A stretch of DNA of 64,000 nucleotides. It comes from an uncultured candidate division Zixibacteria bacterium (GTDB lineage Bacteria > Zixibacteria > MSB-5A5 > GN15 > FEB-12). This document shows positions 1 through 64,000 of the stretch, piece by piece; the first letter of the stretch is position 1, and the number at the start of each line of letters is the position of its first letter. The stretch spans positions 1-64,000 of the forward strand of contig CAWDXE010000001.1 in assembly GCA_963806185.1 (NCBI GenBank). Direction: 5' to 3'. The notes beneath the pieces were generated by a model that was not told the DNA's origin, made no database searches, and was given only the letters and a program-made list of their open reading frames with translations. Both the position numbers and the translations under genes were made by a program.

Positions 1-2576
1 TCGTTGGGCTGTCGCGCGACGATCTGAATGGGATAAGACATCTTGGTGAAGACGGTGGCGTATTGATAGCCCTTGTCGATCTGGACCATCGCAGAATCCA
101 TCATATTGTATTGATAGAACTGAGCGGCGAGCGCACCGTACGCACTGTACGCATAGTTGCTATCCTTGGTCTTCTGAGCGATCTCGATCAACTTGTGACC
201 AGACTGCAAGGCGGCCCGGAACTGACCGCGCCACTGGCTCAGGCTGACTTTGGCCGAATAGTACTCATACATTTCGTATGTATTGTCTTTGAACCGCTTG
301 CCTATTTGATCGAGATATTGTTCGGCCTGTTCGAAGTCGCGGCGGATGATCGCAAGGCGGTACATCCCCCAGAGGCCGTCGGACATACTCGGGAAGCGGC
401 GATCGTATTCCTGGTAGGCGGCCAGAGCGTCGTCGTAGCGCTGAAGCCGTCGATATAGCCGCCCAAGCGTCGAGTAAACCGATGCGCTCTCCGAATGATA
501 TTTGCGCATGGTTTCAATCCACTTGACGGCCTGATCGTATTTCCCGAGCTGTTCATAAACCGACGATTTTTGACCGAGCGCAAACTGGTAGGCGGGGTCA
601 AGCGACAGCGAGGAGTCGTACATTTTGAAGGCGAGTGTGGAATCCTGATTAAACGCCCACACGAGCAGTCCGTCGACCGCCAGAATCTCCTTATCATCGG
701 GATAGTTATTGGCCAGCGCCTGCAGCTTGGTGAAGGCATCGTCGTACTTCTGGTTCAGCCAGAGATCGGCATAAACGTCGAGCAGTCCCCGCTCGCGAAT
801 CGGCAGTTTCTGTTCGTGTTTCTTGGCCAGGGCGAAGTACTGCGCCCCCTCGCGGATGCGGGACTGAAATGCATTCGCCATGCCGATGCGCATGTAGGGA
901 AGGGCAAAAGTGGAATCTACAGCGATGGACTGCTGGAATTCGCGAATCGACTCGTCGTACTTCTCGTCGAGAAACAACTCGAGTCCGACAATATAGTGCT
1001 TGTACGCTTCGGGGGACGACGTGGTCACGTCGGCTACCGTACTGCTGCCGCCCGGATCGGTAACATTCAGCGACGCCGACATTTTGTGCGTGAGGCTGTC
1101 GATGAGAGCAACGGGATCGGCGCCGATCACCTTTTCGGCCAGCATGATTTTGCCGCTCGAAAGATCCTCCAGCCGGGCGTCGATGCGAATAATCTTCTCC
1201 CCCATTCTGAAGAAGGAACCGGACAGGAGCGTCGAGGCACCGAGGGCGTGCGCGGCCTCGACAAACGACTCGCGCGATTTCTCACCACCCTCCTTGGCGA
1301 CATAATCCTGAAGCCGGGTGGGATTGATGATCTCCATCGAGTGATGCTGCGACAGATCGGTGGCCAGGATTTCGGGAAGTCCCGACTCAAGCCAGTTCAG
1401 TGTCGTATCGTTGGTCTTGTTGTCGAAGCTGAGAATGGCGACAGCCCGGGTTCCGGCGAGGAGGCCGCCCGAGCGGGCATCCGTGACGTTGGCCGCGATT
1501 CTCTCCGCCAGGCGGAGTTTGTCCGCCTTGTCCTCGTCACTGGTGAAGGCGTCAAAGAGCATCGCGACCAAGGCGACGATCGTCAGCGCGCCAACCGGTA
1601 TTGCACAGCCCATCAGGGCTACCCATTTCCAAGTGAGCTGGAATTTCTTCTTTTCCTTCGCCGGGCGGAGCGCCGTCGTGGAGACGGTGTCGGTAACGCC
1701 GCTGTCGACCTGTTTGCGCAGGTTGCGAAGATCGACAACCAGATCGCGCGTATCCTGATACCGGTCGTTGGGATCCTTCTGCAGGCACTTATCGATAATT
1801 CGTTCCAACTCGGCGGGGATATTCTCGTTCTTGACGTGCGGGGCTTCGTGCGCGGCCTCGAGGATTTTGGCCAATGTCGATACCTGAGTAGTACCGGAGA
1901 ACGGGAGGATGCCCGTAGCCATGCGGTAGAGCACGATGCCAAAGGCAAACGTATCACTCCGCTGGTCGACCGGTTCGCCGCGCACCTGCTCGGGCGACAT
2001 GTATGAAACGGTGCCGAGAATCTTGCCTACTTTGGTCAATTCCTGGGAGACCGTGTGGGTCGAGTCGCCTTCCATCTGCACCGGATTGACCGGTTTGGCC
2101 AGTCCGAAATCGAGAATCTTCGGTTCGCCGTCTTCGTCGACAAAGATATTCTCCGGTTTGATGTCGCGATGGACGATGCCAAGCTTATGCGCGGCAGCCA
2201 AACCGGCGGCGATCTTTTCGGCGAGACGGAGAGTGCGAGTCATTTCGACCTTGCCGTCTTTGAGCAACGCCGACAGCGACTCGCCCTTGATGTATTCCAT
2301 GACGATGTAACTTAGGTCGCGGCCGCCGCTGTCCTTGGCGATGCCAAAGTCATGAATGGCCATGATATTGGGATGATTGATCTGTGCGGCCGTTCGCGCC
2401 TCACGCTGGAATCGCTCCTTGCCTTCAGCGTCATCGAAGAATTCCGCCGTCAGCGTCTTAAGCGCCACCTCGCGATGCAGCTTCTGATCCTCGGCCAGGT
2501 AGACGGTTCCCATACCACCTTCGCCGAGTTTCCGGATAATCTTGAAGTGTGCGAAAATCTGTCCTGCATCCAGCAT
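1..2576 (-). CDS. Hanks-type Ser/Thr protein kinase with TM helix, TolB/FlgO-like domain and TPR repeats (3' end runs off the window)
   Basis: Hand translation from ATG 2576: MLDAGQIFAHFKIIRKLGEGGMGTVYLAED..VALK, HRDIKPEN, DFGLAK, GTVSYMSPEQ. Then hydrophobic WVALMGCAIPVGALTIVALVAMLF and AVAILSFDNKT..LNWLESGLPEILATDL. Missing from the ORF track because its stop lies outside the window. Confidence 0.92.
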   Translation of the reverse strand, partial: MLDAGQIFAHFKIIRKLGEGGMGTVYLAEDQKLHREVALKTLTAEFFDDAEGKERFQREARTAAQINHPNIMAIHDFGIAKDSGGRDLSYIVMEYIKGESLSALLKDGKVEMTRTLRLAEKIAAGLAAAHKLGIVHRDIKPENIFVDEDGEPKILDFGLAKPVNPVQMEGDSTHTVSQELTKVGKILGTVSYMSPEQVRGEPVDQRSDTFAFGIVLYRMATGILPFSGTTQVSTLAKILEAAHEAPHVKNENIPAELERIIDKCLQKDPNDRYQDTRDLVVDLRNLRKQVDSGVTDTVSTTALRPAKEKKKFQLTWKWVALMGCAIPVGALTIVALVAMLFDAFTSDEDKADKLRLAERIAANVTDARSGGLLAGTRAVAILSFDNKTNDTTLNWLESGLPEILATDLSQHHSMEIINPTRLQDYVAKEGGEKSRESFVEAAHALGASTLLSGSFFRMGEKIIRIDARLEDLSSGKIMLAEKVIGADPVALIDSLTHKMSASLNVTDPGGSSTVADVTTSSPEAYKHYIVGLELFLDEKYDESIREFQQSIAVDSTFALPYMRIGMANAFQSRIREGAQYFALAKKHEQKLPIRERGLLDVYADLWLNQKYDDAFTKLQALANNYPDDKEILAVDGLLVWAFNQDSTLAFKMYDSSLSLDPAYQFALGQKSSVYEQLGKYDQAVKWIETMRKYHSESASVYSTLGRLYRRLQRYDDALAAYQEYDRRFPSMSDGLWGMYRLAIIRRDFEQAEQYLDQIGKRFKDNTYEMYEYYSAKVSLSQWRGQFRAALQSGHKLIEIAQKTKDSNYAYSAYGALAAQFYQYNMMDSAMVQIDKGYQYATVFTKMSYPIQIVARQPN

Positions 2577-2578
2577 GA

Positions 2579-4225
2579 TCACCCTCGCTTTACAACCAGC
2601 ATCGTGATATCGTCAGATCGCGGCGTGTCCGCGATGAAGGTTTCCAAACGTTTCATCATCGCTCCGGCCAGTTCCCTGGCAGTGGAGTGGCGATTTTGCG
2701 CGAGAAAATCGTACATCCGCGGCTCACCAAACTGTTCGGTGCCGTTTTCCGCTTCGGTGACACCGTCGGTGTAGACATAAATGAGATCACCCGGCTTCAC
2801 GGAGACGGTCTGTTCTTCCCAGACGATGAAGTCAAAGGCGCCGATCATACAGCCTGACGGTTCCAGCGTCTCGCGCGAACCATCGGGATGCATCAGCACC
2901 GGCGGGTTGTGGCCGGCGTTGACAAACCTGAGGGTGTTGTCGCGCGGATCAAGTATGGCGATAAACAAGGTGGCAAAGTCGTTTGGGGCGCTATAGCTGC
3001 AAAGCTGCCGCGACACCTGGACAACGGCCTTGGCCAGATCAAACTGCGGGTCGTTGTACAGAATCCGGAAAGACGCCAGAATATTGGACATCAACAGGGC
3101 GGCGCCCATCCCCTTGCCGGAGACGTCGCCAACCATGAGCAGCATGCGACCGTCGGGCAGAGAGGCGACATCATACAGATCGCCGCCCACCACGCGGCAC
3201 TGCTCCTGAAAAGCGAATATTTCATACCCTTCCAGTGCCGGACTGTCTTTCACCAGCAGATTCTTCTGAATCTGCGATGCCCGGCGGATCTCGGCGTCGA
3301 GCAGTTGTTTTTCCTGGCGTTCCAGCAACAATTCGTAGTTGACCAGCCGTGAGGCGATAATGTTGCCGAATACTGCCATGAGGCGGAGATAGTCGTCATT
3401 GTACCGATGCATCGGGTTAGTAGTATCCGCGTACAGAATGCCGAGCACGCGGCCGGCGTCAAAAAGCGGGACGGCCATGGCTGATTTCATATCGGACAGG
3501 ATGATCGACTGCTGAGCGGCAAAACGGGGATCATCCATCGGGTTGCCGATCAAAATCGCATTCTTCTCGGTCAAAATGTCATTAATAATGGTTCGCGAAA
3601 GTCGAAATGACCCCGGGTCTTTGCCCTGCGGCAGGACCGAAGCCGCCGTGTAGATTTCCTTCTGGTCCTCGGACGTAAACAACACTGCGAGGCGCTCGGC
3701 AGGAATGACTTTGGCGACGAGCTGAAGAGTGCGTTCGAGCATCGTCTCCTTGGGTTCGGTCAGCACCGGCACGCGCGCCAGTTCGGAGAGAGCGGGCAGC
3801 AGACCGGGGAGGTCGGTCACTTTCTGCGGCAGCGGTTTAAGGGCCTCGCGAATATCCAGAAAGACGGATTTTTCCGGCTCATTGATGGCCAATTGGGCCG
3901 TAGGCGGCTTGTTGATACTGGAGGATGCGTCCTTATCCCCGGTGATCCGAAAATCGGCCTGCCCAAAACTGATGGTATCGCCTGCTTTGATCTCAATCCG
4001 GCCGGTCACGCGATTCCCGTTCACGGCTGTACCATTATGACTTTCGAGATCCGTGAGAAACGCGATCTCGCTACCTTCGACGACCTCGATCTCGGCGTGT
4101 TTGCGGGACACGGTCTTATCGGTGATCTGGCAGGCAACGTCCGGATTGCGGCCGATGGTGTAATTCCCCGGGACCAGATCCCAGGCATAATAGCGGGTAC
4201 CGTCGGTACCGATCAGTCTGAGCAT
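2579..4225 (-). CDS. FHA-GAF-SpoIIE (PP2C-type) protein phosphatase
   Basis: FHA motifs IGR..SRKHA..D.ES.NGT; central GAF (SAMAVPL..LGILYAD); PP2C motifs VGGDLYD, GDVSGKG, NAGHNPP, YTDGVTE, DDITML. Confidence 0.92.
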   Translation of the reverse strand: MLRLIGTDGTRYYAWDLVPGNYTIGRNPDVACQITDKTVSRKHAEIEVVEGSEIAFLTDLESHNGTAVNGNRVTGRIEIKAGDTISFGQADFRITGDKDASSSINKPPTAQLAINEPEKSVFLDIREALKPLPQKVTDLPGLLPALSELARVPVLTEPKETMLERTLQLVAKVIPAERLAVLFTSEDQKEIYTAASVLPQGKDPGSFRLSRTIINDILTEKNAILIGNPMDDPRFAAQQSIILSDMKSAMAVPLFDAGRVLGILYADTTNPMHRYNDDYLRLMAVFGNIIASRLVNYELLLERQEKQLLDAEIRRASQIQKNLLVKDSPALEGYEIFAFQEQCRVVGGDLYDVASLPDGRMLLMVGDVSGKGMGAALLMSNILASFRILYNDPQFDLAKAVVQVSRQLCSYSAPNDFATLFIAILDPRDNTLRFVNAGHNPPVLMHPDGSRETLEPSGCMIGAFDFIVWEEQTVSVKPGDLIYVYTDGVTEAENGTEQFGEPRMYDFLAQNRHSTARELAGAMMKRLETFIADTPRSDDITMLVVKRG

Positions 4226-4342
4226 AGGATACGTACTTGCGCTAAGTGTATGTCAGAATTCCGTTTTGTTGGGAGAATATCGCATGTGCAATCATGAGAT
4301 TCAAGCCAATTCGTGCGGCCGGACGCTTCAGTCAGGACGAGA

Positions 4343-4735
4343 TTACCGGGCAACGTACTCGCGGACGACTGTAGTCTGAATGCCGCCACGATTATTAAAA
4401 ATGCCTTCGAGCCGAGCGCGGCGCGGCCTGACTGTACGAATGATGTCGTCCAACACCTTGTTAACCACATTCTCGTGGAAAATGCCTTTGTCGCGATAGG
4501 CCAGGAGGTACTCCTTGAAGCTCTTTAACTCAAGGCAGAGATTGCTGGGCACATAGCAGAGGCGGAGTTCCGCGAAGTCGGGCAGCCCGGTTTTGGGACA
4601 GACGCAGGTGAACTCGCCGATCGTCATCCGGATTTCATAATCGCGGTCGGTGTAGATATTGGCAAAGGACTCGATCTGGGGCGTTTGCCAGGCCCGGATT
4701 TCGTCCTGCCGACCCTCGTATTCAGATTCAGTCAT
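4343..4735 (-). CDS. queF: preQ1 synthase (7-cyano-7-deazaguanine reductase), single-domain type
   Basis: [31 protein letters not shown] motifs. The true start is ATG 4735 inside the longer ORF. Confidence 0.93.
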
Positions 4736-4840
4736 CCTGTAATATATGGAGTACGCGGACTCATGGCAATGTCGCAGAGAGCTTTTGCCCGGCCCGCCGT
4801 CATTGGTTATATTCGACCCGCCCGGCAGCGGGTCACTTAT

Positions 4841-5566
4841 ATGACTGATACTACGCGCACAAACAATTCCGCCCCCGATCGAGCCGTCGTGCTCCTGAGT
4901 GGAGGGCTCGATTCGGCGACCGCCCTGGCCATCGCGAAGGCCGAAGGATACGCCGTCTGGGCCGTTTCCTTTGATTACGGCCAGCGCCACCGAGTGGAAC
5001 TGGAGGCGGCCCGGCGGGTTGCGATTTCCCAGGGGGTGAGGGAACACCGAATTGTCGCGTGCGATTTGCGCAGCATCGGTGGCTCCGCTCTCACCGATGA
5101 AATTGCCGTGCCCAAAGATAGTCTCCAACCCGGCGTGATTCCGACAACGTACGTGCCGGCGCGGAATACGATCTTCCTGTCGCTTGCGTTGGGGTACGCC
5201 GAGGTGGTTGGTGCCAGAACGATCATCATCGGCGCCAATGCCATCGATTACTCCGGCTACCCCGATTGTCGGCCGGATTACCTGAAGGCTTTTGAGACGA
5301 TGGCTAATCTGGCGACCAAGGCGGGTGTAGAAGGTCGAACGATTCAGATCTACGCCCCGTTGATTCACCTGACAAAAGCTGAGATCATTCGTAAGGGCAT
5401 TGAACTGGCCGTTGACTACCGACTCACTTTCAGTTGCTATGATCCCGATTCCCTGGGGCGTGCCTGCGGTCATTGCGATAGTTGTCTATTGAGAAAGAAG
5501 GGGTTTGCCGAGGCCGGCGTCACGGATCCAACTGTTTACTCTGGCTCAGCCGAGGCGCAAAAGTGA
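4841..5566 (+). CDS. queC: 7-cyano-7-deazaguanine synthase
   Basis: [35 protein letters not shown]. Confidence 0.96.
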
Positions 5567-6309
5567 GCCATACCCCCGGAGTCGTGCCGTGGCCTTCTTC
5601 CTTCGGCGACAAACTGGCCATCAGCGAGGTTTTCTATTCCATTCAGGGTGAAGGTCGCTTTGCGGGGAGGCCGTCGATCTTCATTCGCCTGGCCTACTGT
5701 AATCTGGGCTGTGTCTGGTGTGACACGCGGTTCACGTGGGATCCTGCCAAATTCACGCCGGAGATGCTCCGCACGCCGGTCGAGGCAGTCCAATTGGCCT
5801 TGTCGGTACTTCCGAAGGGAGCGGCAGCCGGGGAGGTGGACGTCGTGATCACCGGCGGAGAACCAATGCTCCAGCAGGAGCGCATTCCTGCCCTCATTGA
5901 CGAAATGGCCAAGGAGGGTTTTGCGTTTTTTGAGATCGAGACCAACGGCATGTATCGGCCGAGTCAAGATATGCTCAGCCGAATCTCCTGGTTCAACGGT
6001 TCACCTAAACTGTCGAACAACAGCCTGGCGATGGATGTCAACTGCGTGCCCGACGTCTTGCGAATACTCGATGCCACCAACCGGGCCGATTTCAAATTCG
6101 TCGTGCAAAGCGAGGACGATATAACGGAGATCGTCACTTGGTATCTCCCCCACATCCGGCGGGAGCATGTATACCTTATGCCGGAAGGGGTGACTGCCCA
6201 GCGTCAGTTGTCCGCGATGCCTTGGGTGCTGGAAGCGTGCCGCAAATATCGGTTTCGGTTCAGCCCGCGCCTGCATGTCATGGCCTGGGGAAACGAACGC
6301 GGCAGATAA
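5563..6309 (+). CDS. queE: 7-carboxy-7-deazaguanine synthase (radical SAM)
   Basis: [39 protein letters not shown] start overlaps the queC stop. Confidence 0.93.
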
Positions 6310-6318
6310 AGGACCGGT

Positions 6319-6681
6319 ATGAAAGCTCGATTGACACACGAATTTCGGTTTGAAGCGTCCCATCAACTGAATCACCTGTCATCCGATCACCCCTGCTATC
6401 GGCTGCACGGCCATTCTTATGCTGTCGTGATTGAGGTGACGGGAGACGTAAACGAGGCGACCGGTTTTCTCGTCGACTACGCCGACATTGTAAAGGCTGT
6501 GCAACCGGTGATCGACCGACTTGATCACAATCATCTGAACGACGTTCCGGGACTGCGGATAGCCTCGGCCGAGTTCATCGCCGCCTGGCTGTGGAAGGAG
6601 ATCAAGCCGCATCTGCCGATCCTCTTCCGTATCTCCGTGGCCGAGACGGCTCTGACAAGATGCGAGTACTCGGGCGACTGA
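6319..6681 (+). CDS. queD: 6-carboxy-5,6,7,8-tetrahydropterin synthase
   Basis: FEASH, CYRLHGHSY, LDHNHLN, SAE motifs. Confidence 0.93.
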   Translation: MKARLTHEFRFEASHQLNHLSSDHPCYRLHGHSYAVVIEVTGDVNEATGFLVDYADIVKAVQPVIDRLDHNHLNDVPGLRIASAEFIAAWLWKEIKPHLPILFRISVAETALTRCEYSGD

Positions 6682-6855
6682 CGTGACCACGTCAGGGTGG
6701 AAAGCACACGGGGGTCGTCCGCCGTCAATACATTGGCAACCAATCCGTTATGCTGAGCGGGCAGTTTCATGGCCCCAGCCTCATCCGAACCGAAAGCTGA
6801 AGAAAGCGAGCAATTACTTCGATCCGAAAAGACCATTTTTAGTTCCAAAGAGGGC

Positions 6856-6891
6856 TTGACAAGCAGACCGATTTTGTTATCTTTTTCACAA
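6856..6891 (+). promoter_or_regulatory. sigma70-type promoter with an overlapping Rex/CRP-like operator
   Basis: TTGACA (6856)-16 nt-TATCTT (6878). TTGTTAT-CTTT-TTCACAA at 6874-6891 resembles TTGTGAA-N4-TTCACAA. The same arrangement recurs at 17735-17770. Confidence 0.7.
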
Positions 6892-6935
6892 GTTTTGGTA
6901 AGTTTAGGACATTTAACGGGTTCGAGGGTCACACC

Positions 6936-7514
6936 ATGAAGCTCCGGCACGTTTTCTCAGTGACGTTGGCTATCCTTTTAATATTGAACGGGTTACTGTT
7001 TGGTCAGGCGATGGACTCCGCAAAAGCGGCGGCCCATATGAACATGATGGGGGCTCACCCGGGCTCAGATGCGAAACCACCCGATTCGTCCAAAATCCGC
7101 AGTTTCATGTCCGACGGAACCGACACTCTTTTTGCTCCCGAGGATTTCATCGTGGTTGAAACCCATCACCAGCTGTACCCCGATTTTCTTCAGATCGACA
7201 CGGTGAAGTTTCACCAGCGCTTTCAACTTGGCGAGGAGAATATCTACGCCGAAGCGTTTCGATTTGTCCCGGACCTTAAGATTACGATGAAGGGTGAGAA
7301 GATCAAGACGTCGGATACATTATATAACCCGGCAGTGCAACTCCGGGTATTTGTCGTCGATACGACAACGCAGAAGGATTCTCTGGTACAAGAGAGCTGG
7401 GCGTTCTCAGTTGGGGGTTCGCCCCACTTCTCCCGTCACTCCTTTTTCGCCTTTTCGCTGAAGAACTACCAAGTCGCTAATCCCAAGTACATTAAGCCGA
7501 CCGAAGGAAAGTAG
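6936..7514 (+). CDS. Exported protein, DUF2155/ResB-periplasmic-like, first gene of the cytochrome operon
   Basis: Signal peptide. The FVPDLKI..S..YNPAVQL..WAF..PHF pattern recalls DUF2155 proteins found beside multiheme cytochrome clusters. Confidence 0.55.
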   Translation: MKLRHVFSVTLAILLILNGLLFGQAMDSAKAAAHMNMMGAHPGSDAKPPDSSKIRSFMSDGTDTLFAPEDFIVVETHHQLYPDFLQIDTVKFHQRFQLGEENIYAEAFRFVPDLKITMKGEKIKTSDTLYNPAVQLRVFVVDTTTQKDSLVQESWAFSVGGSPHFSRHSFFAFSLKNYQVANPKYIKPTEGK

Positions 7515-7523
7515 CAACGGATC

Positions 7524-10500
7524 ATGCGCACCTTCACCTTGCTCCCCGCCATTCGCCGAGTCATCATAATTCTTGGCTTGCTCACTCTTGCTGTTCCGGC
7601 TTACGCCGCCAAACAATGCCTCGATTGCCACAAGAAAGCGCAAGCGGAGTTCTTCGCAAAGAAGATCGTCCACGATCCGGTGAAGCAGCAGAATTGCGAA
7701 TCGTGCCATAAGCGGCACGGCTTTGCCAACAAGTTGGTCCTGACCGACAATACGTCAGAACTCTGCTACACGTGTCATAAGGATTTGAAGGCACAGTTTT
7801 CCGGCGGCAAGGTACACTTCCCGGTGGAAAAGGGAGCCTGCTGGGATTGCCACGACCCTCACTCATCGGACAAAAAGGGGCTGATTCGCAAGGGACCTGA
7901 GGACGCCGATGATCCGGGTGGCTGTTTAAGCTGCCACAAGGACGATATCCAGGCGTTCGGTGCGGCCAAGTTCAGGCATACGCCGTACGAAAAGCAAGAC
8001 TGCCTCGTCTGCCACAATCCGCACAATAGCACCGAAGCCGGTTTACTGCGAAGCGAAGCCGCCACGCTTTGCGCCACCTGCCACAAGCCGGACGACAAGA
8101 AGACGCTTGCCGCTCACGAAGGCAAGTTCATTGCCGGACTTAAGTGTTCGGATTGTCACACCGGTCACTCGACTGACAAAAAGGGATTGCTCTCCTCCAA
8201 CACGCACACACCGTTTGCTGAAGGAAGCTGCGATGGGTGTCATGCTCTGCCCGACGCTGAAGGGAAGATTTCGTTTGCCGAAGGAGTGACGGCCGGAAAT
8301 GTCTGCGCCAATTGCCACGCCGATCAAGCCGACGGGCCCAATCAACCGTTTCCGCATCCTGCGGTGGAAGCAGACAACTGCGACAACTGCCACCAGCCGC
8401 ATTCATCCACTTATGGAAAACTGCTCAAGGATGAAGAAGGAAAGATGTGCCGGGAGTGTCACGCGGACATTGGCGCTGACACCACGCAACTGGTTCACGT
8501 TCCGGTGGTCTTAAACGAGTGCAGTTCGTGCCACGAAGTACACGGCTCGAAAGTCGAGCATCTTCTGAAAAAGACCGGCAGTGAACTCTGCCTGGGCTGT
8601 CACACCGAGTACACCGCGCTGCGCGATTCCGCCAAGTCGGTCCATGCCGGGGCTGAGGACTGCCTGCAGTGTCACGATCCACATCAGGGGAAAACCGGGC
8701 CGCTGCTCAAGGCTCCGCCCGCTGAACTCTGCAGCACCTGTCACGAGCCGGAGAAAACGGCGGTGACGGCCAAGTCGAGTCATTCGCCGTATCTCGATGG
8801 CGATTGTGCTGCCTGTCACTCGCCGCATTTTTCCAAATCGGAGCATCTGATCCGCGTCGACGGTTCGAAGCTCTGCCTCGCCTGTCACCCGCAAATCGAA
8901 TTGCGCATCAATGCGAGCACGCCGCATCCACCGGCGACGGAAGATTGTCGCACCTGTCATACGCCGCACTTCTCGGACCAGCCAAAGCTCATGGTCTCCA
9001 ACCCGAAAGAGATGTGCACGAGTTGTCATGACCTGAAGGATCTCGGAGCGAGCGGCAGCCATGTGCACACGCCCGTAGCCGACGGCGACTGCACGGGATG
9101 CCACGATCCTCATGGTGCGGACGCAAAGAAATTGCTGTCCGGGCGGGCAAAGCCGTTGACGGTGGGCGGCGTGACGATACTCCGCAGTCCGAAAATCGGC
9201 GAGAAGCGCGCCGACCTCTGTTACACCTGCCACGAAACCCTCGAAGACAAATTCAAAGCTGGCAAAATGCATGCGCCGGTGGCCACCGGCGATTGTGACG
9301 CCTGCCATGCGTCGCACGGTTCCGATAACCCTGGATTCATTAAAGACACGCCCGCAAAATTGTGCGGTAATTGCCATGCGCCGGATCAGGCGCTGACAGC
9401 CAAGCACTCCGGCTACGACCTGACTACGGCCGACTGTACCGATTGTCACAACCCGCATTCGTCGACCAAGGAAAAGCTCCTGCGGACCAATGACCACCCG
9501 CCGTTTGCCGACAAAGCCTGTGACAATTGCCATACGGTCGGTCCCGATGGTAAACCACAACTTTCGGCGACATTATCAGAGGTGTGTGCATCCTGCCACG
9601 ACATGGTCGCCACCGAAAACGCCAAAGCAGTTCACCACGCCCCCTTCGAGGGCGGTCAATGCACCGATTGCCACAGTGCGCACGCGTCAGATTACACCCA
9701 CTTGTTGCGCTCCGACGGCAACGATCTGTGCCTCAAGTGTCATACCGATATCAAAGACCTTCAACATTCGCCGGTCCAGCACAAACCATTTGCCACCGGC
9801 AAGTGCCTGGACTGTCACGCTCCTCATGCGTCACAATACCCCAAACTCACGACGAAGCCGGCCGAGAGTTTCTGTCTGAGCTGCCACACGCAACTGAAAG
9901 AAGACATGGGTAAGGGGGTCGTGCACACGCCGGCCAAGAACGGCAAATGTCTCGAATGTCATCTCCCCCACGCCGGCGCGAATGCCTCGCTTCTCGTCTC
10001 AGAAAGAAGCCAACTTTGCGCTCGCTGTCACAATCTAAACAGCCCCGTGCTGACCGCGGCACATCACGGCTTTGATATGACCAATGTCAATTGCCAGAGC
10101 TGCCACGCCGCACATGTCGGACAAAAGGGGAGCAAAGGGCTTCTGTTACCGAAAACGCACCAGCCGTTCCTTTCGCGCGACTGCAGCCAGTGCCACGAGG
10201 CCACGGGCAAGCATGCCTTGAAAGCTCCCGGTAAAGAGCTCTGTCTGACCTGTCATAAACAATTCCAACACAGTATGACCAAGGCTGTGGCGCACCCGCC
10301 GATCACCGACGACAACGGTTGTGTCAAATGCCATTCGCCGCACGTGGGATTCACGAAGAATCTGCTCATCAAGGACGGGGCGGCCACCTGTTTGACGTGC
10401 CACGCGGATAGAGAATTCACCGGCTCGGTGAAACATAAGATCGCGTACGACGATTGCGGCAATTGCCATCAGCCGCATTCAGCGGACTATAAGTCGCTGT

Positions 10501-10721
10501 TGAGCACACCGGACATTATGGCGCTATGCCTCCAGTGTCACAAGGATGCCACCAAAACACACTACCACCCGATGACAAAGGAAATCATCGACCCACGCAC
10601 CAAAAAGCCGATCAACTGCGTGAGTTGCCATTCGCCGCATTCCTCCGATTTTGAGTCTATCCTGGTGGGCGACAAAAACCGTAAGCTGTGCGTGAGTTGT
10701 CACGATGTCAGCCAACACTGA
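7524..10721 (+). CDS. Giant exported multiheme cytochrome c, 42 CxxCH motifs (paired/doubled CxxCH repeat family)
   Basis: Signal peptide ending AVPAYA. 42 CxxCH counted by hand in 1065 aa, in repeating H.P....CxxCH.PH.S....LL......CxxCH units. Confidence 0.95.
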   Translation: MRTFTLLPAIRRVIIILGLLTLAVPAYAAKQCLDCHKKAQAEFFAKKIVHDPVKQQNCESCHKRHGFANKLVLTDNTSELCYTCHKDLKAQFSGGKVHFPVEKGACWDCHDPHSSDKKGLIRKGPEDADDPGGCLSCHKDDIQAFGAAKFRHTPYEKQDCLVCHNPHNSTEAGLLRSEAATLCATCHKPDDKKTLAAHEGKFIAGLKCSDCHTGHSTDKKGLLSSNTHTPFAEGSCDGCHALPDAEGKISFAEGVTAGNVCANCHADQADGPNQPFPHPAVEADNCDNCHQPHSSTYGKLLKDEEGKMCRECHADIGADTTQLVHVPVVLNECSSCHEVHGSKVEHLLKKTGSELCLGCHTEYTALRDSAKSVHAGAEDCLQCHDPHQGKTGPLLKAPPAELCSTCHEPEKTAVTAKSSHSPYLDGDCAACHSPHFSKSEHLIRVDGSKLCLACHPQIELRINASTPHPPATEDCRTCHTPHFSDQPKLMVSNPKEMCTSCHDLKDLGASGSHVHTPVADGDCTGCHDPHGADAKKLLSGRAKPLTVGGVTILRSPKIGEKRADLCYTCHETLEDKFKAGKMHAPVATGDCDACHASHGSDNPGFIKDTPAKLCGNCHAPDQALTAKHSGYDLTTADCTDCHNPHSSTKEKLLRTNDHPPFADKACDNCHTVGPDGKPQLSATLSEVCASCHDMVATENAKAVHHAPFEGGQCTDCHSAHASDYTHLLRSDGNDLCLKCHTDIKDLQHSPVQHKPFATGKCLDCHAPHASQYPKLTTKPAESFCLSCHTQLKEDMGKGVVHTPAKNGKCLECHLPHAGANASLLVSERSQLCARCHNLNSPVLTAAHHGFDMTNVNCQSCHAAHVGQKGSKGLLLPKTHQPFLSRDCSQCHEATGKHALKAPGKELCLTCHKQFQHSMTKAVAHPPITDDNGCVKCHSPHVGFTKNLLIKDGAATCLTCHADREFTGSVKHKIAYDDCGNCHQPHSADYKSLLSTPDIMALCLQCHKDATKTHYHPMTKEIIDPRTKKPINCVSCHSPHSSDFESILVGDKNRKLCVSCHDVSQH

Positions 10722-10729
10722 GACCGAGA

Positions 10730-11629
10730 GTGGTGGTGAAGAGAATACTGATCCCGTGCCTTATGGCGCTCGCCTCTTTGTCTTTCCGGATCGACCTGTC
10801 CGGCCAGACGATCGATCGGATTATCGAATTGACGGCCGGCGGTCAGCGGCTTGTTCGTCCAGTGCAATTGGCCCTCTCGCCTTCCGGCAGCAGTCTGGCC
10901 GTTTGCGACCAGAACGCCAATCGCATCTTCGTGCTCGATCCGGACGGCACCCTGCTCTGGACGATCGGTGAATCGGGTTCGATCGGCCAACCGGCGGCAG
11001 TCTGTTTTGACGGCGAGGACGCCGTCCTGTTCGCTCTCAAGAGTCAGCGCCTGATCTTCCGGACTACCAAGGCAGAACCGACCAAAATTGATACCATCGC
11101 CGATCTGGCGGCAGTGCTCCCGAAGGGGGCGACGGTCGATCAATTGATCGGCATCGCCGGCAATAAGCATCTCATCCTCGATCGCCACGGTTGTGCGATC
11201 TATCGCCTGAAGGCTAACTGGGAACTGGACAGGAAATTGATTTCACACGGTGATCGCAAAGGTGAGCTGTGGGCGCCGGCGGCAATGGCGGTTGATCTCT
11301 CCGGCGATATCATCGTCGCCGATGAGGGCACCTATCCTGTCCAGACGTTTTCGTCTGACGGGAGGTTTCTCTTTGTCGGCTCGTGGAATGCTCCGCAGTC
11401 GAAGCAGATCTGGAGCGCCGGTGCCGTCGCGGTGTCAAGGGATGAGACGGTATGGGTCGCCGACGTAGCAGGGTCACAGTGGCGCGTATTTGATCGCAGC
11501 GGGAATGAACTGGGCCAATACCGGTTTACCCCGCCGATTTTCCGTCCCAACGCCATGATAATTACTCCGGATAATCGATTGGTCGTCGCCGAAGAACGCG
11601 GTTCGGTGGTTGTGCTTCGCCTTCCGTGA
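10730..11629 (+). CDS. NHL-repeat beta-propeller protein
   Basis: Repeats such as P.QLALSP..LAVCDQ.ANRI and WAPAAMAVDLSGDIIVAD. Hydrophobic N-terminus. GTG start at 10730-10736 (exact start uncertain). Confidence 0.85.
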   Translation: MVVKRILIPCLMALASLSFRIDLSGQTIDRIIELTAGGQRLVRPVQLALSPSGSSLAVCDQNANRIFVLDPDGTLLWTIGESGSIGQPAAVCFDGEDAVLFALKSQRLIFRTTKAEPTKIDTIADLAAVLPKGATVDQLIGIAGNKHLILDRHGCAIYRLKANWELDRKLISHGDRKGELWAPAAMAVDLSGDIIVADEGTYPVQTFSSDGRFLFVGSWNAPQSKQIWSAGAVAVSRDETVWVADVAGSQWRVFDRSGNELGQYRFTPPIFRPNAMIITPDNRLVVAEERGSVVVLRLP

Positions 11630-11635
11630 AAGTGA

Positions 11636-12607
11636 GTGAGGACAGTGAGACTACGCAATATCATCTGCACGTTTGGGTTGCTTTTGCCGGCGACGGTGAC
11701 GGCGGGAGACTATCATGTGCCCGGTACGCTGCAGTGCGGTGACTGTCACCTCCAGCATGGCACCGACCCACAGAATCCGGCCTTTGCCGGGCCGTTCACT
11801 TATCTTCTGAAAAAGAACTCCGTCAACGAACTATGCTTGTCTTGTCACGATGGCACGGACGCCGCGGCGCCGGACGTTCAGGACCCGGTCGTGATGTACA
11901 ATTCGACATCGGCACAGGAAAGCGGCGCCGGATTTATCGTCCCGGCAGGCCTGGATAATCCGAACGGACATGCTCTCGGCCTGCCAATGACGACTCCCCT
12001 GCAAGGCGCAAGTAGCCTCAGTGAACTAAACTGCACCAGTTGTCACGCGCCGCACGGCAATGGGAACTATCGCAATCTGAATCAGGATCCGGCCGGTACC
12101 GGCGTGACGATAAGCGTGATCGAGGGAGTTCAGGTCTTTACCCAGATCAAACCGGACATCCCTCCGTCGTCCAATACTTCGGTGATCGCGTATAGCCGGG
12201 ATAATATTGGGTATGCCCGAGGTCTCTCCACCTGGTGCGTTGCCTGCCACGATCAATTATCCGCGAATAATACGGCGGCCTTGCCGGCCCATTTCAATAC
12301 GCACCCCAGTGATATTCCGCTCAACGAGTTCGGGATTTCCGCGCATACCGACGGCGCCCATTGGACGTCGGGCGCGGGAGAAGGATTCGCGGCCGGCGGC
12401 GGTCTGGCCGGCGGACCCCGAGTACCATTTCAGGTACCCAACGCCGACGATTTCATTTCTGCACGGGAGGCGAAGTCGACCAATGAAGTGTCCTGCGTGA
12501 GCTGCCACAAGGCCCACGGCTCCAGTTATCGAAAAGGGCTGATCTGGCCGTACCTGGAAGGGGGCGATGCTTACCTCTCAGGATGCCAGCAGTGTCACAA
12601 CAAGTAG
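11636..12607 (+). CDS. OmcS-like hexaheme cytochrome c (nanowire family), copy 1
   Basis: 6 CxxCH with OmcS-type context: DYH..CGDCHLQH, YLL..CLSCH, GH, CTSCHAPHG.YR, GLSTWCVACH, THP, VPF, VSCVSCHKAHGS, terminal CQQCHNK. Confidence 0.85.
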   Translation: MRTVRLRNIICTFGLLLPATVTAGDYHVPGTLQCGDCHLQHGTDPQNPAFAGPFTYLLKKNSVNELCLSCHDGTDAAAPDVQDPVVMYNSTSAQESGAGFIVPAGLDNPNGHALGLPMTTPLQGASSLSELNCTSCHAPHGNGNYRNLNQDPAGTGVTISVIEGVQVFTQIKPDIPPSSNTSVIAYSRDNIGYARGLSTWCVACHDQLSANNTAALPAHFNTHPSDIPLNEFGISAHTDGAHWTSGAGEGFAAGGGLAGGPRVPFQVPNADDFISAREAKSTNEVSCVSCHKAHGSSYRKGLIWPYLEGGDAYLSGCQQCHNK

Positions 12608-12619
12608 GAAAGTGAACGT

Positions 12620-13720
12620 ATGCGGCGACGGACAATGGTGAGAAATCTGGCGATTGGCACACTGCCGATACTGATTGTGTTCAGTGCCGCGCTCCTGCAG
12701 GCGGACGGCGGCCAATATCGGCAATCGCCTCACGGTTCGCCGAATTCCGGCGTGTTGCGCAGCAGTGCGTATCCGCGCGCGAGCTGTGTGCAGTGCCACA
12801 CCACTCATGAACCAACCAATACCTACCCCTTTGGACTGTTTCGGGAGAATTCCAACGAGCTGTGCATGACGGCGTCTGAGGGAGGGTGCCATGCCGATCA
12901 GCCTACTGGTGCGACGGCGGGTTACCCGGCCCAGGAATCGGACCGAATGCCACAAGGCTCGAGTGATCCCGGATATTTTGAATACAGCGGAGGCGGAGTC
13001 AGAATCGCCGGCCTTAATAATCAGGTGCGCTGGCCGGGGCAGCAGGTTTGGGCCGACCTTCAATACTCACCTCACAATTCCGATCCTGACATGCCGATCA
13101 AAGACGCATTCGGCAATGGCTCATGTGACAACTGCCACGCCGTCCACGGCGGCGCGTCGCTTCATGATATGCTCGATACCACGTATGGCGGCATTGTTGG
13201 TTCGCAGAACGGCCTTCAGACGGACAACTACCGACTCTGTCTCTCCTGTCACAATCAAACCGGGCCGCTCGGCATGATCGACAGTTCTCGCTACATCGCC
13301 GATTACTACGACCGATCCATCAATCCGAGCAACCGCAGCGGTCATGGCATTTCTTCGTCCGGAGGATATGTAAACGCCGGTGACCGTCTCCCCTGTTACG
13401 ACTGTCATAACCCGCACGGCTCACAGGGGAACGGACGACAGGGCGCCAATCGGTATCTGCTCAGCGACCAGCGCCCCGGATGGTATGGGTTGACCGATAT
13501 CAAGACCGATACTGCGCAGGTACGACGCTTCTGTTTTGGCTGCCACAAATCGTCGGACGGCCTGGGGGGCGGCGTGGTAGAGGGACTGACTCTGTCCCCA
13601 CTGCCGGGCGACGTGCCCGATCACACATATGGGGCCACCACGCACTGCTATGATTGCCACGGCCGTGACTATAGTTCGTCTACCGCCAATAATGTTCACA
13701 ACCCGGCCGAAGGTGACTGA
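12620..13720 (+). CDS. Exported multiheme cytochrome c, 6 CxxCH plus one CX7CH
   Basis: CVQCH, CDNCH, CLSCH, CYDCH, CFGCH, CYDCH plus CMTASEGGCH; signal peptide. Confidence 0.88.
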   Translation: MRRRTMVRNLAIGTLPILIVFSAALLQADGGQYRQSPHGSPNSGVLRSSAYPRASCVQCHTTHEPTNTYPFGLFRENSNELCMTASEGGCHADQPTGATAGYPAQESDRMPQGSSDPGYFEYSGGGVRIAGLNNQVRWPGQQVWADLQYSPHNSDPDMPIKDAFGNGSCDNCHAVHGGASLHDMLDTTYGGIVGSQNGLQTDNYRLCLSCHNQTGPLGMIDSSRYIADYYDRSINPSNRSGHGISSSGGYVNAGDRLPCYDCHNPHGSQGNGRQGANRYLLSDQRPGWYGLTDIKTDTAQVRRFCFGCHKSSDGLGGGVVEGLTLSPLPGDVPDHTYGATTHCYDCHGRDYSSSTANNVHNPAEGD

Positions 13721-13722
13721 TA

Positions 13723-15477
13723 ATGAGATGGCTGACTCCCATATGCGTCGTCTTGGTAGTTGGCCAGTTCTACAGTACCTGTGAGGCTACGGGCAGGTTC
13801 TACGGAACGCTAAACGCGACCTATCAGCATACGACGAGGGAAAACACTTCCCGCGTGGTAACCGACACCACCGGTGATTCGCTGCGAACGACGGAGACGA
13901 CGTCGAAATACGGCCAGTCGGAGTTGCTGATCAACTATGAAGACGTTTTGTTCTCCAAGAACTACCTTCGACTGGCGAGCAGCATTTACGGCCGACAAGT
14001 GAACGACGCAGGTAGATGGGAAGTCCGATCCATCTACTATCTCGACCTCAAGAGCACCGGGTATGCGTATAGCAGCAGCTACTCCCCGTACAGCCAGACA
14101 TTTCAACTCCGACTGCCCGATGGTACGCTGGCGACCTCGAAATTGTTCTACCGAGATTGGCGAAACACCATAAATCTCAATTACAGCCGGTGGCCTACGC
14201 TGAATATTACCTACAACTTTGGGAAATCGTTTGATAAACTAGACGTGCGGCGACTCGACACCCGCAACCGCAACGTCATTCTGGAATCGAATTATGCGCT
14301 TGGCCCGGTTGCGGTGCGGGGCAATTACACACAGTCGAGATCAGAAAACCGTCTGGTCTCACCCCGAAACATCACCTCGTTTCGGACGATGAACGGGACC
14401 ACGAGTTTCGCGCAGGACTTCCCTCGCCTGGGATATCTTTCGGCCACATACTCTTTGTTGGATTCGAGGATGCAGACGCAATCAATCGAGACCGTCGTTC
14501 CGTTGCAGTCAAAAGTGCATTCGGTGACCGGATTCTATAACACGCGGTCGTATCATGGCGTGTCGGGCTCGGCCGGTTATTCCGGGCGGTTCACCAGATC
14601 GCGCACACCGCAGGACAAGTTCACCAACCGGGATGAGAGCTTTTCGGGACAGATCGGCTACGCGCCGTTCAGCTTCCTGTCGTTTGACGTCACCAAGATA
14701 TACCAGATCGCTTCGCGCGTCGGCGGACACCGAATCTCCGAGTATCTGACCGTATCTTCGACCGTCAACCGTTACCTGCGTCGAGGGGTGGATACACGAT
14801 TCAGCTGGGCGAGAACGTTCTACCAGCAAGTCGAGGGAAGCGAAGATTCCACGACTACGCGGGGCGGCGGCTACAGCACCGACAGTTATTATGCATCACT
14901 GGCGGCCGTCCCCTACCCGCATACCCGCCTGTTATGTGATCTTTCGATTGCACGCTCCAATGCACCCGAGACTACAGCGCGCCGGTATTTGATTACACGA
15001 TCTTTGAACCTGCTCTTAAATGCATCGCGGAAACTGGAGGGGCGGCTGGGCGCGTCCTTCTCTTATCAGGGGCCGGAATTCACCTTGAATCGAAGCTACT
15101 CGCGCAATGTCAACGCGGGTGCCTCGTACTTCCCGGGCGGAAATATCAATATGAATCTGACCTACGTACGGTCCGTCCTGAATTCTACACCCAGACTCGC
15201 CAACAGCTCACTCAACACGTATATCGGGTATACCTTTCGACAAGTGCTCACCCTCTACCTGAGCCTCAACCGACAGCTTCAGGAAATACCGGAACAAACG
15301 GAGGGCGGCATTGAGAGAGCAACCGTGAAGCCGTATACCGTCAACGCCCAGGCACAGTTACGCTTAACCGCGCGATCCACGTTCACGCTTGGTTACATAC
15401 ATACTGACGGCTCGTCCACAGCCGGACCGTCCAACAAGTCCGGTATCCTCCAGGCGGTTTACAACGGACAATTCTAA
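13723..15477 (+). CDS. Outer-membrane beta-barrel protein (porin-cytochrome conduit or secretion pore candidate)
   Basis: Signal peptide, alternating amphipathic Tyr/Ser/Asn-rich strands, C-terminal aromatic (..VYNGQF); lies inside the cytochrome operon. Confidence 0.75.
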   Translation: MRWLTPICVVLVVGQFYSTCEATGRFYGTLNATYQHTTRENTSRVVTDTTGDSLRTTETTSKYGQSELLINYEDVLFSKNYLRLASSIYGRQVNDAGRWEVRSIYYLDLKSTGYAYSSSYSPYSQTFQLRLPDGTLATSKLFYRDWRNTINLNYSRWPTLNITYNFGKSFDKLDVRRLDTRNRNVILESNYALGPVAVRGNYTQSRSENRLVSPRNITSFRTMNGTTSFAQDFPRLGYLSATYSLLDSRMQTQSIETVVPLQSKVHSVTGFYNTRSYHGVSGSAGYSGRFTRSRTPQDKFTNRDESFSGQIGYAPFSFLSFDVTKIYQIASRVGGHRISEYLTVSSTVNRYLRRGVDTRFSWARTFYQQVEGSEDSTTTRGGGYSTDSYYASLAAVPYPHTRLLCDLSIARSNAPETTARRYLITRSLNLLLNASRKLEGRLGASFSYQGPEFTLNRSYSRNVNAGASYFPGGNINMNLTYVRSVLNSTPRLANSSLNTYIGYTFRQVLTLYLSLNRQLQEIPEQTEGGIERATVKPYTVNAQAQLRLTARSTFTLGYIHTDGSSTAGPSNKSGILQAVYNGQF

Positions 15478-15493
15478 CTATAGGATAGATGCT

Positions 15494-16081
15494 ATGTCGT
15501 ATTACTCGAAACTCCTCCTCATCCCCCTGCTGGCGCTGACGCTGGTTTCCTGTGGGGGGTATCGCCAGTATCTGAACGAGGAGGCCGATTTTGGCTATTA
15601 TCAACGAATCGGCATTCTCCCCTTCTCCAATCTGAGCAATGACAAAGCCGCCTCAGAAAAGGTAACAGCCAGCTTTCTGACCGAGATGATGATCGGCGGC
15701 AGCGTTGAGATCGCCACCATGGGTGATCTGCTGACCACCTATCGAACCGTCATCAAGGACGAACGTTTCAACCTCCCGGAGCAACTGACGGCCGAAGAAG
15801 CGATGGCGATCGGCAAAGGGGCCGAGATTCAGGGCCTGATAGTCGGCGCCGTGCGCGATTACGGCATGGTGCGTTCCGGCCAGACGGATTTCCCGCTGGT
15901 CTCCTTGGTCGTGAGGTTCATTGATTGTCAGTCCGGCAAGATAATCTGGAGCTACGAAATCACGCGCAAAGGCGGGCCGAAATTCCCGATCTTCTCGTTT
16001 GGCGAGACGCATACGCTGGGCGACCTGACGACCAAAGTGTGCCGCAAGACAGCGCAATCGCTTATAGGGACACTCAAATGA
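15494..16081 (+). CDS. CsgG/HfaB/GNA1162-like lipoprotein
   Basis: Lipobox LVSC; RIGILPFSNLS; LIVGAV.DY; VRFIDCQSGKIIW. Confidence 0.78.
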   Translation: MSYYSKLLLIPLLALTLVSCGGYRQYLNEEADFGYYQRIGILPFSNLSNDKAASEKVTASFLTEMMIGGSVEIATMGDLLTTYRTVIKDERFNLPEQLTAEEAMAIGKGAEIQGLIVGAVRDYGMVRSGQTDFPLVSLVVRFIDCQSGKIIWSYEITRKGGPKFPIFSFGETHTLGDLTTKVCRKTAQSLIGTLK

Positions 16082-16683
16082 CAAGGTCAGAAGCTCTCTT
16101 CCGTAGCTGGGGTCTGCTGCCGGCGCTAACTTTGATCATCGCCCTGTCGACAGGCTGCGGCGGCCACTATCTGACCAGGAAGGCGCACGACGCTGCCTTT
16201 ACCGCTGAGCCGCGCATCGCCGTACTGCCGTTCGACAACTTCACGAACAAAGATCAGGTAGCAGCGAAAGTAACCGAGTATTTCCAGACCCTCATGACCA
16301 ACCGGCCGCCGTTTGTCATCGTCGAGGCCGGCACAACGTTCGAATCACTGCGCCGACATCGCATCAGATCGTCAATCCTGCTGAGCGAAGCACAGATGGA
16401 TACCCTGGCCCTGGAACTGGGCATTCAGTACGTGCTTACCGGATCGGTGTTCGAATACAGCGAGGTTGACAACACCTATCTGGGAAAGATACCGCAGATT
16501 TCGTTCGACGCCCGATTGGTGGATTGTCGCTCCAAGAAGACGGTTTGGACCGGCGTCTCAAATGACAGTGGTGATCGTAAGGAATTGCTCTTCGGGATCG
16601 GCGTGACAAGATCGGCCGACGAGCTGGCCCGCAAGATGGCCGAGACACTCGTGAGTGATCTGCAGGGAGTATTCCAGAAGTAA
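16078..16683 (+). CDS. CsgG/HfaB/GNA1162-like lipoprotein, paralog
   Basis: Lipobox STGC; RIAVLPFDNFT; VLTGSVFEY; ARLVDCRSKKTVW. ATG overlaps the upstream stop. Confidence 0.78.
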   Translation: MTRSEALFRSWGLLPALTLIIALSTGCGGHYLTRKAHDAAFTAEPRIAVLPFDNFTNKDQVAAKVTEYFQTLMTNRPPFVIVEAGTTFESLRRHRIRSSILLSEAQMDTLALELGIQYVLTGSVFEYSEVDNTYLGKIPQISFDARLVDCRSKKTVWTGVSNDSGDRKELLFGIGVTRSADELARKMAETLVSDLQGVFQK

Positions 16684-17657
16684 TGAGAATGATAGCGTTA
16701 CATTCTCATCTATTCGGACTAGTCTGCGGCATTCTGCTTGTCGCGTCGACATTGACCGGTCAAGCTTTGACCGGCGAGGCTGAGTTCACGGCGCTCACCT
16801 ACGACAATGGCGCCGACGGTTCTCTGATTTCACCCGGTCAGGCCTTCTTTGACCGAACGGCCAACGAATTGTTTGTCGCCTCACCGGGGAACAATCGCAT
16901 TATTGTGTACGCTCCCGACCTCACTCCCAAATACTCGTTTCCCCATTACGTAACCGATCCCCGCACCAAGGAACAGAAATTCGGCGAACCTAAGGCGGTC
17001 GTGGTGAACAGCCAAGGTGATCTGCTGATTGTCGATAATCTGGCGGACTATCTTGACGTCCTCGATTTTCGCGGCAAGCCGTTGACTCGCATCTATCCCA
17101 ATCGGCTGCTGAAGGACACGACCCTGCGGGTAAAGGCCGACCTGGTAGCGATGGACGAACGCGGTAATGTGTATCTATCCGTCACCGGCGACATCCAGTC
17201 GATCTTGGTCCTTGACCAGTTTCTGGAATTGAAGCGACAAATCGTCAAAAAGGGCGATCCGGACGCTGTTTCGCTCCCGTTGTCAATGGCGGTCGAAGAC
17301 AGCCTGCTTATTATCAGTGACCTTCGCGGCATTCCTGTGATCCGGGTATATGATACACTGGGACAGTATTTGTTTGGTTTTGGCGGTCGCGAGATTGAGA
17401 GATCGGATTTCTCGTTGCCCATCGCCATCTCCATGATGGCAGATTCAAGCGGGCAGCGATATTTCCTCGTGGCCGACGCACTCCGACAAGTCATTAAGTT
17501 CTTGGATTTCACGGGCAAACAGATTTCGAACATCGGCGGGTACGGCATTGCCGCTGGTGCCTTTCGGTATCCGTCGGGCTTAACATTCGACGGAAATAGG
17601 ACGTTTTATGTCGTCGAAAGGGTCTCCGCCCGCATCCAGAAATTCGAACTTCACTGA
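16683..17657 (+). CDS. NHL-repeat beta-propeller protein
   Basis: Repeats PKAVVVNSQGDLLIVD and FRYPSGLTFDG..FYVVE..RIQKF; signal peptide. Confidence 0.85.
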   Translation: MRMIALHSHLFGLVCGILLVASTLTGQALTGEAEFTALTYDNGADGSLISPGQAFFDRTANELFVASPGNNRIIVYAPDLTPKYSFPHYVTDPRTKEQKFGEPKAVVVNSQGDLLIVDNLADYLDVLDFRGKPLTRIYPNRLLKDTTLRVKADLVAMDERGNVYLSVTGDIQSILVLDQFLELKRQIVKKGDPDAVSLPLSMAVEDSLLIISDLRGIPVIRVYDTLGQYLFGFGGREIERSDFSLPIAISMMADSSGQRYFLVADALRQVIKFLDFTGKQISNIGGYGIAAGAFRYPSGLTFDGNRTFYVVERVSARIQKFELH

Positions 17658-17734
17658 TCTTGTATTCCATTATCTCTAAGTTTACCAACAAGTTAATTGC
17701 GCATAAAAAATGCAGATATTATCGCAATTAATCC

Positions 17735-17770
17735 TTGACAAAATCGAGGTATTTGCTATCTTTTTCACAA
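17735..17770 (+). promoter_or_regulatory. sigma70-type promoter with an overlapping Rex/CRP-like operator, driving OmcS-like copy 2
   Basis: TTGACA (17735)-16 nt-TATCTT (17757). TTGCTAT-CTTT-TTCACAA at 17753-17770. Confidence 0.7.
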
Positions 17771-17850
17771 ACCGGAGTGAAATGGAACAGAATCTATTGA
17801 GTTCCTGTTTCGGACGGCCGGTTCAGAATGTTGAGTTTGCAAATGCGTGT

Positions 17851-17868
17851 TAGTGAAAAGAATCACAA
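17851..17868 (+). promoter_or_regulatory. Additional Rex/CRP-like palindromic site in the long leader
   Basis: TAGTGAA-AAGA-ATCACAA, 2 mismatches to TTGTGAA-N4-TTCACAA. Confidence 0.55.
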
Positions 17869-18085
17869 GGCCTACGGGGCTGGCAGGTTTCTCTCGTTGG
17901 CTTCCGCGGCCAATCATCTCCCCTATTCTCGCAATCAAATCACTAATAATAAACAACTTAACCGATCAAGATTCTCTTTTGAGACGATGAAAGGAGGCTT
18001 GGGACAGAGCGACTCTTCTGATTGTACGTATTCGGAAAAGAAACCAACAATTCGAATTGGTATGGTAACAACTAAGGAATCAAAC

Positions 18086-19176
18086 ATGAAGAAACTCATT
18101 TTCCTCGGTCTTGCCGTGATAGCATTGCTTGCCGCTACTGCTATGGCCGGCGACTACCACAAAGGTGCGGATCTGGTCTGCAACGAATGCCACGTCATGC
18201 ACTACAGCCAATCCCACGACTACGCGGGCGACCCGCATCAGGCTCCTCTGGCCAACGGCCCGAACGAGTACCTGCTTCGCAACAAGGTCAACGAACTCTG
18301 TCTGTCATGTCATGATGGAAGCTCGCATGTTCCGGACGTTCTTGGTGAGAACGCTGGTACGGCGGTCCGTCTGGCCGGCGCCCTGAATAAGGAAGACGGT
18401 TCAGTGACCGGCTACACGCCGCAATCCGGCCACTCGCTGGGTTATGCCCAGGCGACCTATCCGGGCAAGGGCACTGCGACCTTCACGCCGAATGCGACTG
18501 AAGGTTTGGAATGCACCGACTGCCACGGCCCGCACGGCAGCCAGACTGGCTATCGCAACCTGAGCAAGGCCACTATCACGTATGCTATCGGAACCAACGA
18601 TGCTACGAAGGACGTGTTTGAGCGCAGCGCGGCCCACCAGTACGCCGGTGGCGACAACCACTACGACCTGAGCAACGTTGATTACAACGAGCCGAACGGT
18701 ACCGGCTCGAAGTATGCTGATATGTGCAAGGCTTGCCATGCTGATTTCCACGGCGCCCTTGGTGGCACGGAAATCGGTGGTCGTGGCCAACTACCAGCGG
18801 CCTGTATGAAGAGTTCCATCGTCACCCGGCGTCCGACGTCAACATCGGCGCTCTGGGCGGCGGCCACTCGGCCATGCGTCGCGCGGCCAGCGGCAGCACC
18901 CCGATTGATCGCGGCTTCGCCATGAAAGCCTACCGCGTGAAAGTCCTGAGCACCAGTGGTGCCTGGGGCGACCAGGGTACCCCGTTGTATCCGCCGGCGA
19001 GCGGCACGCTCCCGACCGACTTGACGCCGAGCTGCATGTCGTGCCACAAGTCGCACGGCAACCAGAATCCGTTTGGTCTGATCTATGCTACCGGCAGTGC
19101 TCCGATCGGCGAAAATGGCGACGGCTCGTTTGCTGATCTTTGCAAGCAGTGCCATATCCAGGGCTACGTCTACTAA
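18086..19176 (+). CDS. OmcS-like hexaheme cytochrome c, copy 2 (one apparent frameshift near 18780)
   Basis: AAGGA SD, then MKKLIFLGLAVIALLAATAMA-GDYH..CNECHVMH, CLSCH, CTDCHGPHG..YRNL, CKACH. After the frame change: EEFHRHPA..PSCMSCHKSHG..CKQCH. Confidence 0.85.
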
Positions 19177-19204
19177 GATTACGCCCGCTTGGTGCTAATA
19201 AATG

Positions 19205-19230
19205 GTAGGGGAGGCAATTTGCCTCCCTAC
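19205..19230 (+). terminator. Stem-loop after OmcS-like copy 2 (weak terminator or mRNA stabiliser)
   Basis: GTAGGG(G)AGGCA-ATT-TGCCTCCCTAC with a poor U-tract. Confidence 0.55.
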
Positions 19231-19270
19231 TTGCGTTGGAAGCAATCTCGGACCGAGGGGAATTTCGGGT

Positions 19271-20396
19271 ATGAAAGCAATCCTCAGCGTTGTTCTCCTG
19301 CTATTGATCGCGACGGCGGCGCTCGCCGGCGACCCGACTGATGTCAGGGGACGACTCGGTTTCATTCATCCGGGCGGTGGAATCCGGGATCAATCCGGAA
19401 TGCCCAGGCAATGCGGCGGCTGCATTTGACCTGGCCCAGTATCATACGGCTCGAGCCTCTATTGTTCGCAGTGCCACGTGATGCACGCCAGCGAGACGCA
19501 TGCAGTGTCCACAACCGTTCCTGATCCATTCGGACCGTTTCCGCGCACGTTCACACCGACCAAGTATCTTCTCAAAGCCTCCGATCCGGTCACGCTTTGC
19601 CTGACCTGTCACGACAATCAGGCGGGAATTCCGGATGTCGTCGGCGCCGACGTGAATGGTCTGTCTGATCGCTCAGCAGGTCGCTTTGAGGCGGTTGGGA
19701 TCGACAATCCGACTGGCCATAAACTGGCGTTGGGCGATCGGACCGGAGTCCGGCGGCTGGGAACTTTGCTTACGTTGCCATATGGCGCGGCGGAGTTCGC
19801 ACGGCGGCCGTCACCTGCATCGACTGTCACAATCCGCATGGCAACGATCGTGTCGCGCAATCTGCAGTGGGCAAGCGATCCGGCGGAACGAGCGTCCGTT
19901 TGGCATGTACATCCGGCCCGGCAGCGCCGGGATGTCTCGCTATGAAACGGACAATATCGGCTTTCCGTCGCCGACGTTGAACGAATTCCGCGAGGTTTCC
20001 AATATGTGCAAGGACTGCCATCACGTCTTGTCGGGACAAATGTATGTCGACTCGATGACAATGGCATACACGAGAAGCACCCGTCATACGATTCCGAATT
20101 TGGGTCCAACGGCACGAATACGATCTCCCAGGGCGATGCGCACGGTTCGACGTCGTCCGCTCATTGGGTTGACGGTACGGGTGGTGGCTTTGTTAATACG
20201 CCGCGACTGCGTTATCTGGTCCGAGGTGCGACGACTTTGCGCATCGCGAACCGTCTCCGCAGATAACGGCGTGTTCTGTCTGACCTGCCACAAGGCACAC
20301 GGCAGTGATCGTTCCTTCTCCCTGACCTTTGCTCCTTCCGGAGAACAGGGCGGCGGTGAAGGATGCGACCAATGCCACAATATGACGGGACTCTAG
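19271..20396 (+). pseudogene. OmcS-like cytochrome, copy 3, 7 CxxCH, broken by about 8 frame switches (probably sequencing error)
   Basis: Signal MKAILSVVLLLLIATAALA. Motifs read across frames: QYH..YCSQCHVMH, YLL..CLTCH, GHKL, CLRCH, CIDCHNPHG, RNL, CKDCH, KHPS, CLTCHKAHGS, CDQCH. Confidence 0.8.
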
Positions 20397-20479
20397 GCCG
20401 CAAGTCCAGAGCACGAGCAACTTACGATTTCGAAGGAGAGCACCGAGAAGTGTTCTCCTTATTTTTTGTGGTTAAGAAA

Positions 20480-21262
20480 TCAATCGAATTGGTGGCAGGC
20501 GCGACACAGTTCATTGCGATCGCTGAACCCGGCGAGATGAAACTGTGTCTGTGCCGATAGCGAGTGACAGGTCTGGCACTCGATCTTCCCCTCGAAGAGC
20601 TGCACGCGAGCATCAACTATCGGTTTGATCCGAGAACCTTCGTTAGGAGCCGAGGTGACCATAGTCACGCCGGTAGGATGAGTGTGGCGACCGTCAAATT
20701 GCGGTATCTCTCCATAGCCGTCCAGGTTCTGCCGGCTCCGCTCTGAGTGACAGAGCAGGCATGCCTCCGATGGAGACAATCCTCCTGAACCCACGAGCTC
20801 GGAATGGAATAGCCGCGCGGCCGCCTTATGGCCGGGTGAAAGAGCCAGCAGATCCTGCCCTAATCCATGACACGAGGCACAGATGGACTCGAGTTGAGGA
20901 CGTCTGGCAGCTATCTGGAACTCTCTTCCGGCGGCGTAGATTGAATCGGGCCGGTGAAAAAAGTGGCAGTCACTGCAGGCTCGAGAGAGGTCTTCGTGAA
21001 AGGTGAGCAGACTGGTACGCTGCAAGACCTGCGCCGTGTGGCACTCGCGACACTGCGCGTCGATGACCGGAATGGACGTCGGGGCGTTGAGATCGGCCAG
21101 GAGCGGGTGACAGCGGGAGCAGTCGATCCCCTTATGGCTCTGAGGCAATACGGGCGCGCGAGGTATGTCGTCGCTTCCGCCCGGAAAATAGCCGAGCATC
21201 GAAGCCAGAATGACCACTGTCCAAACGGCCATCCACTCAGTTTTTTTCAGGAATCTTCCCAT
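20480..21262 (-). CDS. Heptaheme cytochrome c with N-terminal hydrophobic anchor or signal
   Basis: CSRCH, CRECH, CSDCH, CASCH, CLLCH, CQTCH, CRACH. Confidence 0.9.
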   Translation of the reverse strand: MGRFLKKTEWMAVWTVVILASMLGYFPGGSDDIPRAPVLPQSHKGIDCSRCHPLLADLNAPTSIPVIDAQCRECHTAQVLQRTSLLTFHEDLSRACSDCHFFHRPDSIYAAGREFQIAARRPQLESICASCHGLGQDLLALSPGHKAAARLFHSELVGSGGLSPSEACLLCHSERSRQNLDGYGEIPQFDGRHTHPTGVTMVTSAPNEGSRIKPIVDARVQLFEGKIECQTCHSLSAQTQFHLAGFSDRNELCRACHQFD

Positions 21263-21477
21263 TACTCAGCAGTATCGACGACCCGACCGTAGCTCTAAAG
21301 CCTTGCCGTGCAGTCTGTTGAATTTTGGAACAGACGGCCTACGATTGAGTCCGATCGGAGCCGCCGAGGGCACCCGGACAAACCTCTCCTTCATTGATCT
21401 CGAGCCATTAATTGGTATATTGGCTGTCTTGGGCATTGACTGGCTCCACCATCCAGCGAAGAAATAGGGAGTCGAAA

Positions 21478-23157
21478 TTGAGATTATCCAGCATTGTCGG
21501 CATATACGCAAAGAGGGCGGCGGTAGTCGGACCAGTCGTCTGGATCATCTTCGCATCGACCCTCCAGGGTCAAACGGTTGCTGTCAACGACACGACAATC
21601 GCGAAACCGAGGCTCGCGGTCGTCATGTTTGTCGACCAGATGCGAGCGGACTATCTGACCCGATGGGCGTCCTTGTACACCGGGGGATTGCGTCGTCTGT
21701 GCACACAGGGGGCCGTGTTTACCAATGTTCGCCATGATCATGCCACGACACAAACGGCAGTCGGTCATGCTACGATCGCTACCGGGACTATTCCGGCCCG
21801 ACATGGAATCGTGGGTAACTCGTTTTTCGACCGACATTCCGGGAGAGTGATTAGTGCCACGACTGATGCTGAAACCCAGCTTGTCGGAGGCACGGCAGGC
21901 ACGGGGGCATCCTCCAAGTATCTGTTGCGACCGGCGCTCGGCGATTGGATAAAGACGCAATCGTCAGAAACTCGGGTCTTCGCAGCTTCATTGAAGGATC
22001 GGGCCGCCGTAACGACGGGCGGGCTGTCACCCAACGGCGTGTTCTGGTACGATCCATCGACGGGCAATTTCGTAACTTCCACCTACTATGCTCAAGAGCT
22101 GCCAATCTGGGCGACACAATTCAATCAGTCAGGCGTCAAGGATACCTGGAGGGATTCGATCTGGATCAAATCTGATTCGGCGCTGACTTATCAGGGGGAC
22201 GACGGTGTGCCGGTCGAGTATGACGGCGTACATAGTGTGTTTCCCCATGCGGTCAAGGACCTGGTGGAAAGCACGGACACCAACTACTATGATGCGTTGT
22301 ATGGGACTCCGTTTGCCGACGCCATGTTGCTCCAGTTTTGCAGCGAACTGGTACTCCACGAGCAGCTGGGGGCCGATTCGGTACCGGATGTATTGTTCAT
22401 GTCCTTGTCGGCGGCCGATCTGATAGGGCATTCCTTTGGGCCGGATAGTCACGAGATTCAGGATTATTATCTTCGACTCGATAAGTATCTTCTCCCCTTT
22501 CTCAGGATGCTGGATGCAAATGTGGGGTCGGGGAAATATCTGTTCGTCCTCACCGCGGATCACGGCGTATGTCCGCTCCCGGAGGTGGAGGCGGCTCGAG
22601 GCAATACCGCCGCACGGCGGATTCGGAGCGATGTCTATCAATCGGACGTTCGGAACGCAATTGCGCGAGCTTTTCCCAATTGCCAGAGACCTGAATCGTT
22701 GATAGTCTTTCTGGGTCCATCCATCATTATTAATGAGCCGTATGCGGCCGCGTGCAGTCTCCAAACCGAGTTGACCCGGTTTCGCATCGCCGCGGCCGTG
22801 CAGCGCATCGGCTACGTTGCCGACGTTTTCACGCTTGACCAGCTGTCGTCCGATACGGTCGATTACCGACCCTATGCCCAGCAGTTCAAGAATAGTTTCC
22901 GGCCGGATCGTTCGCCCGATCTGTTCGTGAATTTCTATCAATGGATCCTGGTAACCGGGTCATCGTTCGGCACGAGCCACGGCACGCCATACCATTACGA
23001 CACGGATGTTCCGTTGGTGTTTTATGGCGACGGCGTTGAGGCGGAGATCTACGAGGACTCCATGCGGACAGTGGATATCGCTCCGACGGTGACGGCGCTC
23101 CTCGGTTTCACTCCGCCTTCGGACCTCGATGGACAGGTGCTGCTGATGGCCCGATGA
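21478..23157 (+). CDS. pafA: Alkaline phosphatase, PafA/SPAP type
   Basis: VDQMRADYL, TQTAVGHATIATG (Thr nucleophile), SLKDRAA, DLIGHSFGPDS, TADHG, GTSHGTPY.YDT.VP. Start uncertain. Confidence 0.85.
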   Translation: MRLSSIVGIYAKRAAVVGPVVWIIFASTLQGQTVAVNDTTIAKPRLAVVMFVDQMRADYLTRWASLYTGGLRRLCTQGAVFTNVRHDHATTQTAVGHATIATGTIPARHGIVGNSFFDRHSGRVISATTDAETQLVGGTAGTGASSKYLLRPALGDWIKTQSSETRVFAASLKDRAAVTTGGLSPNGVFWYDPSTGNFVTSTYYAQELPIWATQFNQSGVKDTWRDSIWIKSDSALTYQGDDGVPVEYDGVHSVFPHAVKDLVESTDTNYYDALYGTPFADAMLLQFCSELVLHEQLGADSVPDVLFMSLSAADLIGHSFGPDSHEIQDYYLRLDKYLLPFLRMLDANVGSGKYLFVLTADHGVCPLPEVEAARGNTAARRIRSDVYQSDVRNAIARAFPNCQRPESLIVFLGPSIIINEPYAAACSLQTELTRFRIAAAVQRIGYVADVFTLDQLSSDTVDYRPYAQQFKNSFRPDRSPDLFVNFYQWILVTGSSFGTSHGTPYHYDTDVPLVFYGDGVEAEIYEDSMRTVDIAPTVTALLGFTPPSDLDGQVLLMAR

Positions 23158-23187
23158 CCCGGCGGTGAGGGAACTTGCTTGAGTCGA

Positions 23188-24594
23188 TCAGTCTGGATCA
23201 TAGGCGTCGAGTAGATTGAGTCCGGAAGCCAGTACCTGGTAGTTCTCCCACACCCGGCGATTCAGCACGCGTCCGTTGGCGTCGAGAAACTCGACTTCGA
23301 GACGATGATTGCCCGGCGGGACGACAAAGTCGCCGACATATACTTGTCCCGGCAGAAACTGCGCACAACGAAGGTCAGGGTTCTCGGAAAGGTCGACGGT
23401 CACATCAACCGCTGCTTTGGCCAGCCATCCGCCAATCCCGCCCTTGTCGACTTTTGTTTTCAACTTGTGGGTTGACAGTCCCTTGGCCAGGGCGCGGGCT
23501 ACCGTACGGACGTAGATGAGCGACCGCTTGGCCTCGAAGGTTTCGACGGCAATCTTGCCGACGTCTTCCAGCAGCGATAGTTTCCCGATCTGCACTGAAT
23601 CGACGTACACTTTTATGTCAGCGACTCTTGACGGTCGTCGCGCGAGCGTGGGTATGGCAAACTTGAAGTAGTAATCCTGGCTTATCGGCAGGATGAAGTG
23701 ACCATACTCTGATTCGGCACCGTCGGTATTGGTATAGAGCACCTGAACGAGGTTCAGATCCTTGTCGGTACGGAGCCTGAGGGCCTGTGCCTCTTTGCGC
23801 GGCGCCAGGCCGCAGAGTCCGACAAAGCTGAGAATGGCTCCCGAGTCGTTCACATATTGCACCGGCGGCATGCCGAAATCATAAATATGCGGTTGCGTCT
23901 CAAACGCCTGGCGAAGAAAGTCATAGTCGATCCGGGCGTCGTCGAACTTGCCGTCGGCGGCGTACATGTGCATGCTCAGATATCGCGCCAGCGCCGAAGA
24001 GTGGAAACGGATGTTCTTTGCGTCATATGTAATGCGGACGGCTTCGCTGTCGTCAGGATTTCCGGTCTGCAATTGTTTGGCGGCTTCGCCGTATTTCTGG
24101 TTTAGCTGCTCGAGACGCAAGTTGGCCCGGCGAATCTCCACAAAGGCCTCGTCAAACTGATCCATCGCCATGTAGTTGAGCGCCTTAATCAGATTGACAT
24201 AGAGCACCTCGTGATCCTCACCGGCGTATTCCAGGACGTTGTCATTGAGCAGCAGCGAAGCTGCGGCCCGCGAAATGCTCTTTGTATACAACTCGTCGGC
24301 TGCCGCTTCGGCCAGCATAAGCCGACTGTTGCTCGAATCATAGCGCTGAGCGTAATGATTCACCATACCGGCGTCGATGAAATACAACAGCCTGTCCTTG
24401 TCGCCGAATCTGCCCTTGGTGCGAGCAACTTCCAATGAATCGATGGCAGTCGTGAATTTGCCGGCACGGAGTTCGACTGCGACCGGATCATAGAAGCCGC
24501 GGCGGGTCGCCATCGATCCGCACCCCGCAGCCATAAGAATAGCGAGCACACACCCAAGCAGGCCAAAGTGTGCTCTGAGGACGGCTGTCACCAT
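23188..24594 (-). CDS. COG3014-family lipoprotein
   Basis: Lipobox AAGC; LLLNDNVLEYAGEDHE; DLRCAQFLP; usual neighbour of LpoB. Confidence 0.75.
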   Translation of the reverse strand: MVTAVLRAHFGLLGCVLAILMAAGCGSMATRRGFYDPVAVELRAGKFTTAIDSLEVARTKGRFGDKDRLLYFIDAGMVNHYAQRYDSSNSRLMLAEAAADELYTKSISRAAASLLLNDNVLEYAGEDHEVLYVNLIKALNYMAMDQFDEAFVEIRRANLRLEQLNQKYGEAAKQLQTGNPDDSEAVRITYDAKNIRFHSSALARYLSMHMYAADGKFDDARIDYDFLRQAFETQPHIYDFGMPPVQYVNDSGAILSFVGLCGLAPRKEAQALRLRTDKDLNLVQVLYTNTDGAESEYGHFILPISQDYYFKFAIPTLARRPSRVADIKVYVDSVQIGKLSLLEDVGKIAVETFEAKRSLIYVRTVARALAKGLSTHKLKTKVDKGGIGGWLAKAAVDVTVDLSENPDLRCAQFLPGQVYVGDFVVPPGNHRLEVEFLDANGRVLNRRVWENYQVLASGLNLLDAYDPD

Positions 24595-25187
24595 TTCCGA
24601 TCGCCCTGAGAGATGCCTTTCTTGATCTTCTTGGTGCCGATCCAGACTTTTTCCATCGTCTCAATGTTGACCAGTTCGAGATCGGTCTGGTAATACATCA
24701 CCCGGTTATTGCCTTCCTGGTCGGCAATAGTCTTGACAGCCCCCTGAAGCATGAAATCGGCGCCGGTCTCCTCGCGAATCTTCTTGGCCGTCTCGCGCGA
24801 GGCAAACTCCTGTTGTTCCTGGCGTTCCTCGCGGATTTCATCGCGCTGCGGCTTGCTGGCCACAAAGCGTACCTGATTTGAATTCAGCAGCTCGCGCTCG
24901 AAATCGGTGGTAAACGTTTCGGTATTGATGTGCTCGCTCGAAAGATTCCGGATAGTACCCACCGTCACCACGGGCTTCTGCCCTTTTGATGTGCTATAGG
25001 CGGTCAGCCACGGGCGGGCCAGAGCGTCTTTGACCATGTCTTCGGCCACCAACCGTGAGTCGGTGTCGTTCCATGCGCCGCTGAGATCAGTGACGGTGTT
25101 GGGATCCAGTCGCGTGACCTTCTTGGAACTTCCGCAGCCAGCCGCTACGACAATCAACAGTACGAAAACGACGAATTGTTTGAGCAC
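24588..25187 (-). CDS. lpoB: Penicillin-binding protein activator LpoB-family lipoprotein
   Basis: Lipobox AAGC; DLSGAWNDTD; IRNLSSEHI; GADFMLQG; KVWIG.KKIKK. Confidence 0.8.
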   Translation of the reverse strand: MLKQFVVFVLLIVVAAGCGSSKKVTRLDPNTVTDLSGAWNDTDSRLVAEDMVKDALARPWLTAYSTSKGQKPVVTVGTIRNLSSEHINTETFTTDFERELLNSNQVRFVASKPQRDEIREERQEQQEFASRETAKKIREETGADFMLQGAVKTIADQEGNNRVMYYQTDLELVNIETMEKVWIGTKKIKKGISQGDRKW

Positions 25188-25298
25188 AAGAGACCTCCAT
25201 GAATGTGTACTTACGAGAATGATTATTGATTTTCACCTGTACCATGCACTACTACCCGGGTCGATTCAAGTTTTTTGTGCGGAGAGGACCGAGAGAGA

Positions 25299-27878
25299 TC
25301 AAGGTTTCGGAGTCAGAACGAAGTTGACGTCTTTGACGGAGTCGCCGTTTTCGGTCGCTTTGACTTCAAATTCAATTGACTCGGGCGCCGCTACATAGCC
25401 GTACTGGGCCAGTTGCGCGGGATCGAGATAGGCACGGTACTTACCCGGAAGGAGCCCTAGGTAATAGAATTCGCCGCTGTTGAAGGTGATAATCTCCGTG
25501 ATCACATCCTGGGTCATGTTGAACGCTTTGATACGGATACCACCCAGCCCGACGGCGCCGGCGACAGTCTGGCGCACCACGGTGCCGGTGATGTCAGCGG
25601 CCATTACGACCGGGACGTCAATGGCCGTAACGACATTTGGCGCCACCGCCACCTTGAAGTTTTCGTAGGCCGGGCGAAGCAACGGGTTATCCAGACTCGC
25701 GTCATCGATCTGCACCAGGTAGGGGTCATACGGGCGAAGGCCGTCGTACAGGAAAATACGATCCTTGCCGATTGGTCGACCGCCGACGCCGGTCATGCGC
25801 GCGCGCAGCCCGGGGAGGAATTCCTCTCCCTCGTCCACCGAGCCGTCATTGTTTTTGTCCAGAAATGGGCGGACGACGGCGGAACCCAATCCGACGCCGT
25901 TGCGGCGATCGAATCGAACGGCACCGTCGGTACGGTCATACCGGATCGAACCGCGCTGGATCTGACTCATCGACATCTGGCCGTCGGTCCACAGACCGCG
26001 GGTCGCAAAGTTGGCAAAGCTGCTGAAGAAACTGAGCGACAGCATGATCGAATTTGATTTCGCCTGCGGATTGTATTCGTATGACATTGTCACCTGGCCG
26101 GTCCGGAGAAAACGCTTCGTGATATACGTGCCGATGCGGGTGAACGTGTTTACGGTGTGATCATAGTCCAGGCGGATTTGCGGCCGGAACCACTGGACGA
26201 ATTCGGCCGATATCAATGCCTGGCTGGAGAGGTTTTGAGCCGTGAAGTTGGGAAAGCTGGAGCGTTTGAATTTCCCGAAATAGTTGACATACATGCGGCT
26301 CACCGAGGCGTTAAAACCATAATTTACGGTCAGGGCGTCGGACGCGGCGAATTTGTCGAGCATGGCGTGTACACGCACGCCGAAGTATCGGGAGCCAATC
26401 GAAAATGGAAGGGTGGCCGAAACCGTGATATTATGTTTCTGTTTGGCAATGTTGTTCTGCGCCCGTTCGTCGTACTTGGTAAAGGCGGCTCCGGCCACAA
26501 CTGACGACGGCACGGAATAAGAAACGTCCGCTCGTACAAAGTTGCGGGGCGAGAACGCGGCATTGGCCGTCAAGTCGCCGGTCACCTGAACTGTTGCATC
26601 AGCCGAGAAGCGGGCGATATCGGAATCATTCGCGGCGGTGGGCAGGTCGGCACTCACTCCGGCGGTCACCCGTTCGACGACGCCGTAATAGCCGGACAAG
26701 TTTGTGCGGAATTTGTCGCCTGACGTGGTCTGCACAGTGCCCAAAGCGGCGCTATACTGAAAGGTGCGGGCCGGAACGAGGTTGTAGGGCACGCGACGTT
26801 CCTGCTCTTCGGTCTCGATTTCACCATTGGGGCCGTATTTTTTCAGGGTGATGATCGATGACCCGTAGTTTATAGCGACGGCGAAGTTGTATTCACCCGT
26901 TTGATCAGCGGTGGCGTAGTCGATCAGTCGGTTGTCAATGTACAGCTCAACTTCCCAGCCGGGATCGAGCTTGCCGGTGAGATTGATCGTTTGGTAATAG
27001 GTTCGCTGCACCAACGGGGCATTGTTGACCGCCACTCCTTTGAGTGATCGTGACAGCGGCCCGCCCGTATAGATGTTGCCGACCTCCGCCTGCGTTATCA
27101 TACCCAGCGAGTCAAACGTATAATGCCAGCGGTAGCGCAGTGCCTTGGCATCGAAACCGACGGCCGTGTTTCCTGAAGCGGACAACGAGAAATCGCCGCC
27201 GAGGAGCATCGAGCCGGCGGTGATGTCGGCGTACTGTCCGCCCCCGCCTATCGGGCTTGTGGACAGGGTCCAATCGGCTACGCCGCCGGAGAGATAGTCG
27301 TGTCGTCGCGGCAGCGATTTCACATTGCGAAGTTCAACGGCGCTCCGTTTGAGTTTGGCGCGGGCTGCCTTGCGTTCCAGCTTCTGCCACGAGGGAAATT
27401 GCTCGTTGAGCGGCAGGGCTACGCGCAGGTTCGAGAAGTCGAACTGCATGGGCAGGCCGAACACCTTCTGGAACAGATCAATTTTGAGATAGATTTCCTG
27501 TCCTTCGAGCATGAAATCCGACGGCAGCAGTTCCATGGAACGGCCGTCCAGCGTGGCGCGGAATCCGACGGGGTCAATCTCGTATCGCTTGTCTTTCGCC
27601 AGAAAGAAGCCGGAGATTTTCTTGGTAGCCGGATCGCGCTCGAAATTGATGTCGAGCAGTACGAATACGTCGGTGAACGGCAGATAGAGAGTCGTGCCGT
27701 CGTAGCGCACGAAGATGTCCTTCGACATCAATCGTGGTACGTCGAAACTGACCGCAATCTCCTCATAACCGGCGATTGTCTGGGCGTCGGCGAGAGTCGC
27801 CGTCGCACAGACCAGCGCCAACAACAGGGATGCTGCGGTGGCCAGGATGCATTTCTGCGGCACGAATCCATATGCCAC
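25299..27878 (-). CDS. Outer-membrane usher-like fimbrial biogenesis protein
   Basis: 859 aa; EVELYIDNRLID..G.Y.F..YG...ITLKKYGPNGE plug region; beta-strand core; C-terminal FLDKNNDG and carboxypeptidase-regulatory-like GEFYYLGLLPGKY domains. Confidence 0.8.
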   Translation of the reverse strand: MAYGFVPQKCILATAASLLLALVCATATLADAQTIAGYEEIAVSFDVPRLMSKDIFVRYDGTTLYLPFTDVFVLLDINFERDPATKKISGFFLAKDKRYEIDPVGFRATLDGRSMELLPSDFMLEGQEIYLKIDLFQKVFGLPMQFDFSNLRVALPLNEQFPSWQKLERKAARAKLKRSAVELRNVKSLPRRHDYLSGGVADWTLSTSPIGGGGQYADITAGSMLLGGDFSLSASGNTAVGFDAKALRYRWHYTFDSLGMITQAEVGNIYTGGPLSRSLKGVAVNNAPLVQRTYYQTINLTGKLDPGWEVELYIDNRLIDYATADQTGEYNFAVAINYGSSIITLKKYGPNGEIETEEQERRVPYNLVPARTFQYSAALGTVQTTSGDKFRTNLSGYYGVVERVTAGVSADLPTAANDSDIARFSADATVQVTGDLTANAAFSPRNFVRADVSYSVPSSVVAGAAFTKYDERAQNNIAKQKHNITVSATLPFSIGSRYFGVRVHAMLDKFAASDALTVNYGFNASVSRMYVNYFGKFKRSSFPNFTAQNLSSQALISAEFVQWFRPQIRLDYDHTVNTFTRIGTYITKRFLRTGQVTMSYEYNPQAKSNSIMLSLSFFSSFANFATRGLWTDGQMSMSQIQRGSIRYDRTDGAVRFDRRNGVGLGSAVVRPFLDKNNDGSVDEGEEFLPGLRARMTGVGGRPIGKDRIFLYDGLRPYDPYLVQIDDASLDNPLLRPAYENFKVAVAPNVVTAIDVPVVMAADITGTVVRQTVAGAVGLGGIRIKAFNMTQDVITEIITFNSGEFYYLGLLPGKYRAYLDPAQLAQYGYVAAPESIEFEVKATENGDSVKDVNFVLTPKP

Positions 27879-27912
27879 GTTGCTCCAATTGTACTGAATC
27901 GCCGTCCCGGCG

Positions 27913-28785
27913 TCAGTCTACCGACACAAGTTCCTGAATTTTGTTCCCCTTGATCATGTCAGCCGGGGCAATATCGGTTCTCCCGTCGGACGACACGAGA
28001 ATCTCCACGGAGAGCGGTCCCTTCGCGACGACATTCTTCACCGGAATTTCCATGCGTCGGCGCAGGTCACGATAGACGGCCAGATCGGATGTTGCCACGG
28101 CCACCTGCTTCTTGTCCGCGTCGAGCAGTCGACAGGTCAAATTTCCCACGTACGAAGCCGTGCCGGTGTTTTTCAAATCGAGCATGACGACCACCTGAGA
28201 ATCGTTCTTCGCAGCATGAGCGTTGGTCATCTCAAGGGCGGTGGCAACGTCTCCCTGACGGTACTTAAGCATGATGGCCGTCTGCATGATCATGTTGAGT
28301 TTGGTCGAAATGCTGGTGCTGTCAGAACCCGAGGGCAGAGTGGTCTGGCCTTCCTGCGACCGTACGACGATACGCGACCAATACTCACCCGTGGTCAGTC
28401 CGGCGGGCGGGTTGGCAACGAATCTCACCACCTGTGTCTGGTTCGGCGGAATGATCATCTTGCGCGGAAAGACCTTGATCCAGTCCATCGCTGACCTCGG
28501 GTCGGTGACGTTGGAATCCTGAAGCGAGACCGTCACGTTGCCCAGGCTGTCGGAGATCGGCAGTCCATACGAGAGGTGAATCGTGACTTCGCGAGGTTCG
28601 TTGGTCGGATTCTGAACATCCATGCGTGCCGTGCGATTCTTGTCGTTGATGAAGATGACGGTAGGCGCTACCAGCACACCGGCGATGAGATTGGAGGAAA
28701 GGGCCAGAAAGAGAATCAGGGCCAATAGAAAACCCCATCCAGATGATTTGACATCCGTCGATGGGGTTTGCGTTTTCTTACTCAT
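27913..28785 (-). CDS. PapD/EcpB-like periplasmic pilus chaperone
   Basis: VLVAPTVIFI, WIKVFPRKMIIPPNQTQVVRF..P.GL..GEYWSRI, LKNTGTAS. Confidence 0.82.
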   Translation of the reverse strand: MSKKTQTPSTDVKSSGWGFLLALILFLALSSNLIAGVLVAPTVIFINDKNRTARMDVQNPTNEPREVTIHLSYGLPISDSLGNVTVSLQDSNVTDPRSAMDWIKVFPRKMIIPPNQTQVVRFVANPPAGLTTGEYWSRIVVRSQEGQTTLPSGSDSTSISTKLNMIMQTAIMLKYRQGDVATALEMTNAHAAKNDSQVVVMLDLKNTGTASYVGNLTCRLLDADKKQVAVATSDLAVYRDLRRRMEIPVKNVVAKGPLSVEILVSSDGRTDIAPADMIKGNKIQELVSVD

Positions 28786-28871
28786 GATTAGACATCCTAT
28801 GTTATTCTGTTGTCGATCGATTGGCGTCCGCTATCGTCCTGCGCAGACGGACCAATCGGTGCGAAATTCGC

Positions 28872-29420
28872 TCATGCTCCGGTGTATGCCACCGTGAGAA
28901 TGATGTCGGCCGAGTAGGCACCGGGCTTCTGATTGACCGACGGGGTCACGCGACCACCGAGGAAAATCGAGGCCTGGCCGCCGCCGCCGAGCATGGTGGC
29001 CGCCGGGAACGAGTGCGGATCGATATTCTGCCAGCCGGCGCCGAAGGAGGTAGGATCGACGTTGACTGTCGAGTCCACCGAACCGTCAGTCGGGCTGAAA
29101 CGAATGGTCATCCGATCGTCGCCTGACGCCGTCGCCATGAATTCCGGCAACTGCATGTAGATCGAGATCGTCGCGCTGGCCGCACCGGTAATGGTGAACA
29201 CGCCGGCGCTGGCGGTGGTGTTGGCCACGGTTTTGGCGACGCCCTGATAGACGTTGCCAAACGCGAGGGCGTTAGGAGCGGTCACGACGAGCGCTGCCAG
29301 TACGGTAGCTGTCGCTGAGCCGTTGGCGACATCCTGGGCCGCAACCGGCGTGACAAACATCGCCAGTGCTACGGCGGTTGCCGCCGCGAATTTCACTCCT
29401 TTTGATGTGTAACGAAACAT
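28872..29420 (-). CDS. DUF4402 pilin-like subunit
   Basis: Signal, QDVANGSATATVLAAL..LAFGNV, and C-terminal GGRV.P..Q.PGAYSADIILTVAY. Confidence 0.8.
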   Translation of the reverse strand: MFRYTSKGVKFAAATAVALAMFVTPVAAQDVANGSATATVLAALVVTAPNALAFGNVYQGVAKTVANTTASAGVFTITGAASATISIYMQLPEFMATASGDDRMTIRFSPTDGSVDSTVNVDPTSFGAGWQNIDPHSFPAATMLGGGGQASIFLGGRVTPSVNQKPGAYSADIILTVAYTGA

Positions 29421-29460
29421 AACCTTCCTCCAAAGAGAGTATAGAGTACGTTAATCGATT

Positions 29461-30019
29461 TCAGCTTCCTATATACGCGACCGTCAGAATGACGTCCGCG
29501 GTGTAGGCGCCCGCCTTTTGGTTAATCGACGGAGTCACCCTACCGCCGATGAAAATATGTACTGTACCGTTAGCTTGTCGAAGGGTCACCGTCGGGAAGC
29601 TCCGCGGATTCACATTGGGATACCCGGCTCCCGGCGTGTTCGGCGCCGCGTTGGCCGTCGTGTCGACGTGGGCGTCCTGAGTACCAAACCCCAGACGACA
29701 TCCGGTCGTCGCCCGAGGCTGTCGCCATGAATTCCGGCATCTGCATGTAGATGGAAACCTGCGACAGAGACTGGCCCGCGATGGTGAAGACACCCGCGCT
29801 GGCGTCATTCTTCGCCACCGATTTGGCCACCCCCTGGTAGACGTTTCCGAAATCCAGCGCCTGTCCGGCGGTTACTTGCAGGGCGGCCAGGACAGTTGCT
29901 GTCGCGGTACCCACGGCCACATCCTGGGCCATTAAGCCAGCTGGAGTGAGCACCATCGTCATGGCGATCACCGTCAGTACTGCTGCCATCCCTTTCAGGC
30001 ATGTGGGAATCTGTTTCAT
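29461..30019 (-). CDS. DUF4402 pilin-like subunit (apparent frameshift near 29690)
   Basis: N-half QDVAVGTATATVLAALQVT..LDFGNVYQG..ASGDDRM in one frame; C-half FGTQDAHVD..GGRVTPSINQKAGAYTADVILTVAY in another. Confidence 0.75.
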
Positions 30020-30054
30020 ATCGTCGTTCACTCCTATGCGTAAAGCATACGGAT

Positions 30055-30106
30055 TGTGTTCACTCGTTAACCAGTTCGGCTACTGTGTTTATTCGTCAAC
30101 CAGTTC
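30055..30106. repeat. 23-bp imperfect direct repeat upstream of the pilin-chaperone-usher unit
   Basis: TGTGTTCACTCGTTAACCAGTTC and TGTGTTTATTCGTCAACCAGTTC, 20/23 identical, period 29. Confidence 0.7.
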
Positions 30107-30253
30107 AGAATCTTGACAGGCAAAATGCAAAAAAGGTGAAAAAGGAGGTTTACGTCCTATAATGTGAAGGCTGACCGCCATAGGGATACGGCATAGACGA
30201 CCCGAAGCCAACCGTGCCGGTTGAATGCTAACACATTGCCAATGATTGACTTA

Positions 30254-30281
30254 AAAACAAGAAAGGGGCCAGAGGCCCCTC
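30254..30281 (-). terminator. Rho-independent terminator after the DUF4402 gene 30307-30870
   Basis: AGGGGCC-TCT-GGCCCCT followed by TTCTTGTTTTT on the minus strand. Confidence 0.6.
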
Positions 30282-30306
30282 AGGAAGTGATGTTGGTCAG
30301 CGGGGC

Positions 30307-30870
30307 TCAGACGCCCGTGTATGCAACACTGCAGATAATATCACCGGTATACGCGCCGGACTTCTGGTTGACAGCCGGCACTACTCGACCGCCCAGGTAG
30401 ATCCGCGTTTCACCGCCGGGTCCCACGATCGTGGCTGCGGGAAGATTTCGCGGGTTTTGATCGATCCAACCCTTGGTGCCATTGAATGTCGCTGGTGTTG
30501 GAGCGGTGAGCGTCGTATCGATGTTGGCATCGGTGGTAGAAAACCAGATAATCAGCCGGTCCGAACCGTCAGCCAGAGCCATGTAATCCGGCAGCGTGAG
30601 ATAGATCGAAATTCCGGCGCTGGCGGCGCCGCTGATGAGAAACTGGCCGGACGAGTCATCGATGTTTTTTCCCATCATCTTGGCGACGCCCTGGAAGATG
30701 TTGCCGAAATCGAGATTATGGATGGCGGTCACGGCGAGCGAGGCCAGTACGTTGGCCGTTGCCTGCCCCACTGCCACGTCCTGACCGTTGGCCGTACTGT
30801 TCATACCGGCGAACACCAGTAGCAGCAGGAACGTGCCGATCGCGAAATTCTTCAGATGTTTAGCCAGCAT
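30307..30870 (-). CDS. DUF4402 pilin-like subunit
   Basis: QDVAVGQATANVLASL..LDFGNI..GGRVVPAVNQKSGAYTGDIICSVAY; GGAGG SD before ATG 30870. Confidence 0.8.
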   Translation of the reverse strand: MLAKHLKNFAIGTFLLLLVFAGMNSTANGQDVAVGQATANVLASLAVTAIHNLDFGNIFQGVAKMMGKNIDDSSGQFLISGAASAGISIYLTLPDYMALADGSDRLIIWFSTTDANIDTTLTAPTPATFNGTKGWIDQNPRNLPAATIVGPGGETRIYLGGRVVPAVNQKSGAYTGDIICSVAYTGV

Positions 30871-31030
30871 GATCCACCCCTCCAACAGCCCTCGAAAGCG
30901 GGCGCGAGTATTCATTCTCTACCGATGGGATCGTCGTTTGGAGTCAGCGCTGGAGTACTGGGTTGGTGAAAGGGTGAAGAGCGGAGGATATTGCTGTGAC
31001 CCTGCACAGCGAAACGGCAAAGTGCAATGC

Positions 31031-31498
31031 TCAGTTGCCGGTATAGTCGACGCGAACCTGTATTGAGCCGGAATAGCTGCCCGGTTTTTGACCAAGATTG
31101 GGGATGGCCGTCCCCCCCAGCCAGATGGTGAGGCCGGTAAAACCGAGCCGGTAGACATTCGGTTGCCAGGGATTGAGATCGTCATAGCCGGGATTGGACT
31201 GATTCGGCGTGGCCGACGAGTCCATGGCACAGTCGTTATCGGAAATCATGACCTGCATCGAGAATCCGCCCTGGTTGATATAGGTCGGCAGGATGAGAAA
31301 GGTGATTCGCACCTCGGCGCCGGCCGTACCGGTCACATGAAACTCTGCTGCTCCGCCGGGTGTCGTCTTGGAGACTACTTTCGGGATGCCGGGATATACA
31401 GCACCGAAGGACAGGTCGTTAATCTTGACAATGTCCTGGGCCAACGTCGAAGAGAAAAACAGGAGAAGTCCGAGCAGGATGAACGCTGAGAGTCGCAT
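31031..31498 (-). CDS. DUF4402 pilin-like subunit with short N-terminus
   Basis: QDIVKINDLSFGAV..WLGGTAIP..QKPGSYSGSIQVRVDY; lacks the ATA.V extension of its paralogs. Confidence 0.78.
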   Translation of the reverse strand: MRLSAFILLGLLLFFSSTLAQDIVKINDLSFGAVYPGIPKVVSKTTPGGAAEFHVTGTAGAEVRITFLILPTYINQGGFSMQVMISDNDCAMDSSATPNQSNPGYDDLNPWQPNVYRLGFTGLTIWLGGTAIPNLGQKPGSYSGSIQVRVDYTGN

Positions 31499-31835
31499 GG
31501 CAATCCTTTGCTAATGCGACATGTTACGTCACGGGCGCTCGGGAATCAATTAAAACTCACCCTCAGTCGCAGGTGGGGATCAGCGTGACGGTCGGCGAAG
31601 TGGAGTCAGACTGGACAACCATGAAACTCCCCGAATTCCCTGTCCAGCGGTATATCTCGAACGCCTCGGCGGTCAGTGGGAACTCTCTGCCAGGCCGCTG
31701 ACGCAAAATAGCGTGCACCAATAGCAGACACGAGACATACGTACAACTAATGCCGGCTGATTGCTGACATCGGTAACTTACTGCCTCGATCGCTGCCGTC
31801 AAGACACGATCAGTCTGAGATTCACCGGTGATTGG

Positions 31836-32366
31836 TCAACTTCCGGTATATGCGACCGTCAGCTGAATCTCCGCGGTATAGTCACCACCGGTCTGCGAGA
31901 TTCGCGGAAAGACCGTGCCACCAATCCAGACAACCATTTCGCCGCCCGGTCCAAGGCGTCGACTGGATGGCCCGTTGGGATCCAGAATCCCGGTGGGCGC
32001 TGTCTGCAGGTCGGTGCCATCGCTGTACGACGCGTCGCTGCTGACAAAGTCGATTCGCATGGTACCCAGGCTGTCGGCCGTGTACATCGTGTCCGGCAGA
32101 TTGAATTGAAGGGCGAGCTCGAGGTTGGCGGTTCCCGTCACGGTCCATTCACCGGCGAACCCGATGGTCGCTTTGTCGACCGACTTGTTCACGCCCGGCG
32201 TGACGGTACCAAACTGCAAGTTGTTGGTTCCGACGATCGACAGGCTCGAGACGACAGTGGCGGTGGCGAGAATGATTGCCCGCTCCTGTGCCCTAGGGGT
32301 CACAGGCAGAAGACAGATGATCGCCAGCACTGCCGCCAACAGGTATCGAAGTTTCTGATACACCAT
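31836..32366 (-). CDS. DUF4402 pilin-like subunit
   Basis: QERAIILATATVVSSL..LQFGTV..WIGGTV.P..QTGGDYTAEIQLTVAY. Confidence 0.8.
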   Translation of the reverse strand: MVYQKLRYLLAAVLAIICLLPVTPRAQERAIILATATVVSSLSIVGTNNLQFGTVTPGVNKSVDKATIGFAGEWTVTGTANLELALQFNLPDTMYTADSLGTMRIDFVSSDASYSDGTDLQTAPTGILDPNGPSSRRLGPGGEMVVWIGGTVFPRISQTGGDYTAEIQLTVAYTGS

Positions 32367-32410
32367 AATGGCTCCCAGTTACTGTTTCAGGTTTCTCCGA
32401 AAGACAGAAA

Positions 32411-32426
32411 TGCAAAGGGGATGCCG
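32411..32426 (-). promoter_or_regulatory. sigma54-type (-24/-12) promoter upstream of the first DUF4402 gene
   Basis: Minus strand CGGCAT-CCCCT-TTGCA: GG-N10-GC, about 45 nt before the ATG. Confidence 0.55.
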
Positions 32427-32572
32427 CCCATAGCGACACGATTAACCATCTGCCCACCAATTGGTTGCGTCGATAAGAGTCGTGTTGTAGACAGTGGATC
32501 ACTAAAGAAATAGGGGGCGCCGCCGATAGATTGGATAAGCAACTGTTCAAAAACCGAACAGTCGGAAGGATA

Positions 32573-34063
32573 ATGACAGTGACAATTGGATGGTCATATT
32601 GTCGACGTACCGCGCTAATCGCACTCGTATTGACGGGTTCGGTTTCAGCTCAGAGCGTGCTCTGGTCCTCGCACTACGGCGGGGTATACAACGAGGGTGG
32701 TTATGCGGTCGCGCCGAAAGCAGACGGCAGTTATTTCGCCTGCGGATCAACTTACTCCTACGGCTGGGGTGACTTTGACGTCTACCTGCTGAAGTTCAAC
32801 AACAACGGTGACACACTCTGGTGGCGCACGTACGGCGGAACCAAGGCGGATGTGGGACACGACGTTGTCGCCTTGGCTGACGGCGGTTGTATTTTAGTCG
32901 GAAGCACCTTCTCATACGGAAATGGCAAAGACGACATCTATGTGTTGCGTGTAGATTCCGCCGGACAGGCGATGTGGAGCAGAAGTTTCGGCGGCGCCGA
33001 GAGCGAAGAAGGATGGACAATTCGACCATGTGAGGACGGCGGATATATTGTCGGCGGATCGACCGCTTCAAGCGGAGCCGGGTACGGCGATATGTACCTG
33101 CTGCGCCTGAGTGACAACGGTGATTCGCTCTGGGCGAAAACTTTCGGCGGGGCGGGCGGCGAATTCGGATATGCCGCTCGACAGACACCCGATTCCGGCT
33201 TTGTCATTGTGGGGGTCACCGGGTCGTTTGGTGAAGGGTATAGCTCACTTTATGCAGCCAGGACCAACAAGAACGGCGACTCGCTCTGGGCGACCACTTT
33301 TGGCGGAAGCAAAGCGGACTATGGCCAATCGGTGGAAATCGCGGCCGACGGCGGCATACTTTTGCTGGGAGGGACAGCGTCGTTTGGACTTGGTTACTAT
33401 GACATGTACCTGGTGCGGCTGGCTCCCGATGGTCAATTTGAATGGGAGCGAACCTACGGCGGCGCCAAGGAAGATCGTGCCTATTCCCTCTGTGCGATGC
33501 GCGACGGCGGCAATCTGATTGCCGGTACGACTGAGTCGTTCGGATCCGGCGGCACCGATGTTTACTATGTGCGAACCGACCCCGACGGGAATCAACTCTG
33601 GTGGCGGACTCTTGGCGGAAGCCAGAACGATTACTGTCGCATGATCAGCAAAGCCGGCTCGGGGCAGATACTCGTGGCAGGATATACCTATTCATACTCG
33701 GCCGGCGGCTCCGATCTCTACCTCGCGGCACTGCAGGGTGACGACGCCACGCCGGTGGAGATTGATGATCCCTGGCATTTACCCGACGGTTTCGCGCTGG
33801 AGCAGAATTATCCGAACCCGTTCAACCTGACCACCACTATTCAGTTCAGCCTGCCGCAACGCGTGTCGGTGACGGTGAAGGTCTTCAACGTTCTGGGTCA
33901 AATGGTTTGGCAGAAAGACCTGGAACAAGTGAGCGCCGGTGTTCACTCAGTCGAGTGGGACGGACGGTTGCCGCTGGGCGGGATTGCCGCCTCGGGCATT
34001 TATTTCTATCAGATTAATGCAGGTGATCGCACGTTGTCGCGAAAGATGGCGGTCGTAAAGTAG
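32573..34063 (+). CDS. Secreted beta-propeller-repeat protein with FlgD-Ig/T9SS-like C-terminal domain
   Basis: About 50-aa repeats W.RTYGG...D.G..V....DGG...G.T.S.G.G..D.YL; tail LEQNYPNPFN..SGIYFY..RKMAVVK. Confidence 0.85.
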   Translation: MTVTIGWSYCRRTALIALVLTGSVSAQSVLWSSHYGGVYNEGGYAVAPKADGSYFACGSTYSYGWGDFDVYLLKFNNNGDTLWWRTYGGTKADVGHDVVALADGGCILVGSTFSYGNGKDDIYVLRVDSAGQAMWSRSFGGAESEEGWTIRPCEDGGYIVGGSTASSGAGYGDMYLLRLSDNGDSLWAKTFGGAGGEFGYAARQTPDSGFVIVGVTGSFGEGYSSLYAARTNKNGDSLWATTFGGSKADYGQSVEIAADGGILLLGGTASFGLGYYDMYLVRLAPDGQFEWERTYGGAKEDRAYSLCAMRDGGNLIAGTTESFGSGGTDVYYVRTDPDGNQLWWRTLGGSQNDYCRMISKAGSGQILVAGYTYSYSAGGSDLYLAALQGDDATPVEIDDPWHLPDGFALEQNYPNPFNLTTTIQFSLPQRVSVTVKVFNVLGQMVWQKDLEQVSAGVHSVEWDGRLPLGGIAASGIYFYQINAGDRTLSRKMAVVK

Positions 34064-34067
34064 CGGC

Positions 34068-35129
34068 TCAACAGATTCTCGGCAGCAATTCGCCGATCGG
34101 CATGTCGACTACCCGCCATCCGCCGAGTCCGGTACGCAATGAGACCAGACCGGCTTGTTCAGATTCGATTGACCCAATGATCGCAGCACGCCTCCCCAGC
34201 GGATGCGCCTGCATCGCCGCAAGCACCGCGGATGATTTCGACTTCTCCACTACTGCAATCAGTTTTCCTTCATTGGCGACATACAGGGGGTCGAAGCCGA
34301 GCATCTCACACGCGCCGCGAACCGCCGGTTGAACCGGGATGGCGGCCTCGTTGAGGACTATACCAACGCGCGCGGCCTGGGCGAATTCGTTGAGGGTTGC
34401 GGCGACTCCTCCCCTGGTCGGGTCGCGCATGGCGTGAACCCCGTCGCCGCCGGCCGCAATAATATCAGCCACCAGGCCATGCAACGCGGCGCAGTCGCTC
34501 TTAACCGTCGTTTCGAACGACATCCCCTCGCGGCAGGAAAGGATGGCGATGCCGTGATCGGCGATGGTGCCGTTGACGATGACCACGTCGCCGGGCCGAA
34601 TCTGCGCGACAGATATCGTATGAGGATGATCAATCCGCCCAATGCCGGCCGTATTGATGAACACCTTGTCCCCTTTGCCGCGATTGACCACCTTGGTGTC
34701 CCCCGTCACAATAGGCACGCCGGCGGCCGCAGCGGCTAAGCGCATCGTCTCAACCACAGTCTGCAACTGTGCGATCGGCAATCCTTCCTCAAGAATAAAG
34801 CCGCAGGAGAGAACGAGTGGGCGGGCGCCGCACATCGCCAGATCGTTGATCGTGCCATTGACGGCCAGATCGCCGATATTGCCACCCGGAAAGAAAATCG
34901 GATCGACAACGTAGGAATCGGTCGTGAAAGCCATCCGCACACCATTCACGTCGAAAACGGCCTGGTCGTTTTGATCGCGAAGAGCTGGATTGTCGAAGGC
35001 GTTGACAAACAATTGCGTGATCAGGTCGTGCATCATCTTGCCGCCGCTGCCATGACTCATCTGAATGGTTTCGTGCGTCGACAGTGGCATCGGACAGTTG
35101 CCGAAGATCAATTCGCGGTCGTCGTCCAT
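34068..35129 (-). CDS. hypE: [NiFe]-hydrogenase maturation protein HypE
   Basis: HGSGG, TTDSYVV, GDTKVV, MRDPTRGG, ANEGK, C-terminal PRIC. Confidence 0.97.
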   Translation of the reverse strand: MDDDRELIFGNCPMPLSTHETIQMSHGSGGKMMHDLITQLFVNAFDNPALRDQNDQAVFDVNGVRMAFTTDSYVVDPIFFPGGNIGDLAVNGTINDLAMCGARPLVLSCGFILEEGLPIAQLQTVVETMRLAAAAAGVPIVTGDTKVVNRGKGDKVFINTAGIGRIDHPHTISVAQIRPGDVVIVNGTIADHGIAILSCREGMSFETTVKSDCAALHGLVADIIAAGGDGVHAMRDPTRGGVAATLNEFAQAARVGIVLNEAAIPVQPAVRGACEMLGFDPLYVANEGKLIAVVEKSKSSAVLAAMQAHPLGRRAAIIGSIESEQAGLVSLRTGLGGWRVVDMPIGELLPRIC

Positions 35130-35130
35130 A

Positions 35131-36243
35131 TCACGTGCTTTCCGTTGGCAGTTGGCGGCGATGTCGATGATAGGTATAGTAGGCGGCGCACGCCCCTTCC
35201 GACGATACCATAGTGGCGCCGAGCGGCGTCTGCGGCGTACAACGCACGCCGAAGGCGGCGCATTCGATCGGTTTTTTCAATCCCTGCAGTACCAATCCGG
35301 TAATACACTCCGGCGGTTCCTCCGCGTGGATATCTCCAGTCGCAAACCGGCGTTCGGCGTCAAAAGCTGCATACTCGTCGCGCAGGCTCAGACCGCTCAT
35401 AGGAATGTTACCAATGCCCCGCCACTTGCGATCGCACGACTCATATACTTTGTGTACCGCCGCCTGAGCCGCGGGGTTTCCTTCTCTCGTGACCACGCGA
35501 GGATACTGGTTCTCGACTCCTGCCGTGCCGGATTCAAGCTGCCTGATCACACCAAGGATGCCGGCGAGAATATCGATCGGCTCGAAGCCGGTTACCACCA
35601 TCGGTGTTTTCATCTCACTGGCCAGCGGCTCGTAATCCTTCCACCCCACAATAGAGCATACATGCCCGGCCAGAAGATACCCATTGACGCGGTTCAGCGG
35701 CGATCTGGCCAGCGTGCGCAAGGCCGGCGGCACCAATACGTGTGCGACGAGGACAGAGAAATTGGTCAGCGCCTCGCGCTCGGCCTGAAGCACGGCCATA
35801 GCCGAGTGTGGTGTAGTCGTCTCAAAGCCGACGGCGAAGAAGACGACCTGCCGGGTGGGATTGTCGCGAGCTATCGCTAACGCATCGAGCGGTGACAAAA
35901 CCACGCGAACATCTCCCCCCTTTGACCGCACGCCAAACAGATCACCGTGCGAACCGGGGACCCGCAGCATATCGCCAAACGATGTGAAAGTGACATCCGG
36001 ACGAGCCGCAATGGCCAATCCTTTATCGATCATCTCCAGCGATGTCACGCAGACGGGGCATCCGGGACCGTGCACCAGTTCGACGCCGCGAGGAAGCAGC
36101 TGGTCAATCCCATTTCGCACGATGGAGTGCGTCTGGCCACCGCAAATTTCCATGATTACCCATGGACGAGTAGTCGCCTTATGAATTTCGTCGAGAATTT
36201 TGCGCGCCAACACCGGGTCGCGGAATTCGTCGAGATACTTCAC
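35131..36243 (-). CDS. hypD: Hydrogenase maturation protein HypD
   Basis: [36 protein letters not shown]. Confidence 0.97.
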
Positions 36244-36488
36244 TCTGACTCCTCATTCTCCTCGACCGCCCGATACTCACGCCATACCTCAAGGGTGCGT
36301 TGCGCCTCGACTTCGTCGAGCAGACTAATGGCAAAGCCGGCATGCACAATGACATACTGCCCGATCTTCGCTTCGGGCACATAGACAAGGCAAGCGGTGG
36401 TGACTGTGCCGTCGAAGTCCACCCGGCCCATGGGCGCGCCGTTCTCCTCCAGCAGCTCTATCACTTTTCCAGGTATCGCCAGACACAT
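36240..36488 (-). CDS. hypC: Hydrogenase maturation chaperone HypC
   Basis: MCLAIPG start; [10 protein letters not shown]. Confidence 0.95.
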
Positions 36489-36498
36489 ACGTAGTTCT

Positions 36499-38793
36499 CT
36501 AACCTTTCCATTGGGCGTCGGCAATGACCGCCTGCCCGAGCGCCAGCCCACCGTCGTTAGGTGGGACCTGACGAGCCAATAACACTTCAAATCGTTCGCG
36601 GTGCAAGCGTCTGCAAATCAACCGAGTCAGTATGGCATTGTGGAGGACACCGCCACCGAGAGCGACAACGGCTACGCCCGAGTGCGTGCGAGCCGCGATT
36701 GCAGCCGACACAAACAGGTCGGCTACCGCAGCGTGAAACCAACGGGCGATGTCGCCGCTTGAGTCGCCATTCATCCTCCGCGTTGCGACTGACCGGATAA
36801 TCGGCCGAATATCAAGAGCACCTCGCGCCGCGTCGACTTGCTCCGTATCGGTATCGCCCGACTCTGTTGCTGCCATTTCAAGTTCAATCGCCGCCTGTGC
36901 GTCGTACGTAATTTCAGTTCGCAACCCCAACATGGCCGACACACCGTCGAACAGCCGCCCGCAACTGGAAGTGCGCGGGCTATTTATATTGTGCGAAATC
37001 ATATCGACCAACATCCGGCGCTGCTCGATGGAGACTCCCGGCAGTAGTCTGGTTGCGACCGCATCATATTCCTCGCCGAAAGCGTGATGAAGATAGCTCA
37101 CGGCCATCCGCCATGGCGAGCGAATCGCCGCCGTCCCGCCCGGCATCGGCACCGGTTCGAGCCAGGCAAATCTATCGAAAGTGGCCGCGTCGCCGATCAG
37201 GACTTCCCCGCCCCAAATCGTCCCGTCACTGCCATACCCGGTCCCGTCCAGAATGATGCCAATAGCGCGGCCGGTTACACCATTGTCCCCCAGCACGCTT
37301 GCCAGGTGGGCATGGTGGTGTTGGATTCCGACCACCGGAAGTTCGGATTGCCCTCTTGCCCACTTAGTCGACAGGTATTCAGGATGCAGATCGCAGGCGA
37401 TCAAATCCGGCTGCACCTGCATAACTGATTGCAGGTGGGAGACCGACTGCACAAAGAACTTCAAGGCTGAGGGGTTGTCCAGATCACCGATATGCTGGCT
37501 GAGCACAACGGCGTCGCCTCGGCCGAGCCCGACGACACTCTTTAATTCACCCCCCACTGCCAGCACGCGATGCTTCAGCGGGATTCTGAGCATGACCGGA
37601 CGCGGCACGAAACCACGCGAGCGGCGAACAATTTGCGGGAATCCGTCGATCATCCGCACGACCGAATCGTCGCAGCGCTGGACGATGTCGCGATCGTGCA
37701 CCAGAATATAATCGGCCAGTGAAGACAGTCGGGCGAAGGCTTCATCGTTGTCGATGACAATTGGCTCTTCGGCGAAGTTGGCGGATGTCATCACGAGTGC
37801 GTCGAAGCTCCCGCGCAAAAGCAGGTGATGCAACGGCGAATAGGCCAGCATGAATCCGAGAAACTTCTGGGCAGGGGCGACCGATGGAGTAATGCTCGTT
37901 CCAGACAGGGCGCGAAGCAGGACAATCGGACGGCGCATGTCTGAAAGCAATTCGACTTCGGCGGGTGAGATATCACAATAGCGCCGCACCGCTTCTATCG
38001 ATTCAGCCATTAAGGCAAACGGCTTCTGCGCGCGTCCTTTGCGACGGCGCAATTCTGCGACCGCGGTATCGTTGAAGGGATCGACCGCGAGGTGAAACCC
38101 GCCGACGCCCTTGATCGCGACAATCCTCCCTGCCTTGAGGTGCGCGACTGTCTCCCGAATCGGATCATCCGATTCAACCGCCGTACCGTCAGACCGATGC
38201 AAGGTCAGGTGCGGACCGCAAGTCGGGCAGGCATTCGGCTGCGCATGAAACCGTCGATCCGCCGGATTATGATACTCCCGCTCGCATTCCGGGCAGAGCG
38301 AAAACCGGCACATCGAGGTGAACGGCCGATCGTACGGGATCCGGTTGACGATCGTATACCGCGGACCACAGTTGGTGCAATTGATAAACGGATAGCGGTG
38401 GCGGCGATTGTCGCGAGCAAACAACTCGGAGAGACAATCGTCACAGGTGGCGATGTCGGGTGGAATGAACGTGTCGGCCGAGTGCGAGTGATCGGAAGGA
38501 ATGATCGTAAACGAAGTACGGCCAGTCGGCGGAAGTTCCGCCGTGGTGAGCGACGTAATCTGCGCCAGCGGCGGTAGTTCTCGTTTCAACCGGGGCAAAA
38601 ACTGTTCAATGGAGCCGGTCTCCCCCTCCACGACAATGGTTACGCCGTCGCCGGCATTATGCACTGAACCGGCGAGTGCCAGTTCGGTGGCCAGACGATA
38701 AACAAAGGGCCGGAAACCCACCCCCTGGACAGTGCCACGCACCACGAATTGACGGCAAATTCGACTGCCGACTGTCGTCCGGTCATCAGACAT
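36499..38793 (-). CDS. hypF: Carbamoyltransferase HypF
   Basis: VQGVGFRP, CDDC..CTNCGPRY, FHAQPNACPTCGP, QHHHAH, DGTGYG, PPNDGG. Confidence 0.97.
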   Translation of the reverse strand: MSDDRTTVGSRICRQFVVRGTVQGVGFRPFVYRLATELALAGSVHNAGDGVTIVVEGETGSIEQFLPRLKRELPPLAQITSLTTAELPPTGRTSFTIIPSDHSHSADTFIPPDIATCDDCLSELFARDNRRHRYPFINCTNCGPRYTIVNRIPYDRPFTSMCRFSLCPECEREYHNPADRRFHAQPNACPTCGPHLTLHRSDGTAVESDDPIRETVAHLKAGRIVAIKGVGGFHLAVDPFNDTAVAELRRRKGRAQKPFALMAESIEAVRRYCDISPAEVELLSDMRRPIVLLRALSGTSITPSVAPAQKFLGFMLAYSPLHHLLLRGSFDALVMTSANFAEEPIVIDNDEAFARLSSLADYILVHDRDIVQRCDDSVVRMIDGFPQIVRRSRGFVPRPVMLRIPLKHRVLAVGGELKSVVGLGRGDAVVLSQHIGDLDNPSALKFFVQSVSHLQSVMQVQPDLIACDLHPEYLSTKWARGQSELPVVGIQHHHAHLASVLGDNGVTGRAIGIILDGTGYGSDGTIWGGEVLIGDAATFDRFAWLEPVPMPGGTAAIRSPWRMAVSYLHHAFGEEYDAVATRLLPGVSIEQRRMLVDMISHNINSPRTSSCGRLFDGVSAMLGLRTEITYDAQAAIELEMAATESGDTDTEQVDAARGALDIRPIIRSVATRRMNGDSSGDIARWFHAAVADLFVSAAIAARTHSGVAVVALGGGVLHNAILTRLICRRLHRERFEVLLARQVPPNDGGLALGQAVIADAQWKG

Positions 38794-38799
38794 AGTGCT

Positions 38800-39483
38800 T
38801 TACGTTGCCGTTACCTGCCCTGCTTTTTTTGCGGCAATCCGATGCTCCAGCCAGGCGTACCAGCTATCCAGGCCTTCACCGGTACGGCACGAAGTCTGGA
38901 GGACGTCGATACTGCCATTGATCGACCGGGCGTTCGCGATGACGCGATTGATATCAAAATCGCAGTAGGGAGCCAGATCGGTCTTATTGATCACCATGAG
39001 CGATGACCGGCGAAACATGCCGGGATATTTCAACGGTTTGTCGTCGCCTTCCGTCACACTGATGATCACAACTTTCGCATCTTCACCCAGATCATAGCTT
39101 GACGGGCAGACGAGATTACCGACATTTTCGATAAACAGCACATCGAGATCGGCGAAGCGCATATCCGCCGTAACGGCGGTCACCATGCGAGCGTCGAGAT
39201 GACAGGCACCCCTCGTGATGATCGGGTAGACCACCTTTCCCCCGGCTCTGATCAGCCTCTGAGCATCGTTATCAGTCTGAACGTCGCCGGCAATCAACGC
39301 CAATTTGAATTTATCATTGAGCGCGCGCAAAGTGTGCTCCAGCAGGCTTGTCTTTCCGGATCCCGGAGAGCTGACCAGATTGAGCGAAACGGTTCGTGCG
39401 GCCGCGAGGATTTGCCGTAACTCGCCGGCCAGACGATCATTTTCCGAGAGGACTTTCTCCTGGACGGTAACCTTCTCCGTCAT
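38800..39483 (-). CDS. hypB: Nickel GTPase HypB
   Basis: SSPGSGKT, CHLDA, ENVGNLVCP, EGDDKPLKYP, NKTD. Confidence 0.97.
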   Translation of the reverse strand: MTEKVTVQEKVLSENDRLAGELRQILAAARTVSLNLVSSPGSGKTSLLEHTLRALNDKFKLALIAGDVQTDNDAQRLIRAGGKVVYPIITRGACHLDARMVTAVTADMRFADLDVLFIENVGNLVCPSSYDLGEDAKVVIISVTEGDDKPLKYPGMFRRSSLMVINKTDLAPYCDFDINRVIANARSINGSIDVLQTSCRTGEGLDSWYAWLEHRIAAKKAGQVTAT

Positions 39484-39878
39484 GTATTCTCCTTGTTGTC
39501 ACAGGCATCCTCAGCGGCATGACCCGACACGGACGAGTCGTCAATTTCCAACCAGGCGATGTCGAGTTCAAGGCCACTGGTGATATTCAGATCGGTCGAC
39601 GAGCAATTCGGGCAGGTGAATCGAAAGTCTGCAACTTCCACGGAGGACCCACAACTCCGACAGATGCCGGCGATCGGGACCCGCTCGATAGCGAGACGGC
39701 TGCCTGCCAGAGGCGAATCGAGAATGGCATTGGCGAAGCCGAATTCGAGCGCCTCGGTGACGACGTCGGTCAGGTTGCCAATCCTCAGGCCAACCGTTAT
39801 GATGCGGCCAAGGTGATCGGCTTGCTGCTTTTTCAGTACCGCATCTATTATATTCTCGGCGATAGCCAGTTCGTGCAC
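39480..39878 (-). CDS. hypA: Nickel metallochaperone HypA
   Basis: MHELAIA; CRSC..CPNC; SGLEL. Confidence 0.95.
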   Translation of the reverse strand: MHELAIAENIIDAVLKKQQADHLGRIITVGLRIGNLTDVVTEALEFGFANAILDSPLAGSRLAIERVPIAGICRSCGSSVEVADFRFTCPNCSSTDLNITSGLELDIAWLEIDDSSVSGHAAEDACDNKENT

Positions 39879-40009
39879 GGCGAATTCATTGCCCCTTTCG
39901 GCCTAATATACTCTCAATTTCAAGGGTCGGAGAGCAAAAGGATGACACCATATCCCTGTATGTATTAACAATATAGACCACAACAAGTTGCTTGAATTGG
40001 AGGGCAGCC

Positions 40010-40486
40010 GTGATTAGTGATCCCCGGAATCTGAAATCATTGTACGCCTACAACACGTGGGCCAATCGTGAGCTACTGTCGTTCTTCCGGAAGGAGCCGC
40101 TCTTACCGCAGAGATCACAGAATCTGTTTAGTCATATCCTGAGCGCCGAGCGACTCTGGTTGGACCGGCTGCACGGGCGCCGGCAATCGTTGGCGGTCTG
40201 GCCGATCCTGACCATTGACCAGATGGGATCACTGCTCGAGGAAGTGGCCAGTCAGTGGGTGGAGGTGCTGGACGACGACTGGCGCTTGCGCGAGAATCTT
40301 CCGGTCAGTTATACAAACTCAAAGGGCGAATCCTTTCAGAGTCGCCCTTGGGAAATTCTCACCCATGTGCCGCTACACAGCACGTATCATCGCGGCCAGA
40401 TTGCGACTGACCTGCGCGCGGCAGGGATCACTCCTCCCTACACCGATTACATCCACGCCGTGCGAACACGCGCGTTCGACGAGTAA
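40010..40486 (+). CDS. DinB family protein
   Basis: YNTWAN, HILSAE.LW, H..YHRGQI, DY motifs. Confidence 0.85.
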   Translation: MISDPRNLKSLYAYNTWANRELLSFFRKEPLLPQRSQNLFSHILSAERLWLDRLHGRRQSLAVWPILTIDQMGSLLEEVASQWVEVLDDDWRLRENLPVSYTNSKGESFQSRPWEILTHVPLHSTYHRGQIATDLRAAGITPPYTDYIHAVRTRAFDE

Positions 40487-40490
40487 TTTG

Positions 40491-41201
40491 CTACAGGCAC
40501 TTGTCGCACATATCGTCAAAAGTGATGAACAGGTAGTCGATAAGCACAGTCAAGTCGACAATGTCAATGTTGACGTCACAATTGGTATCGCCCGACGCCG
40601 GCGGGTCCGGCGGTCCAACATTAAGTATAAACAAGTAGTCGATCAAGTAGGTGAGGTCACCGATATCAATTCGATTATCGGCATTGACGTCACCCACAAA
40701 TCGGCAGACTCTCGCCCAGGCGTTGACGATATTGGCGTCAATCGGCTGGTTTTGATTGTTGCGGATTCGAAATGTGTCGATTGCGATATCCGATTGGCCG
40801 AACCAGACGGTCTTGAACGGAATGTGCACGATCTCACCCGGGCCGCTCACGGTATTGGTGTCGCCCAGCACCGCTATGTCGATCGTCAACCGGCCGTTCG
40901 CCGTCGGAGTATACGTGAAGAAGTACGTAATCGAATCGTTGTCCACAAACATGTTGCCGACCCCAAGCGGAACCGGCAGAGTACTCGATGTATCGGCCAG
41001 CAGCACTGCGGGATTGACGTCGACGTTCAACTGTATTGCCTTCACGCCAACCAGTTGCGGGTCGGCGGTCACCGTGATCATAAAGAATGTATCGCGTTGG
41101 AAATACGTCGTATCGGCGCTGACGGTAATAGTCCCCGGTGCGGCCTGAGCGGATATCGCCAGAGCGAGCACAAACACAATTATGAGAAACTTTCGGTGCA
41201 T
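40491..41201 (-). CDS. Secreted cohesin-like + dockerin type I protein
   Basis: Signal; beta-sandwich with SGPGEIVHIPF; duplicated dockerin GDVNADNRIDIGDLTYLIDYLF..GDTNCDVNIDIVDLTVLIDYLF. Confidence 0.78.
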   Translation of the reverse strand: MHRKFLIIVFVLALAISAQAAPGTITVSADTTYFQRDTFFMITVTADPQLVGVKAIQLNVDVNPAVLLADTSSTLPVPLGVGNMFVDNDSITYFFTYTPTANGRLTIDIAVLGDTNTVSGPGEIVHIPFKTVWFGQSDIAIDTFRIRNNQNQPIDANIVNAWARVCRFVGDVNADNRIDIGDLTYLIDYLFILNVGPPDPPASGDTNCDVNIDIVDLTVLIDYLFITFDDMCDKCL

Positions 41202-41210
41202 GGTGTTCTC

Positions 41211-41951
41211 CTATGGGCAGTGGTTACACAACGGGGAAAACGAGATGAACAGGTGATCGATCAAGGCCGTGAGATCGCCGATATCGACGCCGTCGTCGCA
41301 CGTGACGTCGGCAGCCAGGATAATCGGCTGCGGCTCCGGACCCAGCAGGAATAGAAAGTTGATCATGAACGTCAGGTCGCCGATATCGATGTTGCCGGTA
41401 CGGTCAAGATCGCCGAAATATACGTACCCCGGAGGTAACGGGCAGACTAAGATCAGGGCGTTTTTCGAAGAATTGGCGACAAATTGCAAGAGACTGTTTT
41501 GAACGACAAACTGCCGGAATTGCAGTGGTGAGATTCCCGGCTGCGCCGAATGAAACCAGATCGTCGCCACATCGACATAGCCATTAATTTGATACTGACT
41601 GCCGAGAAAGGCGCTGAACAGATCGATATACCAGACGGGCGTGCCGAGACTGTCGACATCAGTAGAGTCCTGATAGTAAAAGAACGGAGGCGTCAGCCCC
41701 GTGACGGCGCGCCATTCGGGACTCATGACAATCGAATCAAGACGGATCACCGTGGTATCGAAAGCGAAGGTGACCCGATAGGCATGTGCCCCCACGACGC
41801 CGGAGTCCAGCGCCAGTTTCATCCCGAAGGATTGCCCGATTCCCGCGATAATTCGTTCTTCAGGTGTGAACAGGACCGCCTGGTTCACGGCCTTAACTGA
41901 CGACCCGAAACCCAGCAGTAGTACAATCGCAATTGTCCAAATTCTCTTCAC
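41211..41951 (-). CDS. Secreted cohesin-like + dockerin type I protein
   Basis: Signal; AYRVTFAFDTTVI..VATIWF..PGISPLQF sandwich; GDLDRTGNIDIGDLTFMINFLF..ADVTCDDGVDIGDLTALIDHLF. Confidence 0.78.
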   Translation of the reverse strand: MKRIWTIAIVLLLGFGSSVKAVNQAVLFTPEERIIAGIGQSFGMKLALDSGVVGAHAYRVTFAFDTTVIRLDSIVMSPEWRAVTGLTPPFFYYQDSTDVDSLGTPVWYIDLFSAFLGSQYQINGYVDVATIWFHSAQPGISPLQFRQFVVQNSLLQFVANSSKNALILVCPLPPGYVYFGDLDRTGNIDIGDLTFMINFLFLLGPEPQPIILAADVTCDDGVDIGDLTALIDHLFISFSPLCNHCP

Positions 41952-42032
41952 TCGCTGCCCTCAATCTTTTCCGGAACAGGAGAGGCCGGGCGGCCTCTCC
42001 TTCGAGCTCCGGTATGAAAGGTGGTGGGGAAT

Positions 42033-45000
42033 CTATTTGAGGAGCATCATCTTCCTCGTTTCGATGAAGGCTCCTGACGTAAGACGATACAAGTAAACGC
42101 CGCTGGCGACACGATTGCCGAACGCATCGGTACCGGTCCAATCGACGGTATACCGGCCGGCCGGCTGGATCTCATCGACCAGAGTCGTCACCTTACGACC
42201 GAGAAGATCGTAAATCTCCAGATGCACTTGTCCCGGCTCGGGCAGCGCATAGGCGATTACCGTCGTCGGGTTGAACGGGTTCGGGTAGTTCTGCGCCAGT
42301 TCGTATACCGCCGGCAGCAACCCCGCTGACGTTGAATTGAGCGCGACAGTGAGCGGCTGGTTGTCCAAATCTCGCATCTGTCCCGTCGACAATGTTACCT
42401 GCGGCAGATCGCCCTGCTTGGCGACGAATGTGAAGCTGGCCAATTCACCCGAACCGATCATGGCCCTGCCCTCACCGAGCAGCGCCAGATCGAGTGTCAC
42501 CGAATTGCCGTCAGTACGCACTTTGCTGAACATCAGCTCGGTGGTCGTCTGCAGCGGACTCGAAAGCGCCGAACCGATGAAGTTGGCGTTGGCAAACGTG
42601 AGCACAGCCTGCACGGCTTTCAGATCGCCCGTGTTGTTCGCCAGCGAAAGGTGGTAGATCACCTGTCCATCACTTGGCTCGGCAGTCAAGTTCAAACCGA
42701 GCGGCCCATTTACCTCAGCATTGGCAAATAGCGGACTGACCTTTCCAGTCGGTGTTACTGCATTGAAATTGATGGCGAAGATCGCCAGGTCTTCAAAGTT
42801 CACCGAATCATCGGGCAGCGGTATCCCCTTCGGGCTCATGTTGTGCGTGGGTCCGAAGTCGGCATGCTTGACGTACCCGCCATCTATGTATGACTTGCCA
42901 TACGTCACCGAGAAGATCACGAGATCTTCGTAATAGACCTTGCCGTCATAATTGGTGGTCGAAACACCATTGTTGGAAATATCGCCCAACCAATACGAGG
43001 TAGCCCGATCCTGTGCGCTGACGGCGGCAACGGAGTAGTTGCCGGCAGCGTCATAGGCAAACGCACCGTAGTAGTAGATGTCCCGAGCAGCATCAGTCAG
43101 CGTGTACGTGTCGACGTGGCTGGTCGGCGCTGAGGCCGACGCGGCTGTGTCGAGGATGGTCGTTCCTATGGTCTGATCCGCCGGATATGCCGGGGCTGCC
43201 GTCGGCGTTGGCTGACTGCCGTACTCCGGCGAATCCGTCCACGGCACACGTTGAATCTTCACCCCGATGGCATCGCTGGTCGGTGAGTTGACCCAGGTCA
43301 ATTTCACTTTGTTGTGACCCGGTTTTGCCAGCAGCGCCGTCGGCGGGGTCGGCGCGGTTACGTCTTTCGTGAAACACCAGAAGACAGTGCACGAATCGGC
43401 ATTGCCGCGGCCGTTGTCGTCTGTTGTCTTGAAGTACACACAGTGCGCGCCCTCGGTCAGAGCACCAAAGCCCGGCAGCGTCCACGCAGCGTTGGTATAG
43501 GTCGTCCCGCCGAGAGCGGTGCCGATTGCCACCCAGGCGCCGGTGCAGCCATCGATTTGATAGTACACGGCATCGAGGCCGCAGTCATCCGACGCGCCGA
43601 TATTCAACACCGGAGCGACATTGTAGTATCCACCCGCTACCGGCGAATTCACTGCAATGGTCGGATCGATGCAATCGGCCACGAAGGTGCTTGCCGTAGC
43701 CAGCGGCACAACAATCTGCGTATTGGTGCTGTCACGTAAATCCCGATAAATCATCGAAATGTCGTTGGCCGTACAGAAGCTGGTCGCACCGTTCATGGTA
43801 ACCGTGAAGAGCGTTGCGGGACCATCGATGACATTCGGCACCAGAATGCCGATGTCAACTTTTAGTGTGTCCTTGCCTCCGGGCGGATTGGATGTTTGAG
43901 TTGCAACAAACACCTGATAGGCGCTGTTGACGGTGACGACGTTCAATTCCGACGGGAATTCAAGACGGACCGCCGCCGCATCGAGTGCGGTTACGGCCTC
44001 ACCGATATTCACACTGATTGTGAAGTTTCCGGCGCAATTGTAGGCGACGTCATCCGGCGTTATATCGAGACCGCAATCCGTAACGGGATTGTTGTCGACA
44101 TTGGCGCCCGTGCCCCCGACCGCATACGAACCGGTGCCGGAATAGTCGTTCCAGCAATTCTGGTTGTAGTAATTCGCCGCCGTGTTGTCGTCGGCATTGA
44201 CCGTGTTGGCGAACGTATTATTCTGTGCGTTCACCGTGCCGTTCTCATTATAGAGACCAAGCCCGTTGAAAAGCACGTCGTTGCCGCTCAATACGCCGGT
44301 CAGCGTACCGCCGGCTTCCTCCCACATCACTATGCCATTGGCAAAGTTGGTGAGCCGGTTGCCGATCGCTGTGAAATTAAGAATTTCGGGTGAGTAATCG
44401 TCCGCCTCCAAACCGACGCCTCCTCCACCGCCGTCGAGCTGGTTCCCCGTTGCCGACGTAGTGATGATCGCCACATTGGCTGAAGCTCTGACCGATGAAC
44501 GCAGGCCACTAGCTTCACCATCGAACGGTGACGGTTTTGGCTGACGAGAGGGCTGGTTCTTGTACGGGTCGATGACAATGTTCCAGTACGACGTCAAGCC
44601 AGTGCCGGCCGGCGTCGCTGTCACAGTATTGCTGTCGATCTGGCCACCCACATTGATGTACCAGATACCGACCATACACTCGTCGACGAGATTATTCTTC
44701 GTCAGGATCGGACCGGTGGCGCCCGTCAACAAAATGCCGGTAGCGGACCAGCCGGCGCCCGTGTACGAAGAGCCGTAGACCTGATTGCCGATAAGGCTGC
44801 CGGTCGCACTGTAGCCGATCTGGATACCATTCATGGCGTTGAACGATGCCGGACCGTAGCCATCGATATCACAATACGAGATGTTGCCCGTGGCATACGG
44901 ACCGTTGACGACGATAGCACCCTTCTGGAATCCCACCACGTGCGTGTGACTGACCGCAATCGTCCGCATCGGCGCAGAGCTGTTGTACCCGTACACGCCA

Positions 45001-48000
45001 ATGCCGTGCTGGCCGCCGTCAATCGGGTTGTTGCGAACGTCTTTAACTTCGCAGCTATCAATGCCACCGCCGGCATTGAAGAAGCCGACACCGACGAAGC
45101 GGTAATTGATATTCCCTTTGGCGAGACCGTCAAGCGTCAGCTTGGAGATATTGACGCCATCTGAGTTCTCGACCGATATGACCGCAAAGTTGTTTGCGCC
45201 AGTCGCATAATAATGCGTCATGGGGGCAGTCGGCGGCGTGACAAAGGTCGTGCCGATGCCGCTACCGATGATGTTCAGGCCGGTGAATCCGTTGATGACC
45301 ACCTGGCCGGCATACGTTCCGGGCATCAGGTAGATCGTACTGCCGTCAACCAGGTCCACGGCCTCCTGGACGCGCACCACCGAACCACTCTGCGCATTGT
45401 CGTCGTCGACATAGAGAACTGAGAGACTGCCCTGGAAACCGACAGTCCCGGTGCCGTTGTCGACATCGGCGTCGATCCCGGAGCCGAGCCACGGGGTATA
45501 GTCCATGTCACCGATGCCGGCGCCTCGGACCGAAAGAGCTCCACCCGGAGGCACAGCCGCGCCGCCATAAGCGACCGGAATCAACGATGTGTATCCCGGT
45601 TCTGCGCCGTTGGTGTTGGCCGTCGTCAACGCGGTCGAACCGAGCCAGTTGCCGGAGAAGTTCTTCACGCCTCCAGTCAGGCTTCGATTCTCGATCTGAG
45701 CGTACCAGTTGCCCTCAATCTTGTTATTGAAAAACGTGGTCCCGGTAGCATCTTCAGTGCTGGCCGCCAGCCAGAGAATGCCGACCGTCCAGTTGTTGGT
45801 GACCTCGTTTTCTTCAAAGCGATTATTGGTGCACTGGTTTCTGAGAATGAGACCGGACCGGTTGAAATCCAGCACGCAATTGTGAATGTAGTTCCCGGAC
45901 GTGTAGTTGAGATCAATACCGGTTCTGTTCCCGATGAACTTACATTCGGCCACCTCGGCGTTGGCCGCCATTCCTTGAACAGCCAAGCCGGCCAACTTGA
46001 CGTTTGTGACCCAGTCGGTCACGTTGTTGCCATCGCGTGTAATGGTGAATCCTTTGATCACCACGCCGGCGTTGGTCGTCACGCGAACTGTTGCTGAGTT
46101 CGCTCCCGTTTTTAAGCCGATGATAGTTGCTTGGTCGATGCCGGAACCGATGAGCGACACGGCCTTGCCGACTGTCACGTCCTCAAGGTAGGCGCCGTCG
46201 AGCACGTTCACCGTACCGCCGGTACCTACGGCTGTGAGACCAGTCATGATGGTCGCAAATGCATCGTATCCATAGATATGCCCGCCGACAACATTCCCCT
46301 CGGCGCTGCCGGTCCAGTCGTCATCGACCCATACCACCATCGGCGGATTGGTCAGAGTACAATTCGTGTGCGTTGCGTCGGAGCACCACGGATCGAAGTC
46401 GATCGTCCCTGGCACCTGAGCAAGGTGACTGAGAATGGTCGCGTAATTGACACTGCACCAGAAATTGGCTTCGGCATTGACCGGCGCGGTGGTAGCGTTT
46501 ACCAGATCGCCGTACGATGACCCGTCAACGCCCACGTAGGTCTGGACATTGTTGCAGATATCGGCGCCGTGGATGGTCACGCCGGTCGGACCGGAATTGC
46601 TCTTGGCAGGCTCGCCGAACCGTATGCCGCGTTCATTGCCGGTGTAACTGCCACCGGTGATGCTCACCCCGGTGAGAGTCGCCGGATACCCGCCGTAGGT
46701 GGCGCCGTCACTGCGCGCCTTGATCATGAAACCGGCGCCGTGCTGCACGAACTTACCGTTGTTGGTGACGGTCATGTTCGTGAAACTCAAATTGGCGTAC
46801 GGTTCCATTCCTTTCAGGTTCACATCAAAGCCGCCGTTCCAGGCTTTATTATAGAAGGACAGGTTGAGACCGTTATTGTTGACGACACAGCCGGTGAAGG
46901 CCGCGTCGGACAGCTTCTCAACGTAAATCCCCTTTGCGTCGTTATTGCTGAAGCTGGTGTTGCTGACGGCGACATAGCGCACCAAGCTGCCGCCTGGTCC
47001 CCAGTCGCCGTGCTTTGCAAAATACCAGCCGTAGGTGAGATGGTCGAAAGCGCTGTTGGTAATGTCCAGATTGAAGAGACTGGCGAGCGTCGACACTTTC
47101 AGGCCGACTTCACTCTCGATATCGTTGGTCTCATTGGTGCCGATGATCTGGACGTTGTCCATGGACACATATGAGACACTCCCTGTCGGAACATTAAATC
47201 CATACAATTGAACGGGAAGCACGCGCAAATCCTTGAATAATACCGGACTGCTCGAGGAGAGTCCCGACGCACTCAACTGTACGACGGAACTGGTCGGCGC
47301 GCTTGCAGGCGACGACTGCATCAGGTGCGTGTTGAGCAACGAATCCGCACCGCTTCCGGCTCCCACGAGGGAGATCCGCTTGTTGATGTCGATTCCCCCG
47401 CGGAACACGCCGGGTCGCAAATTGACCGCGTCGCCGGCCGTGGCGAAGCCTATGGCCTCCTGAATGGTCGAACCATTCGAGGTGTTGGCATACCACTGCC
47501 AGGGGTGAGCGGTGGTTCGATAATCCGCACCCCACCAGGGCGAGTAGTCGATGCCGTTGTCGATCGAATTCCCGGCGCCGGAAGGATTGGAAGAGGCATT
47601 CTGCGGGCCGGACGTGGCGCCCCAGAAATTGGAGGTCATAGTAAGGTCAAAGGTGCCCGCGCCGAGAGATCCTGTTCCCTTGACCACACCGGTATTGCTG
47701 TTGCCGCTGATGACGTTGCCGGTGGCAGTCAATTTCGCCGTGTACCCGGATTCGGTTTCGATATAGATGCCATCTGCGTTGTTGATGATCGCATTGCCGG
47801 TCAATTCGATCGTCGGACTCGAAGAGCCCCAGCCCCACAATGATGTGGTCAGATAGAATCCGGTGGCCAGCGGGTTTCCAGCACCGTCTATCGTGTTGTC
47901 GATGAACCTGGTGGTAATCCCCGTGCTGTTCGCCCCCGCACTCGCTATACCGACGGCAAGATTGGTAAGCGTGTTGTTGCGCACGATCGGCGCGATGTAC

Positions 48001-48797
48001 GGTTGGAATACGAAGATGCCATACCCGGCGGTTGGGTTGTTGGAAACGTTGTTGGCTATAATCGTGTCGGCGAACAGACCACCGCTGCCCGCATTATCGG
48101 TGTGCACGCCCGTGCCGCTATTGGTCACGGTGTTGCCGCGGAACACCACGCCCGTCGACCAGTTCGAGGCGATGGCGTCGTTGCAGTTGGATACCGTGTT
48201 GTATTCAATTTTGCCCGAACCGTAGAAGTTGAACAGTCCAATCGACTGGGATTCACCTGCCACGTTGTCGATAATACAATGATGGAAATTGAACGTGCCG
48301 CCTGAAGAGGCATAGATGCCGCGCAGGTAGATGTTCTTCACTGTTACATAGCGAACTTCCAGACCGGCAAACATACCCAGCGGATGATTCGTTATTATCC
48401 CGTTGCGGGCGTCGAGGTCGGCACCGCCGACGACAAGGCCGCTGGTCAATCCGGGATTGTCACCGTCCAGTGTCATGCCTTCGATTAACACACTGTTGGC
48501 CTGAACCAGCATGATCGTGCTGTGGCCGGCAGGCAATGACCCTGTCCCAGTGTTAGGTGCCGAGGAGGCCGGATAGACAGTCACCAAACTTGCCCCCACA
48601 CCTATGAGACTCAGCGATTTGTTGATGATTATGTTATCTGTGTAGGTCCCGGCCAGAATGCTGATCGTATCCCCGGGAGATGCCGCGGTCACGGCGGCGC
48701 TGATAGTGGTGTAGTCTGTTGGCACAGTGATTGTGACGGCCAGACTCATGACCGGTAGCACACAGACCATCACTGCAAAAAGTACCAGTTTCCTCAC
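42033..48797 (-). CDS. 2254-aa secreted surface protein: four parallel beta-helix modules, cohesin-like/Ig/Fn3 domains, degenerate dockerin, FlgD-Ig/T9SS-like tail
   Basis: Four beta-helix caps (TTISAAV..GDTI..AGTY; TIQEAI..GDAV..PGVF; ATIMTG..GGTV..DGAY; VQEAV..GSTI..PGTY). Also PTPPTALLAKPG..VKLTW; LGDI..DGKVYYEDL..DDSVNFEDL; LAQNYPNPFNPTT..RKMMLLK. Confidence 0.85.
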   Translation of the reverse strand: MRKLVLFAVMVCVLPVMSLAVTITVPTDYTTISAAVTAASPGDTISILAGTYTDNIIINKSLSLIGVGASLVTVYPASSAPNTGTGSLPAGHSTIMLVQANSVLIEGMTLDGDNPGLTSGLVVGGADLDARNGIITNHPLGMFAGLEVRYVTVKNIYLRGIYASSGGTFNFHHCIIDNVAGESQSIGLFNFYGSGKIEYNTVSNCNDAIASNWSTGVVFRGNTVTNSGTGVHTDNAGSGGLFADTIIANNVSNNPTAGYGIFVFQPYIAPIVRNNTLTNLAVGIASAGANSTGITTRFIDNTIDGAGNPLATGFYLTTSLWGWGSSSPTIELTGNAIINNADGIYIETESGYTAKLTATGNVISGNSNTGVVKGTGSLGAGTFDLTMTSNFWGATSGPQNASSNPSGAGNSIDNGIDYSPWWGADYRTTAHPWQWYANTSNGSTIQEAIGFATAGDAVNLRPGVFRGGIDINKRISLVGAGSGADSLLNTHLMQSSPASAPTSSVVQLSASGLSSSSPVLFKDLRVLPVQLYGFNVPTGSVSYVSMDNVQIIGTNETNDIESEVGLKVSTLASLFNLDITNSAFDHLTYGWYFAKHGDWGPGGSLVRYVAVSNTSFSNNDAKGIYVEKLSDAAFTGCVVNNNGLNLSFYNKAWNGGFDVNLKGMEPYANLSFTNMTVTNNGKFVQHGAGFMIKARSDGATYGGYPATLTGVSITGGSYTGNERGIRFGEPAKSNSGPTGVTIHGADICNNVQTYVGVDGSSYGDLVNATTAPVNAEANFWCSVNYATILSHLAQVPGTIDFDPWCSDATHTNCTLTNPPMVVWVDDDWTGSAEGNVVGGHIYGYDAFATIMTGLTAVGTGGTVNVLDGAYLEDVTVGKAVSLIGSGIDQATIIGLKTGANSATVRVTTNAGVVIKGFTITRDGNNVTDWVTNVKLAGLAVQGMAANAEVAECKFIGNRTGIDLNYTSGNYIHNCVLDFNRSGLILRNQCTNNRFEENEVTNNWTVGILWLAASTEDATGTTFFNNKIEGNWYAQIENRSLTGGVKNFSGNWLGSTALTTANTNGAEPGYTSLIPVAYGGAAVPPGGALSVRGAGIGDMDYTPWLGSGIDADVDNGTGTVGFQGSLSVLYVDDDNAQSGSVVRVQEAVDLVDGSTIYLMPGTYAGQVVINGFTGLNIIGSGIGTTFVTPPTAPMTHYYATGANNFAVISVENSDGVNISKLTLDGLAKGNINYRFVGVGFFNAGGGIDSCEVKDVRNNPIDGGQHGIGVYGYNSSAPMRTIAVSHTHVVGFQKGAIVVNGPYATGNISYCDIDGYGPASFNAMNGIQIGYSATGSLIGNQVYGSSYTGAGWSATGILLTGATGPILTKNNLVDECMVGIWYINVGGQIDSNTVTATPAGTGLTSYWNIVIDPYKNQPSRQPKPSPFDGEASGLRSSVRASANVAIITTSATGNQLDGGGGGVGLEADDYSPEILNFTAIGNRLTNFANGIVMWEEAGGTLTGVLSGNDVLFNGLGLYNENGTVNAQNNTFANTVNADDNTAANYYNQNCWNDYSGTGSYAVGGTGANVDNNPVTDCGLDITPDDVAYNCAGNFTISVNIGEAVTALDAAAVRLEFPSELNVVTVNSAYQVFVATQTSNPPGGKDTLKVDIGILVPNVIDGPATLFTVTMNGATSFCTANDISMIYRDLRDSTNTQIVVPLATASTFVADCIDPTIAVNSPVAGGYYNVAPVLNIGASDDCGLDAVYYQIDGCTGAWVAIGTALGGTTYTNAAWTLPGFGALTEGAHCVYFKTTDDNGRGNADSCTVFWCFTKDVTAPTPPTALLAKPGHNKVKLTWVNSPTSDAIGVKIQRVPWTDSPEYGSQPTPTAAPAYPADQTIGTTILDTAASASAPTSHVDTYTLTDAARDIYYYGAFAYDAAGNYSVAAVSAQDRATSYWLGDISNNGVSTTNYDGKVYYEDLVIFSVTYGKSYIDGGYVKHADFGPTHNMSPKGIPLPDDSVNFEDLAIFAINFNAVTPTGKVSPLFANAEVNGPLGLNLTAEPSDGQVIYHLSLANNTGDLKAVQAVLTFANANFIGSALSSPLQTTTELMFSKVRTDGNSVTLDLALLGEGRAMIGSGELASFTFVAKQGDLPQVTLSTGQMRDLDNQPLTVALNSTSAGLLPAVYELAQNYPNPFNPTTVIAYALPEPGQVHLEIYDLLGRKVTTLVDEIQPAGRYTVDWTGTDAFGNRVASGVYLYRLTSGAFIETRKMMLLK

Positions 48798-49173
48798 GTC
48801 TGCTCCTCCCCGGGAGGTGTGCGTCGCACGAGCTCACTGAATCAGCCGGATCCGTGGCAAGCCTGGCGATCTCACCCGGTTCTTGAATTAATAAGTCGAT
48901 AAGAAATTTAGTCGGGGAGTCCGAAGCCGTCGGCCTCGAACGCGAGAGTAGCGCGAACGTGTGTGTCGCTCGAACCACATTGTCTCTGCTGTGTCTCACC
49001 TCCCTTCGTCCAAGGTAGTGTGACCGCACGTCCTGCACATCGCCGGAGGGTTACTCCGTGACGCATGTCGCCCCAGCCCGTGCAGACCGACAATGCATGG
49101 CCAATTGATCTTCTGTTCTACTGCTGAACTGCCCCTGTGTGCTCCAACCGGTGGGACAACCGGCACCAAGTTA

Positions 49174-49201
49174 ACTATAGCAGCCTGGTGCGCATTGTCA
49201 A
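49174..49201 (-). promoter_or_regulatory. sigma70-type promoter about 370 nt upstream of the giant surface-protein gene
   Basis: Minus strand TTGACA-16 nt-TATAGT. Confidence 0.55.
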
Positions 49202-49316
49202 GGGAAATCTCCACTTCGATCCGTTTAGAAGCGAAAGATTGGCTCCCCGCAAGTCAGTGACAGAGGCGGCCCCGTTCCTCCCAGCGAGGACGGACCATCA
49301 GCCCGCACCGAATTGG

Positions 49317-52097
49317 TTACTCGGTCGGCTGAATGGCACAGCCCGGTTTGAGCGGCGTGTAACTCACGAAGAGGTGGTCGATAAGAATCGTGAGGTCGAG
49401 TATATCAACTGAGCAGTCGTCGTTGAGATCACCAATATTCATCGGATTGAGTGGTTGCATTTCGATAAATAGATAGCTCACCATCCGCGTCAGGTCGGAG
49501 ATGTCAGTGCTGAAATCATTGGTCAGGTCGCCCAAGGCGTAAATTCGGAATGATGCCGTGACCGAGAGCGCCGATCTGCCGGTCTTGTCCATGGCCCGGG
49601 TGCGCCACCAGTACTGGTCTCCGTACACCAGATCCTCGGGAAGCGCAAAAGTGGTTTGACTGACCCACTCCTCATACTTGACCACAAAACCTGTATCGCT
49701 GGCTATCTGAATCAGGTACCTGACAGTATCGAGCGGATCGGGATCGACTGACCGATTCCACACGCAGGTAGGCCGCACCGTGTAGAGAGGCACGGCCGGG
49801 TTTCGAGGTGACAGCGGCGCCCCCGTCGGGGGCACCTCCTCCCTGCAATTAATGTAGTACTTCCGCACTTCTGTCCAATCCGAATACTCCCATCGATCAG
49901 TGGATCGCAAGCGAATGAAGAACGCCTTGTTTTCCCATCGCAGTGCAGGCTTCCACGTAGTCTCCCACAGGTCGTAGACATAGCGGGCGAGTTGTGTCAA
50001 CGCGGAATCCGCATATACTTCTACGTCGAAGCGCACCCCGTCTCCATCCGGATCCGGTTGGAGCGACCAATACAACTGGTATTGTGAGTCGGCCACAATC
50101 GCCCCCGGCGGCGGCCATTCCAACGTCGGCAAGGGCGGTGCGCTGTTCACGCGAATCATAGCATAATACCACGGCGACCAGATTGCGCCATCGGAGACCC
50201 GAATGCGCACGCCATACGTCTGTCCGCGCTGCAACGCCGGGCCGTCGTACATCATCGCTGTGTCGGTGCTCGGAGCCGACGTGCGCTGCCATAGCGGCGA
50301 AGTTGGGCACGGGCCTTCGTGCAGTTCGATTTCGAACCCGGTCTGCCGCGCACGATCCTCAGCACGTACATAGCTCCAATCGATCGTCAGGTCTCCCGGG
50401 ATCACATGTGAGTTTCCAGAGATTCCGTTGAAAAGCAGGTCGGCCAGGAATATTCCCTCAGCCGAATACGGAACCGCTCCCATGTCGCTGCGTGAACCGT
50501 CCGGGTCGTAGAAATCGCTGGACGGGTCACCCGAATCCAGACAGGGCGAAGCGCTGTCAAGGATGAAACTGCCGAGATGCCGGCTCGGCAGCAGCGGATC
50601 GAGCGCGAGACTCCCGGGGCCGATCGGCGCGTCCGGGTATCGGTCCTGACCGTTTTGCCAGAAACAATTGTACGTCTCTTCACTGCCCGTGTAGTTTGAA
50701 ATGGCCACGGTGCAATACTGGAAGATGTTGTTCTTGATCACTGAGGCGGCGTTGGCAATGTAAAGGGCGTTAGTGGTCACGCTGTCCACAGTATTATTGA
50801 CAAACGTAAGCTCCGTGTAAATGTCGGCGAATATGAGGTTGCCGGTTGTCTGTAAATTGCTGAAGGTGCAACGGCTGATCTGGCATCGGCTTGCTCCAGT
50901 CAGTGAAATCAGATTAGCCTTGATTTTCAGTCTTTCGAAAGACATGCCCATCAACTCCAGCGACGCACTAGGCGCATATATTTGGCCCACGTCGCTCGAC
51001 CCGCGCATAGTCATTCCGCTCAACGACAGCCGAGCACCTGCCTGCAACCGAAAGAGATATCCCGAAGTAGCGGCCTTCGGCATGAGAATCGTCTCGTTGG
51101 GACCCTCGGCCGATCTGATCACCACTCGATCGGTTATCGAGGTTTCAGCAATCTCGTAGCAGCCCGGCATCACCACAATTGTATCACTGTTGCCGCACGT
51201 GGCAATGGCCTCCGCCAGCGTGGCAAATGTGCCCGGGACATATATTAAGGTCGAGAAGTCGACGTGAAACATGAACTTGGTCCAGCCGCCCCATACGGTG
51301 CCGTTGAAAACGCGAATCCGGAGGACATACGTGGTGTTATCCTGAAGTGGGGAACCACCATAGACCATTGACGTATCGCCGGTGATGATCTGACCCGACT
51401 GCCATTGCTCGGCGACGACCCAGTCTGTGTCATTGCCAACCTCAATTTCGACGCCCTGCTGCACCCCGGGCAAGGTATCGAGAAAATGCCAGTTGAACTG
51501 CGGTACGGAGCCACTCGCTCCGGCTGACTCCGGATCTCCACAATTAATATTCCGTGCCACCGGATACTCGGTGCGATCAAACTCGGCGATAAAGCCGTTC
51601 AGAGCAGTAGTTCGGCGTACGTCATTCCACCGTCCACCAAAACCAAAATACATCGCGGCAAAATCCTCGTTGTCGGCATTGTTGGGTTCCCCCGAAATCC
51701 AATTGGTAAATACCCAGGGCTCACCGGATATCCATTCCCACTTCCCTTCAACCAGCGAGTCGGTTCCGCCGATGAAGTACGACTCCAGGTAGCTGTTTCT
51801 GAAGGCAGCGTAAACGAACGCCTGCTCTTCGGCCGACGTGATAGAAGCCAGTTGGCCCCCCATCTTGAACGCCGAGTCGGCGGCAAACGGCCACGTGCAG
51901 GACTTCGCCACGATTTGGTATTGTTTGCCCGTGGCCGGATCCGTTACGGCCTGGGCCGACACTTCGACAACTCCCGCCAGGACTAGCGCTATCGCCAGGC
52001 CGACGGTCAGCTGAAGGGACAGCGACAATAACCTTCTCATCGCCGAGACCGAACGCTTCGAGGAATGCTGCTGAATCTTCCCGCACGAGTTGTTCAT
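49317..52097 (-). CDS. Secreted C-type lectin + Fn3-like + beta-helix + dockerin protein
   Basis: CTLD: LASITSAEEQ..FIGGTD..W..GEP..NW..GEPNN..WNDV; SPCLDSGDP..DMGA; terminal dockerin GDLTNDFSTDISDL..GDLNDDCSVDILDL. Confidence 0.85.
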   Translation of the reverse strand: MNNSCGKIQQHSSKRSVSAMRRLLSLSLQLTVGLAIALVLAGVVEVSAQAVTDPATGKQYQIVAKSCTWPFAADSAFKMGGQLASITSAEEQAFVYAAFRNSYLESYFIGGTDSLVEGKWEWISGEPWVFTNWISGEPNNADNEDFAAMYFGFGGRWNDVRRTTALNGFIAEFDRTEYPVARNINCGDPESAGASGSVPQFNWHFLDTLPGVQQGVEIEVGNDTDWVVAEQWQSGQIITGDTSMVYGGSPLQDNTTYVLRIRVFNGTVWGGWTKFMFHVDFSTLIYVPGTFATLAEAIATCGNSDTIVVMPGCYEIAETSITDRVVIRSAEGPNETILMPKAATSGYLFRLQAGARLSLSGMTMRGSSDVGQIYAPSASLELMGMSFERLKIKANLISLTGASRCQISRCTFSNLQTTGNLIFADIYTELTFVNNTVDSVTTNALYIANAASVIKNNIFQYCTVAISNYTGSEETYNCFWQNGQDRYPDAPIGPGSLALDPLLPSRHLGSFILDSASPCLDSGDPSSDFYDPDGSRSDMGAVPYSAEGIFLADLLFNGISGNSHVIPGDLTIDWSYVRAEDRARQTGFEIELHEGPCPTSPLWQRTSAPSTDTAMMYDGPALQRGQTYGVRIRVSDGAIWSPWYYAMIRVNSAPPLPTLEWPPPGAIVADSQYQLYWSLQPDPDGDGVRFDVEVYADSALTQLARYVYDLWETTWKPALRWENKAFFIRLRSTDRWEYSDWTEVRKYYINCREEVPPTGAPLSPRNPAVPLYTVRPTCVWNRSVDPDPLDTVRYLIQIASDTGFVVKYEEWVSQTTFALPEDLVYGDQYWWRTRAMDKTGRSALSVTASFRIYALGDLTNDFSTDISDLTRMVSYLFIEMQPLNPMNIGDLNDDCSVDILDLTILIDHLFVSYTPLKPGCAIQPTE

Positions 52098-54844
52098 GGC
52101 TGTACTCCGGAATCTTCCTCCACGGAATCACCGCAGGCCATGTCCAGCGGCTGCATAGACATGAACAGGTAATCGATCAGCCGGGTCAGATCGACGATAT
52201 CCACCTGGCAGTCGCCGTTTACATCGCCGATGAGCGGCTCGTCAAAAGGCGCGGGAGAAATAAAGAGTCTCGAAATGAATTCCGACAAATCCCCGATATC
52301 GATATTGGCATTGCCGTCGATATCCCCCGGCACATACGTACGGAAACTGGTTGGCGCCGACACGACCTGCATCCCCTCCGGGTCCGTTGCGAAGACCCGC
52401 CAGTAATAGGTCTTGTTAGGGGCCAACTTCTGCTTGAACCCTACCGTTGTATCCATCATCAACACACTGTCAGTGTGGAGGAGAAAGCTCGGGACAGTAG
52501 AAAATTGCCACTGATACGTGATCACCTGGAAGGGATCGGGATCAACGGCCGGGTGCCAGGAGAACTGCGGATGTAAGTTCACGACCGGATGGTCACTCTC
52601 CACTGGATGGGCCAGGAACGGGGGAAGCGGCGCCTCGTGGACTCGGTCGATCCCGAAATACCGGGGACTTGACCAATCTGAAAACATGTACCCGTCCCAC
52701 GAGCGTACCTGCCAGGCGGCAATGCTGTTCTCCGCCATGTTGAGCGGGATGGCACACGACGGGAGGACTCCGGGAGTAAACGGCCCGACGGTAAGCACCA
52801 GGTACTCATCGGTCATGGCCATGTCTTTGTAGAACCGGAATTGATACTTGACGGTGTCACCGTCGGCGTCCGACGACGACCTGGTTTGAAAAGTGGTCGA
52901 GAAGGCGCTGAATACCGACTGGTCGGGCGGCGAATTGAGGACCGGGATCGACGGTGCGCGATCGATGCGAAACGCGGTGAAGTGCCACTGCGACCAGCCG
53001 CTTCCGGCCGAGGCACGCATGCGCAAGTAATAGACTCTGCCCCTTTGCAGTTCGCTCCCATAGTAGACCAAGGTAGTGGCGGTCTGAGAGATTTCTCCGC
53101 TGTCCCACGTATCCACAAGTAGCCAGTCGTTGCCGGTGTTCACCTGAAACTGCAGCTTCACTTGGCGCCCGCGATCGCGCGGATCAGCATAATTCCAGTT
53201 GAATGCAGGCTGCAGATTGAACGCGTGAAGGTTACCGGGGCTGCCGTCGACGAAGATATTGACCACATTCATCGGCACGGAAAAATACGGCAGGAAGCCC
53301 ATGTCGTTGGGCGACCCATCCGGATCATTGTAGGCGGGATCGGGATTGCCGGAATTTATGCACGGCGATCCGGTCAGCAGATGGTAGGCCTGCAAATCGT
53401 TGCTTGCCACCCGCGGGTCGATATTCTTGCTGGTGCTGCTGAGCGCATGGACCGAGCCGCCGGACCCAACATCATGCGAGTTGTTCCAAAAGCAATTGTA
53501 CATTTCGCTGACATTACCGGACGTCCCGCTGATCGCCCACCCCGCACACTCAGCAAAGATATTGTTCTCAAAGTGGCTGTCAGCGTGAAAGCCGTTCAAC
53601 ATGGAACTGGTGATGTGATAGACGGTATTGTTCGAGAAGTGCACAACACATCCCGCGGCGGCAATCGCACCGCCGGGGGCGGTCACATTGGAAAACAACG
53701 AGCGTGTGATGGAAATCGTTGATCCTGCTCCCCCGGTAATGCACGACGCGCTGAAAGTACAATCGCGAATTCGCATATTCCTGAACGTCACCGATGACTT
53801 GGTAACAATGAATGCCGACGATGCCTTCTGCTCAATCAGTGTGAAGCCATCGACGACCGCATCGACGGCATTGAAGAACTGCATCACATAGCCGGTCGCG
53901 TCGGACATGATCAGGAAGGTCGAGTCCGGCCCACCGTGTGCGACTATGATTGCCCCCGTCGCCACCGGGGCTCGATCGAGCACGTAGGTTCCGGGAGACA
54001 CCAGGATCGAGTCCCCACCGGCTGCCGCATACAGTGCCTCGTGGAGTGCAAACGGCTCGGGAACCGTGTACGTTTTGGGAAGGTGAACCCGGAAAGCCGA
54101 TTCCCGCATTCCTCCCCAGTGATCGCCGTCATGAAGTCGAATCTGTATTTGATACTCTGTCTCATCGACTAACGGCGGCCCCAGGTACGCAAGCGTCGTG
54201 TCCGAAGTGTAGACTTCACCGCTGGCCCATCGCGGCGACCAGGTTGAGTCTGAAAATTCCAGGATGGTGACTTCTACCCGTTGCTGGAGGGCGGCCGACG
54301 AGTTGCGGTAGCCCCAGTAGATCGTCGGCGACAGCGTCCGGCAAATACCTTTCTCGACGCCAAAATTGATGTCGACCGGAATGGGCTGAGTGGTGGTGTC
54401 AATCTCAATGATATACCCATGCCGTTTATCCAGGGCGACATCGTTCCATCGGTAGCCGAGCTCTGAGGAGAGGACGGCGACGTTTTCGCGACTCCCGCCG
54501 TTATTCGGTTCACCCGAGAACCAGTTGCTGTAGGCCCACGGCTCACCAGTCACCCATTGCCAGACCCCTTCGTGACCTTCATCGGTCGCCCCGATGAACA
54601 AGACACCCCCAGCCGACGCGGCGTGCGAGGCGATGAAATCCTGCTCGTGTTGAGAGGTGATGGTCGCCAGCGTACCTCCGCGCGATTCGGCGTCCGCCTC
54701 AGCCTCCGGCCAAGTTGTGGCGGCGGTAACAATGATGTACATGTGGCCGGTTGAAGAATCCACGACCTGCGAATGTGACGAATGGCACAAGAGGAGAGAT
54801 GCGAAGAACGCTAGCCCGGTGAACAGGCAAGTGCGGTGCTGCAT
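52094..54844 (-). CDS. Tandem paralog: C-type lectin + Fn3-like + beta-helix + dockerin protein
   Basis: LATITSQHEQ..FIGATD..GEPNN..WNDV; SPCINSGNP..DMG; GDIDGNANIDIGDL..GDVNGDCQVDIVDL. Confidence 0.85.
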   Translation of the reverse strand: MQHRTCLFTGLAFFASLLLCHSSHSQVVDSSTGHMYIIVTAATTWPEAEADAESRGGTLATITSQHEQDFIASHAASAGGVLFIGATDEGHEGVWQWVTGEPWAYSNWFSGEPNNGGSRENVAVLSSELGYRWNDVALDKRHGYIIEIDTTTQPIPVDINFGVEKGICRTLSPTIYWGYRNSSAALQQRVEVTILEFSDSTWSPRWASGEVYTSDTTLAYLGPPLVDETEYQIQIRLHDGDHWGGMRESAFRVHLPKTYTVPEPFALHEALYAAAGGDSILVSPGTYVLDRAPVATGAIIVAHGGPDSTFLIMSDATGYVMQFFNAVDAVVDGFTLIEQKASSAFIVTKSSVTFRNMRIRDCTFSASCITGGAGSTISITRSLFSNVTAPGGAIAAAGCVVHFSNNTVYHITSSMLNGFHADSHFENNIFAECAGWAISGTSGNVSEMYNCFWNNSHDVGSGGSVHALSSTSKNIDPRVASNDLQAYHLLTGSPCINSGNPDPAYNDPDGSPNDMGFLPYFSVPMNVVNIFVDGSPGNLHAFNLQPAFNWNYADPRDRGRQVKLQFQVNTGNDWLLVDTWDSGEISQTATTLVYYGSELQRGRVYYLRMRASAGSGWSQWHFTAFRIDRAPSIPVLNSPPDQSVFSAFSTTFQTRSSSDADGDTVKYQFRFYKDMAMTDEYLVLTVGPFTPGVLPSCAIPLNMAENSIAAWQVRSWDGYMFSDWSSPRYFGIDRVHEAPLPPFLAHPVESDHPVVNLHPQFSWHPAVDPDPFQVITYQWQFSTVPSFLLHTDSVLMMDTTVGFKQKLAPNKTYYWRVFATDPEGMQVVSAPTSFRTYVPGDIDGNANIDIGDLSEFISRLFISPAPFDEPLIGDVNGDCQVDIVDLTRLIDYLFMSMQPLDMACGDSVEEDSGVQP

Positions 54845-54887
54845 TCCGGTGTGGCCCTTCCAAGTGGTGTGACGTAGTAATTGCCGG

Positions 54888-54916
54888 AATGTACACCGAA
54901 ATGTCGACTATGTCAA
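54888..54916 (-). promoter_or_regulatory. sigma70-type promoter for the lectin gene pair
   Basis: Minus strand TTGACA-17 nt-TACATT. Confidence 0.55.
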
Positions 54917-54998
54917 TAGGAGTTACCGGGTTAACTGCGACAAAATACCCGGGGGTTGATGCTCTACGCGTTAGTAGGGCATGGCGGAATAAAGAAAA

Positions 54999-55072
54999 TA
55001 GCGGTGCAGGGACTCGAACCCCGGACACGTGGATTATGATTCCACTGCTCTAACCAACTGAGCTACACCGCC
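54999..55072 (-). tRNA. tRNA-Met(CAT), elongator type; CCA not encoded
   Basis: GGCGGTGTAGCTCAGTTGGTTAGAGCAGTGGAATCATAATCCACGTGTCCGGGGTTCGAGTCCCTGCACCGCTA folds as a cloverleaf. It lacks the initiator GGG-CCC anticodon stem and the Ile2 C4/C5. Confidence 0.93.
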
Positions 55073-55244
55073 ATTACCATTCAATTGAACCGACAAAATA
55101 CACCCTTTGCTCCCGTCGTCAAGCGACAATCTGCGGCTTTTCCGCCGGGCCGGAGCCAGCCTCGACCCCGAGTTCCCTCAAAGGATCAGTGAGTCTGCCG
55201 ATAATATGACCTATGAGCACACATTCCGCGTCCGGAGAATCCCC

Positions 55245-55997
55245 ATGGCCAAGATTCTGGTGGTCGACGACGACCCGGCAATCCTTGGGTTGATCCAACA
55301 GATTCTCGAAAAGCACGATTACGACATTGTGTCCGCGGCCTCGGTCCGCGTTGCACTGAAGATGCTGGACAACGATCCAGCCATCGATCTCGTACTCAGC
55401 GACGTGCATATGCCGAAAGCCTCCGCCTTCGACCTTCTCCGGGCAGTCGCGCAGACCCCTCGCCTGCACTCACTTCCGATTATCCTGCTGTCCGCCAAGG
55501 GAGACGAACCGACACTTCGCGAGGGCCTGAAAGCGGGCGCCAAGGATTTTATCGTCAAGCCATTTACCGCCGACACGCTCACTTCAAAAATCGAACGCAT
55601 CCTGCGCCAGGGTAAACCGTGCGTGCTCCTGATCGAGGATGAGAAGCTGATCCGGGATAAGCTCCGACACACCATTGAACGGCAGGGGTTCACTGTCCTC
55701 ACCGAAAAAAGCGCCGAGGACGGCCTGGCTCGCCTCAACAGCGACCGGGTGGAAATCGTCATTGCTGACATCGGTCTGCCGGGCATGAACGGCATGGAAT
55801 TGACCCGGCTGGTCAAGGAGAGGTATCCGGGCATCGCTGTCGTCATCATTACCGGCCTGTCGGCCAGCCAGACCAAGGGGACCACGATACGGTGCGGGGC
55901 GGATGCTTACCTGAGCAAACCGTTCCGGAACACGGAGATTATTCTCAAGCTGAGAGGCGTGCTGCAGAATCAGGCAGCTGGGACGACCAATCAATAA
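55245..55997 (+). CDS. Response regulator with two receiver domains and no output domain
   Basis: ILVVDDD..SDVHMP..KPF followed by LLIEDE..ADIGLP..KPF. Confidence 0.9.
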   Translation: MAKILVVDDDPAILGLIQQILEKHDYDIVSAASVRVALKMLDNDPAIDLVLSDVHMPKASAFDLLRAVAQTPRLHSLPIILLSAKGDEPTLREGLKAGAKDFIVKPFTADTLTSKIERILRQGKPCVLLIEDEKLIRDKLRHTIERQGFTVLTEKSAEDGLARLNSDRVEIVIADIGLPGMNGMELTRLVKERYPGIAVVIITGLSASQTKGTTIRCGADAYLSKPFRNTEIILKLRGVLQNQAAGTTNQ

Positions 55998-56034
55998 AAG
56001 AACCGGCCAATCATCCTGATCGACCGGTTCTCGT

Positions 56035-56136
56035 AATTAAAAAGGAGTTCCCCCTCACTAGGAACTCCTTCATCCCCACCTCTTAAATACCCTTCACCGC
56101 CATACTGCGTAATATTTAAGAGTAACTAACTACGCG
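56035..56136 (-). ncRNA. Putative sigma54-dependent small RNA (about 100 nt)
   Basis: Upstream TTGGCAC-ACCGA-TTGT; internal 10-bp stem CTCTTAAATA/TATTTAAGAG; terminator AAGGAGTTCC-9 nt-GGAACTCCTT followed by T-run; no convincing ORF. Confidence 0.5.
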
Positions 56137-56381
56137 ACTTATATACACAATCGGTGTGCCAATTCTGGCACAATTTCCAAAATGCAAGGTAATCTATTGT
56201 TTAATATGCACTTGAAGGGCTGCCTGCAGTGTGCAGTTAACAAATAGAGATCATCGACGCATTATCTGCGCCAGTCTTTCCACACCAAGCGGGGTGATGG
56301 TGCAATGTTTACATTGCACATCAACAACTTACAAATCGCACGATCTGCGCCAGGCAATGCCGCTTTGCTGAGGAACTGACG

Positions 56382-57803
56382 CTAATGAGCAGCTTTTGCG
56401 CCAGTGGCTGGCCGTTTTGCGGCTAAATGCACGGAAAGCCCATGCACATCATGCGCCGCTTCCATAATCGATTCGGAAATCACCGGATGGCCAAAGATCA
56501 ACTTGCCGAGGTCAGTAGCGGTCATGCCTTGATTGATTGCCAGCGCGGCGACATGGATTGCCTCCGTCGCGTGAACACCGACCATATGAACACCCAGCAG
56601 TTTGTCAGTCTTCTTGTCCGCGATCACTTTGACTTCACCGGCAATCTCGTTTTCGGCGTGAGCTTTCCCCAGCACGCGGAGCGGGAATCTGCCGATCGCC
56701 AGTTCGTGCTCTTTGGCGGCATCCGGTTCGTTCATCCCCACTGAGGCGACCTCAGGATGCGTGAAGATGACCGATGGCACGCCGGAGTAATTCTTTTTCG
56801 CCTTAAGCCCGAGTGCGTTGTCGACGGCCACCGCGCCGTCATGAGTCGCCGTGTAGGCCAGCAGAATTTCGCCGCGGACGTCGCCAATCGCGAAGATGTT
56901 CTTCACGCTGGCGCGCATGTCGGCGCCCGTCTTGATCGAACCATTGGGATTCAGCTCGACGCCGACGTCTTCCAGTCCGAGGTCCTGTGTATTGTACGCC
57001 CTCCCGACCGAAACCAGCGCCTGATTGGCGTCGATCGTCTTGCCGTTCGACAATCTTGCCTGAATGCCGGCCGGTCCGCCGGTGATACCTTCTACTTTGG
57101 TTTTGGTATAGATCTGCACCTTGTGCTTCTTGAGTTCACGCTCGAGAATCTGCGACGAACCCGGGTCTTCCATCGGCAGCGGGCGATCCAGCATTTCGAC
57201 CATCTCGACCTTGACCTCAAGCATCGACAGCATCGCCGCCCATTCGCAGCCAATGACGCCGGCGCCGATTATGAGCATCGACTCCGGCAAGTGATCCAGC
57301 TCGAGCAGATGGTCGGAAGTCAGAATTCTCTTTCCGTCGATCGGAAAGGCGGGAATGTTGACGGCCCGCGACCCAGTGGCGATGATGATATTCTCCGCTT
57401 TAAGTCGGGTTTCATTGCCATTCTCGTCGGTGACCACTACCTGGTTTGGCCCGCTGATTCGTCCCCAGCCCTGGTAGTGCGCGACGCCATGGGACTTGAA
57501 AAGCTGGCCTATTCCGCCCACCAGCATCGACACAATCTTGTCCTTTCGCTGACGCATGGCGGTCCAATCGTACACCGGAGGCGTGGCCAGGCGTATACCG
57601 AACGCCTCGGCGTTCTTCATATTGTAGTATTGAGTGGCGGAGGCGATAAGCGCTTTGGACGGGATGCAGCCACGGTTGAGGCAGACGCCGCCCAGTTCCC
57701 GGTACTCGACTACCGCTACCTTGGCGCCTTTGAGGGCAGCGCGGATGCCGGCTGTATAGCCTCCCGGGCCACCTCCGATTATGACAATCTGATACTGTTC
57801 TAT
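56382..57803 (-). CDS. lpdA: Dihydrolipoamide dehydrogenase (E3), apparent ATA start
   Basis: IIGGGPGGY and GGVCLNRGCIPSK lie in frame upstream of the tracked ATG; GAGVIG; HPVISE. SD TAAGGAG sits 6 nt before ATA at 57803. Confidence 0.93.
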   Translation of the reverse strand: MEQYQIVIIGGGPGGYTAGIRAALKGAKVAVVEYRELGGVCLNRGCIPSKALIASATQYYNMKNAEAFGIRLATPPVYDWTAMRQRKDKIVSMLVGGIGQLFKSHGVAHYQGWGRISGPNQVVVTDENGNETRLKAENIIIATGSRAVNIPAFPIDGKRILTSDHLLELDHLPESMLIIGAGVIGCEWAAMLSMLEVKVEMVEMLDRPLPMEDPGSSQILERELKKHKVQIYTKTKVEGITGGPAGIQARLSNGKTIDANQALVSVGRAYNTQDLGLEDVGVELNPNGSIKTGADMRASVKNIFAIGDVRGEILLAYTATHDGAVAVDNALGLKAKKNYSGVPSVIFTHPEVASVGMNEPDAAKEHELAIGRFPLRVLGKAHAENEIAGEVKVIADKKTDKLLGVHMVGVHATEAIHVAALAINQGMTATDLGKLIFGHPVISESIMEAAHDVHGLSVHLAAKRPATGAKAAH

Positions 57804-57883
57804 GGCGAACTCCTTACTTGGTCGACGGCTTACACGGGCGGTAATTTAGCCGATTTTGGCATACCCGCAAGCCCACGACCTAA

Positions 57884-57915
57884 CAAAAAAACCGGCGCAG
57901 AGGCGCGCCGGTTTC
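57884..57915 (-). terminator. Rho-independent terminator
   Basis: Minus strand AAACCGGCGC-GCCTCT-GCGCCGGTTT followed by a T-run. Confidence 0.75.
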
Positions 57916-57937
57916 GGAAAATCTGTCATACCGAAGG

Positions 57938-58462
57938 TTATTCGGACGCCGAGAAGGTGACAATCACCTTGCCGGAATCGACCTTGAATGAGGTCCCTTC
58001 ATTGCCTGAGCTGGTCGCGTAGTAGTCGAATTTCCCCGTTTTGACGAGCGCTTTCAACGCGTCAAGATTCTTCAAGTACCCCAGCGATTGCGCGTAGGTG
58101 ATGTGAGTTGTCCCGGGCGCCACGTCAAGGTCTTCCAGAATGACCTTGGCTGACGATGGTACGGCGCTTGGATTGGCCGAGCCGCTGTAGCTATCGACGA
58201 AGACGTTGAAGGTGACGTTGCCGGACTCGGTAGAGGTAATGAAAAATTCCGCTCCGACAGCGTCAATCGCATCGATCTGGTCCTTGTGATCCTCCCAGTC
58301 CGACTGATTGGTCAGGTCGATTTCATAGTAGTAGAAGCCACTCTGCGCCGTGAACGAAAACGACTCCACTATGACGAAGGTCCCGGAGATGAGGCAGCCT
58401 GCTACCAGAATGCCGATGGCCGCCAATCCCCAAATGCCGAATGTACTATTAAGCTTACGCAT
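57938..58462 (-). CDS. Hypothetical lipoprotein
   Basis: Lipobox VAGC; AAAGGGG SD; beta-rich. Confidence 0.7.
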   Translation of the reverse strand: MRKLNSTFGIWGLAAIGILVAGCLISGTFVIVESFSFTAQSGFYYYEIDLTNQSDWEDHKDQIDAIDAVGAEFFITSTESGNVTFNVFVDSYSGSANPSAVPSSAKVILEDLDVAPGTTHITYAQSLGYLKNLDALKALVKTGKFDYYATSSGNEGTSFKVDSGKVIVTFSASE

Positions 58463-58472
58463 ATTGCCCCTT

Positions 58473-59012
58473 TCAGAAATTGAGGATCAGCCCGCCGGTC
58501 ACCGAGGCGGATTTCTTTGAACCGCCACCGTCGAGCGGGATGACGTGAAGTTTACCTCGAACACTCAGATCAAGTTTTGGCGAGAAGCCAAACAGGAAAC
58601 CGAGACCGCCGGAATAGCCGATTCGCGACTCGTCGTACTGGGTATCGTCGTTCTTCATCTTGTATGAAGCAATGCCTCCGACAAATATCGGCTTGAAGCC
58701 GGGAACCCCTGGCCCTCCGCCGAGGACGGCGTCGACGCCGTAGCTGGTGACCTTGGAACCGTCGATCCCCAAATCTATGCCTTCAACCGGATCCGGCTCG
58801 CCATACTTGGCGAACGCAACGTTCGGTTCCAGGGAGAGAAAGCCTAATTTGAAGCGGGCCATGAAGCCGAAAATCTTGCCGCTTCCCTGGTCATCCTGAA
58901 TAATCGGGATGGTGAGGCCGCCAAAGGCGCCAACGCCCATCTTCGGAGTCTGAGCCGCTGCGACCGTGGATATGAATATTCCACAGAGCAGCAATAGTAT
59001 TGTCCTTCTCAT
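58473..59012 (-). CDS. Small outer-membrane beta-barrel (OmpA-like TM domain)
   Basis: Signal peptide; Gly/aromatic strands; terminal Phe (GGLILNF); GGAGG SD. Confidence 0.78.
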   Translation of the reverse strand: MRRTILLLLCGIFISTVAAAQTPKMGVGAFGGLTIPIIQDDQGSGKIFGFMARFKLGFLSLEPNVAFAKYGEPDPVEGIDLGIDGSKVTSYGVDAVLGGGPGVPGFKPIFVGGIASYKMKNDDTQYDESRIGYSGGLGFLFGFSPKLDLSVRGKLHVIPLDGGGSKKSASVTGGLILNF

Positions 59013-59530
59013 GGGACCTCCTTTTGATTCATCTGTCGCGAGTATTGCCTGAAGTGACAACAATTTATCAGTCGTCCATCGCGCTGTCAAGGTTTTACGT
59101 AATATTCGACCGTGCATTCGCCGCACCTCCCGCCTCGTCCGCAATCCGGCGACGCCATCGTCACGGCGACGTCCGGCGACCGGAGCATCCGTCTTTCGAG
59201 CGGCGATTGATCACGGAGGGGCGATGGACAACTCCTCACTCGACGATGACGTGATGAGGTCACTGGATACCACGGAAGCCGGCACGATAGAGAGAGCGGC
59301 GACGGCTCAACTATTTTGTTAACTGCTGTTCGCTTTGGCCGACATATCAGTCAGATAGCGTCGTAATCTCTGGCCAAGAGGGGACGGCGAAACCGAGGCA
59401 ATTCTTGACGGTCCGGTGAAAGTGGACGGAGGGACTCCATCTGAAGCTGTCTCTGCTCAAGCTCAAGCCCCCGGTGGAGTTATCCACAGTCGGCCGACGC
59501 AAAAAAAATCCGCTTTGGCGTAAAAAATCC

Positions 59531-59598
59531 TTGACAGATTTTCGGAACTCTATATACTCACTCGTGTTTATTAAACAAAAAAGGTTAGTATATTAAAC
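59531..59598 (+). promoter_or_regulatory. sigma70 promoter with downstream tandem palindromic operator of the polyamine operon
   Basis: TTGACA-16 nt-TATACT, then GTTTATTAAACAAAAA and GGTTAGTATATTAAAC (GTTTA-N6-TAAAC-like). Confidence 0.6.
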
Positions 59599-59619
59599 CC
59601 AGGAGCGTCATAACCCGAG

Positions 59620-60162
59620 TTGGACATCAACATCGCGAAGAAAGTCAAGACCCTACGGCTGGCGGCCGGATTAACGCAGGCGGAGCTAGCGGATCGAGCC
59701 AAGCTGACCAAAGGGTTTATCTCCCAACTCGAGAATGAACAGTCCTCCATCTCCGTGGATTCTCTCGCTGACATTCTGGATGCGCTGGGAATTCCACTCG
59801 CCGAGTTCTTCTCCGACAAAAGGCAGGCCAAGGTCGTCTACTCACCCTCCGAGCGGGTGGCGGTCGAAGGCAAAGGGGCCGGACGGTTTGAGCTGCTCGT
59901 CCCCGGCTCAACCAACAACCTCATGGATCCGATCTTTGTCGAGCTGGCTCCGGGCGAGAAGCTGGAGCGTCAGGGACCGCATCCCGGTGAGCAGTTCGGG
60001 TACATCTTTAAAGGTACCGCCACGTTGAAAATTGATCGTGCTGTCTATAGGGTGCCGAGCAAACATTGCTTCTATTTTGAGTCCGATCGGACTCATCAGG
60101 TTGTCAATGCTTCAAACTCGGTGGTGCAGTTTTTGTGGATTACGACACCGCCACAGATGTGA
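59620..60162 (+). CDS. XRE-cupin transcriptional regulator (PuuR-like)
   Basis: LTQAELADRAKLTKGFISQLEN HTH; cupin HPGEQFGY..H. Confidence 0.9.
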   Translation: MDINIAKKVKTLRLAAGLTQAELADRAKLTKGFISQLENEQSSISVDSLADILDALGIPLAEFFSDKRQAKVVYSPSERVAVEGKGAGRFELLVPGSTNNLMDPIFVELAPGEKLERQGPHPGEQFGYIFKGTATLKIDRAVYRVPSKHCFYFESDRTHQVVNASNSVVQFLWITTPPQM

Positions 60163-60199
60163 CGGTAACCTGTTTCCGGTAAGAAGGAGGAACCAACTA

Positions 60200-60616
60200 G
60201 TGAAAATGCTCGGTCGCCATCTGATTGTCGAGTATACGGACTGCAACAACGGTCTGCTTGACAACATTCGGTTGCTGGAGGAGCATATGAATGAAGCGGT
60301 GCGTCGGTCCGGTGCTACGGTCGTACGCTCGGTCTTCCATCGCTACATGCCGCAGGGCGTCTCGGGAGTGATCGTCATTGCCGAGTCGCATATCTCTATC
60401 CACACGTGGCCGGAATACGGCTACGCGGCGGTCGATTTCTTCACTTGTGGCCAGTCGGTTGATCCGTGGAAGGCCCACGAGTACATGAAGGAGGCGCTCG
60501 ACTGCCGGCAGTCCTTTGTCCAGGAACTCAAACGGGGTATCCCGTCTGAGATCGACGAAGTCATCAACCACAAACCGGTACAGATGCCAGCCAACCTGGC
60601 GTCCCGGGCCAGCTAA
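60200..60616 (+). CDS. speD: S-adenosylmethionine decarboxylase proenzyme
   Basis: LGRHLIVE; GVSGVIVIAESHISIHTWPE; DFFTCG. Confidence 0.95.
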   Translation: MKMLGRHLIVEYTDCNNGLLDNIRLLEEHMNEAVRRSGATVVRSVFHRYMPQGVSGVIVIAESHISIHTWPEYGYAAVDFFTCGQSVDPWKAHEYMKEALDCRQSFVQELKRGIPSEIDEVINHKPVQMPANLASRAS

Positions 60617-60633
60617 CCTTAGGGGAAGGCGAA

Positions 60634-61803
60634 ATGACCCGTTCCGTTAATTTTGCTGCGATGGAGGACACCGCCCTCTTCCGGGGCGTCGACACCGCGC
60701 TCATCCGCGAGATGTTTGAAAAGCGTCGTCTCGAGACGCCGCTTCTTCTCCTGTCCCGCCAGGAGGTGCGGCGCAATTACGACGCGCTCAAAGCGGCCCT
60801 GCCGCGGGTGGCCATCCACTACGCCGTGAAATCGAATAACCACCCGGTTATTCTGCAGGAGGTCTGGGACCGCGGCGGCAATTTCGACGTCTGCTCGGCT
60901 GGTGAAATCGACGACGTTCTCAAGACGCGCGTCGATGCTTCCACCATCATCCACACCCACCCGGTGAAATCCATTCCGGAGTTCGACCGGGCCGTGGGCG
61001 CCGGCGTCGATACGTTTGTGGTGGATAATCCTGAAGAAGTTCAGAAATTCCGCCGGTACACAAATAAGAAGCTGAAAGTCATCATTCGGTATAAGATCGG
61101 CCTGGAAAAGGCTGCGGTGGTCAATTTGCAGTACAAGTTCGGCTGCAACGTGAAAGAAGTCCTGCCGCTGGCCCAGATGATCCAGGACGCCGGCCACGAA
61201 TTCTACGGCCTGAGCTTCCATATCGGCTCTCAGTGCATCTACGTCGAGAACTATCTTAAGGCGATCGACGGCGCCAAGAAGCTGATTGCCCAGCTCGACC
61301 AGGCCGGGTTCAATATGCGCGTACTCGATATCGGCGGCGGCTTCCCCGTCCAGTATCTTGACCCGGTGCCGTCCATCGAGGAGTTCTGCGAGCCGATCAC
61401 GAAGGCGCTGGACAAGAAGATCCGCCCCGGCATCAAGGTCATCTGCGAACCGGGTCGTTTTATCTCGGCCAGCCCGGTCACTCTGGTCTGCTCGGTTATC
61501 GGCAAGGCCTTCCGTGACGGCAAGGTCTGGTATTATCTCGACGACGGCCTCTACTCCAGCTTCAGCGGCATCCTCTACGACCATTGTGTTTACCCGGTCG
61601 TGGCGGATCGCGAGGGCGACGAGAAGCTGTCCGTGCTGTCGGGCCCGACCTGTGACTCGTTTGACGTCATGTACGACGGCCTGATGATTCCGGAACACAA
61701 TATCGGCGACATGTTCGTTTTCCCGTGCACCGGGGCCTACTGCTCGGTGTCCGGCTCGAACTTTAACTCTCTCCGCCGGGCGGAGTACAAGGTGATAGAC
61801 TAA
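60634..61803 (+). CDS. Fold-type III PLP ornithine (or lysine) decarboxylase
   Basis: HYAVKSN, KFG, SFHIGSQ, DIGGGFP, EPGR, GPTCDSFD, GAY. Confidence 0.9.
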   Translation: MTRSVNFAAMEDTALFRGVDTALIREMFEKRRLETPLLLLSRQEVRRNYDALKAALPRVAIHYAVKSNNHPVILQEVWDRGGNFDVCSAGEIDDVLKTRVDASTIIHTHPVKSIPEFDRAVGAGVDTFVVDNPEEVQKFRRYTNKKLKVIIRYKIGLEKAAVVNLQYKFGCNVKEVLPLAQMIQDAGHEFYGLSFHIGSQCIYVENYLKAIDGAKKLIAQLDQAGFNMRVLDIGGGFPVQYLDPVPSIEEFCEPITKALDKKIRPGIKVICEPGRFISASPVTLVCSVIGKAFRDGKVWYYLDDGLYSSFSGILYDHCVYPVVADREGDEKLSVLSGPTCDSFDVMYDGLMIPEHNIGDMFVFPCTGAYCSVSGSNFNSLRRAEYKVID

Positions 61804-61811
61804 GAGAGGTC

Positions 61812-62708
61812 ATGGCGACGACTAAGAAATCAGCACAGCGGGATGTCGCTGTAACCGGTATGGAGGACCTGTGGAATGTCTGGTACTCCGAATTGCAGGA
61901 TCACTCGTGCGGCCTGACGGTCAAGGTGGATGAGCTGGTCGAATCGACCAACTCGAAATTCCAGCGTATTGACATCATCCGCAACGGGTTTTTCGGCAAG
62001 ATTCTGGTGCTCTACGGCTCGCTCATGGCGGCCGAGAACGACAACAACGTGTACAACGAGATGATCACGCATGTGCCGTTGTTTGTCCACCCGAATCCGA
62101 AAAAGGTCCTCATTATTGGCGGCGGCGACTGCGGCGCGCTCACCGAGGTGCTCAAACACCCGGAGGTGAAGCAGTGCACCATGTGCGAAATCGACAAGAT
62201 GGTGGTTGAGGTGTCCAAGAAGCATCTCCCCCACCTCACCACCGGCACGAAGGACAAACGGGCCAAGCTGGTGTTTGCCGACGGCAAGGATTTCATCGCC
62301 AGGACCAAAGAGAAGTTCGATATCATCATTCTCGACCTGTCCGACCCGGTGGGGCCGGCCGCCGACCTGTTCCAGAAGCCGTTCCATCAGAAGGTGTTTG
62401 ACACACTGACGGACGACGGCATCATGCTGGCGCAGTCGGAGTCGCCGTTTTTCCACAAGACGGCGGTGAAGTCGATGTACAAAAACGTCCGGGACATCTT
62501 CCCGATTGTCGAGATGTACATCGCTCACATGCCGATCTACCCGTCGGCGCTCTGGTCGTTTGCGTTCTGTTCCAAGAAGTACCATCCGTTGCGGGATTTT
62601 GACCGTAACCGGTACGACAAGCAGAAACCGAAAACCCGGTATTACAACGGCGACATCCATACGGCGTCGTTTGCCTTGCCGGAGTTTGCGAAAGAACTGA
62701 TCAAGTAA
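61812..62708 (+). CDS. speE: Polyamine aminopropyltransferase (spermidine synthase family)
   Basis: VLIIGGGD.G, CEID, DG, DLSDPVGP, YPS..W. Confidence 0.88.
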   Translation: MATTKKSAQRDVAVTGMEDLWNVWYSELQDHSCGLTVKVDELVESTNSKFQRIDIIRNGFFGKILVLYGSLMAAENDNNVYNEMITHVPLFVHPNPKKVLIIGGGDCGALTEVLKHPEVKQCTMCEIDKMVVEVSKKHLPHLTTGTKDKRAKLVFADGKDFIARTKEKFDIIILDLSDPVGPAADLFQKPFHQKVFDTLTDDGIMLAQSESPFFHKTAVKSMYKNVRDIFPIVEMYIAHMPIYPSALWSFAFCSKKYHPLRDFDRNRYDKQKPKTRYYNGDIHTASFALPEFAKELIK

Positions 62709-62731
62709 TTTTCCATTTGCGAGCCCCCGTG

Positions 62732-62769
62732 AAGCCGCCGGATTGCGAAACCCGGCGGCTTTTTGTTTA
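62732..62769 (+). terminator. Rho-independent terminator of the polyamine operon
   Basis: AAGCCGCCGG..CCGGCGGCTT followed by TTTGTTT. Confidence 0.75.
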
Positions 62770-62818
62770 TTGTACCGGTCCGGGCTGAAACGCATAATCT
62801 GGTGAAAGGTCTGATCCA

Positions 62819-63139
62819 ATGACGTCTATTAATCTTATCGAAATCCCGGAGATTGAACTGGCTCCCGGGTACATGTCTCGACTGGTGCATTCTGAGTCAA
62901 TGACCATCTCGAATGTGCATGCAAAGGCTCATTCTCCACTGCCGGAACATTATCACCCGCAGGAGCAGGTGGTGAACGTCATCGACGGCATTATAGAGCT
63001 GACCATGGAAGGAACCAAACACCTGCTTGGGCCGGGCTCGGTGCTGGTGATACCGCCTAACGTGCCGCACAGCGCCTACACCCAGACGGACTGCCATATT
63101 ATCGATGTGTTTCATCCGGTGAGGAAGTTTACGAAATAG
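62819..63139 (+). CDS. Cupin domain protein
   Basis: PEHYHPQEQ..IPPNVPHSA..DVFHP. Confidence 0.88.
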   Translation: MTSINLIEIPEIELAPGYMSRLVHSESMTISNVHAKAHSPLPEHYHPQEQVVNVIDGIIELTMEGTKHLLGPGSVLVIPPNVPHSAYTQTDCHIIDVFHPVRKFTK

Positions 63140-63204
63140 GAATGCACGGCGCGTGTCGCACGAAGACGTACGCCAAGCATCTGACGAGCCAGCGGCCCCT
63201 CATG

Positions 63205-63240
63205 TTCCCTCTCCCTCCGGGGAAGGGCTAGGGTGAGGGC
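63205..63240. repeat. REP/BoxC-like extragenic palindrome
   Basis: Minus strand CCCTCACCCTAGCCCTTCCCCGGAGGGAGAGGGA, matching the widespread CCCTCACCC..CCCTCTCCC..GGGAGAGGG element. Confidence 0.65.
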
Positions 63241-63257
63241 CGAAGGGAATACTACCC

Positions 63258-63944
63258 ATGACCACCATCATCCAGCTCTGCGATATCGAAGGACCTGGGA
63301 CCATCCTCGACTACCTCAACCAACGAGGCGAGTCGTATCAGGTCATCCACCTCTATCGCGACAATCCACTGCCCCGTCTTGACGATGTCACCCGCGTCAT
63401 CTGTACCGGCTGTCCCCTGTCGGTCGTCGAATACCAACAGCACGAGTTTCTCAAGCGCATGTACGCATTCCTGAGTGAAATCGCTCGGCGCAACACTCCA
63501 TATCTTGGCATTTGCTTCGGCTCCCAGATTCTGGCCAGAGTGCTCGGCGCCAAGGTCGAACGGCATACGCATAAAGAGATCGGCGCGTACAAAGTGACGC
63601 TCACGAGCGACGGCGCGGCCGATCCACTTTTTGCCGGTTTTGCGCCCGAGTTCGACGTCTTTCACTGGCATGGCGATACGTTCCGCGTGCCGTTTGGCCT
63701 CCCGCTTCTGGTCACCAGTGAGAGCTGTAAGAACCAGGCTTTCCGTCAGGGGAATCTGGTGGGTGTGCAGTTCCATATTGAGACGACCGCCGCGGAAGCC
63801 ACCGTCTGGTGTAATCGGTATGCCTCGGAACTGGCCGAGATCGGCAAGAGCAAGGACGAGGTACTCGCAGAGTACGCTTCAATCGAGTCCGCCATTCGGG
63901 AAAGCAATTTCAAGCTGCTGGAGAACTGGTTTAAGCTGGGGTGA
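63258..63944 (+). CDS. Class I glutamine amidotransferase-like protein
   Basis: LGICFGSQ nucleophile elbow; HWHGD; QFHIE (H-x-E). Confidence 0.9.
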   Translation: MTTIIQLCDIEGPGTILDYLNQRGESYQVIHLYRDNPLPRLDDVTRVICTGCPLSVVEYQQHEFLKRMYAFLSEIARRNTPYLGICFGSQILARVLGAKVERHTHKEIGAYKVTLTSDGAADPLFAGFAPEFDVFHWHGDTFRVPFGLPLLVTSESCKNQAFRQGNLVGVQFHIETTAAEATVWCNRYASELAEIGKSKDEVLAEYASIESAIRESNFKLLENWFKLG

Positions 63945-64000
63945 AACGGTTGTCGGGTTTCTCTGCGAATCCGGCTCGCCTCGGAACTCGCCTGACGTTA

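Follow-up and report, generated by a model that had tools for sequence, protein, structure and literature searches.

The gene cluster analysed here lies in a stretch of 64,000 nucleotides of DNA from an uncultured Zixibacteria bacterium (the window). Its two promoters contain conserved sequences that match the site bound by Rex, an NADH-sensing repressor, and the nanowire system which the cluster is predicted to encode is likely turned on at electron surplus. We consider it quite probable that these boxes are Rex operators, by which both promoters of the OmcS-like cluster would be repressed while the NAD pool is oxidised and released when NADH accumulates. Regulator and logic are well known, and what is less familiar is the target. 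The genome of the window (G000) comprises 3.65 Mb and is 82% complete.

All genes of the cluster are encoded on the forward strand. The first (6936..7514) encodes 192 amino acids with a signal-peptide-like N-terminus and belongs to no known family: no Pfam or NCBIfam match was obtained, and the Atlas search returned unnamed clusters only, below 0.9. Its orthologues are present in 27 of 201 genomes of the class, G000 included. It is followed by a cytochrome c with 42 CxxCH motifs, likely periplasmic (7524..10721), a first NHL-repeat beta-propeller protein (10763..11629, Pfam NHL), an intact hexaheme OmcS-like paralogue (11645..12607; phmmer to PDB OmcS 6ef8, E 4.2e-8) and a hexaheme cytochrome c which has 12 hemes in some relatives (12635..13720). 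A predicted outer-membrane beta-barrel without Pfam match (13723..15477) has porin or beta-barrel clusters as its named-family Atlas feature look-alikes (0.94), which is a lead only. Two predicted lipoproteins with N-terminal Cys motifs (15494..16683), the second weakly LpoB-like (Pfam LpoB E 0.004, below the cut-off), and a second NHL-repeat protein (16683..17657, Pfam NHL) follow. The OmcS-like hexaheme cytochrome, which is the candidate filament subunit, is encoded at 18086..19176 and is frameshifted at about 18769-18784 in the assembly according to tblastn. Directly 3' of it, on the same strand, lies a strong hairpin (19203..19232; z -3.7 for 19195-19245), a putative terminator or stabiliser which was not called as an intrinsic terminator in the promoter scan. 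A second OmcS-related multiheme gene, with 7 CxxCH in relatives, is also frameshifted here (19273..20396, the start being taken from an ATG in the sequence).

The two promoters were predicted from consensus and conservation. P1 (6856..6883, forward) is a predicted σ70 promoter with the -35 TTGACA, a 16-nt spacer and a TG-extended -10 at 6878-6883; P2 (17735..17762, forward) is the predicted internal σ70 promoter of the OmcS-like gene. Sequence reading and promoter scan gave TTGACA-16 nt-TATCTT with TG extension at both positions. Among 17 promoter-like sites in a scan of 6500-21500, P1 and P2 were two of the three 10/12 matches and the only ones of these three with the TG extension. Transcription would start at about 6890 and about 17769, respectively.

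For Rex, the 18-bp palindrome TTGTGAA-N4-TTCACAA was used as consensus and mismatches were tolerated. Sites were scored with a matrix trained solely on 21 distinct rex-upstream sites from relatives, which is independent of the sites in the window. Predicted operator 1 (6874..6891, TTGTTAT-CTTT-TTCACAA, two mismatches) scores 18.5 bits and ranks 15 in the genome; in P1, its left half is at the same time the extended -10. Predicted operator 2 (17753..17770, TTGCTAT-CTTT-TTCACAA, three mismatches) overlaps the -10 of P2 and is marginal taken alone, with 11.2 bits and rank 48; in the genome matrix scan, 23 of 66 hits at ≥ 10 bits, the score range of this box, lie inside genes. Predicted operator 3 (17851..17868, TAGTGAA-AAGA-ATCACAA, two mismatches; 16.6 bits, rank 17) is situated in the P2 leader, at about +83 to +100 relative to the inferred P2 start. 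The palindrome containing the -10 of both promoters, which the sequence-only reading had described, was thereby confirmed in spacing and coordinates, as was its third site at 17851. The 14-mer common to P1 and P2 occurs in 4 copies in the 3.65-Mb genome, while 0.012 are expected under a 5th-order Markov model. Since this word was picked after the fact, conservation is the stronger test.

Conservation in orthologous promoters, which had been suggested as a check, was found: a P1 box of at least 10 bits is present in 20 of 26 relatives (background, 48 of 3060 G000 genes) and box 3 is kept in 13 of the 14 genomes with the P2 layout, these counts being taken over relatives that are not independent samples. 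The P1 -35 with TAnnnT at a spacing of 16-17 nt occurs in G000 and 15 of the 26 relatives (perfect TATAAT in one), and -35 and -10 of P2 in all 14 genomes sharing its layout. The right half of box 2 is in register in 8 of these 14; five lack it, and in one it is shifted out of register. Each of the 14 has one or more boxes of ≥ 13 bits, and G197, the sole genome without box 3, carries a strong box 2. The proposed operator overlapping the -10 is therefore backed by comparative evidence at P1, whereas at P2 the overlapping box is weaker and more labile than box 3, which, judging from these alignments, probably serves as the principal operator there. A strict helical phase of box 3 relative to the P2 promoter was not supported, as the distance from the -35 to box 3 ranges from 107 to 160 nt across 13 genomes.

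Among the more distant genomes, five have a P1 box that is a perfect or near-perfect palindrome and lies over the predicted GTG start; coding constraint could be partly behind boxes in this position. The internal promoter is located one gene further upstream in G030, G063, L085, L086, L090, L119 and L155, and boxes are present there too. A box within 1.8 kb upstream was found at 36 of the 79 OmcS-like loci listed (of 251 confirmed stretches), compared to 12 of 312 control windows. A narrower 500-nt scan gave a box at 22 of the same 79 loci, which is an undercount because of the shifted internal promoter in some lineages. No box was seen in the cluster DNA examined from three relatives belonging to one genus (G061, G079, G158), and rex was found in two of them. 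Among 39 distant rex-bearing genomes, 26 have no box within 1.8 kb of an OmcS-like gene; hence, the link between box and OmcS-like gene is limited to certain lineages.

The search for a rex gene and the matrix scan for the regulon, both proposed beforehand, were positive. An intact rex is present in G000 (C1, about 1081523-1082197; NCBIfam Rex E 4e-78, over the cut-off; PDB Rex E 5.5e-48), encoding winged-helix and NAD(H)-binding Rossmann domains with the QVRKD helix, GxGxxG and Tyr. It has a box about 50 bp upstream (C1:1081458), and autoregulation of rex is common in the Rex family. The gene was detected in 25 of 26 relatives, and 24 of these 25 have a box upstream of it. All 8 one-mismatch sites in G000 are intergenic, though 84% of the genome is called coding, and 23 intergenic hits at ≥ 14 bits were obtained, compared to a mean of 0.9 (maximum 4) for 20 permuted matrices. 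Respiratory and redox genes with boxes are nuoA (complex I), nuoEF-like genes, hemA-C-D-B, an HmcB/HybA-like quinone oxidoreductase, a Qrc/ACIII-like (alternative complex III-like) operon, a sulfhydrogenase-like hydrogenase, ccoI/ccoN and citrate synthase. Box conservation is uneven between members (hemA 12/15, actA 9/27, ccmC 4/28), and ccmC is weak as a conserved member of the regulon. Likewise, the TTGTTA half is no universal -10 marker; at actA the same half points away from the gene. Together, these hits support the assignment of the three boxes to a predicted genome-wide respiratory Rex regulon and not to a nanowire-specific switch. Of the redox switch for nanowires suggested by the sequence-only reading, the Rex part is thus supported, but the sites belong to something wider. 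Boxed genes yielding reduced carriers (citrate synthase, indolepyruvate oxidoreductase, aldehyde dehydrogenase) suit a simple electron-dumping story less well.

That the shared sequence is mere promoter sequence, i.e., a duplicated or convergent strong σ70 promoter with an incidental palindrome, would account for the left half, which is explained by the extended -10, and for the 5 of 14 genomes in which P2 persists although the right half is missing. The right half TTCACAA, however, is no promoter element and is lacking in the three remaining sites of the genome that fit this promoter pattern. At P1 it is invariant in all 16 genomes with the first-promoter layout (G000 and 15 relatives), while spacer and flank drift (mean column identity 1.00 in the right half, 0.71 in the spacer, 0.55 downstream). 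In addition, box 3 and the boxes over start codons contain no -10, and the identical palindrome is found upstream of rex, so that we regard this explanation as scarcely credible. Binding by a CRP/FNR-family protein of the HcpR/Dnr type is suggested by TGTGA-N6-TCACA, which is the CRP core too and has the same spacing in both kinds of box. A CRP-family HTH was found above the cut-off in G000 and 21 of 26 relatives, and a further paralogue could have been missed in a genome of this completeness. Boxes of like form in Desulfovibrio were first assigned to HcpR (PMC545781). Recognition of TGTGA is tied to Arg180 in CRP-family regulators according to the same source, but the only such protein found in G000 has Pro in its place (PETLSR), and Arg occurs in this position in 0 of 23 HTH stretches examined in relatives. 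The G000 protein also has a box of its own, TTGAC-N4-ATCAA, before the adjacent ferredoxin gene. Four relatives (G184, G200, G030 and G143, 94-97% complete) have cluster boxes and rex but no CRP-family match above the cut-off. Because Arg180 is absent and these four keep the boxes without a detected CRP-family protein, CRP/FNR can largely be excluded and is very improbable as the regulator. From the earlier "Rex/CRP-like" label, the Rex side was retained and the CRP/FNR side was not; the regulator is very likely Rex.

A different regulator with a Rex-like motif, or a Rex effectively insensitive to NADH, would leave the switch outside redox control, with which the reductant-generating genes in the regulon would agree. 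Against this, the motif lies upstream of rex itself, and the NAD(H) Rossmann motif and Tyr are canonical in 20 of 25 relatives' Rex, the other five falling outside the strict pattern used; we assume this alternative to be improbable. More weight is given to the possibility, still somewhat doubtful, that Rex controls the cluster while the OmcS-like protein is a monomeric or short cytochrome of OmcS fold, extracellular or periplasmic, under ordinary respiratory-operon control. Identity to OmcS is low, at 17-20%, with a TM-score of 0.46, and the chain has some 70 residues fewer than that of OmcS. On the other hand, OmcS is the sole significant PDB match by sequence profile (family profile E 3.7e-13) and by structure. 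The AlphaFold model was made for a relative's protein (63 sequences, pLDDT 75.5), since the window copy is frameshifted, and gave Foldseek E 2.3e-5 against 6ef8 and Z 12.2 with an rmsd of 4.2 over 249 residues; the next hit has Z 5.3. The frameshifted N-terminal piece from the window, searched alone, gave no match to OmcS. In all 15 relatives in which it was found, the gene is intact and encodes 6 CxxCH. Near the N-terminus, the family can be aligned to OmcS over a (F/Y)H...CxxCHxMH pattern, whose histidines do not vary among the 63 sequences; the aligned N-terminal His is presumably the inter-subunit ligand in OmcS. A separate predicted promoter and a 3' hairpin at this gene are also what one would expect of a subunit made in abundance. 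The downstream hexaheme family is predicted to be secreted and, by sequence pattern and modelled fold, is OmcS-like; the cytochrome may assemble into a filament.

If the boxes are Rex operators, as preferred here, the operator at P1 would span the extended -10 and the inferred start, so that bound Rex would exclude RNA polymerase. The left-half change from G to T (TTGTGA to TTGTTA) creates the first T of the -10 and would cost one base-specific contact. At P2, where the -10 overlap is weaker, support would come from box 3, which is stronger, more widely conserved and situated about 100 bp further on; it would stop elongating polymerase or act cooperatively with box 2.

The expectation that control differs from the riboswitch of Geobacter omcS held: except for one tRNA, no Rfam match at the gathering score was obtained in the window and in the clusters of four relatives. 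Within the P2 leader, only four sub-threshold, unrelated Rfam hits were present and folding was no better than for shuffled sequences. A GEMM-I cyclic-dinucleotide riboswitch in this leader was rejected on the basis of these scans and foldings. The omcS-omcT-osc region of Geobacter sulfurreducens is similar in its OmcS-fold hexaheme cytochrome (structure 6ef8), OmcS-like paralogues and accessory genes alongside, but omcST is reported to be under a cGAMP/c-di-GMP riboswitch with a 2-3-fold effect (PMC13194489, PMC6456294).

Rex binding to the Desulfovibrio element was reportedly demonstrated by Christensen et al. 2015. Rex is described as a repressor of sat in Desulfovibrio (PMC7531388), and the boxes assigned to HcpR (PMC545781) would accordingly appear to be the element later shown to be bound by Rex. 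These sat/apsAB boxes resemble those at P1 and P2 in their degenerate left half (TTGTtAA, TTGctAA, TTGTaAA), intact right half and -10 overlap, as given in PMC545781. A terminal electron-accepting pathway is repressed there, as is proposed here, but this target is cytoplasmic sulfate reduction. The Streptomyces Rex regulon (PMC5355995) has the same consensus, a rex gene under its own control and hemA and nuoA among its targets, as predicted here; its operators lie at the start site or shortly past it, which would also apply to those at P1 and P2. Binding was shown experimentally there, and the system is one of aerobic cytochrome bd respiration, without extracellular cytochromes. Rex motifs before extracellular cytochromes were predicted earlier in Calderihabitans maritimus KKC1, where Rex-like TTGTGA-N6-TCACAA precedes three putative extracellular multiheme cytochrome genes and hydrogenases, and the predicted regulon was proposed to respond to high NADH/NAD+ (PMC7306483). 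The cytochromes of this thermophilic Gram-positive organism have 7-12 hemes, and the source gives expression data for the genes, whereas the Zixibacteria case rests on conservation. The target also differs, being an OmcS-fold cytochrome with a barrel, lipoprotein and 42-heme cluster and two promoters.

Purified Rex, NADH and short DNA probes would suffice for a cheap test that needs no culture, and the compact design, in which the -10 makes up half of the operator, could find use in engineered electroactive cells as a promoter that responds to NADH. More tentatively, and at a little less than an even chance, this Zixibacteria lineage may wire its whole extracellular electron-export chain directly to the NADH/NAD+ ratio through Rex, from heme synthesis and quinone-coupled complexes over the 42-heme relay and the outer-membrane barrel to an OmcS-type nanowire with a doubly guarded promoter. 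In organisms whose conduits have been taken for iron-oxidising, the regulatory logic would then tell which way the electrons flow, namely outward, as through a valve. For another cluster, of the Mtr type, the first Zixibacteria genome paper (PMC3903129) had leaned to iron oxidation. If the Rex assignment is true, production of a nanowire-type cytochrome would be tied directly to the electron surplus of the cell itself and not, as in Geobacter, to signals from surfaces or second messengers, which would be a sequence-level argument that these conduits serve electron export.

Two predicted σ70 promoters, read from the sequence and by a promoter scan, have the structure TTGACA-16 nt-TATCTT with a TG extension: P1 (6856-6883), before the first gene of the cytochrome cluster, and P2 (17735-17762), before the OmcS-like gene at 18086. 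They are overlapped by 18-bp near-palindromes with two (box 1, 6874-6891, at P1) and three (box 2, 17753-17770, at P2) mismatches to the Rex consensus TTGTGAA-N4-TTCACAA; box 3 (17851-17868) has two. The operator-like motif which the sequence-only reading had placed over both -10 elements, and its third site, are thus borne out by the sequence. A 14-mer common to both promoters, although picked post hoc, occurs four times in the genome under study (G000; assembly 3.65 Mb, 82% complete; the window is C1:1-64000) versus 0.012 expected. We regard the feature as real and conserved, i.e., as probable Rex operators on an OmcS-like cluster. The genes queC-queE-queD (4685-6681) are the immediate upstream neighbours of P1 and have its orientation; a terminator scan called no intrinsic terminator between them and P1.

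P1 heads nine genes in one orientation. In order, they encode an unknown protein, a cytochrome with 42 hemes, an NHL-propeller protein, a hexaheme cytochrome resembling OmcS (E 4.2e-8 against OmcS in the PDB), a further hexaheme cytochrome, a putative barrel, two putative lipoproteins and another NHL protein. Gene order is kept across the family, and the first cluster gene is present in 27 of 201 genomes of the class. The hexaheme gene behind P2 (18086) is frameshifted near 18769-18784 in the G000 assembly and intact in all 15 relatives where it was found (20 fetched regions). An assembly error is likely, since other G000 genes are also split: iorA, nuoE/F and HmcB/C-like genes are in pieces, and more than one frame was matched in 5 of 28 position bins, four of these in one region of contig C7. 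A 7-heme cytochrome gene (20480-21262, minus strand) is convergent to the cluster; in some relatives its homologue flanks the cluster, on one side or the other.

An OmcS-like profile was built from 63 of 79 homologues, after those with stops or without the chosen N-terminal pattern had been dropped; OmcS was its sole significant match (E 3.7e-13). A relative's protein, modelled with AlphaFold at pLDDT 75.5, matched OmcS in Foldseek (E 2.3e-5, TM 0.46) and in VIA-align (Z 12.2, rmsd 4.2 across 249 residues; runner-up Z 5.3). The OmcS-like cytochrome is therefore a candidate filament subunit. A nanowire role of the cluster is somewhat favoured and is less certain than the Rex operators.

The sequence-only reading had called the operator Rex/CRP-like and had proposed a genome search and a matrix scan. 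G000 encodes an intact rex with a one-mismatch box about 50 bp upstream, and a box precedes rex in 24 of 25 relatives. All eight one-mismatch boxes and 12 of 20 two-mismatch boxes in G000 are intergenic, while our gene calls mark 84% of the genome as coding. A symmetric matrix trained solely on sites located before rex in relatives (21 distinct) retrieved box 1 at rank 15 (18.5 bits), box 3 at rank 17 (16.6 bits) and box 2 at rank 48 (11.2 bits). At ≥ 14 bits, it gave 23 intergenic and 2 genic matches, whereas 20 permuted matrices averaged 0.9 and 2.25. The single CRP-family protein detected in G000 has proline where Arg180 is expected, a residue linked to TGTGA recognition in PMC545781; arginine was found at this position in none of 23 HTH stretches from relatives. 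The HcpR/Dnr-type (CRP-family) regulator gene adjoins a 4Fe-4S ferredoxin gene (locus L002:266-1866), with an FNR-type box of its own, TTGAC-N4-ATCAA, between them. Four relatives keep the boxes and rex, and no CRP-family match above the cut-off was detected in them. A CRP-family protein as the binder was rejected on these findings. Because of rex and its box, the matrix ranks, the missing Arg180 and the four relatives without a CRP-family match above the cut-off, Rex appears by a wide margin to be the best candidate regulator.

At P1, a box of ≥ 10 bits precedes the first cluster gene in 20 of 26 relatives versus 48 of 3060 G000 genes, so that the motif is conserved here. Fifteen relatives share the window's layout, i.e., a -35 element, 16-17 nt, TAnnnT within the left half and an invariant right half; the -10 is TATAAT in one of them. 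In five more distant genomes (L050:526, L051:415, L261, L262, L263), a palindrome with 0-2 mismatches covers the predicted GTG start; therefore, the first five residues are encoded within the operator, and coding constraint may contribute. Six relatives miss the P1 box. Three (G179, G143, G010) have one at the filament-gene promoter instead; the DNA examined of the other three, of one genus, held none (the G158 contig is short).

For P2, 16 intergenic regions were compared and 14 aligned after exclusion of G133 and G117 (114 nt, other layout). All 14 have a -35 and a -10, and 13 have box 3; box 2 keeps its right half in register in eight, and it is strong in the one genome lacking box 3. The original emphasis on -10 overlap thus holds at P1, whereas at P2 box 3, downstream, looks like the main operator in this alignment. 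A conserved TGAAAGGAGG-like word (17988-17997) recurs approximately 60-90 nt before the OmcS-like start in roughly half of these leaders. In most cases no start codon follows it, and it may be a standby site for ribosomes or a site for an RNA-binding protein.

Several more distant loci have an internal promoter region before the NHL2 gene, with the boxes there instead. A box of ≥ 12 bits lies within 1.8 kb upstream in 36 of 79 OmcS-like loci versus 12 of 312 control windows; these counts are descriptive, since kin are not independent. By title, 17 of the 79 loci are Zixibacteria or GN15 (the two best included) and 11 Ignavibacteria; boxes occur in 16/17 Zixibacteria, 9/11 Ignavibacteria, 3/10 Eisenbacteria and 0/8 Planctomycetota. 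Of the 79 loci, 50 were picked with a preference for distant lineages; their genomes comprise 39 with a rex match, of which 13 have boxes, and 11 without one, of which one has a box.

Known Rex proteins bind both half-sites as NAD+-bound dimers and are released by NADH, and in the structure from Streptococcus agalactiae a pair of basic residues contacts both guanines of TTGTG (PMC5355995, PMC8376106). By homology only, these residues would correspond to the RK pair of G000 Rex. Boxes 1 and 2 have lost the second left-half guanine, forming the -10, as have the Desulfovibrio sat and apsAB boxes (PMC545781). At P1, bound Rex would keep polymerase off the promoter. At P2, it would act chiefly via box 3, as a roadblock or cooperating with box 2; phased looping is disfavoured, because the spacing from -35 to box 3 varies (107-160 nt). 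Repression released by NADH at these putative operators is, in our judgement, quite probable. In Geobacter, a cyclic-dinucleotide riboswitch controls omcST (PMC6456294), whereas an Rfam search and leader folding found no riboswitch at the cluster, in agreement with the initial claim. Among titles and abstract openings on Rex together with OmcS, nanowires or extracellular electron transfer, a set with subscription papers mostly outside, none described Rex control of an OmcS-type gene; for extracellular multiheme cytochrome genes, upstream Rex motifs have already been predicted (PMC7306483).

Regulon annotation covered 20 selected G000 regions, a subset of the matrix matches. The densest box cluster among top matches comprises five Rex-like boxes in about 360 bp (L161, C6:116946-117307), 700-1050 bp upstream of a gene for a secreted Ig-domain protein without obvious redox role; just downstream lies part of a gene encoding a C-terminal domain of T9SS/FlgD type. 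An FNR/HcpR-type and a weak Rex-type box, 35 bp apart, precede an NrfH-like multiheme cytochrome gene (L176, C1:791323-791375), which suggests dual control. At L170 (C4:418103-421800), a weak (10-bit) Rex-like box precedes a separate decaheme gene of DmsE/MtrA type, an unannotated gene of 530 aa and a further multiheme gene, possibly a second conduit. Conservation of regulon boxes was queried in 30 genomes, excluding four weaker hemA and three weak actA matches, and was uneven (hemA 12/15 best orthologues, actA 9/27, ccmC 4/28). While ccmC is present in 28 of 30 relatives, hemA was not found with the query used in 14; some heme-rich members without a match may have a divergent enzyme or heme uptake.

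High-scoring intergenic boxes lie before the HmcB/HybA-like, nuoEF-like, sulfhydrogenase-like and Qrc/ACIII-like operons, citrate synthase, indolepyruvate oxidoreductase, hemA-C-D-B, a multiheme cytochrome behind ccmCEF, nuoA, ccoI/ccoN and aldehyde dehydrogenase. Because boxes precede most of the best hemA orthologues, heme supply is plausibly co-regulated with the cytochrome cluster, but the predicted Rex regulon as a whole serves respiration and central carbon metabolism in general.

Follow-up and report, generated by a model that had tools for sequence, protein, structure and literature searches.

A predicted counterpart of the Geobacter OmcS nanowire gene cluster in a Zixibacteria-lineage genome

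A multihaem cytochrome gene cluster lies at positions 6936..21262 of the window, by which we mean the whole stretch of 64,000 nucleotides of DNA that was analysed. Besides three OmcS-like cytochromes and a fourth that is related to OmcS, the locus encodes 42-haem and 7-haem cytochromes, two NHL propellers, a predicted beta-barrel and two PelC/CsgG-like lipoproteins. All of the genes named in an earlier note on this DNA were present at the positions given there, and its estimate of about 74 CxxCH motifs was accurate, with 72 in the open reading frames as they stand and 74 when copy 3 is read through. The host is Zixibacteria-like and outside Geobacterales, as had been supposed: it shares its GTDB family with 'candidate division GN15 bacterium FeB_12', its named relatives are Candidatus Zixiibacteriota, and it does not belong to Desulfobacterota. 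The genes and elements are listed by position and strand.

6856..6883, +, promoter-like site (TTGACA, 16 nt spacer, TG-TATCTT) 5' of the first transcription unit (consensus match only)
6936..7514, +, secreted 192-aa protein, family unassigned, first gene of the cluster (N-terminus signal-peptide-like)
7524..10721, +, 42-haem cytochrome, 1065 aa, OscI-like (42 CxxCH; Paired_CXXCH_1 E=1.2e-199, 20 stretches)
10688..11629, +, NHL beta-propeller, 313 aa (Pfam NHL E=3e-6)
11636..12607, +, copy 1 of the OmcS-like hexahaem cytochromes, intact at 323 aa and a candidate for the filament subunit (6 CxxCH)
12620..13720, +, 366-aa cytochrome, 6 CxxCH by count and a conserved Cx7CH (N-terminal half related to the OmcS family)
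13723..15477, +, predicted 28-strand outer-membrane beta-barrel, 584 aa (AF2 pLDDT 82.4; strands by DSSP)
15494..16081, +, OscF-like lipoprotein (g7), 195 aa, PelC/CsgG/LpoB superfamily (lipobox LVSC)
16078..16683, +, OscF/OscG-like lipoprotein (g8), 201 aa, paralogue of g7 (lipobox STGC; Pfam LpoB E=0.0059)
16683..17657, +, 324-aa NHL beta-propeller, closing the first unit (Pfam NHL E=3e-7)
17735..17762, +, promoter-like site 5' of copy 2 (hexamers and spacing as at 6856; consensus match only)
18086..19176, +, OmcS-like hexahaem copy 2, one frameshift near 18771 (two tblastn segments against the L017 orthologue)
19271..20396, +, OmcS-like heptahaem copy 3, eight frameshifts (frameshift-aware alignment to the L017 orthologue)
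20433..20460, +, terminator-like hairpin separating copy 3 from the 7-haem gene that converges on it (11-pair stem, then a T run; consensus match only)
20480..21262, -, 260-aa 7-haem cytochrome, N-terminus hydrophobic as an anchor or signal (7 CxxCH; Pfam c3/c7-type matches)

The two promoter-like sites (6856..6883 and 17735..17762) have the 14-nt string TATCTTTTTCACAA in common, and the ATG of g8 (16078) overlaps the stop codon of g7 as ATGA. The whole cluster is syntenic in a related genome (L017), which has intact versions of copies 2 and 3 and carries an orthologue of the 7-haem cytochrome (43% identical) 5' of the cluster instead. The 192-aa protein matched no Pfam or NCBIfam family, and L005, L016 and L017 also encode it 5' of the giant cytochrome. 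Core synteny was found in 6 of the 76 loci fetched, with partial synteny in eight more from other phyla. Within the host's phylum, 36 of 285 genomes carry a copy-1 orthologue (E<=1e-127) and 95 of 285 a member of the family (E<=1e-20).

The three cytochromes beginning at 11636, 18086 and 19271 are true members of the OmcS superfamily, as judged by sequence and predicted fold. Copy 1 alone matched OmcS (6ef8) with E=4.2e-8 in a phmmer search of 177,635 PDB sequences, and a profile of 57 family sequences matched it with E=1e-12, colinear over haem motifs 1-5 in two segments corresponding to OmcS residues 1-154 and 206-341. Invariant in all 57 sequences are six CxxCH motifs, found in copy 1 at residues 34, 67, 133, 201, 287 and 317, together with His27, His41, His112, His140, His223 and His294. 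Each of these six histidines aligns to a histidine of OmcS, and bis-His ligation is predicted from sequence. The ordered series of OmcS motifs described in the earlier note is therefore not a product of chance. Its 'SxWCxxCH' is exact in copy 1 only, as that note had said, while 'RHP' is exact in copy 2 and reads THP in copy 1 and KHP in copy 3. In OmcS itself, all six haems are reported to be bis-His ligated, with the haem-5 ligand supplied by the adjacent monomer (PMC7096707). The family retains both haem motif 5 and His41, the donor histidine of CxxCHxxH, and ligation in trans is predicted here as well. The OmcS fold is present in the predicted structure. In the model of copy 1, the stretch 21-59, which holds His27, haem motif 1 and His41, has pLDDT<50. 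A single-protein query for related loci returned no relative; a scan with the family alignment did find loci. Among 14 named control genomes, PF09699 had a match only in Escherichia coli.

Membership of the superfamily does not place the family among the OmcS orthologues. In a quick maximum-likelihood tree (60 rows, midpoint-rooted), the window's family, including copy 1, fell in a group of 40 rows and the true OmcS orthologue of G140, a Desulfobacterota genome, in the other group of 20 rows (SH-aLRT 93), with copy 1 outside the clade of true OmcS orthologues. The OmcS-type reading proposed earlier thus stands at the level of the superfamily, by sequence and predicted fold, and falls short at the level of the clade in this quick tree. 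Like OmcS (GSU2504; 6EF8/6NEF), copy 1 is a hexahaem subunit whose six CxxCH motifs and six distal histidines follow the same order, but it differs in its identity of ~23%, its separate branch of the superfamily, and a mature protein of ~300 aa rather than 407 aa, about 100 residues shorter. Each of the three OmcS-like paralogues formed its own clade in the same quick tree, each clade extending across several phyla, and the three are retained together in syntenic clusters.

The two lipoproteins, described earlier as CsgG-like, carry lipoboxes (LVSC and STGC) and belong to the PelC/CsgG/LpoB superfamily. Pfam CsgG matched 9 of 21 members of their family and LpoB 11 of 21, and the family profile matched PelC (9h80_C) with E=2.2e-11. 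PelC (9H80, 5T11, 5T10, 5T0Z) is the nearest solved sequence relative of g7 and g8. PelC forms a ring beneath a porin. As in the PelB/PelC export module, the lipoproteins are encoded beside an outer-membrane barrel, but the cargo is here predicted to be a haem protein rather than a polysaccharide, and there are two paralogous lipoproteins rather than one. The beta-barrel itself is borne out by a model with 28 predicted strands and pLDDT 82. It had no Pfam match. Its neighbors in the ESM Atlas were unnamed clusters together with an OMP barrel cluster at 0.94, and its top Foldseek match was MtrB (6r2q_B, E=1.7e-10, TM 0.51/0.46). A large barrel with a predicted fold nearest to MtrB, encoded beside multihaem cytochromes for electron transfer across the outer membrane, is a likeness to the Shewanella MtrCAB system (6R2Q).

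The 42-haem cytochrome, which shares 65% identity with a 42-haem orthologue in L017, likely serves as a haem wire in the periplasm. It was aligned with a 26-haem protein of G140 at 342 bits (33% identity over 684 aa), a kind of score that repeated haem motifs inflate. Conservation within the cluster is highest for the 366-aa cytochrome, at 57-65% identity in five orthologues. Its residues 53-186 matched the family profile A1 (hhalign, prob 97%, E=9.1e-11), and a comparison with PDB sequences gave no relevant relative. Both NHL propellers are supported by their Pfam matches (E=3e-6 and 3e-7). The 313-aa protein also matched an NCBIfam ScyF-type NHL family below the cut-off (E=2.8e-17) and has an orthologue that occupies the equivalent place in L017 and in other loci; the 324-aa protein is 60% identical to its L017 orthologue.

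In order to compare the locus with known systems, we used G140, whose OmcS orthologue could be aligned with the entire OmcS chain (E=4.6e-98). The operon beside this orthologue contains a SurA/PPIase, a YNCE propeller, NHL proteins, CsgG/LpoB-like lipoproteins, and 26- and 16-haem cytochromes, a content that fits the osc (omcS-companion) description in PMC13194489 and PMC12977616. OscF and OscG were assigned to G140 genes by gene order and by the descriptions in those sources. The lipoproteins and the giant cytochrome of our locus are homologous, by sequence, to genes of this osc-type operon: g7 aligned with a 201-aa lipoprotein of G140 at 94 bits (33% identity), and g8 with a 390-aa two-domain lipoprotein at 45 bits. 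For a candidate OscE-like outer-membrane channel, the locus offers the predicted 28-strand barrel, whose comparison with the 755-aa G140 protein in the equivalent position gave an hhalign probability of 6%, with no sequence homology detected. The neighborhood is homologous in part to the G140 operon, in its lipoproteins and giant cytochrome, and has no counterpart of the PPIase or the YNCE propeller. No gene of the locus has a Rotamase or SurA domain, and the G140 PPIase as query gave only a weak match in the host genome (28.5 bits), at C1:495386, which is 480 kb away. A search of the 82% complete host genome with the 472-aa protein of G140 found no YNCE propeller; the locus propellers are of the NHL type. 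The earlier description of the system as 'self-contained' is accordingly overstated, given that the locus lacks an OscH-like PPIase, an OscD-like propeller and a recognizable inner-membrane quinol module.

As far as the Geobacter sulfurreducens osc operon is described in these sources, the locus resembles it in having several OmcS-like paralogues, NHL propellers, an OscI-like giant cytochrome, a predicted large barrel and two paired CsgG/LpoB/PelC-type lipoproteins (OscF/OscG-like). It differs in the number of haems of the giant cytochrome (42 versus 26), in gene order, in having two transcription units, in the missing OscH-like PPIase and YNCE-type OscD-like propeller, and in its Zixibacteria-lineage host. 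The OmcE nanowire gene cluster of Desulfuromonadia, as reported in PMC13712944, is also among the closest known systems. Gene clusters of the OmcS/osc kind have already been described, and the system is not new in kind. The novelty of a nanowire locus in this lineage is lower than was assumed earlier, as the osc machinery is already published as widespread. Shen et al. 2025 reportedly present this machinery under a title that calls it 'widespread and ancient'.

These comparisons suggest that the locus is the Zixibacteria-lineage counterpart of the Geobacter OmcS nanowire gene cluster, and its OmcS-like cytochromes are predicted by homology to build conductive filaments. Our main reading, to which we give a probability of about 0.6, is that three OmcS-homologous paralogues are encoded with part of the osc outer-membrane machinery, and that the predicted 28-strand barrel, capped by PelC-like lipoproteins, exports cytochromes that polymerize outside the cell into a haem wire. 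Electrons from the quinone pool would leave through a module encoded outside the locus, and the 42-haem cytochrome, exported by Sec, would relay them through the periplasm. The barrel and two lipoproteins may serve as a pore for export and anchoring, on the model of PelB/PelC and of the reported function of OscEFG. The OmcS-like subunits would join head to tail, with His41 of CxxCHxxH ligating haem 5 of the neighbor as in OmcS, and the NHL propellers may be assembly accessories. Three Cytochrom_C_asm matches in the host genome indicate that cytochrome c maturation genes are present, which supports haem attachment. Judged from sequence, electrons could flow either toward mineral reduction or in electron uptake.

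The same genes could instead form a porin-cytochrome conduit without filaments, in which an MtrB-like barrel sheathes the 366-aa cytochrome or one end of the 42-haem protein, and the OmcS-like proteins act as monomers or oligomers at the surface or in the periplasm, as MtrC does on MtrAB. The closest PDB structure to the barrel model is MtrB, the quick tree puts the window's family outside the OmcS clade, and Zixibacteria loci have already been interpreted as porin-cytochrome operons in FeGenie-based work (PMC7005843). According to PMC12977616, OmcS in Geobacter is known to polymerize but its paralogues OmcT, OscC and OmcJ are not, and most OmcS paralogues there are thus not known to do so. 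However, large barrels of 26-28 strands look alike whatever their cargo, an MtrA-like decahaem protein is absent, and no relative of the 366-aa cytochrome was found among PDB sequences. The lipoproteins are homologous to those of the osc operon and to PelC, whose ring funnels polymer to a porin, while MtrCAB has no such component, and conservation extends to all six distal histidines of OmcS, among them its ligand in trans. On balance we regard the conduit as rather unlikely, though it retains appreciable weight. Points that we counted against the wire reading were the tree position, the Geobacter paralogues of OmcS that are not known to polymerize, the short mature protein, the low-pLDDT stretch 21-59, the missing OscH-like and OscD-like genes, the frame-broken copies 2 and 3, the structural match of the barrel to MtrB, sheath of a non-filamentous porin-cytochrome conduit, and its want of detected homology to the 755-aa G140 protein.

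The broken frames also raise the question of decay, and on their account the word 'complete' in the earlier note overstates the locus, with two of its three subunit genes interrupted in the assembly. Copy 2 has a single frame change near 18771, with 4+2 CxxCH motifs across two frames; its segments are 54% and 57% identical to an intact 360-aa L017 orthologue (tblastn), and all six CxxCH and the distal histidine motifs are retained. In copy 3, counted against an intact 371-aa, 7-haem L017 orthologue, there are eight frame changes (near 19385, 19447, 19736, 19800, 19852, 19886, 20029 and 20240). If both were real pseudogenes, the system would be decaying and the cluster partly or wholly non-functional in the organism. 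Consistent with this, the one and eight frameshifts compare with none in the remaining 10.7 kb of the cluster, and no homopolymer of >=4 lies within 25 nt of any of the nine indel sites, unlike classic long-read homopolymer errors. Substitutions usually outnumber indels. It is therefore unexpected, after decay sufficient for eight indels, that copy 3 read through keeps seven CxxCH motifs, its distal histidine motifs and an open frame with zero in-frame stops. Although the assembly consists of 8 contigs and is of typical genome size, its marker completeness is only 82%, whereas similarly contiguous relatives are mostly 92-99% complete (one single-contig relative, 80%); low completeness despite contiguity suggests consensus indel errors. 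Copy 1 and every accessory gene are intact. The Geobacter omcS region is reported to be fast-evolving and to have frameshifted members (PMC3495685, PMC13194489), which would fit decay, but we judge decay very unlikely. A link of the frameshifts to GATC was considered and rejected, as GATC lies <=10 nt from four of the nine sites but occurs 7-10 times per kb locally, which is unremarkable.

Returning to the wire reading, separate multi-phylum clades together with joint synteny raise the possibility that the three paralogues build one heteromeric wire. They would then be non-redundant, with copy 1 as the major subunit and the paralogues of the second unit, including the 7-haem copy 3, as base, anchor or terminator subunits, comparable to the minor pilins of chaperone-usher pili. 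We consider this improbable and offer it as speculation; if true, it would explain by what means cytochrome filaments are attached at the base, supplied with electrons and brought to an end.

Zixibacteria are uncultured and are common in sediments and the subsurface. They have been suspected of iron cycling in FeGenie-based surveys, as reported in PMC8478452 and PMC7005843. Our evidence establishes no new kind of system. A conserved cluster of the OmcS/osc type would offer these organisms a specific path of extracellular electron transfer that can be tested, and its slimmed machinery, with neither a PPIase nor an OscD-type propeller, helps define a minimal parts list for the export of cytochrome wires. 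The link between the lipoproteins and PelC and the three conserved paralogue clades provide leads to mechanism.

Twelve genes were called within the window between 6936 and 21262, and the cytochrome and NHL assignments among them were backed by Pfam. The first nine are closely packed or overlapping on the + strand.

Genes of the cytochrome locus, in order
Gene 1, + strand, 192-aa secreted protein
Gene 2, + strand, 1065-aa, 42-haem cytochrome
Gene 3, + strand, NHL protein
Gene 4, 11636-12607, + strand, OmcS-like cytochrome, copy 1
Gene 5, 12620-13720, + strand, 366-aa cytochrome
Gene 6, 13723-15477, + strand, 584-aa protein, predicted barrel
Gene 7, 15494-16081, + strand, lipoprotein g7
Gene 8, 16078-16683, + strand, lipoprotein g8
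Gene 9, + strand, second NHL protein, followed by a 429-bp gap
18086-19176, + strand, OmcS-like cytochrome, copy 2
19271-20396, + strand, OmcS-like cytochrome, copy 3
End of locus, convergent, 260-aa, 7-haem cytochrome

The open reading frames as they stand contain 72 CxxCH motifs, and reading copy 3 through its frame breaks gives 74, the approximate number in the earlier note. Across the organism's own genome, 23 ORFs carry at least three CxxCH (232 motifs in total), to which the locus contributes 6 ORFs and 69 motifs, or 72 motifs when the two shorter fragments of copies 2 and 3 are counted as well. The genome also has three Cytochrom_C_asm matches, three NapC/NirT-type matches outside the locus, and two other large multihaem loci, one with adjacent ORFs of 20 and 31 CxxCH (G000:C7:303430-307589) and one with an ORF group of 13, 8 and 11 CxxCH (G000:C7:705498-710301). 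By consensus match, promoter-like sites lie upstream of the two transcription units (6856-6883 and 17735-17762), with identical hexamers (TTGACA and TG-n-TATCTT, 16-nt spacer) and a common 14-nt string, TATCTTTTTCACAA, which suggests that both units are under common control. The second haem motif of the 366-aa cytochrome (residues ~80-89) is a stretched Cx7CH (C-M-T-A-S-E-G-G-C-H), kept in the window and in all five close orthologues; the aligned position is an ordinary CxxCH in two distant homologues (L015 and L011). A seventh haem site of non-canonical type may lie here, and sites of that kind often require a dedicated lyase.

The three cytochromes are, at the sequence level, OmcS-like, as the earlier note had proposed. 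In a PDB sequence search copy 1 alone matched OmcS (6ef8) at E=4.2e-8, with the next sequences at 0.03, and it had 254 relatives at E<=0.001 in a word-indexed search and 544 in an exhaustive representative search. A 57-sequence alignment of the copy-1 family, A1, has six invariant CxxCH motifs together with invariant His27, 41, 112, 140, 223 and 294. Matched to OmcS, its profile scored E=1e-12 and ran colinear through haem motifs 1-5, and all six extra histidines align with histidines of OmcS. Structural comparison, run for copy 1, also put OmcS first: the AF2 model (pLDDT 79.7) had it as top Foldseek match with a probability of 0.99 and a TM score of only 0.38/0.31. Residues 21-59, the very stretch with His27, haem motif 1 and His41, are weakly modelled.

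Copies 2 and 3 are broken in the assembly. Copy 2 has one frame change near 18771, and eight are needed to align copy 3 with the intact orthologue at the related locus L017, giving nine indels within 2.3 kb versus none in the cluster's other 10.7 kb. We lean towards assembly error rather than real indels, since copy 3, once read through, has no in-frame stop and retains all 7 haem motifs along with every distal His motif, and since the genome is in 8 contigs and of normal size, yet 82% complete (similarly contiguous relatives are mostly 92-99%, with one single-contig relative at 80%). In favor of real indels, no homopolymer of at least 4 was found near any of the nine sites. The Pfam profile match of a pyridine nucleotide-disulphide oxidoreductase (56382-57620, - strand) begins only at position 58, and a further frame break in the assembly may have removed the protein's N-terminus.

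Relatives of copy 1 with a source name came from Candidatus Zixiibacteriota, the FCB group and, further out, Armatimonadota. The closest named locus, L017 ("candidate division GN15 bacterium FeB_12"), has a copy 1 that is 56% identical, and a search of the host's phylum placed its genome in the same family as that of the window. GN15 is a separate candidate phylum in NCBI; GTDB places it inside Zixibacteria. The host is thus not in Geobacterales, in keeping with the earlier note. L017 preserves the full gene content and gene order of the locus, apart from the position of the 7-haem gene, which is upstream there, and its copies 2 (360 aa, 6 haems) and 3 (371 aa, 7 haems) are intact.

The A1 profile retrieved 76 loci, 46 of which had at least two of the 12 query genes. 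In six (L005, L006, L007, L009, L016, L017), copy 1 was joined by the 366-aa cytochrome, the barrel, the two lipoproteins and an NHL gene. Eight further loci (L010-L014, L018, L020, L023), labeled Acidobacteriota/Thermoanaerobaculia, Nitrospirae, Armatimonadetes, Krumholzibacteriia or unclassified, had a copy-1-like gene with a lipoprotein and other matches and no barrel match. Of 285 genomes searched in the host's phylum, 95 matched the family at E<=1e-20 (72 of 198 among those of high quality), and a copy-1 orthologue at E<=1e-127 was counted in 36, one of them the window's own. Remote matches to the OmcS family, partial in length and 24-32% identical, stood beside NHL-like matches in Neobacillus/Bacillus (L026, L028, L033-L036, L038, L044), Gram-positive hosts without an outer membrane.

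Elsewhere in the window, a hydrogenase maturation set at 34068-39483 (a HypE-like AIR-synthase-type protein, HypD at E=4e-147, HypF at E=1e-249 and a HypB-like GTPase) suggests that the organism has a [NiFe]-hydrogenase. A protein with a T9SS sorting domain is encoded at 32531-34063, and 42033-54844 encodes three very large secreted-looking proteins: one of 2254 aa with beta-helix/NosD repeats and a C-terminal FlgD-Ig domain, one of 926 aa with just a weak NosD-family match, and one of 916 aa with no match.

PMC12977616 and PMC13194489 describe the omcS-companion (osc) operon of Geobacter as omcS, omcT and oscC (GSU2501, OmcS-like) with an eight-gene block, GSU2500-2493, tied to nanowire maturation and secretion. 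OscH is assigned to folding, OscE/F/G to secretion and OscD to morphology; the names OscI and OscJ stand for the 26-haem GSU2495 and for GSU2494, respectively (PMC12977616, PMC13194489). For a direct comparison, the A1 profile was run against 401 genomes from the phylum of G001, a genome recorded as Candidatus Desulfobia pelagia, and 53 of them matched at E<=1e-8. One of these, the Desulfobacterota genome G140, encodes a protein matching OmcS over the full chain (E=4.6e-98), and the adjoining operon fits the published osc description.

Genes of the G140 operon adjoining the OmcS orthologue
447-aa second OmcS-like hexahaem cytochrome
NHL protein
472-aa YNCE-type propeller
755-aa protein
201-aa and 390-aa lipoproteins with GNA1162, LpoB and CsgG matches
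586-aa SurA-N/PPIase protein
26-haem and 16-haem cytochromes
another NHL protein

The window's lipoproteins and giant cytochrome match G140 counterparts: g7 with the 201-aa lipoprotein (94 bits, 33% identity), g8 with the 390-aa lipoprotein (45 bits) and the 42-haem protein with the 26-haem protein (342 bits). The NHL proteins gave weak matches (29-31 bits) to the operon, and no resemblance emerged between the barrel and the 755-aa protein (hhalign probability 6%). Unlike the G140 operon, the window's locus has neither a PPIase nor a YNCE propeller; in the organism's own genome (82% complete), the G140 propeller as query had no match, and the G140 PPIase had just a weak one, 480 kb away.

A quick tree of 60 rows was built from 73 matches, leaving out two duplicates, three weak matches and eight 5-haem rows. 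By this tree copies 1 to 3 are old paralogues that have been kept together, and are not OmcS orthologues, because each copy falls in a separate multi-phylum clade and the OmcS orthologue of G140 belongs to a different group of 20 rows.

The main alternative to a filament system is a non-filamentous porin-cytochrome conduit, and the barrel speaks for it. The model of the 584-aa protein, built on a shallow 7-sequence alignment, has 28 strands (pLDDT 82.4), and MtrB was its best match (E=1.7e-10, TM 0.51/0.46), with TonB-dependent receptors and LptD behind; the protein's C-terminus, VYNGQF, resembles an outer-membrane beta-signal. Furthermore, polymerisation is not known for most OmcS paralogues. 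Against a conduit, the trans-His position is conserved and the lipoproteins are PelC-like. Among 21 aligned members of the g7/g8 family, each scanned with Pfam, LpoB matched 11, CsgG 9 (best E=2.8e-12) and a GNA1162-like family 7, and the best solved relative of the family profile was PelC (9h80_C, E=2.2e-11), with three other PelC entries, GNA1162 and LpoB ranking next. The term "CsgG-like" used previously therefore holds at the superfamily level, with PelC as the closest solved relative. An LpoB-type lipoprotein of the same superfamily (24588-25187, - strand; TIGR02722, E=9.7e-30, 104 bits, just below the 110.55-bit cut-off) is encoded 3 kb from the cluster, next to two unassigned proteins of 468 and 859 aa.

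For OmcS itself, PMC13712944 gives a porin-like mounting pathway as the current hypothesis and reports large barrels accompanying most OmcE and OmcS loci. It treats secretion and termination of cytochrome filaments as an open question (PMC13712944), which leaves room for the tentative idea of a heteromeric wire. The locus in the window is another member of an already known type of cluster.
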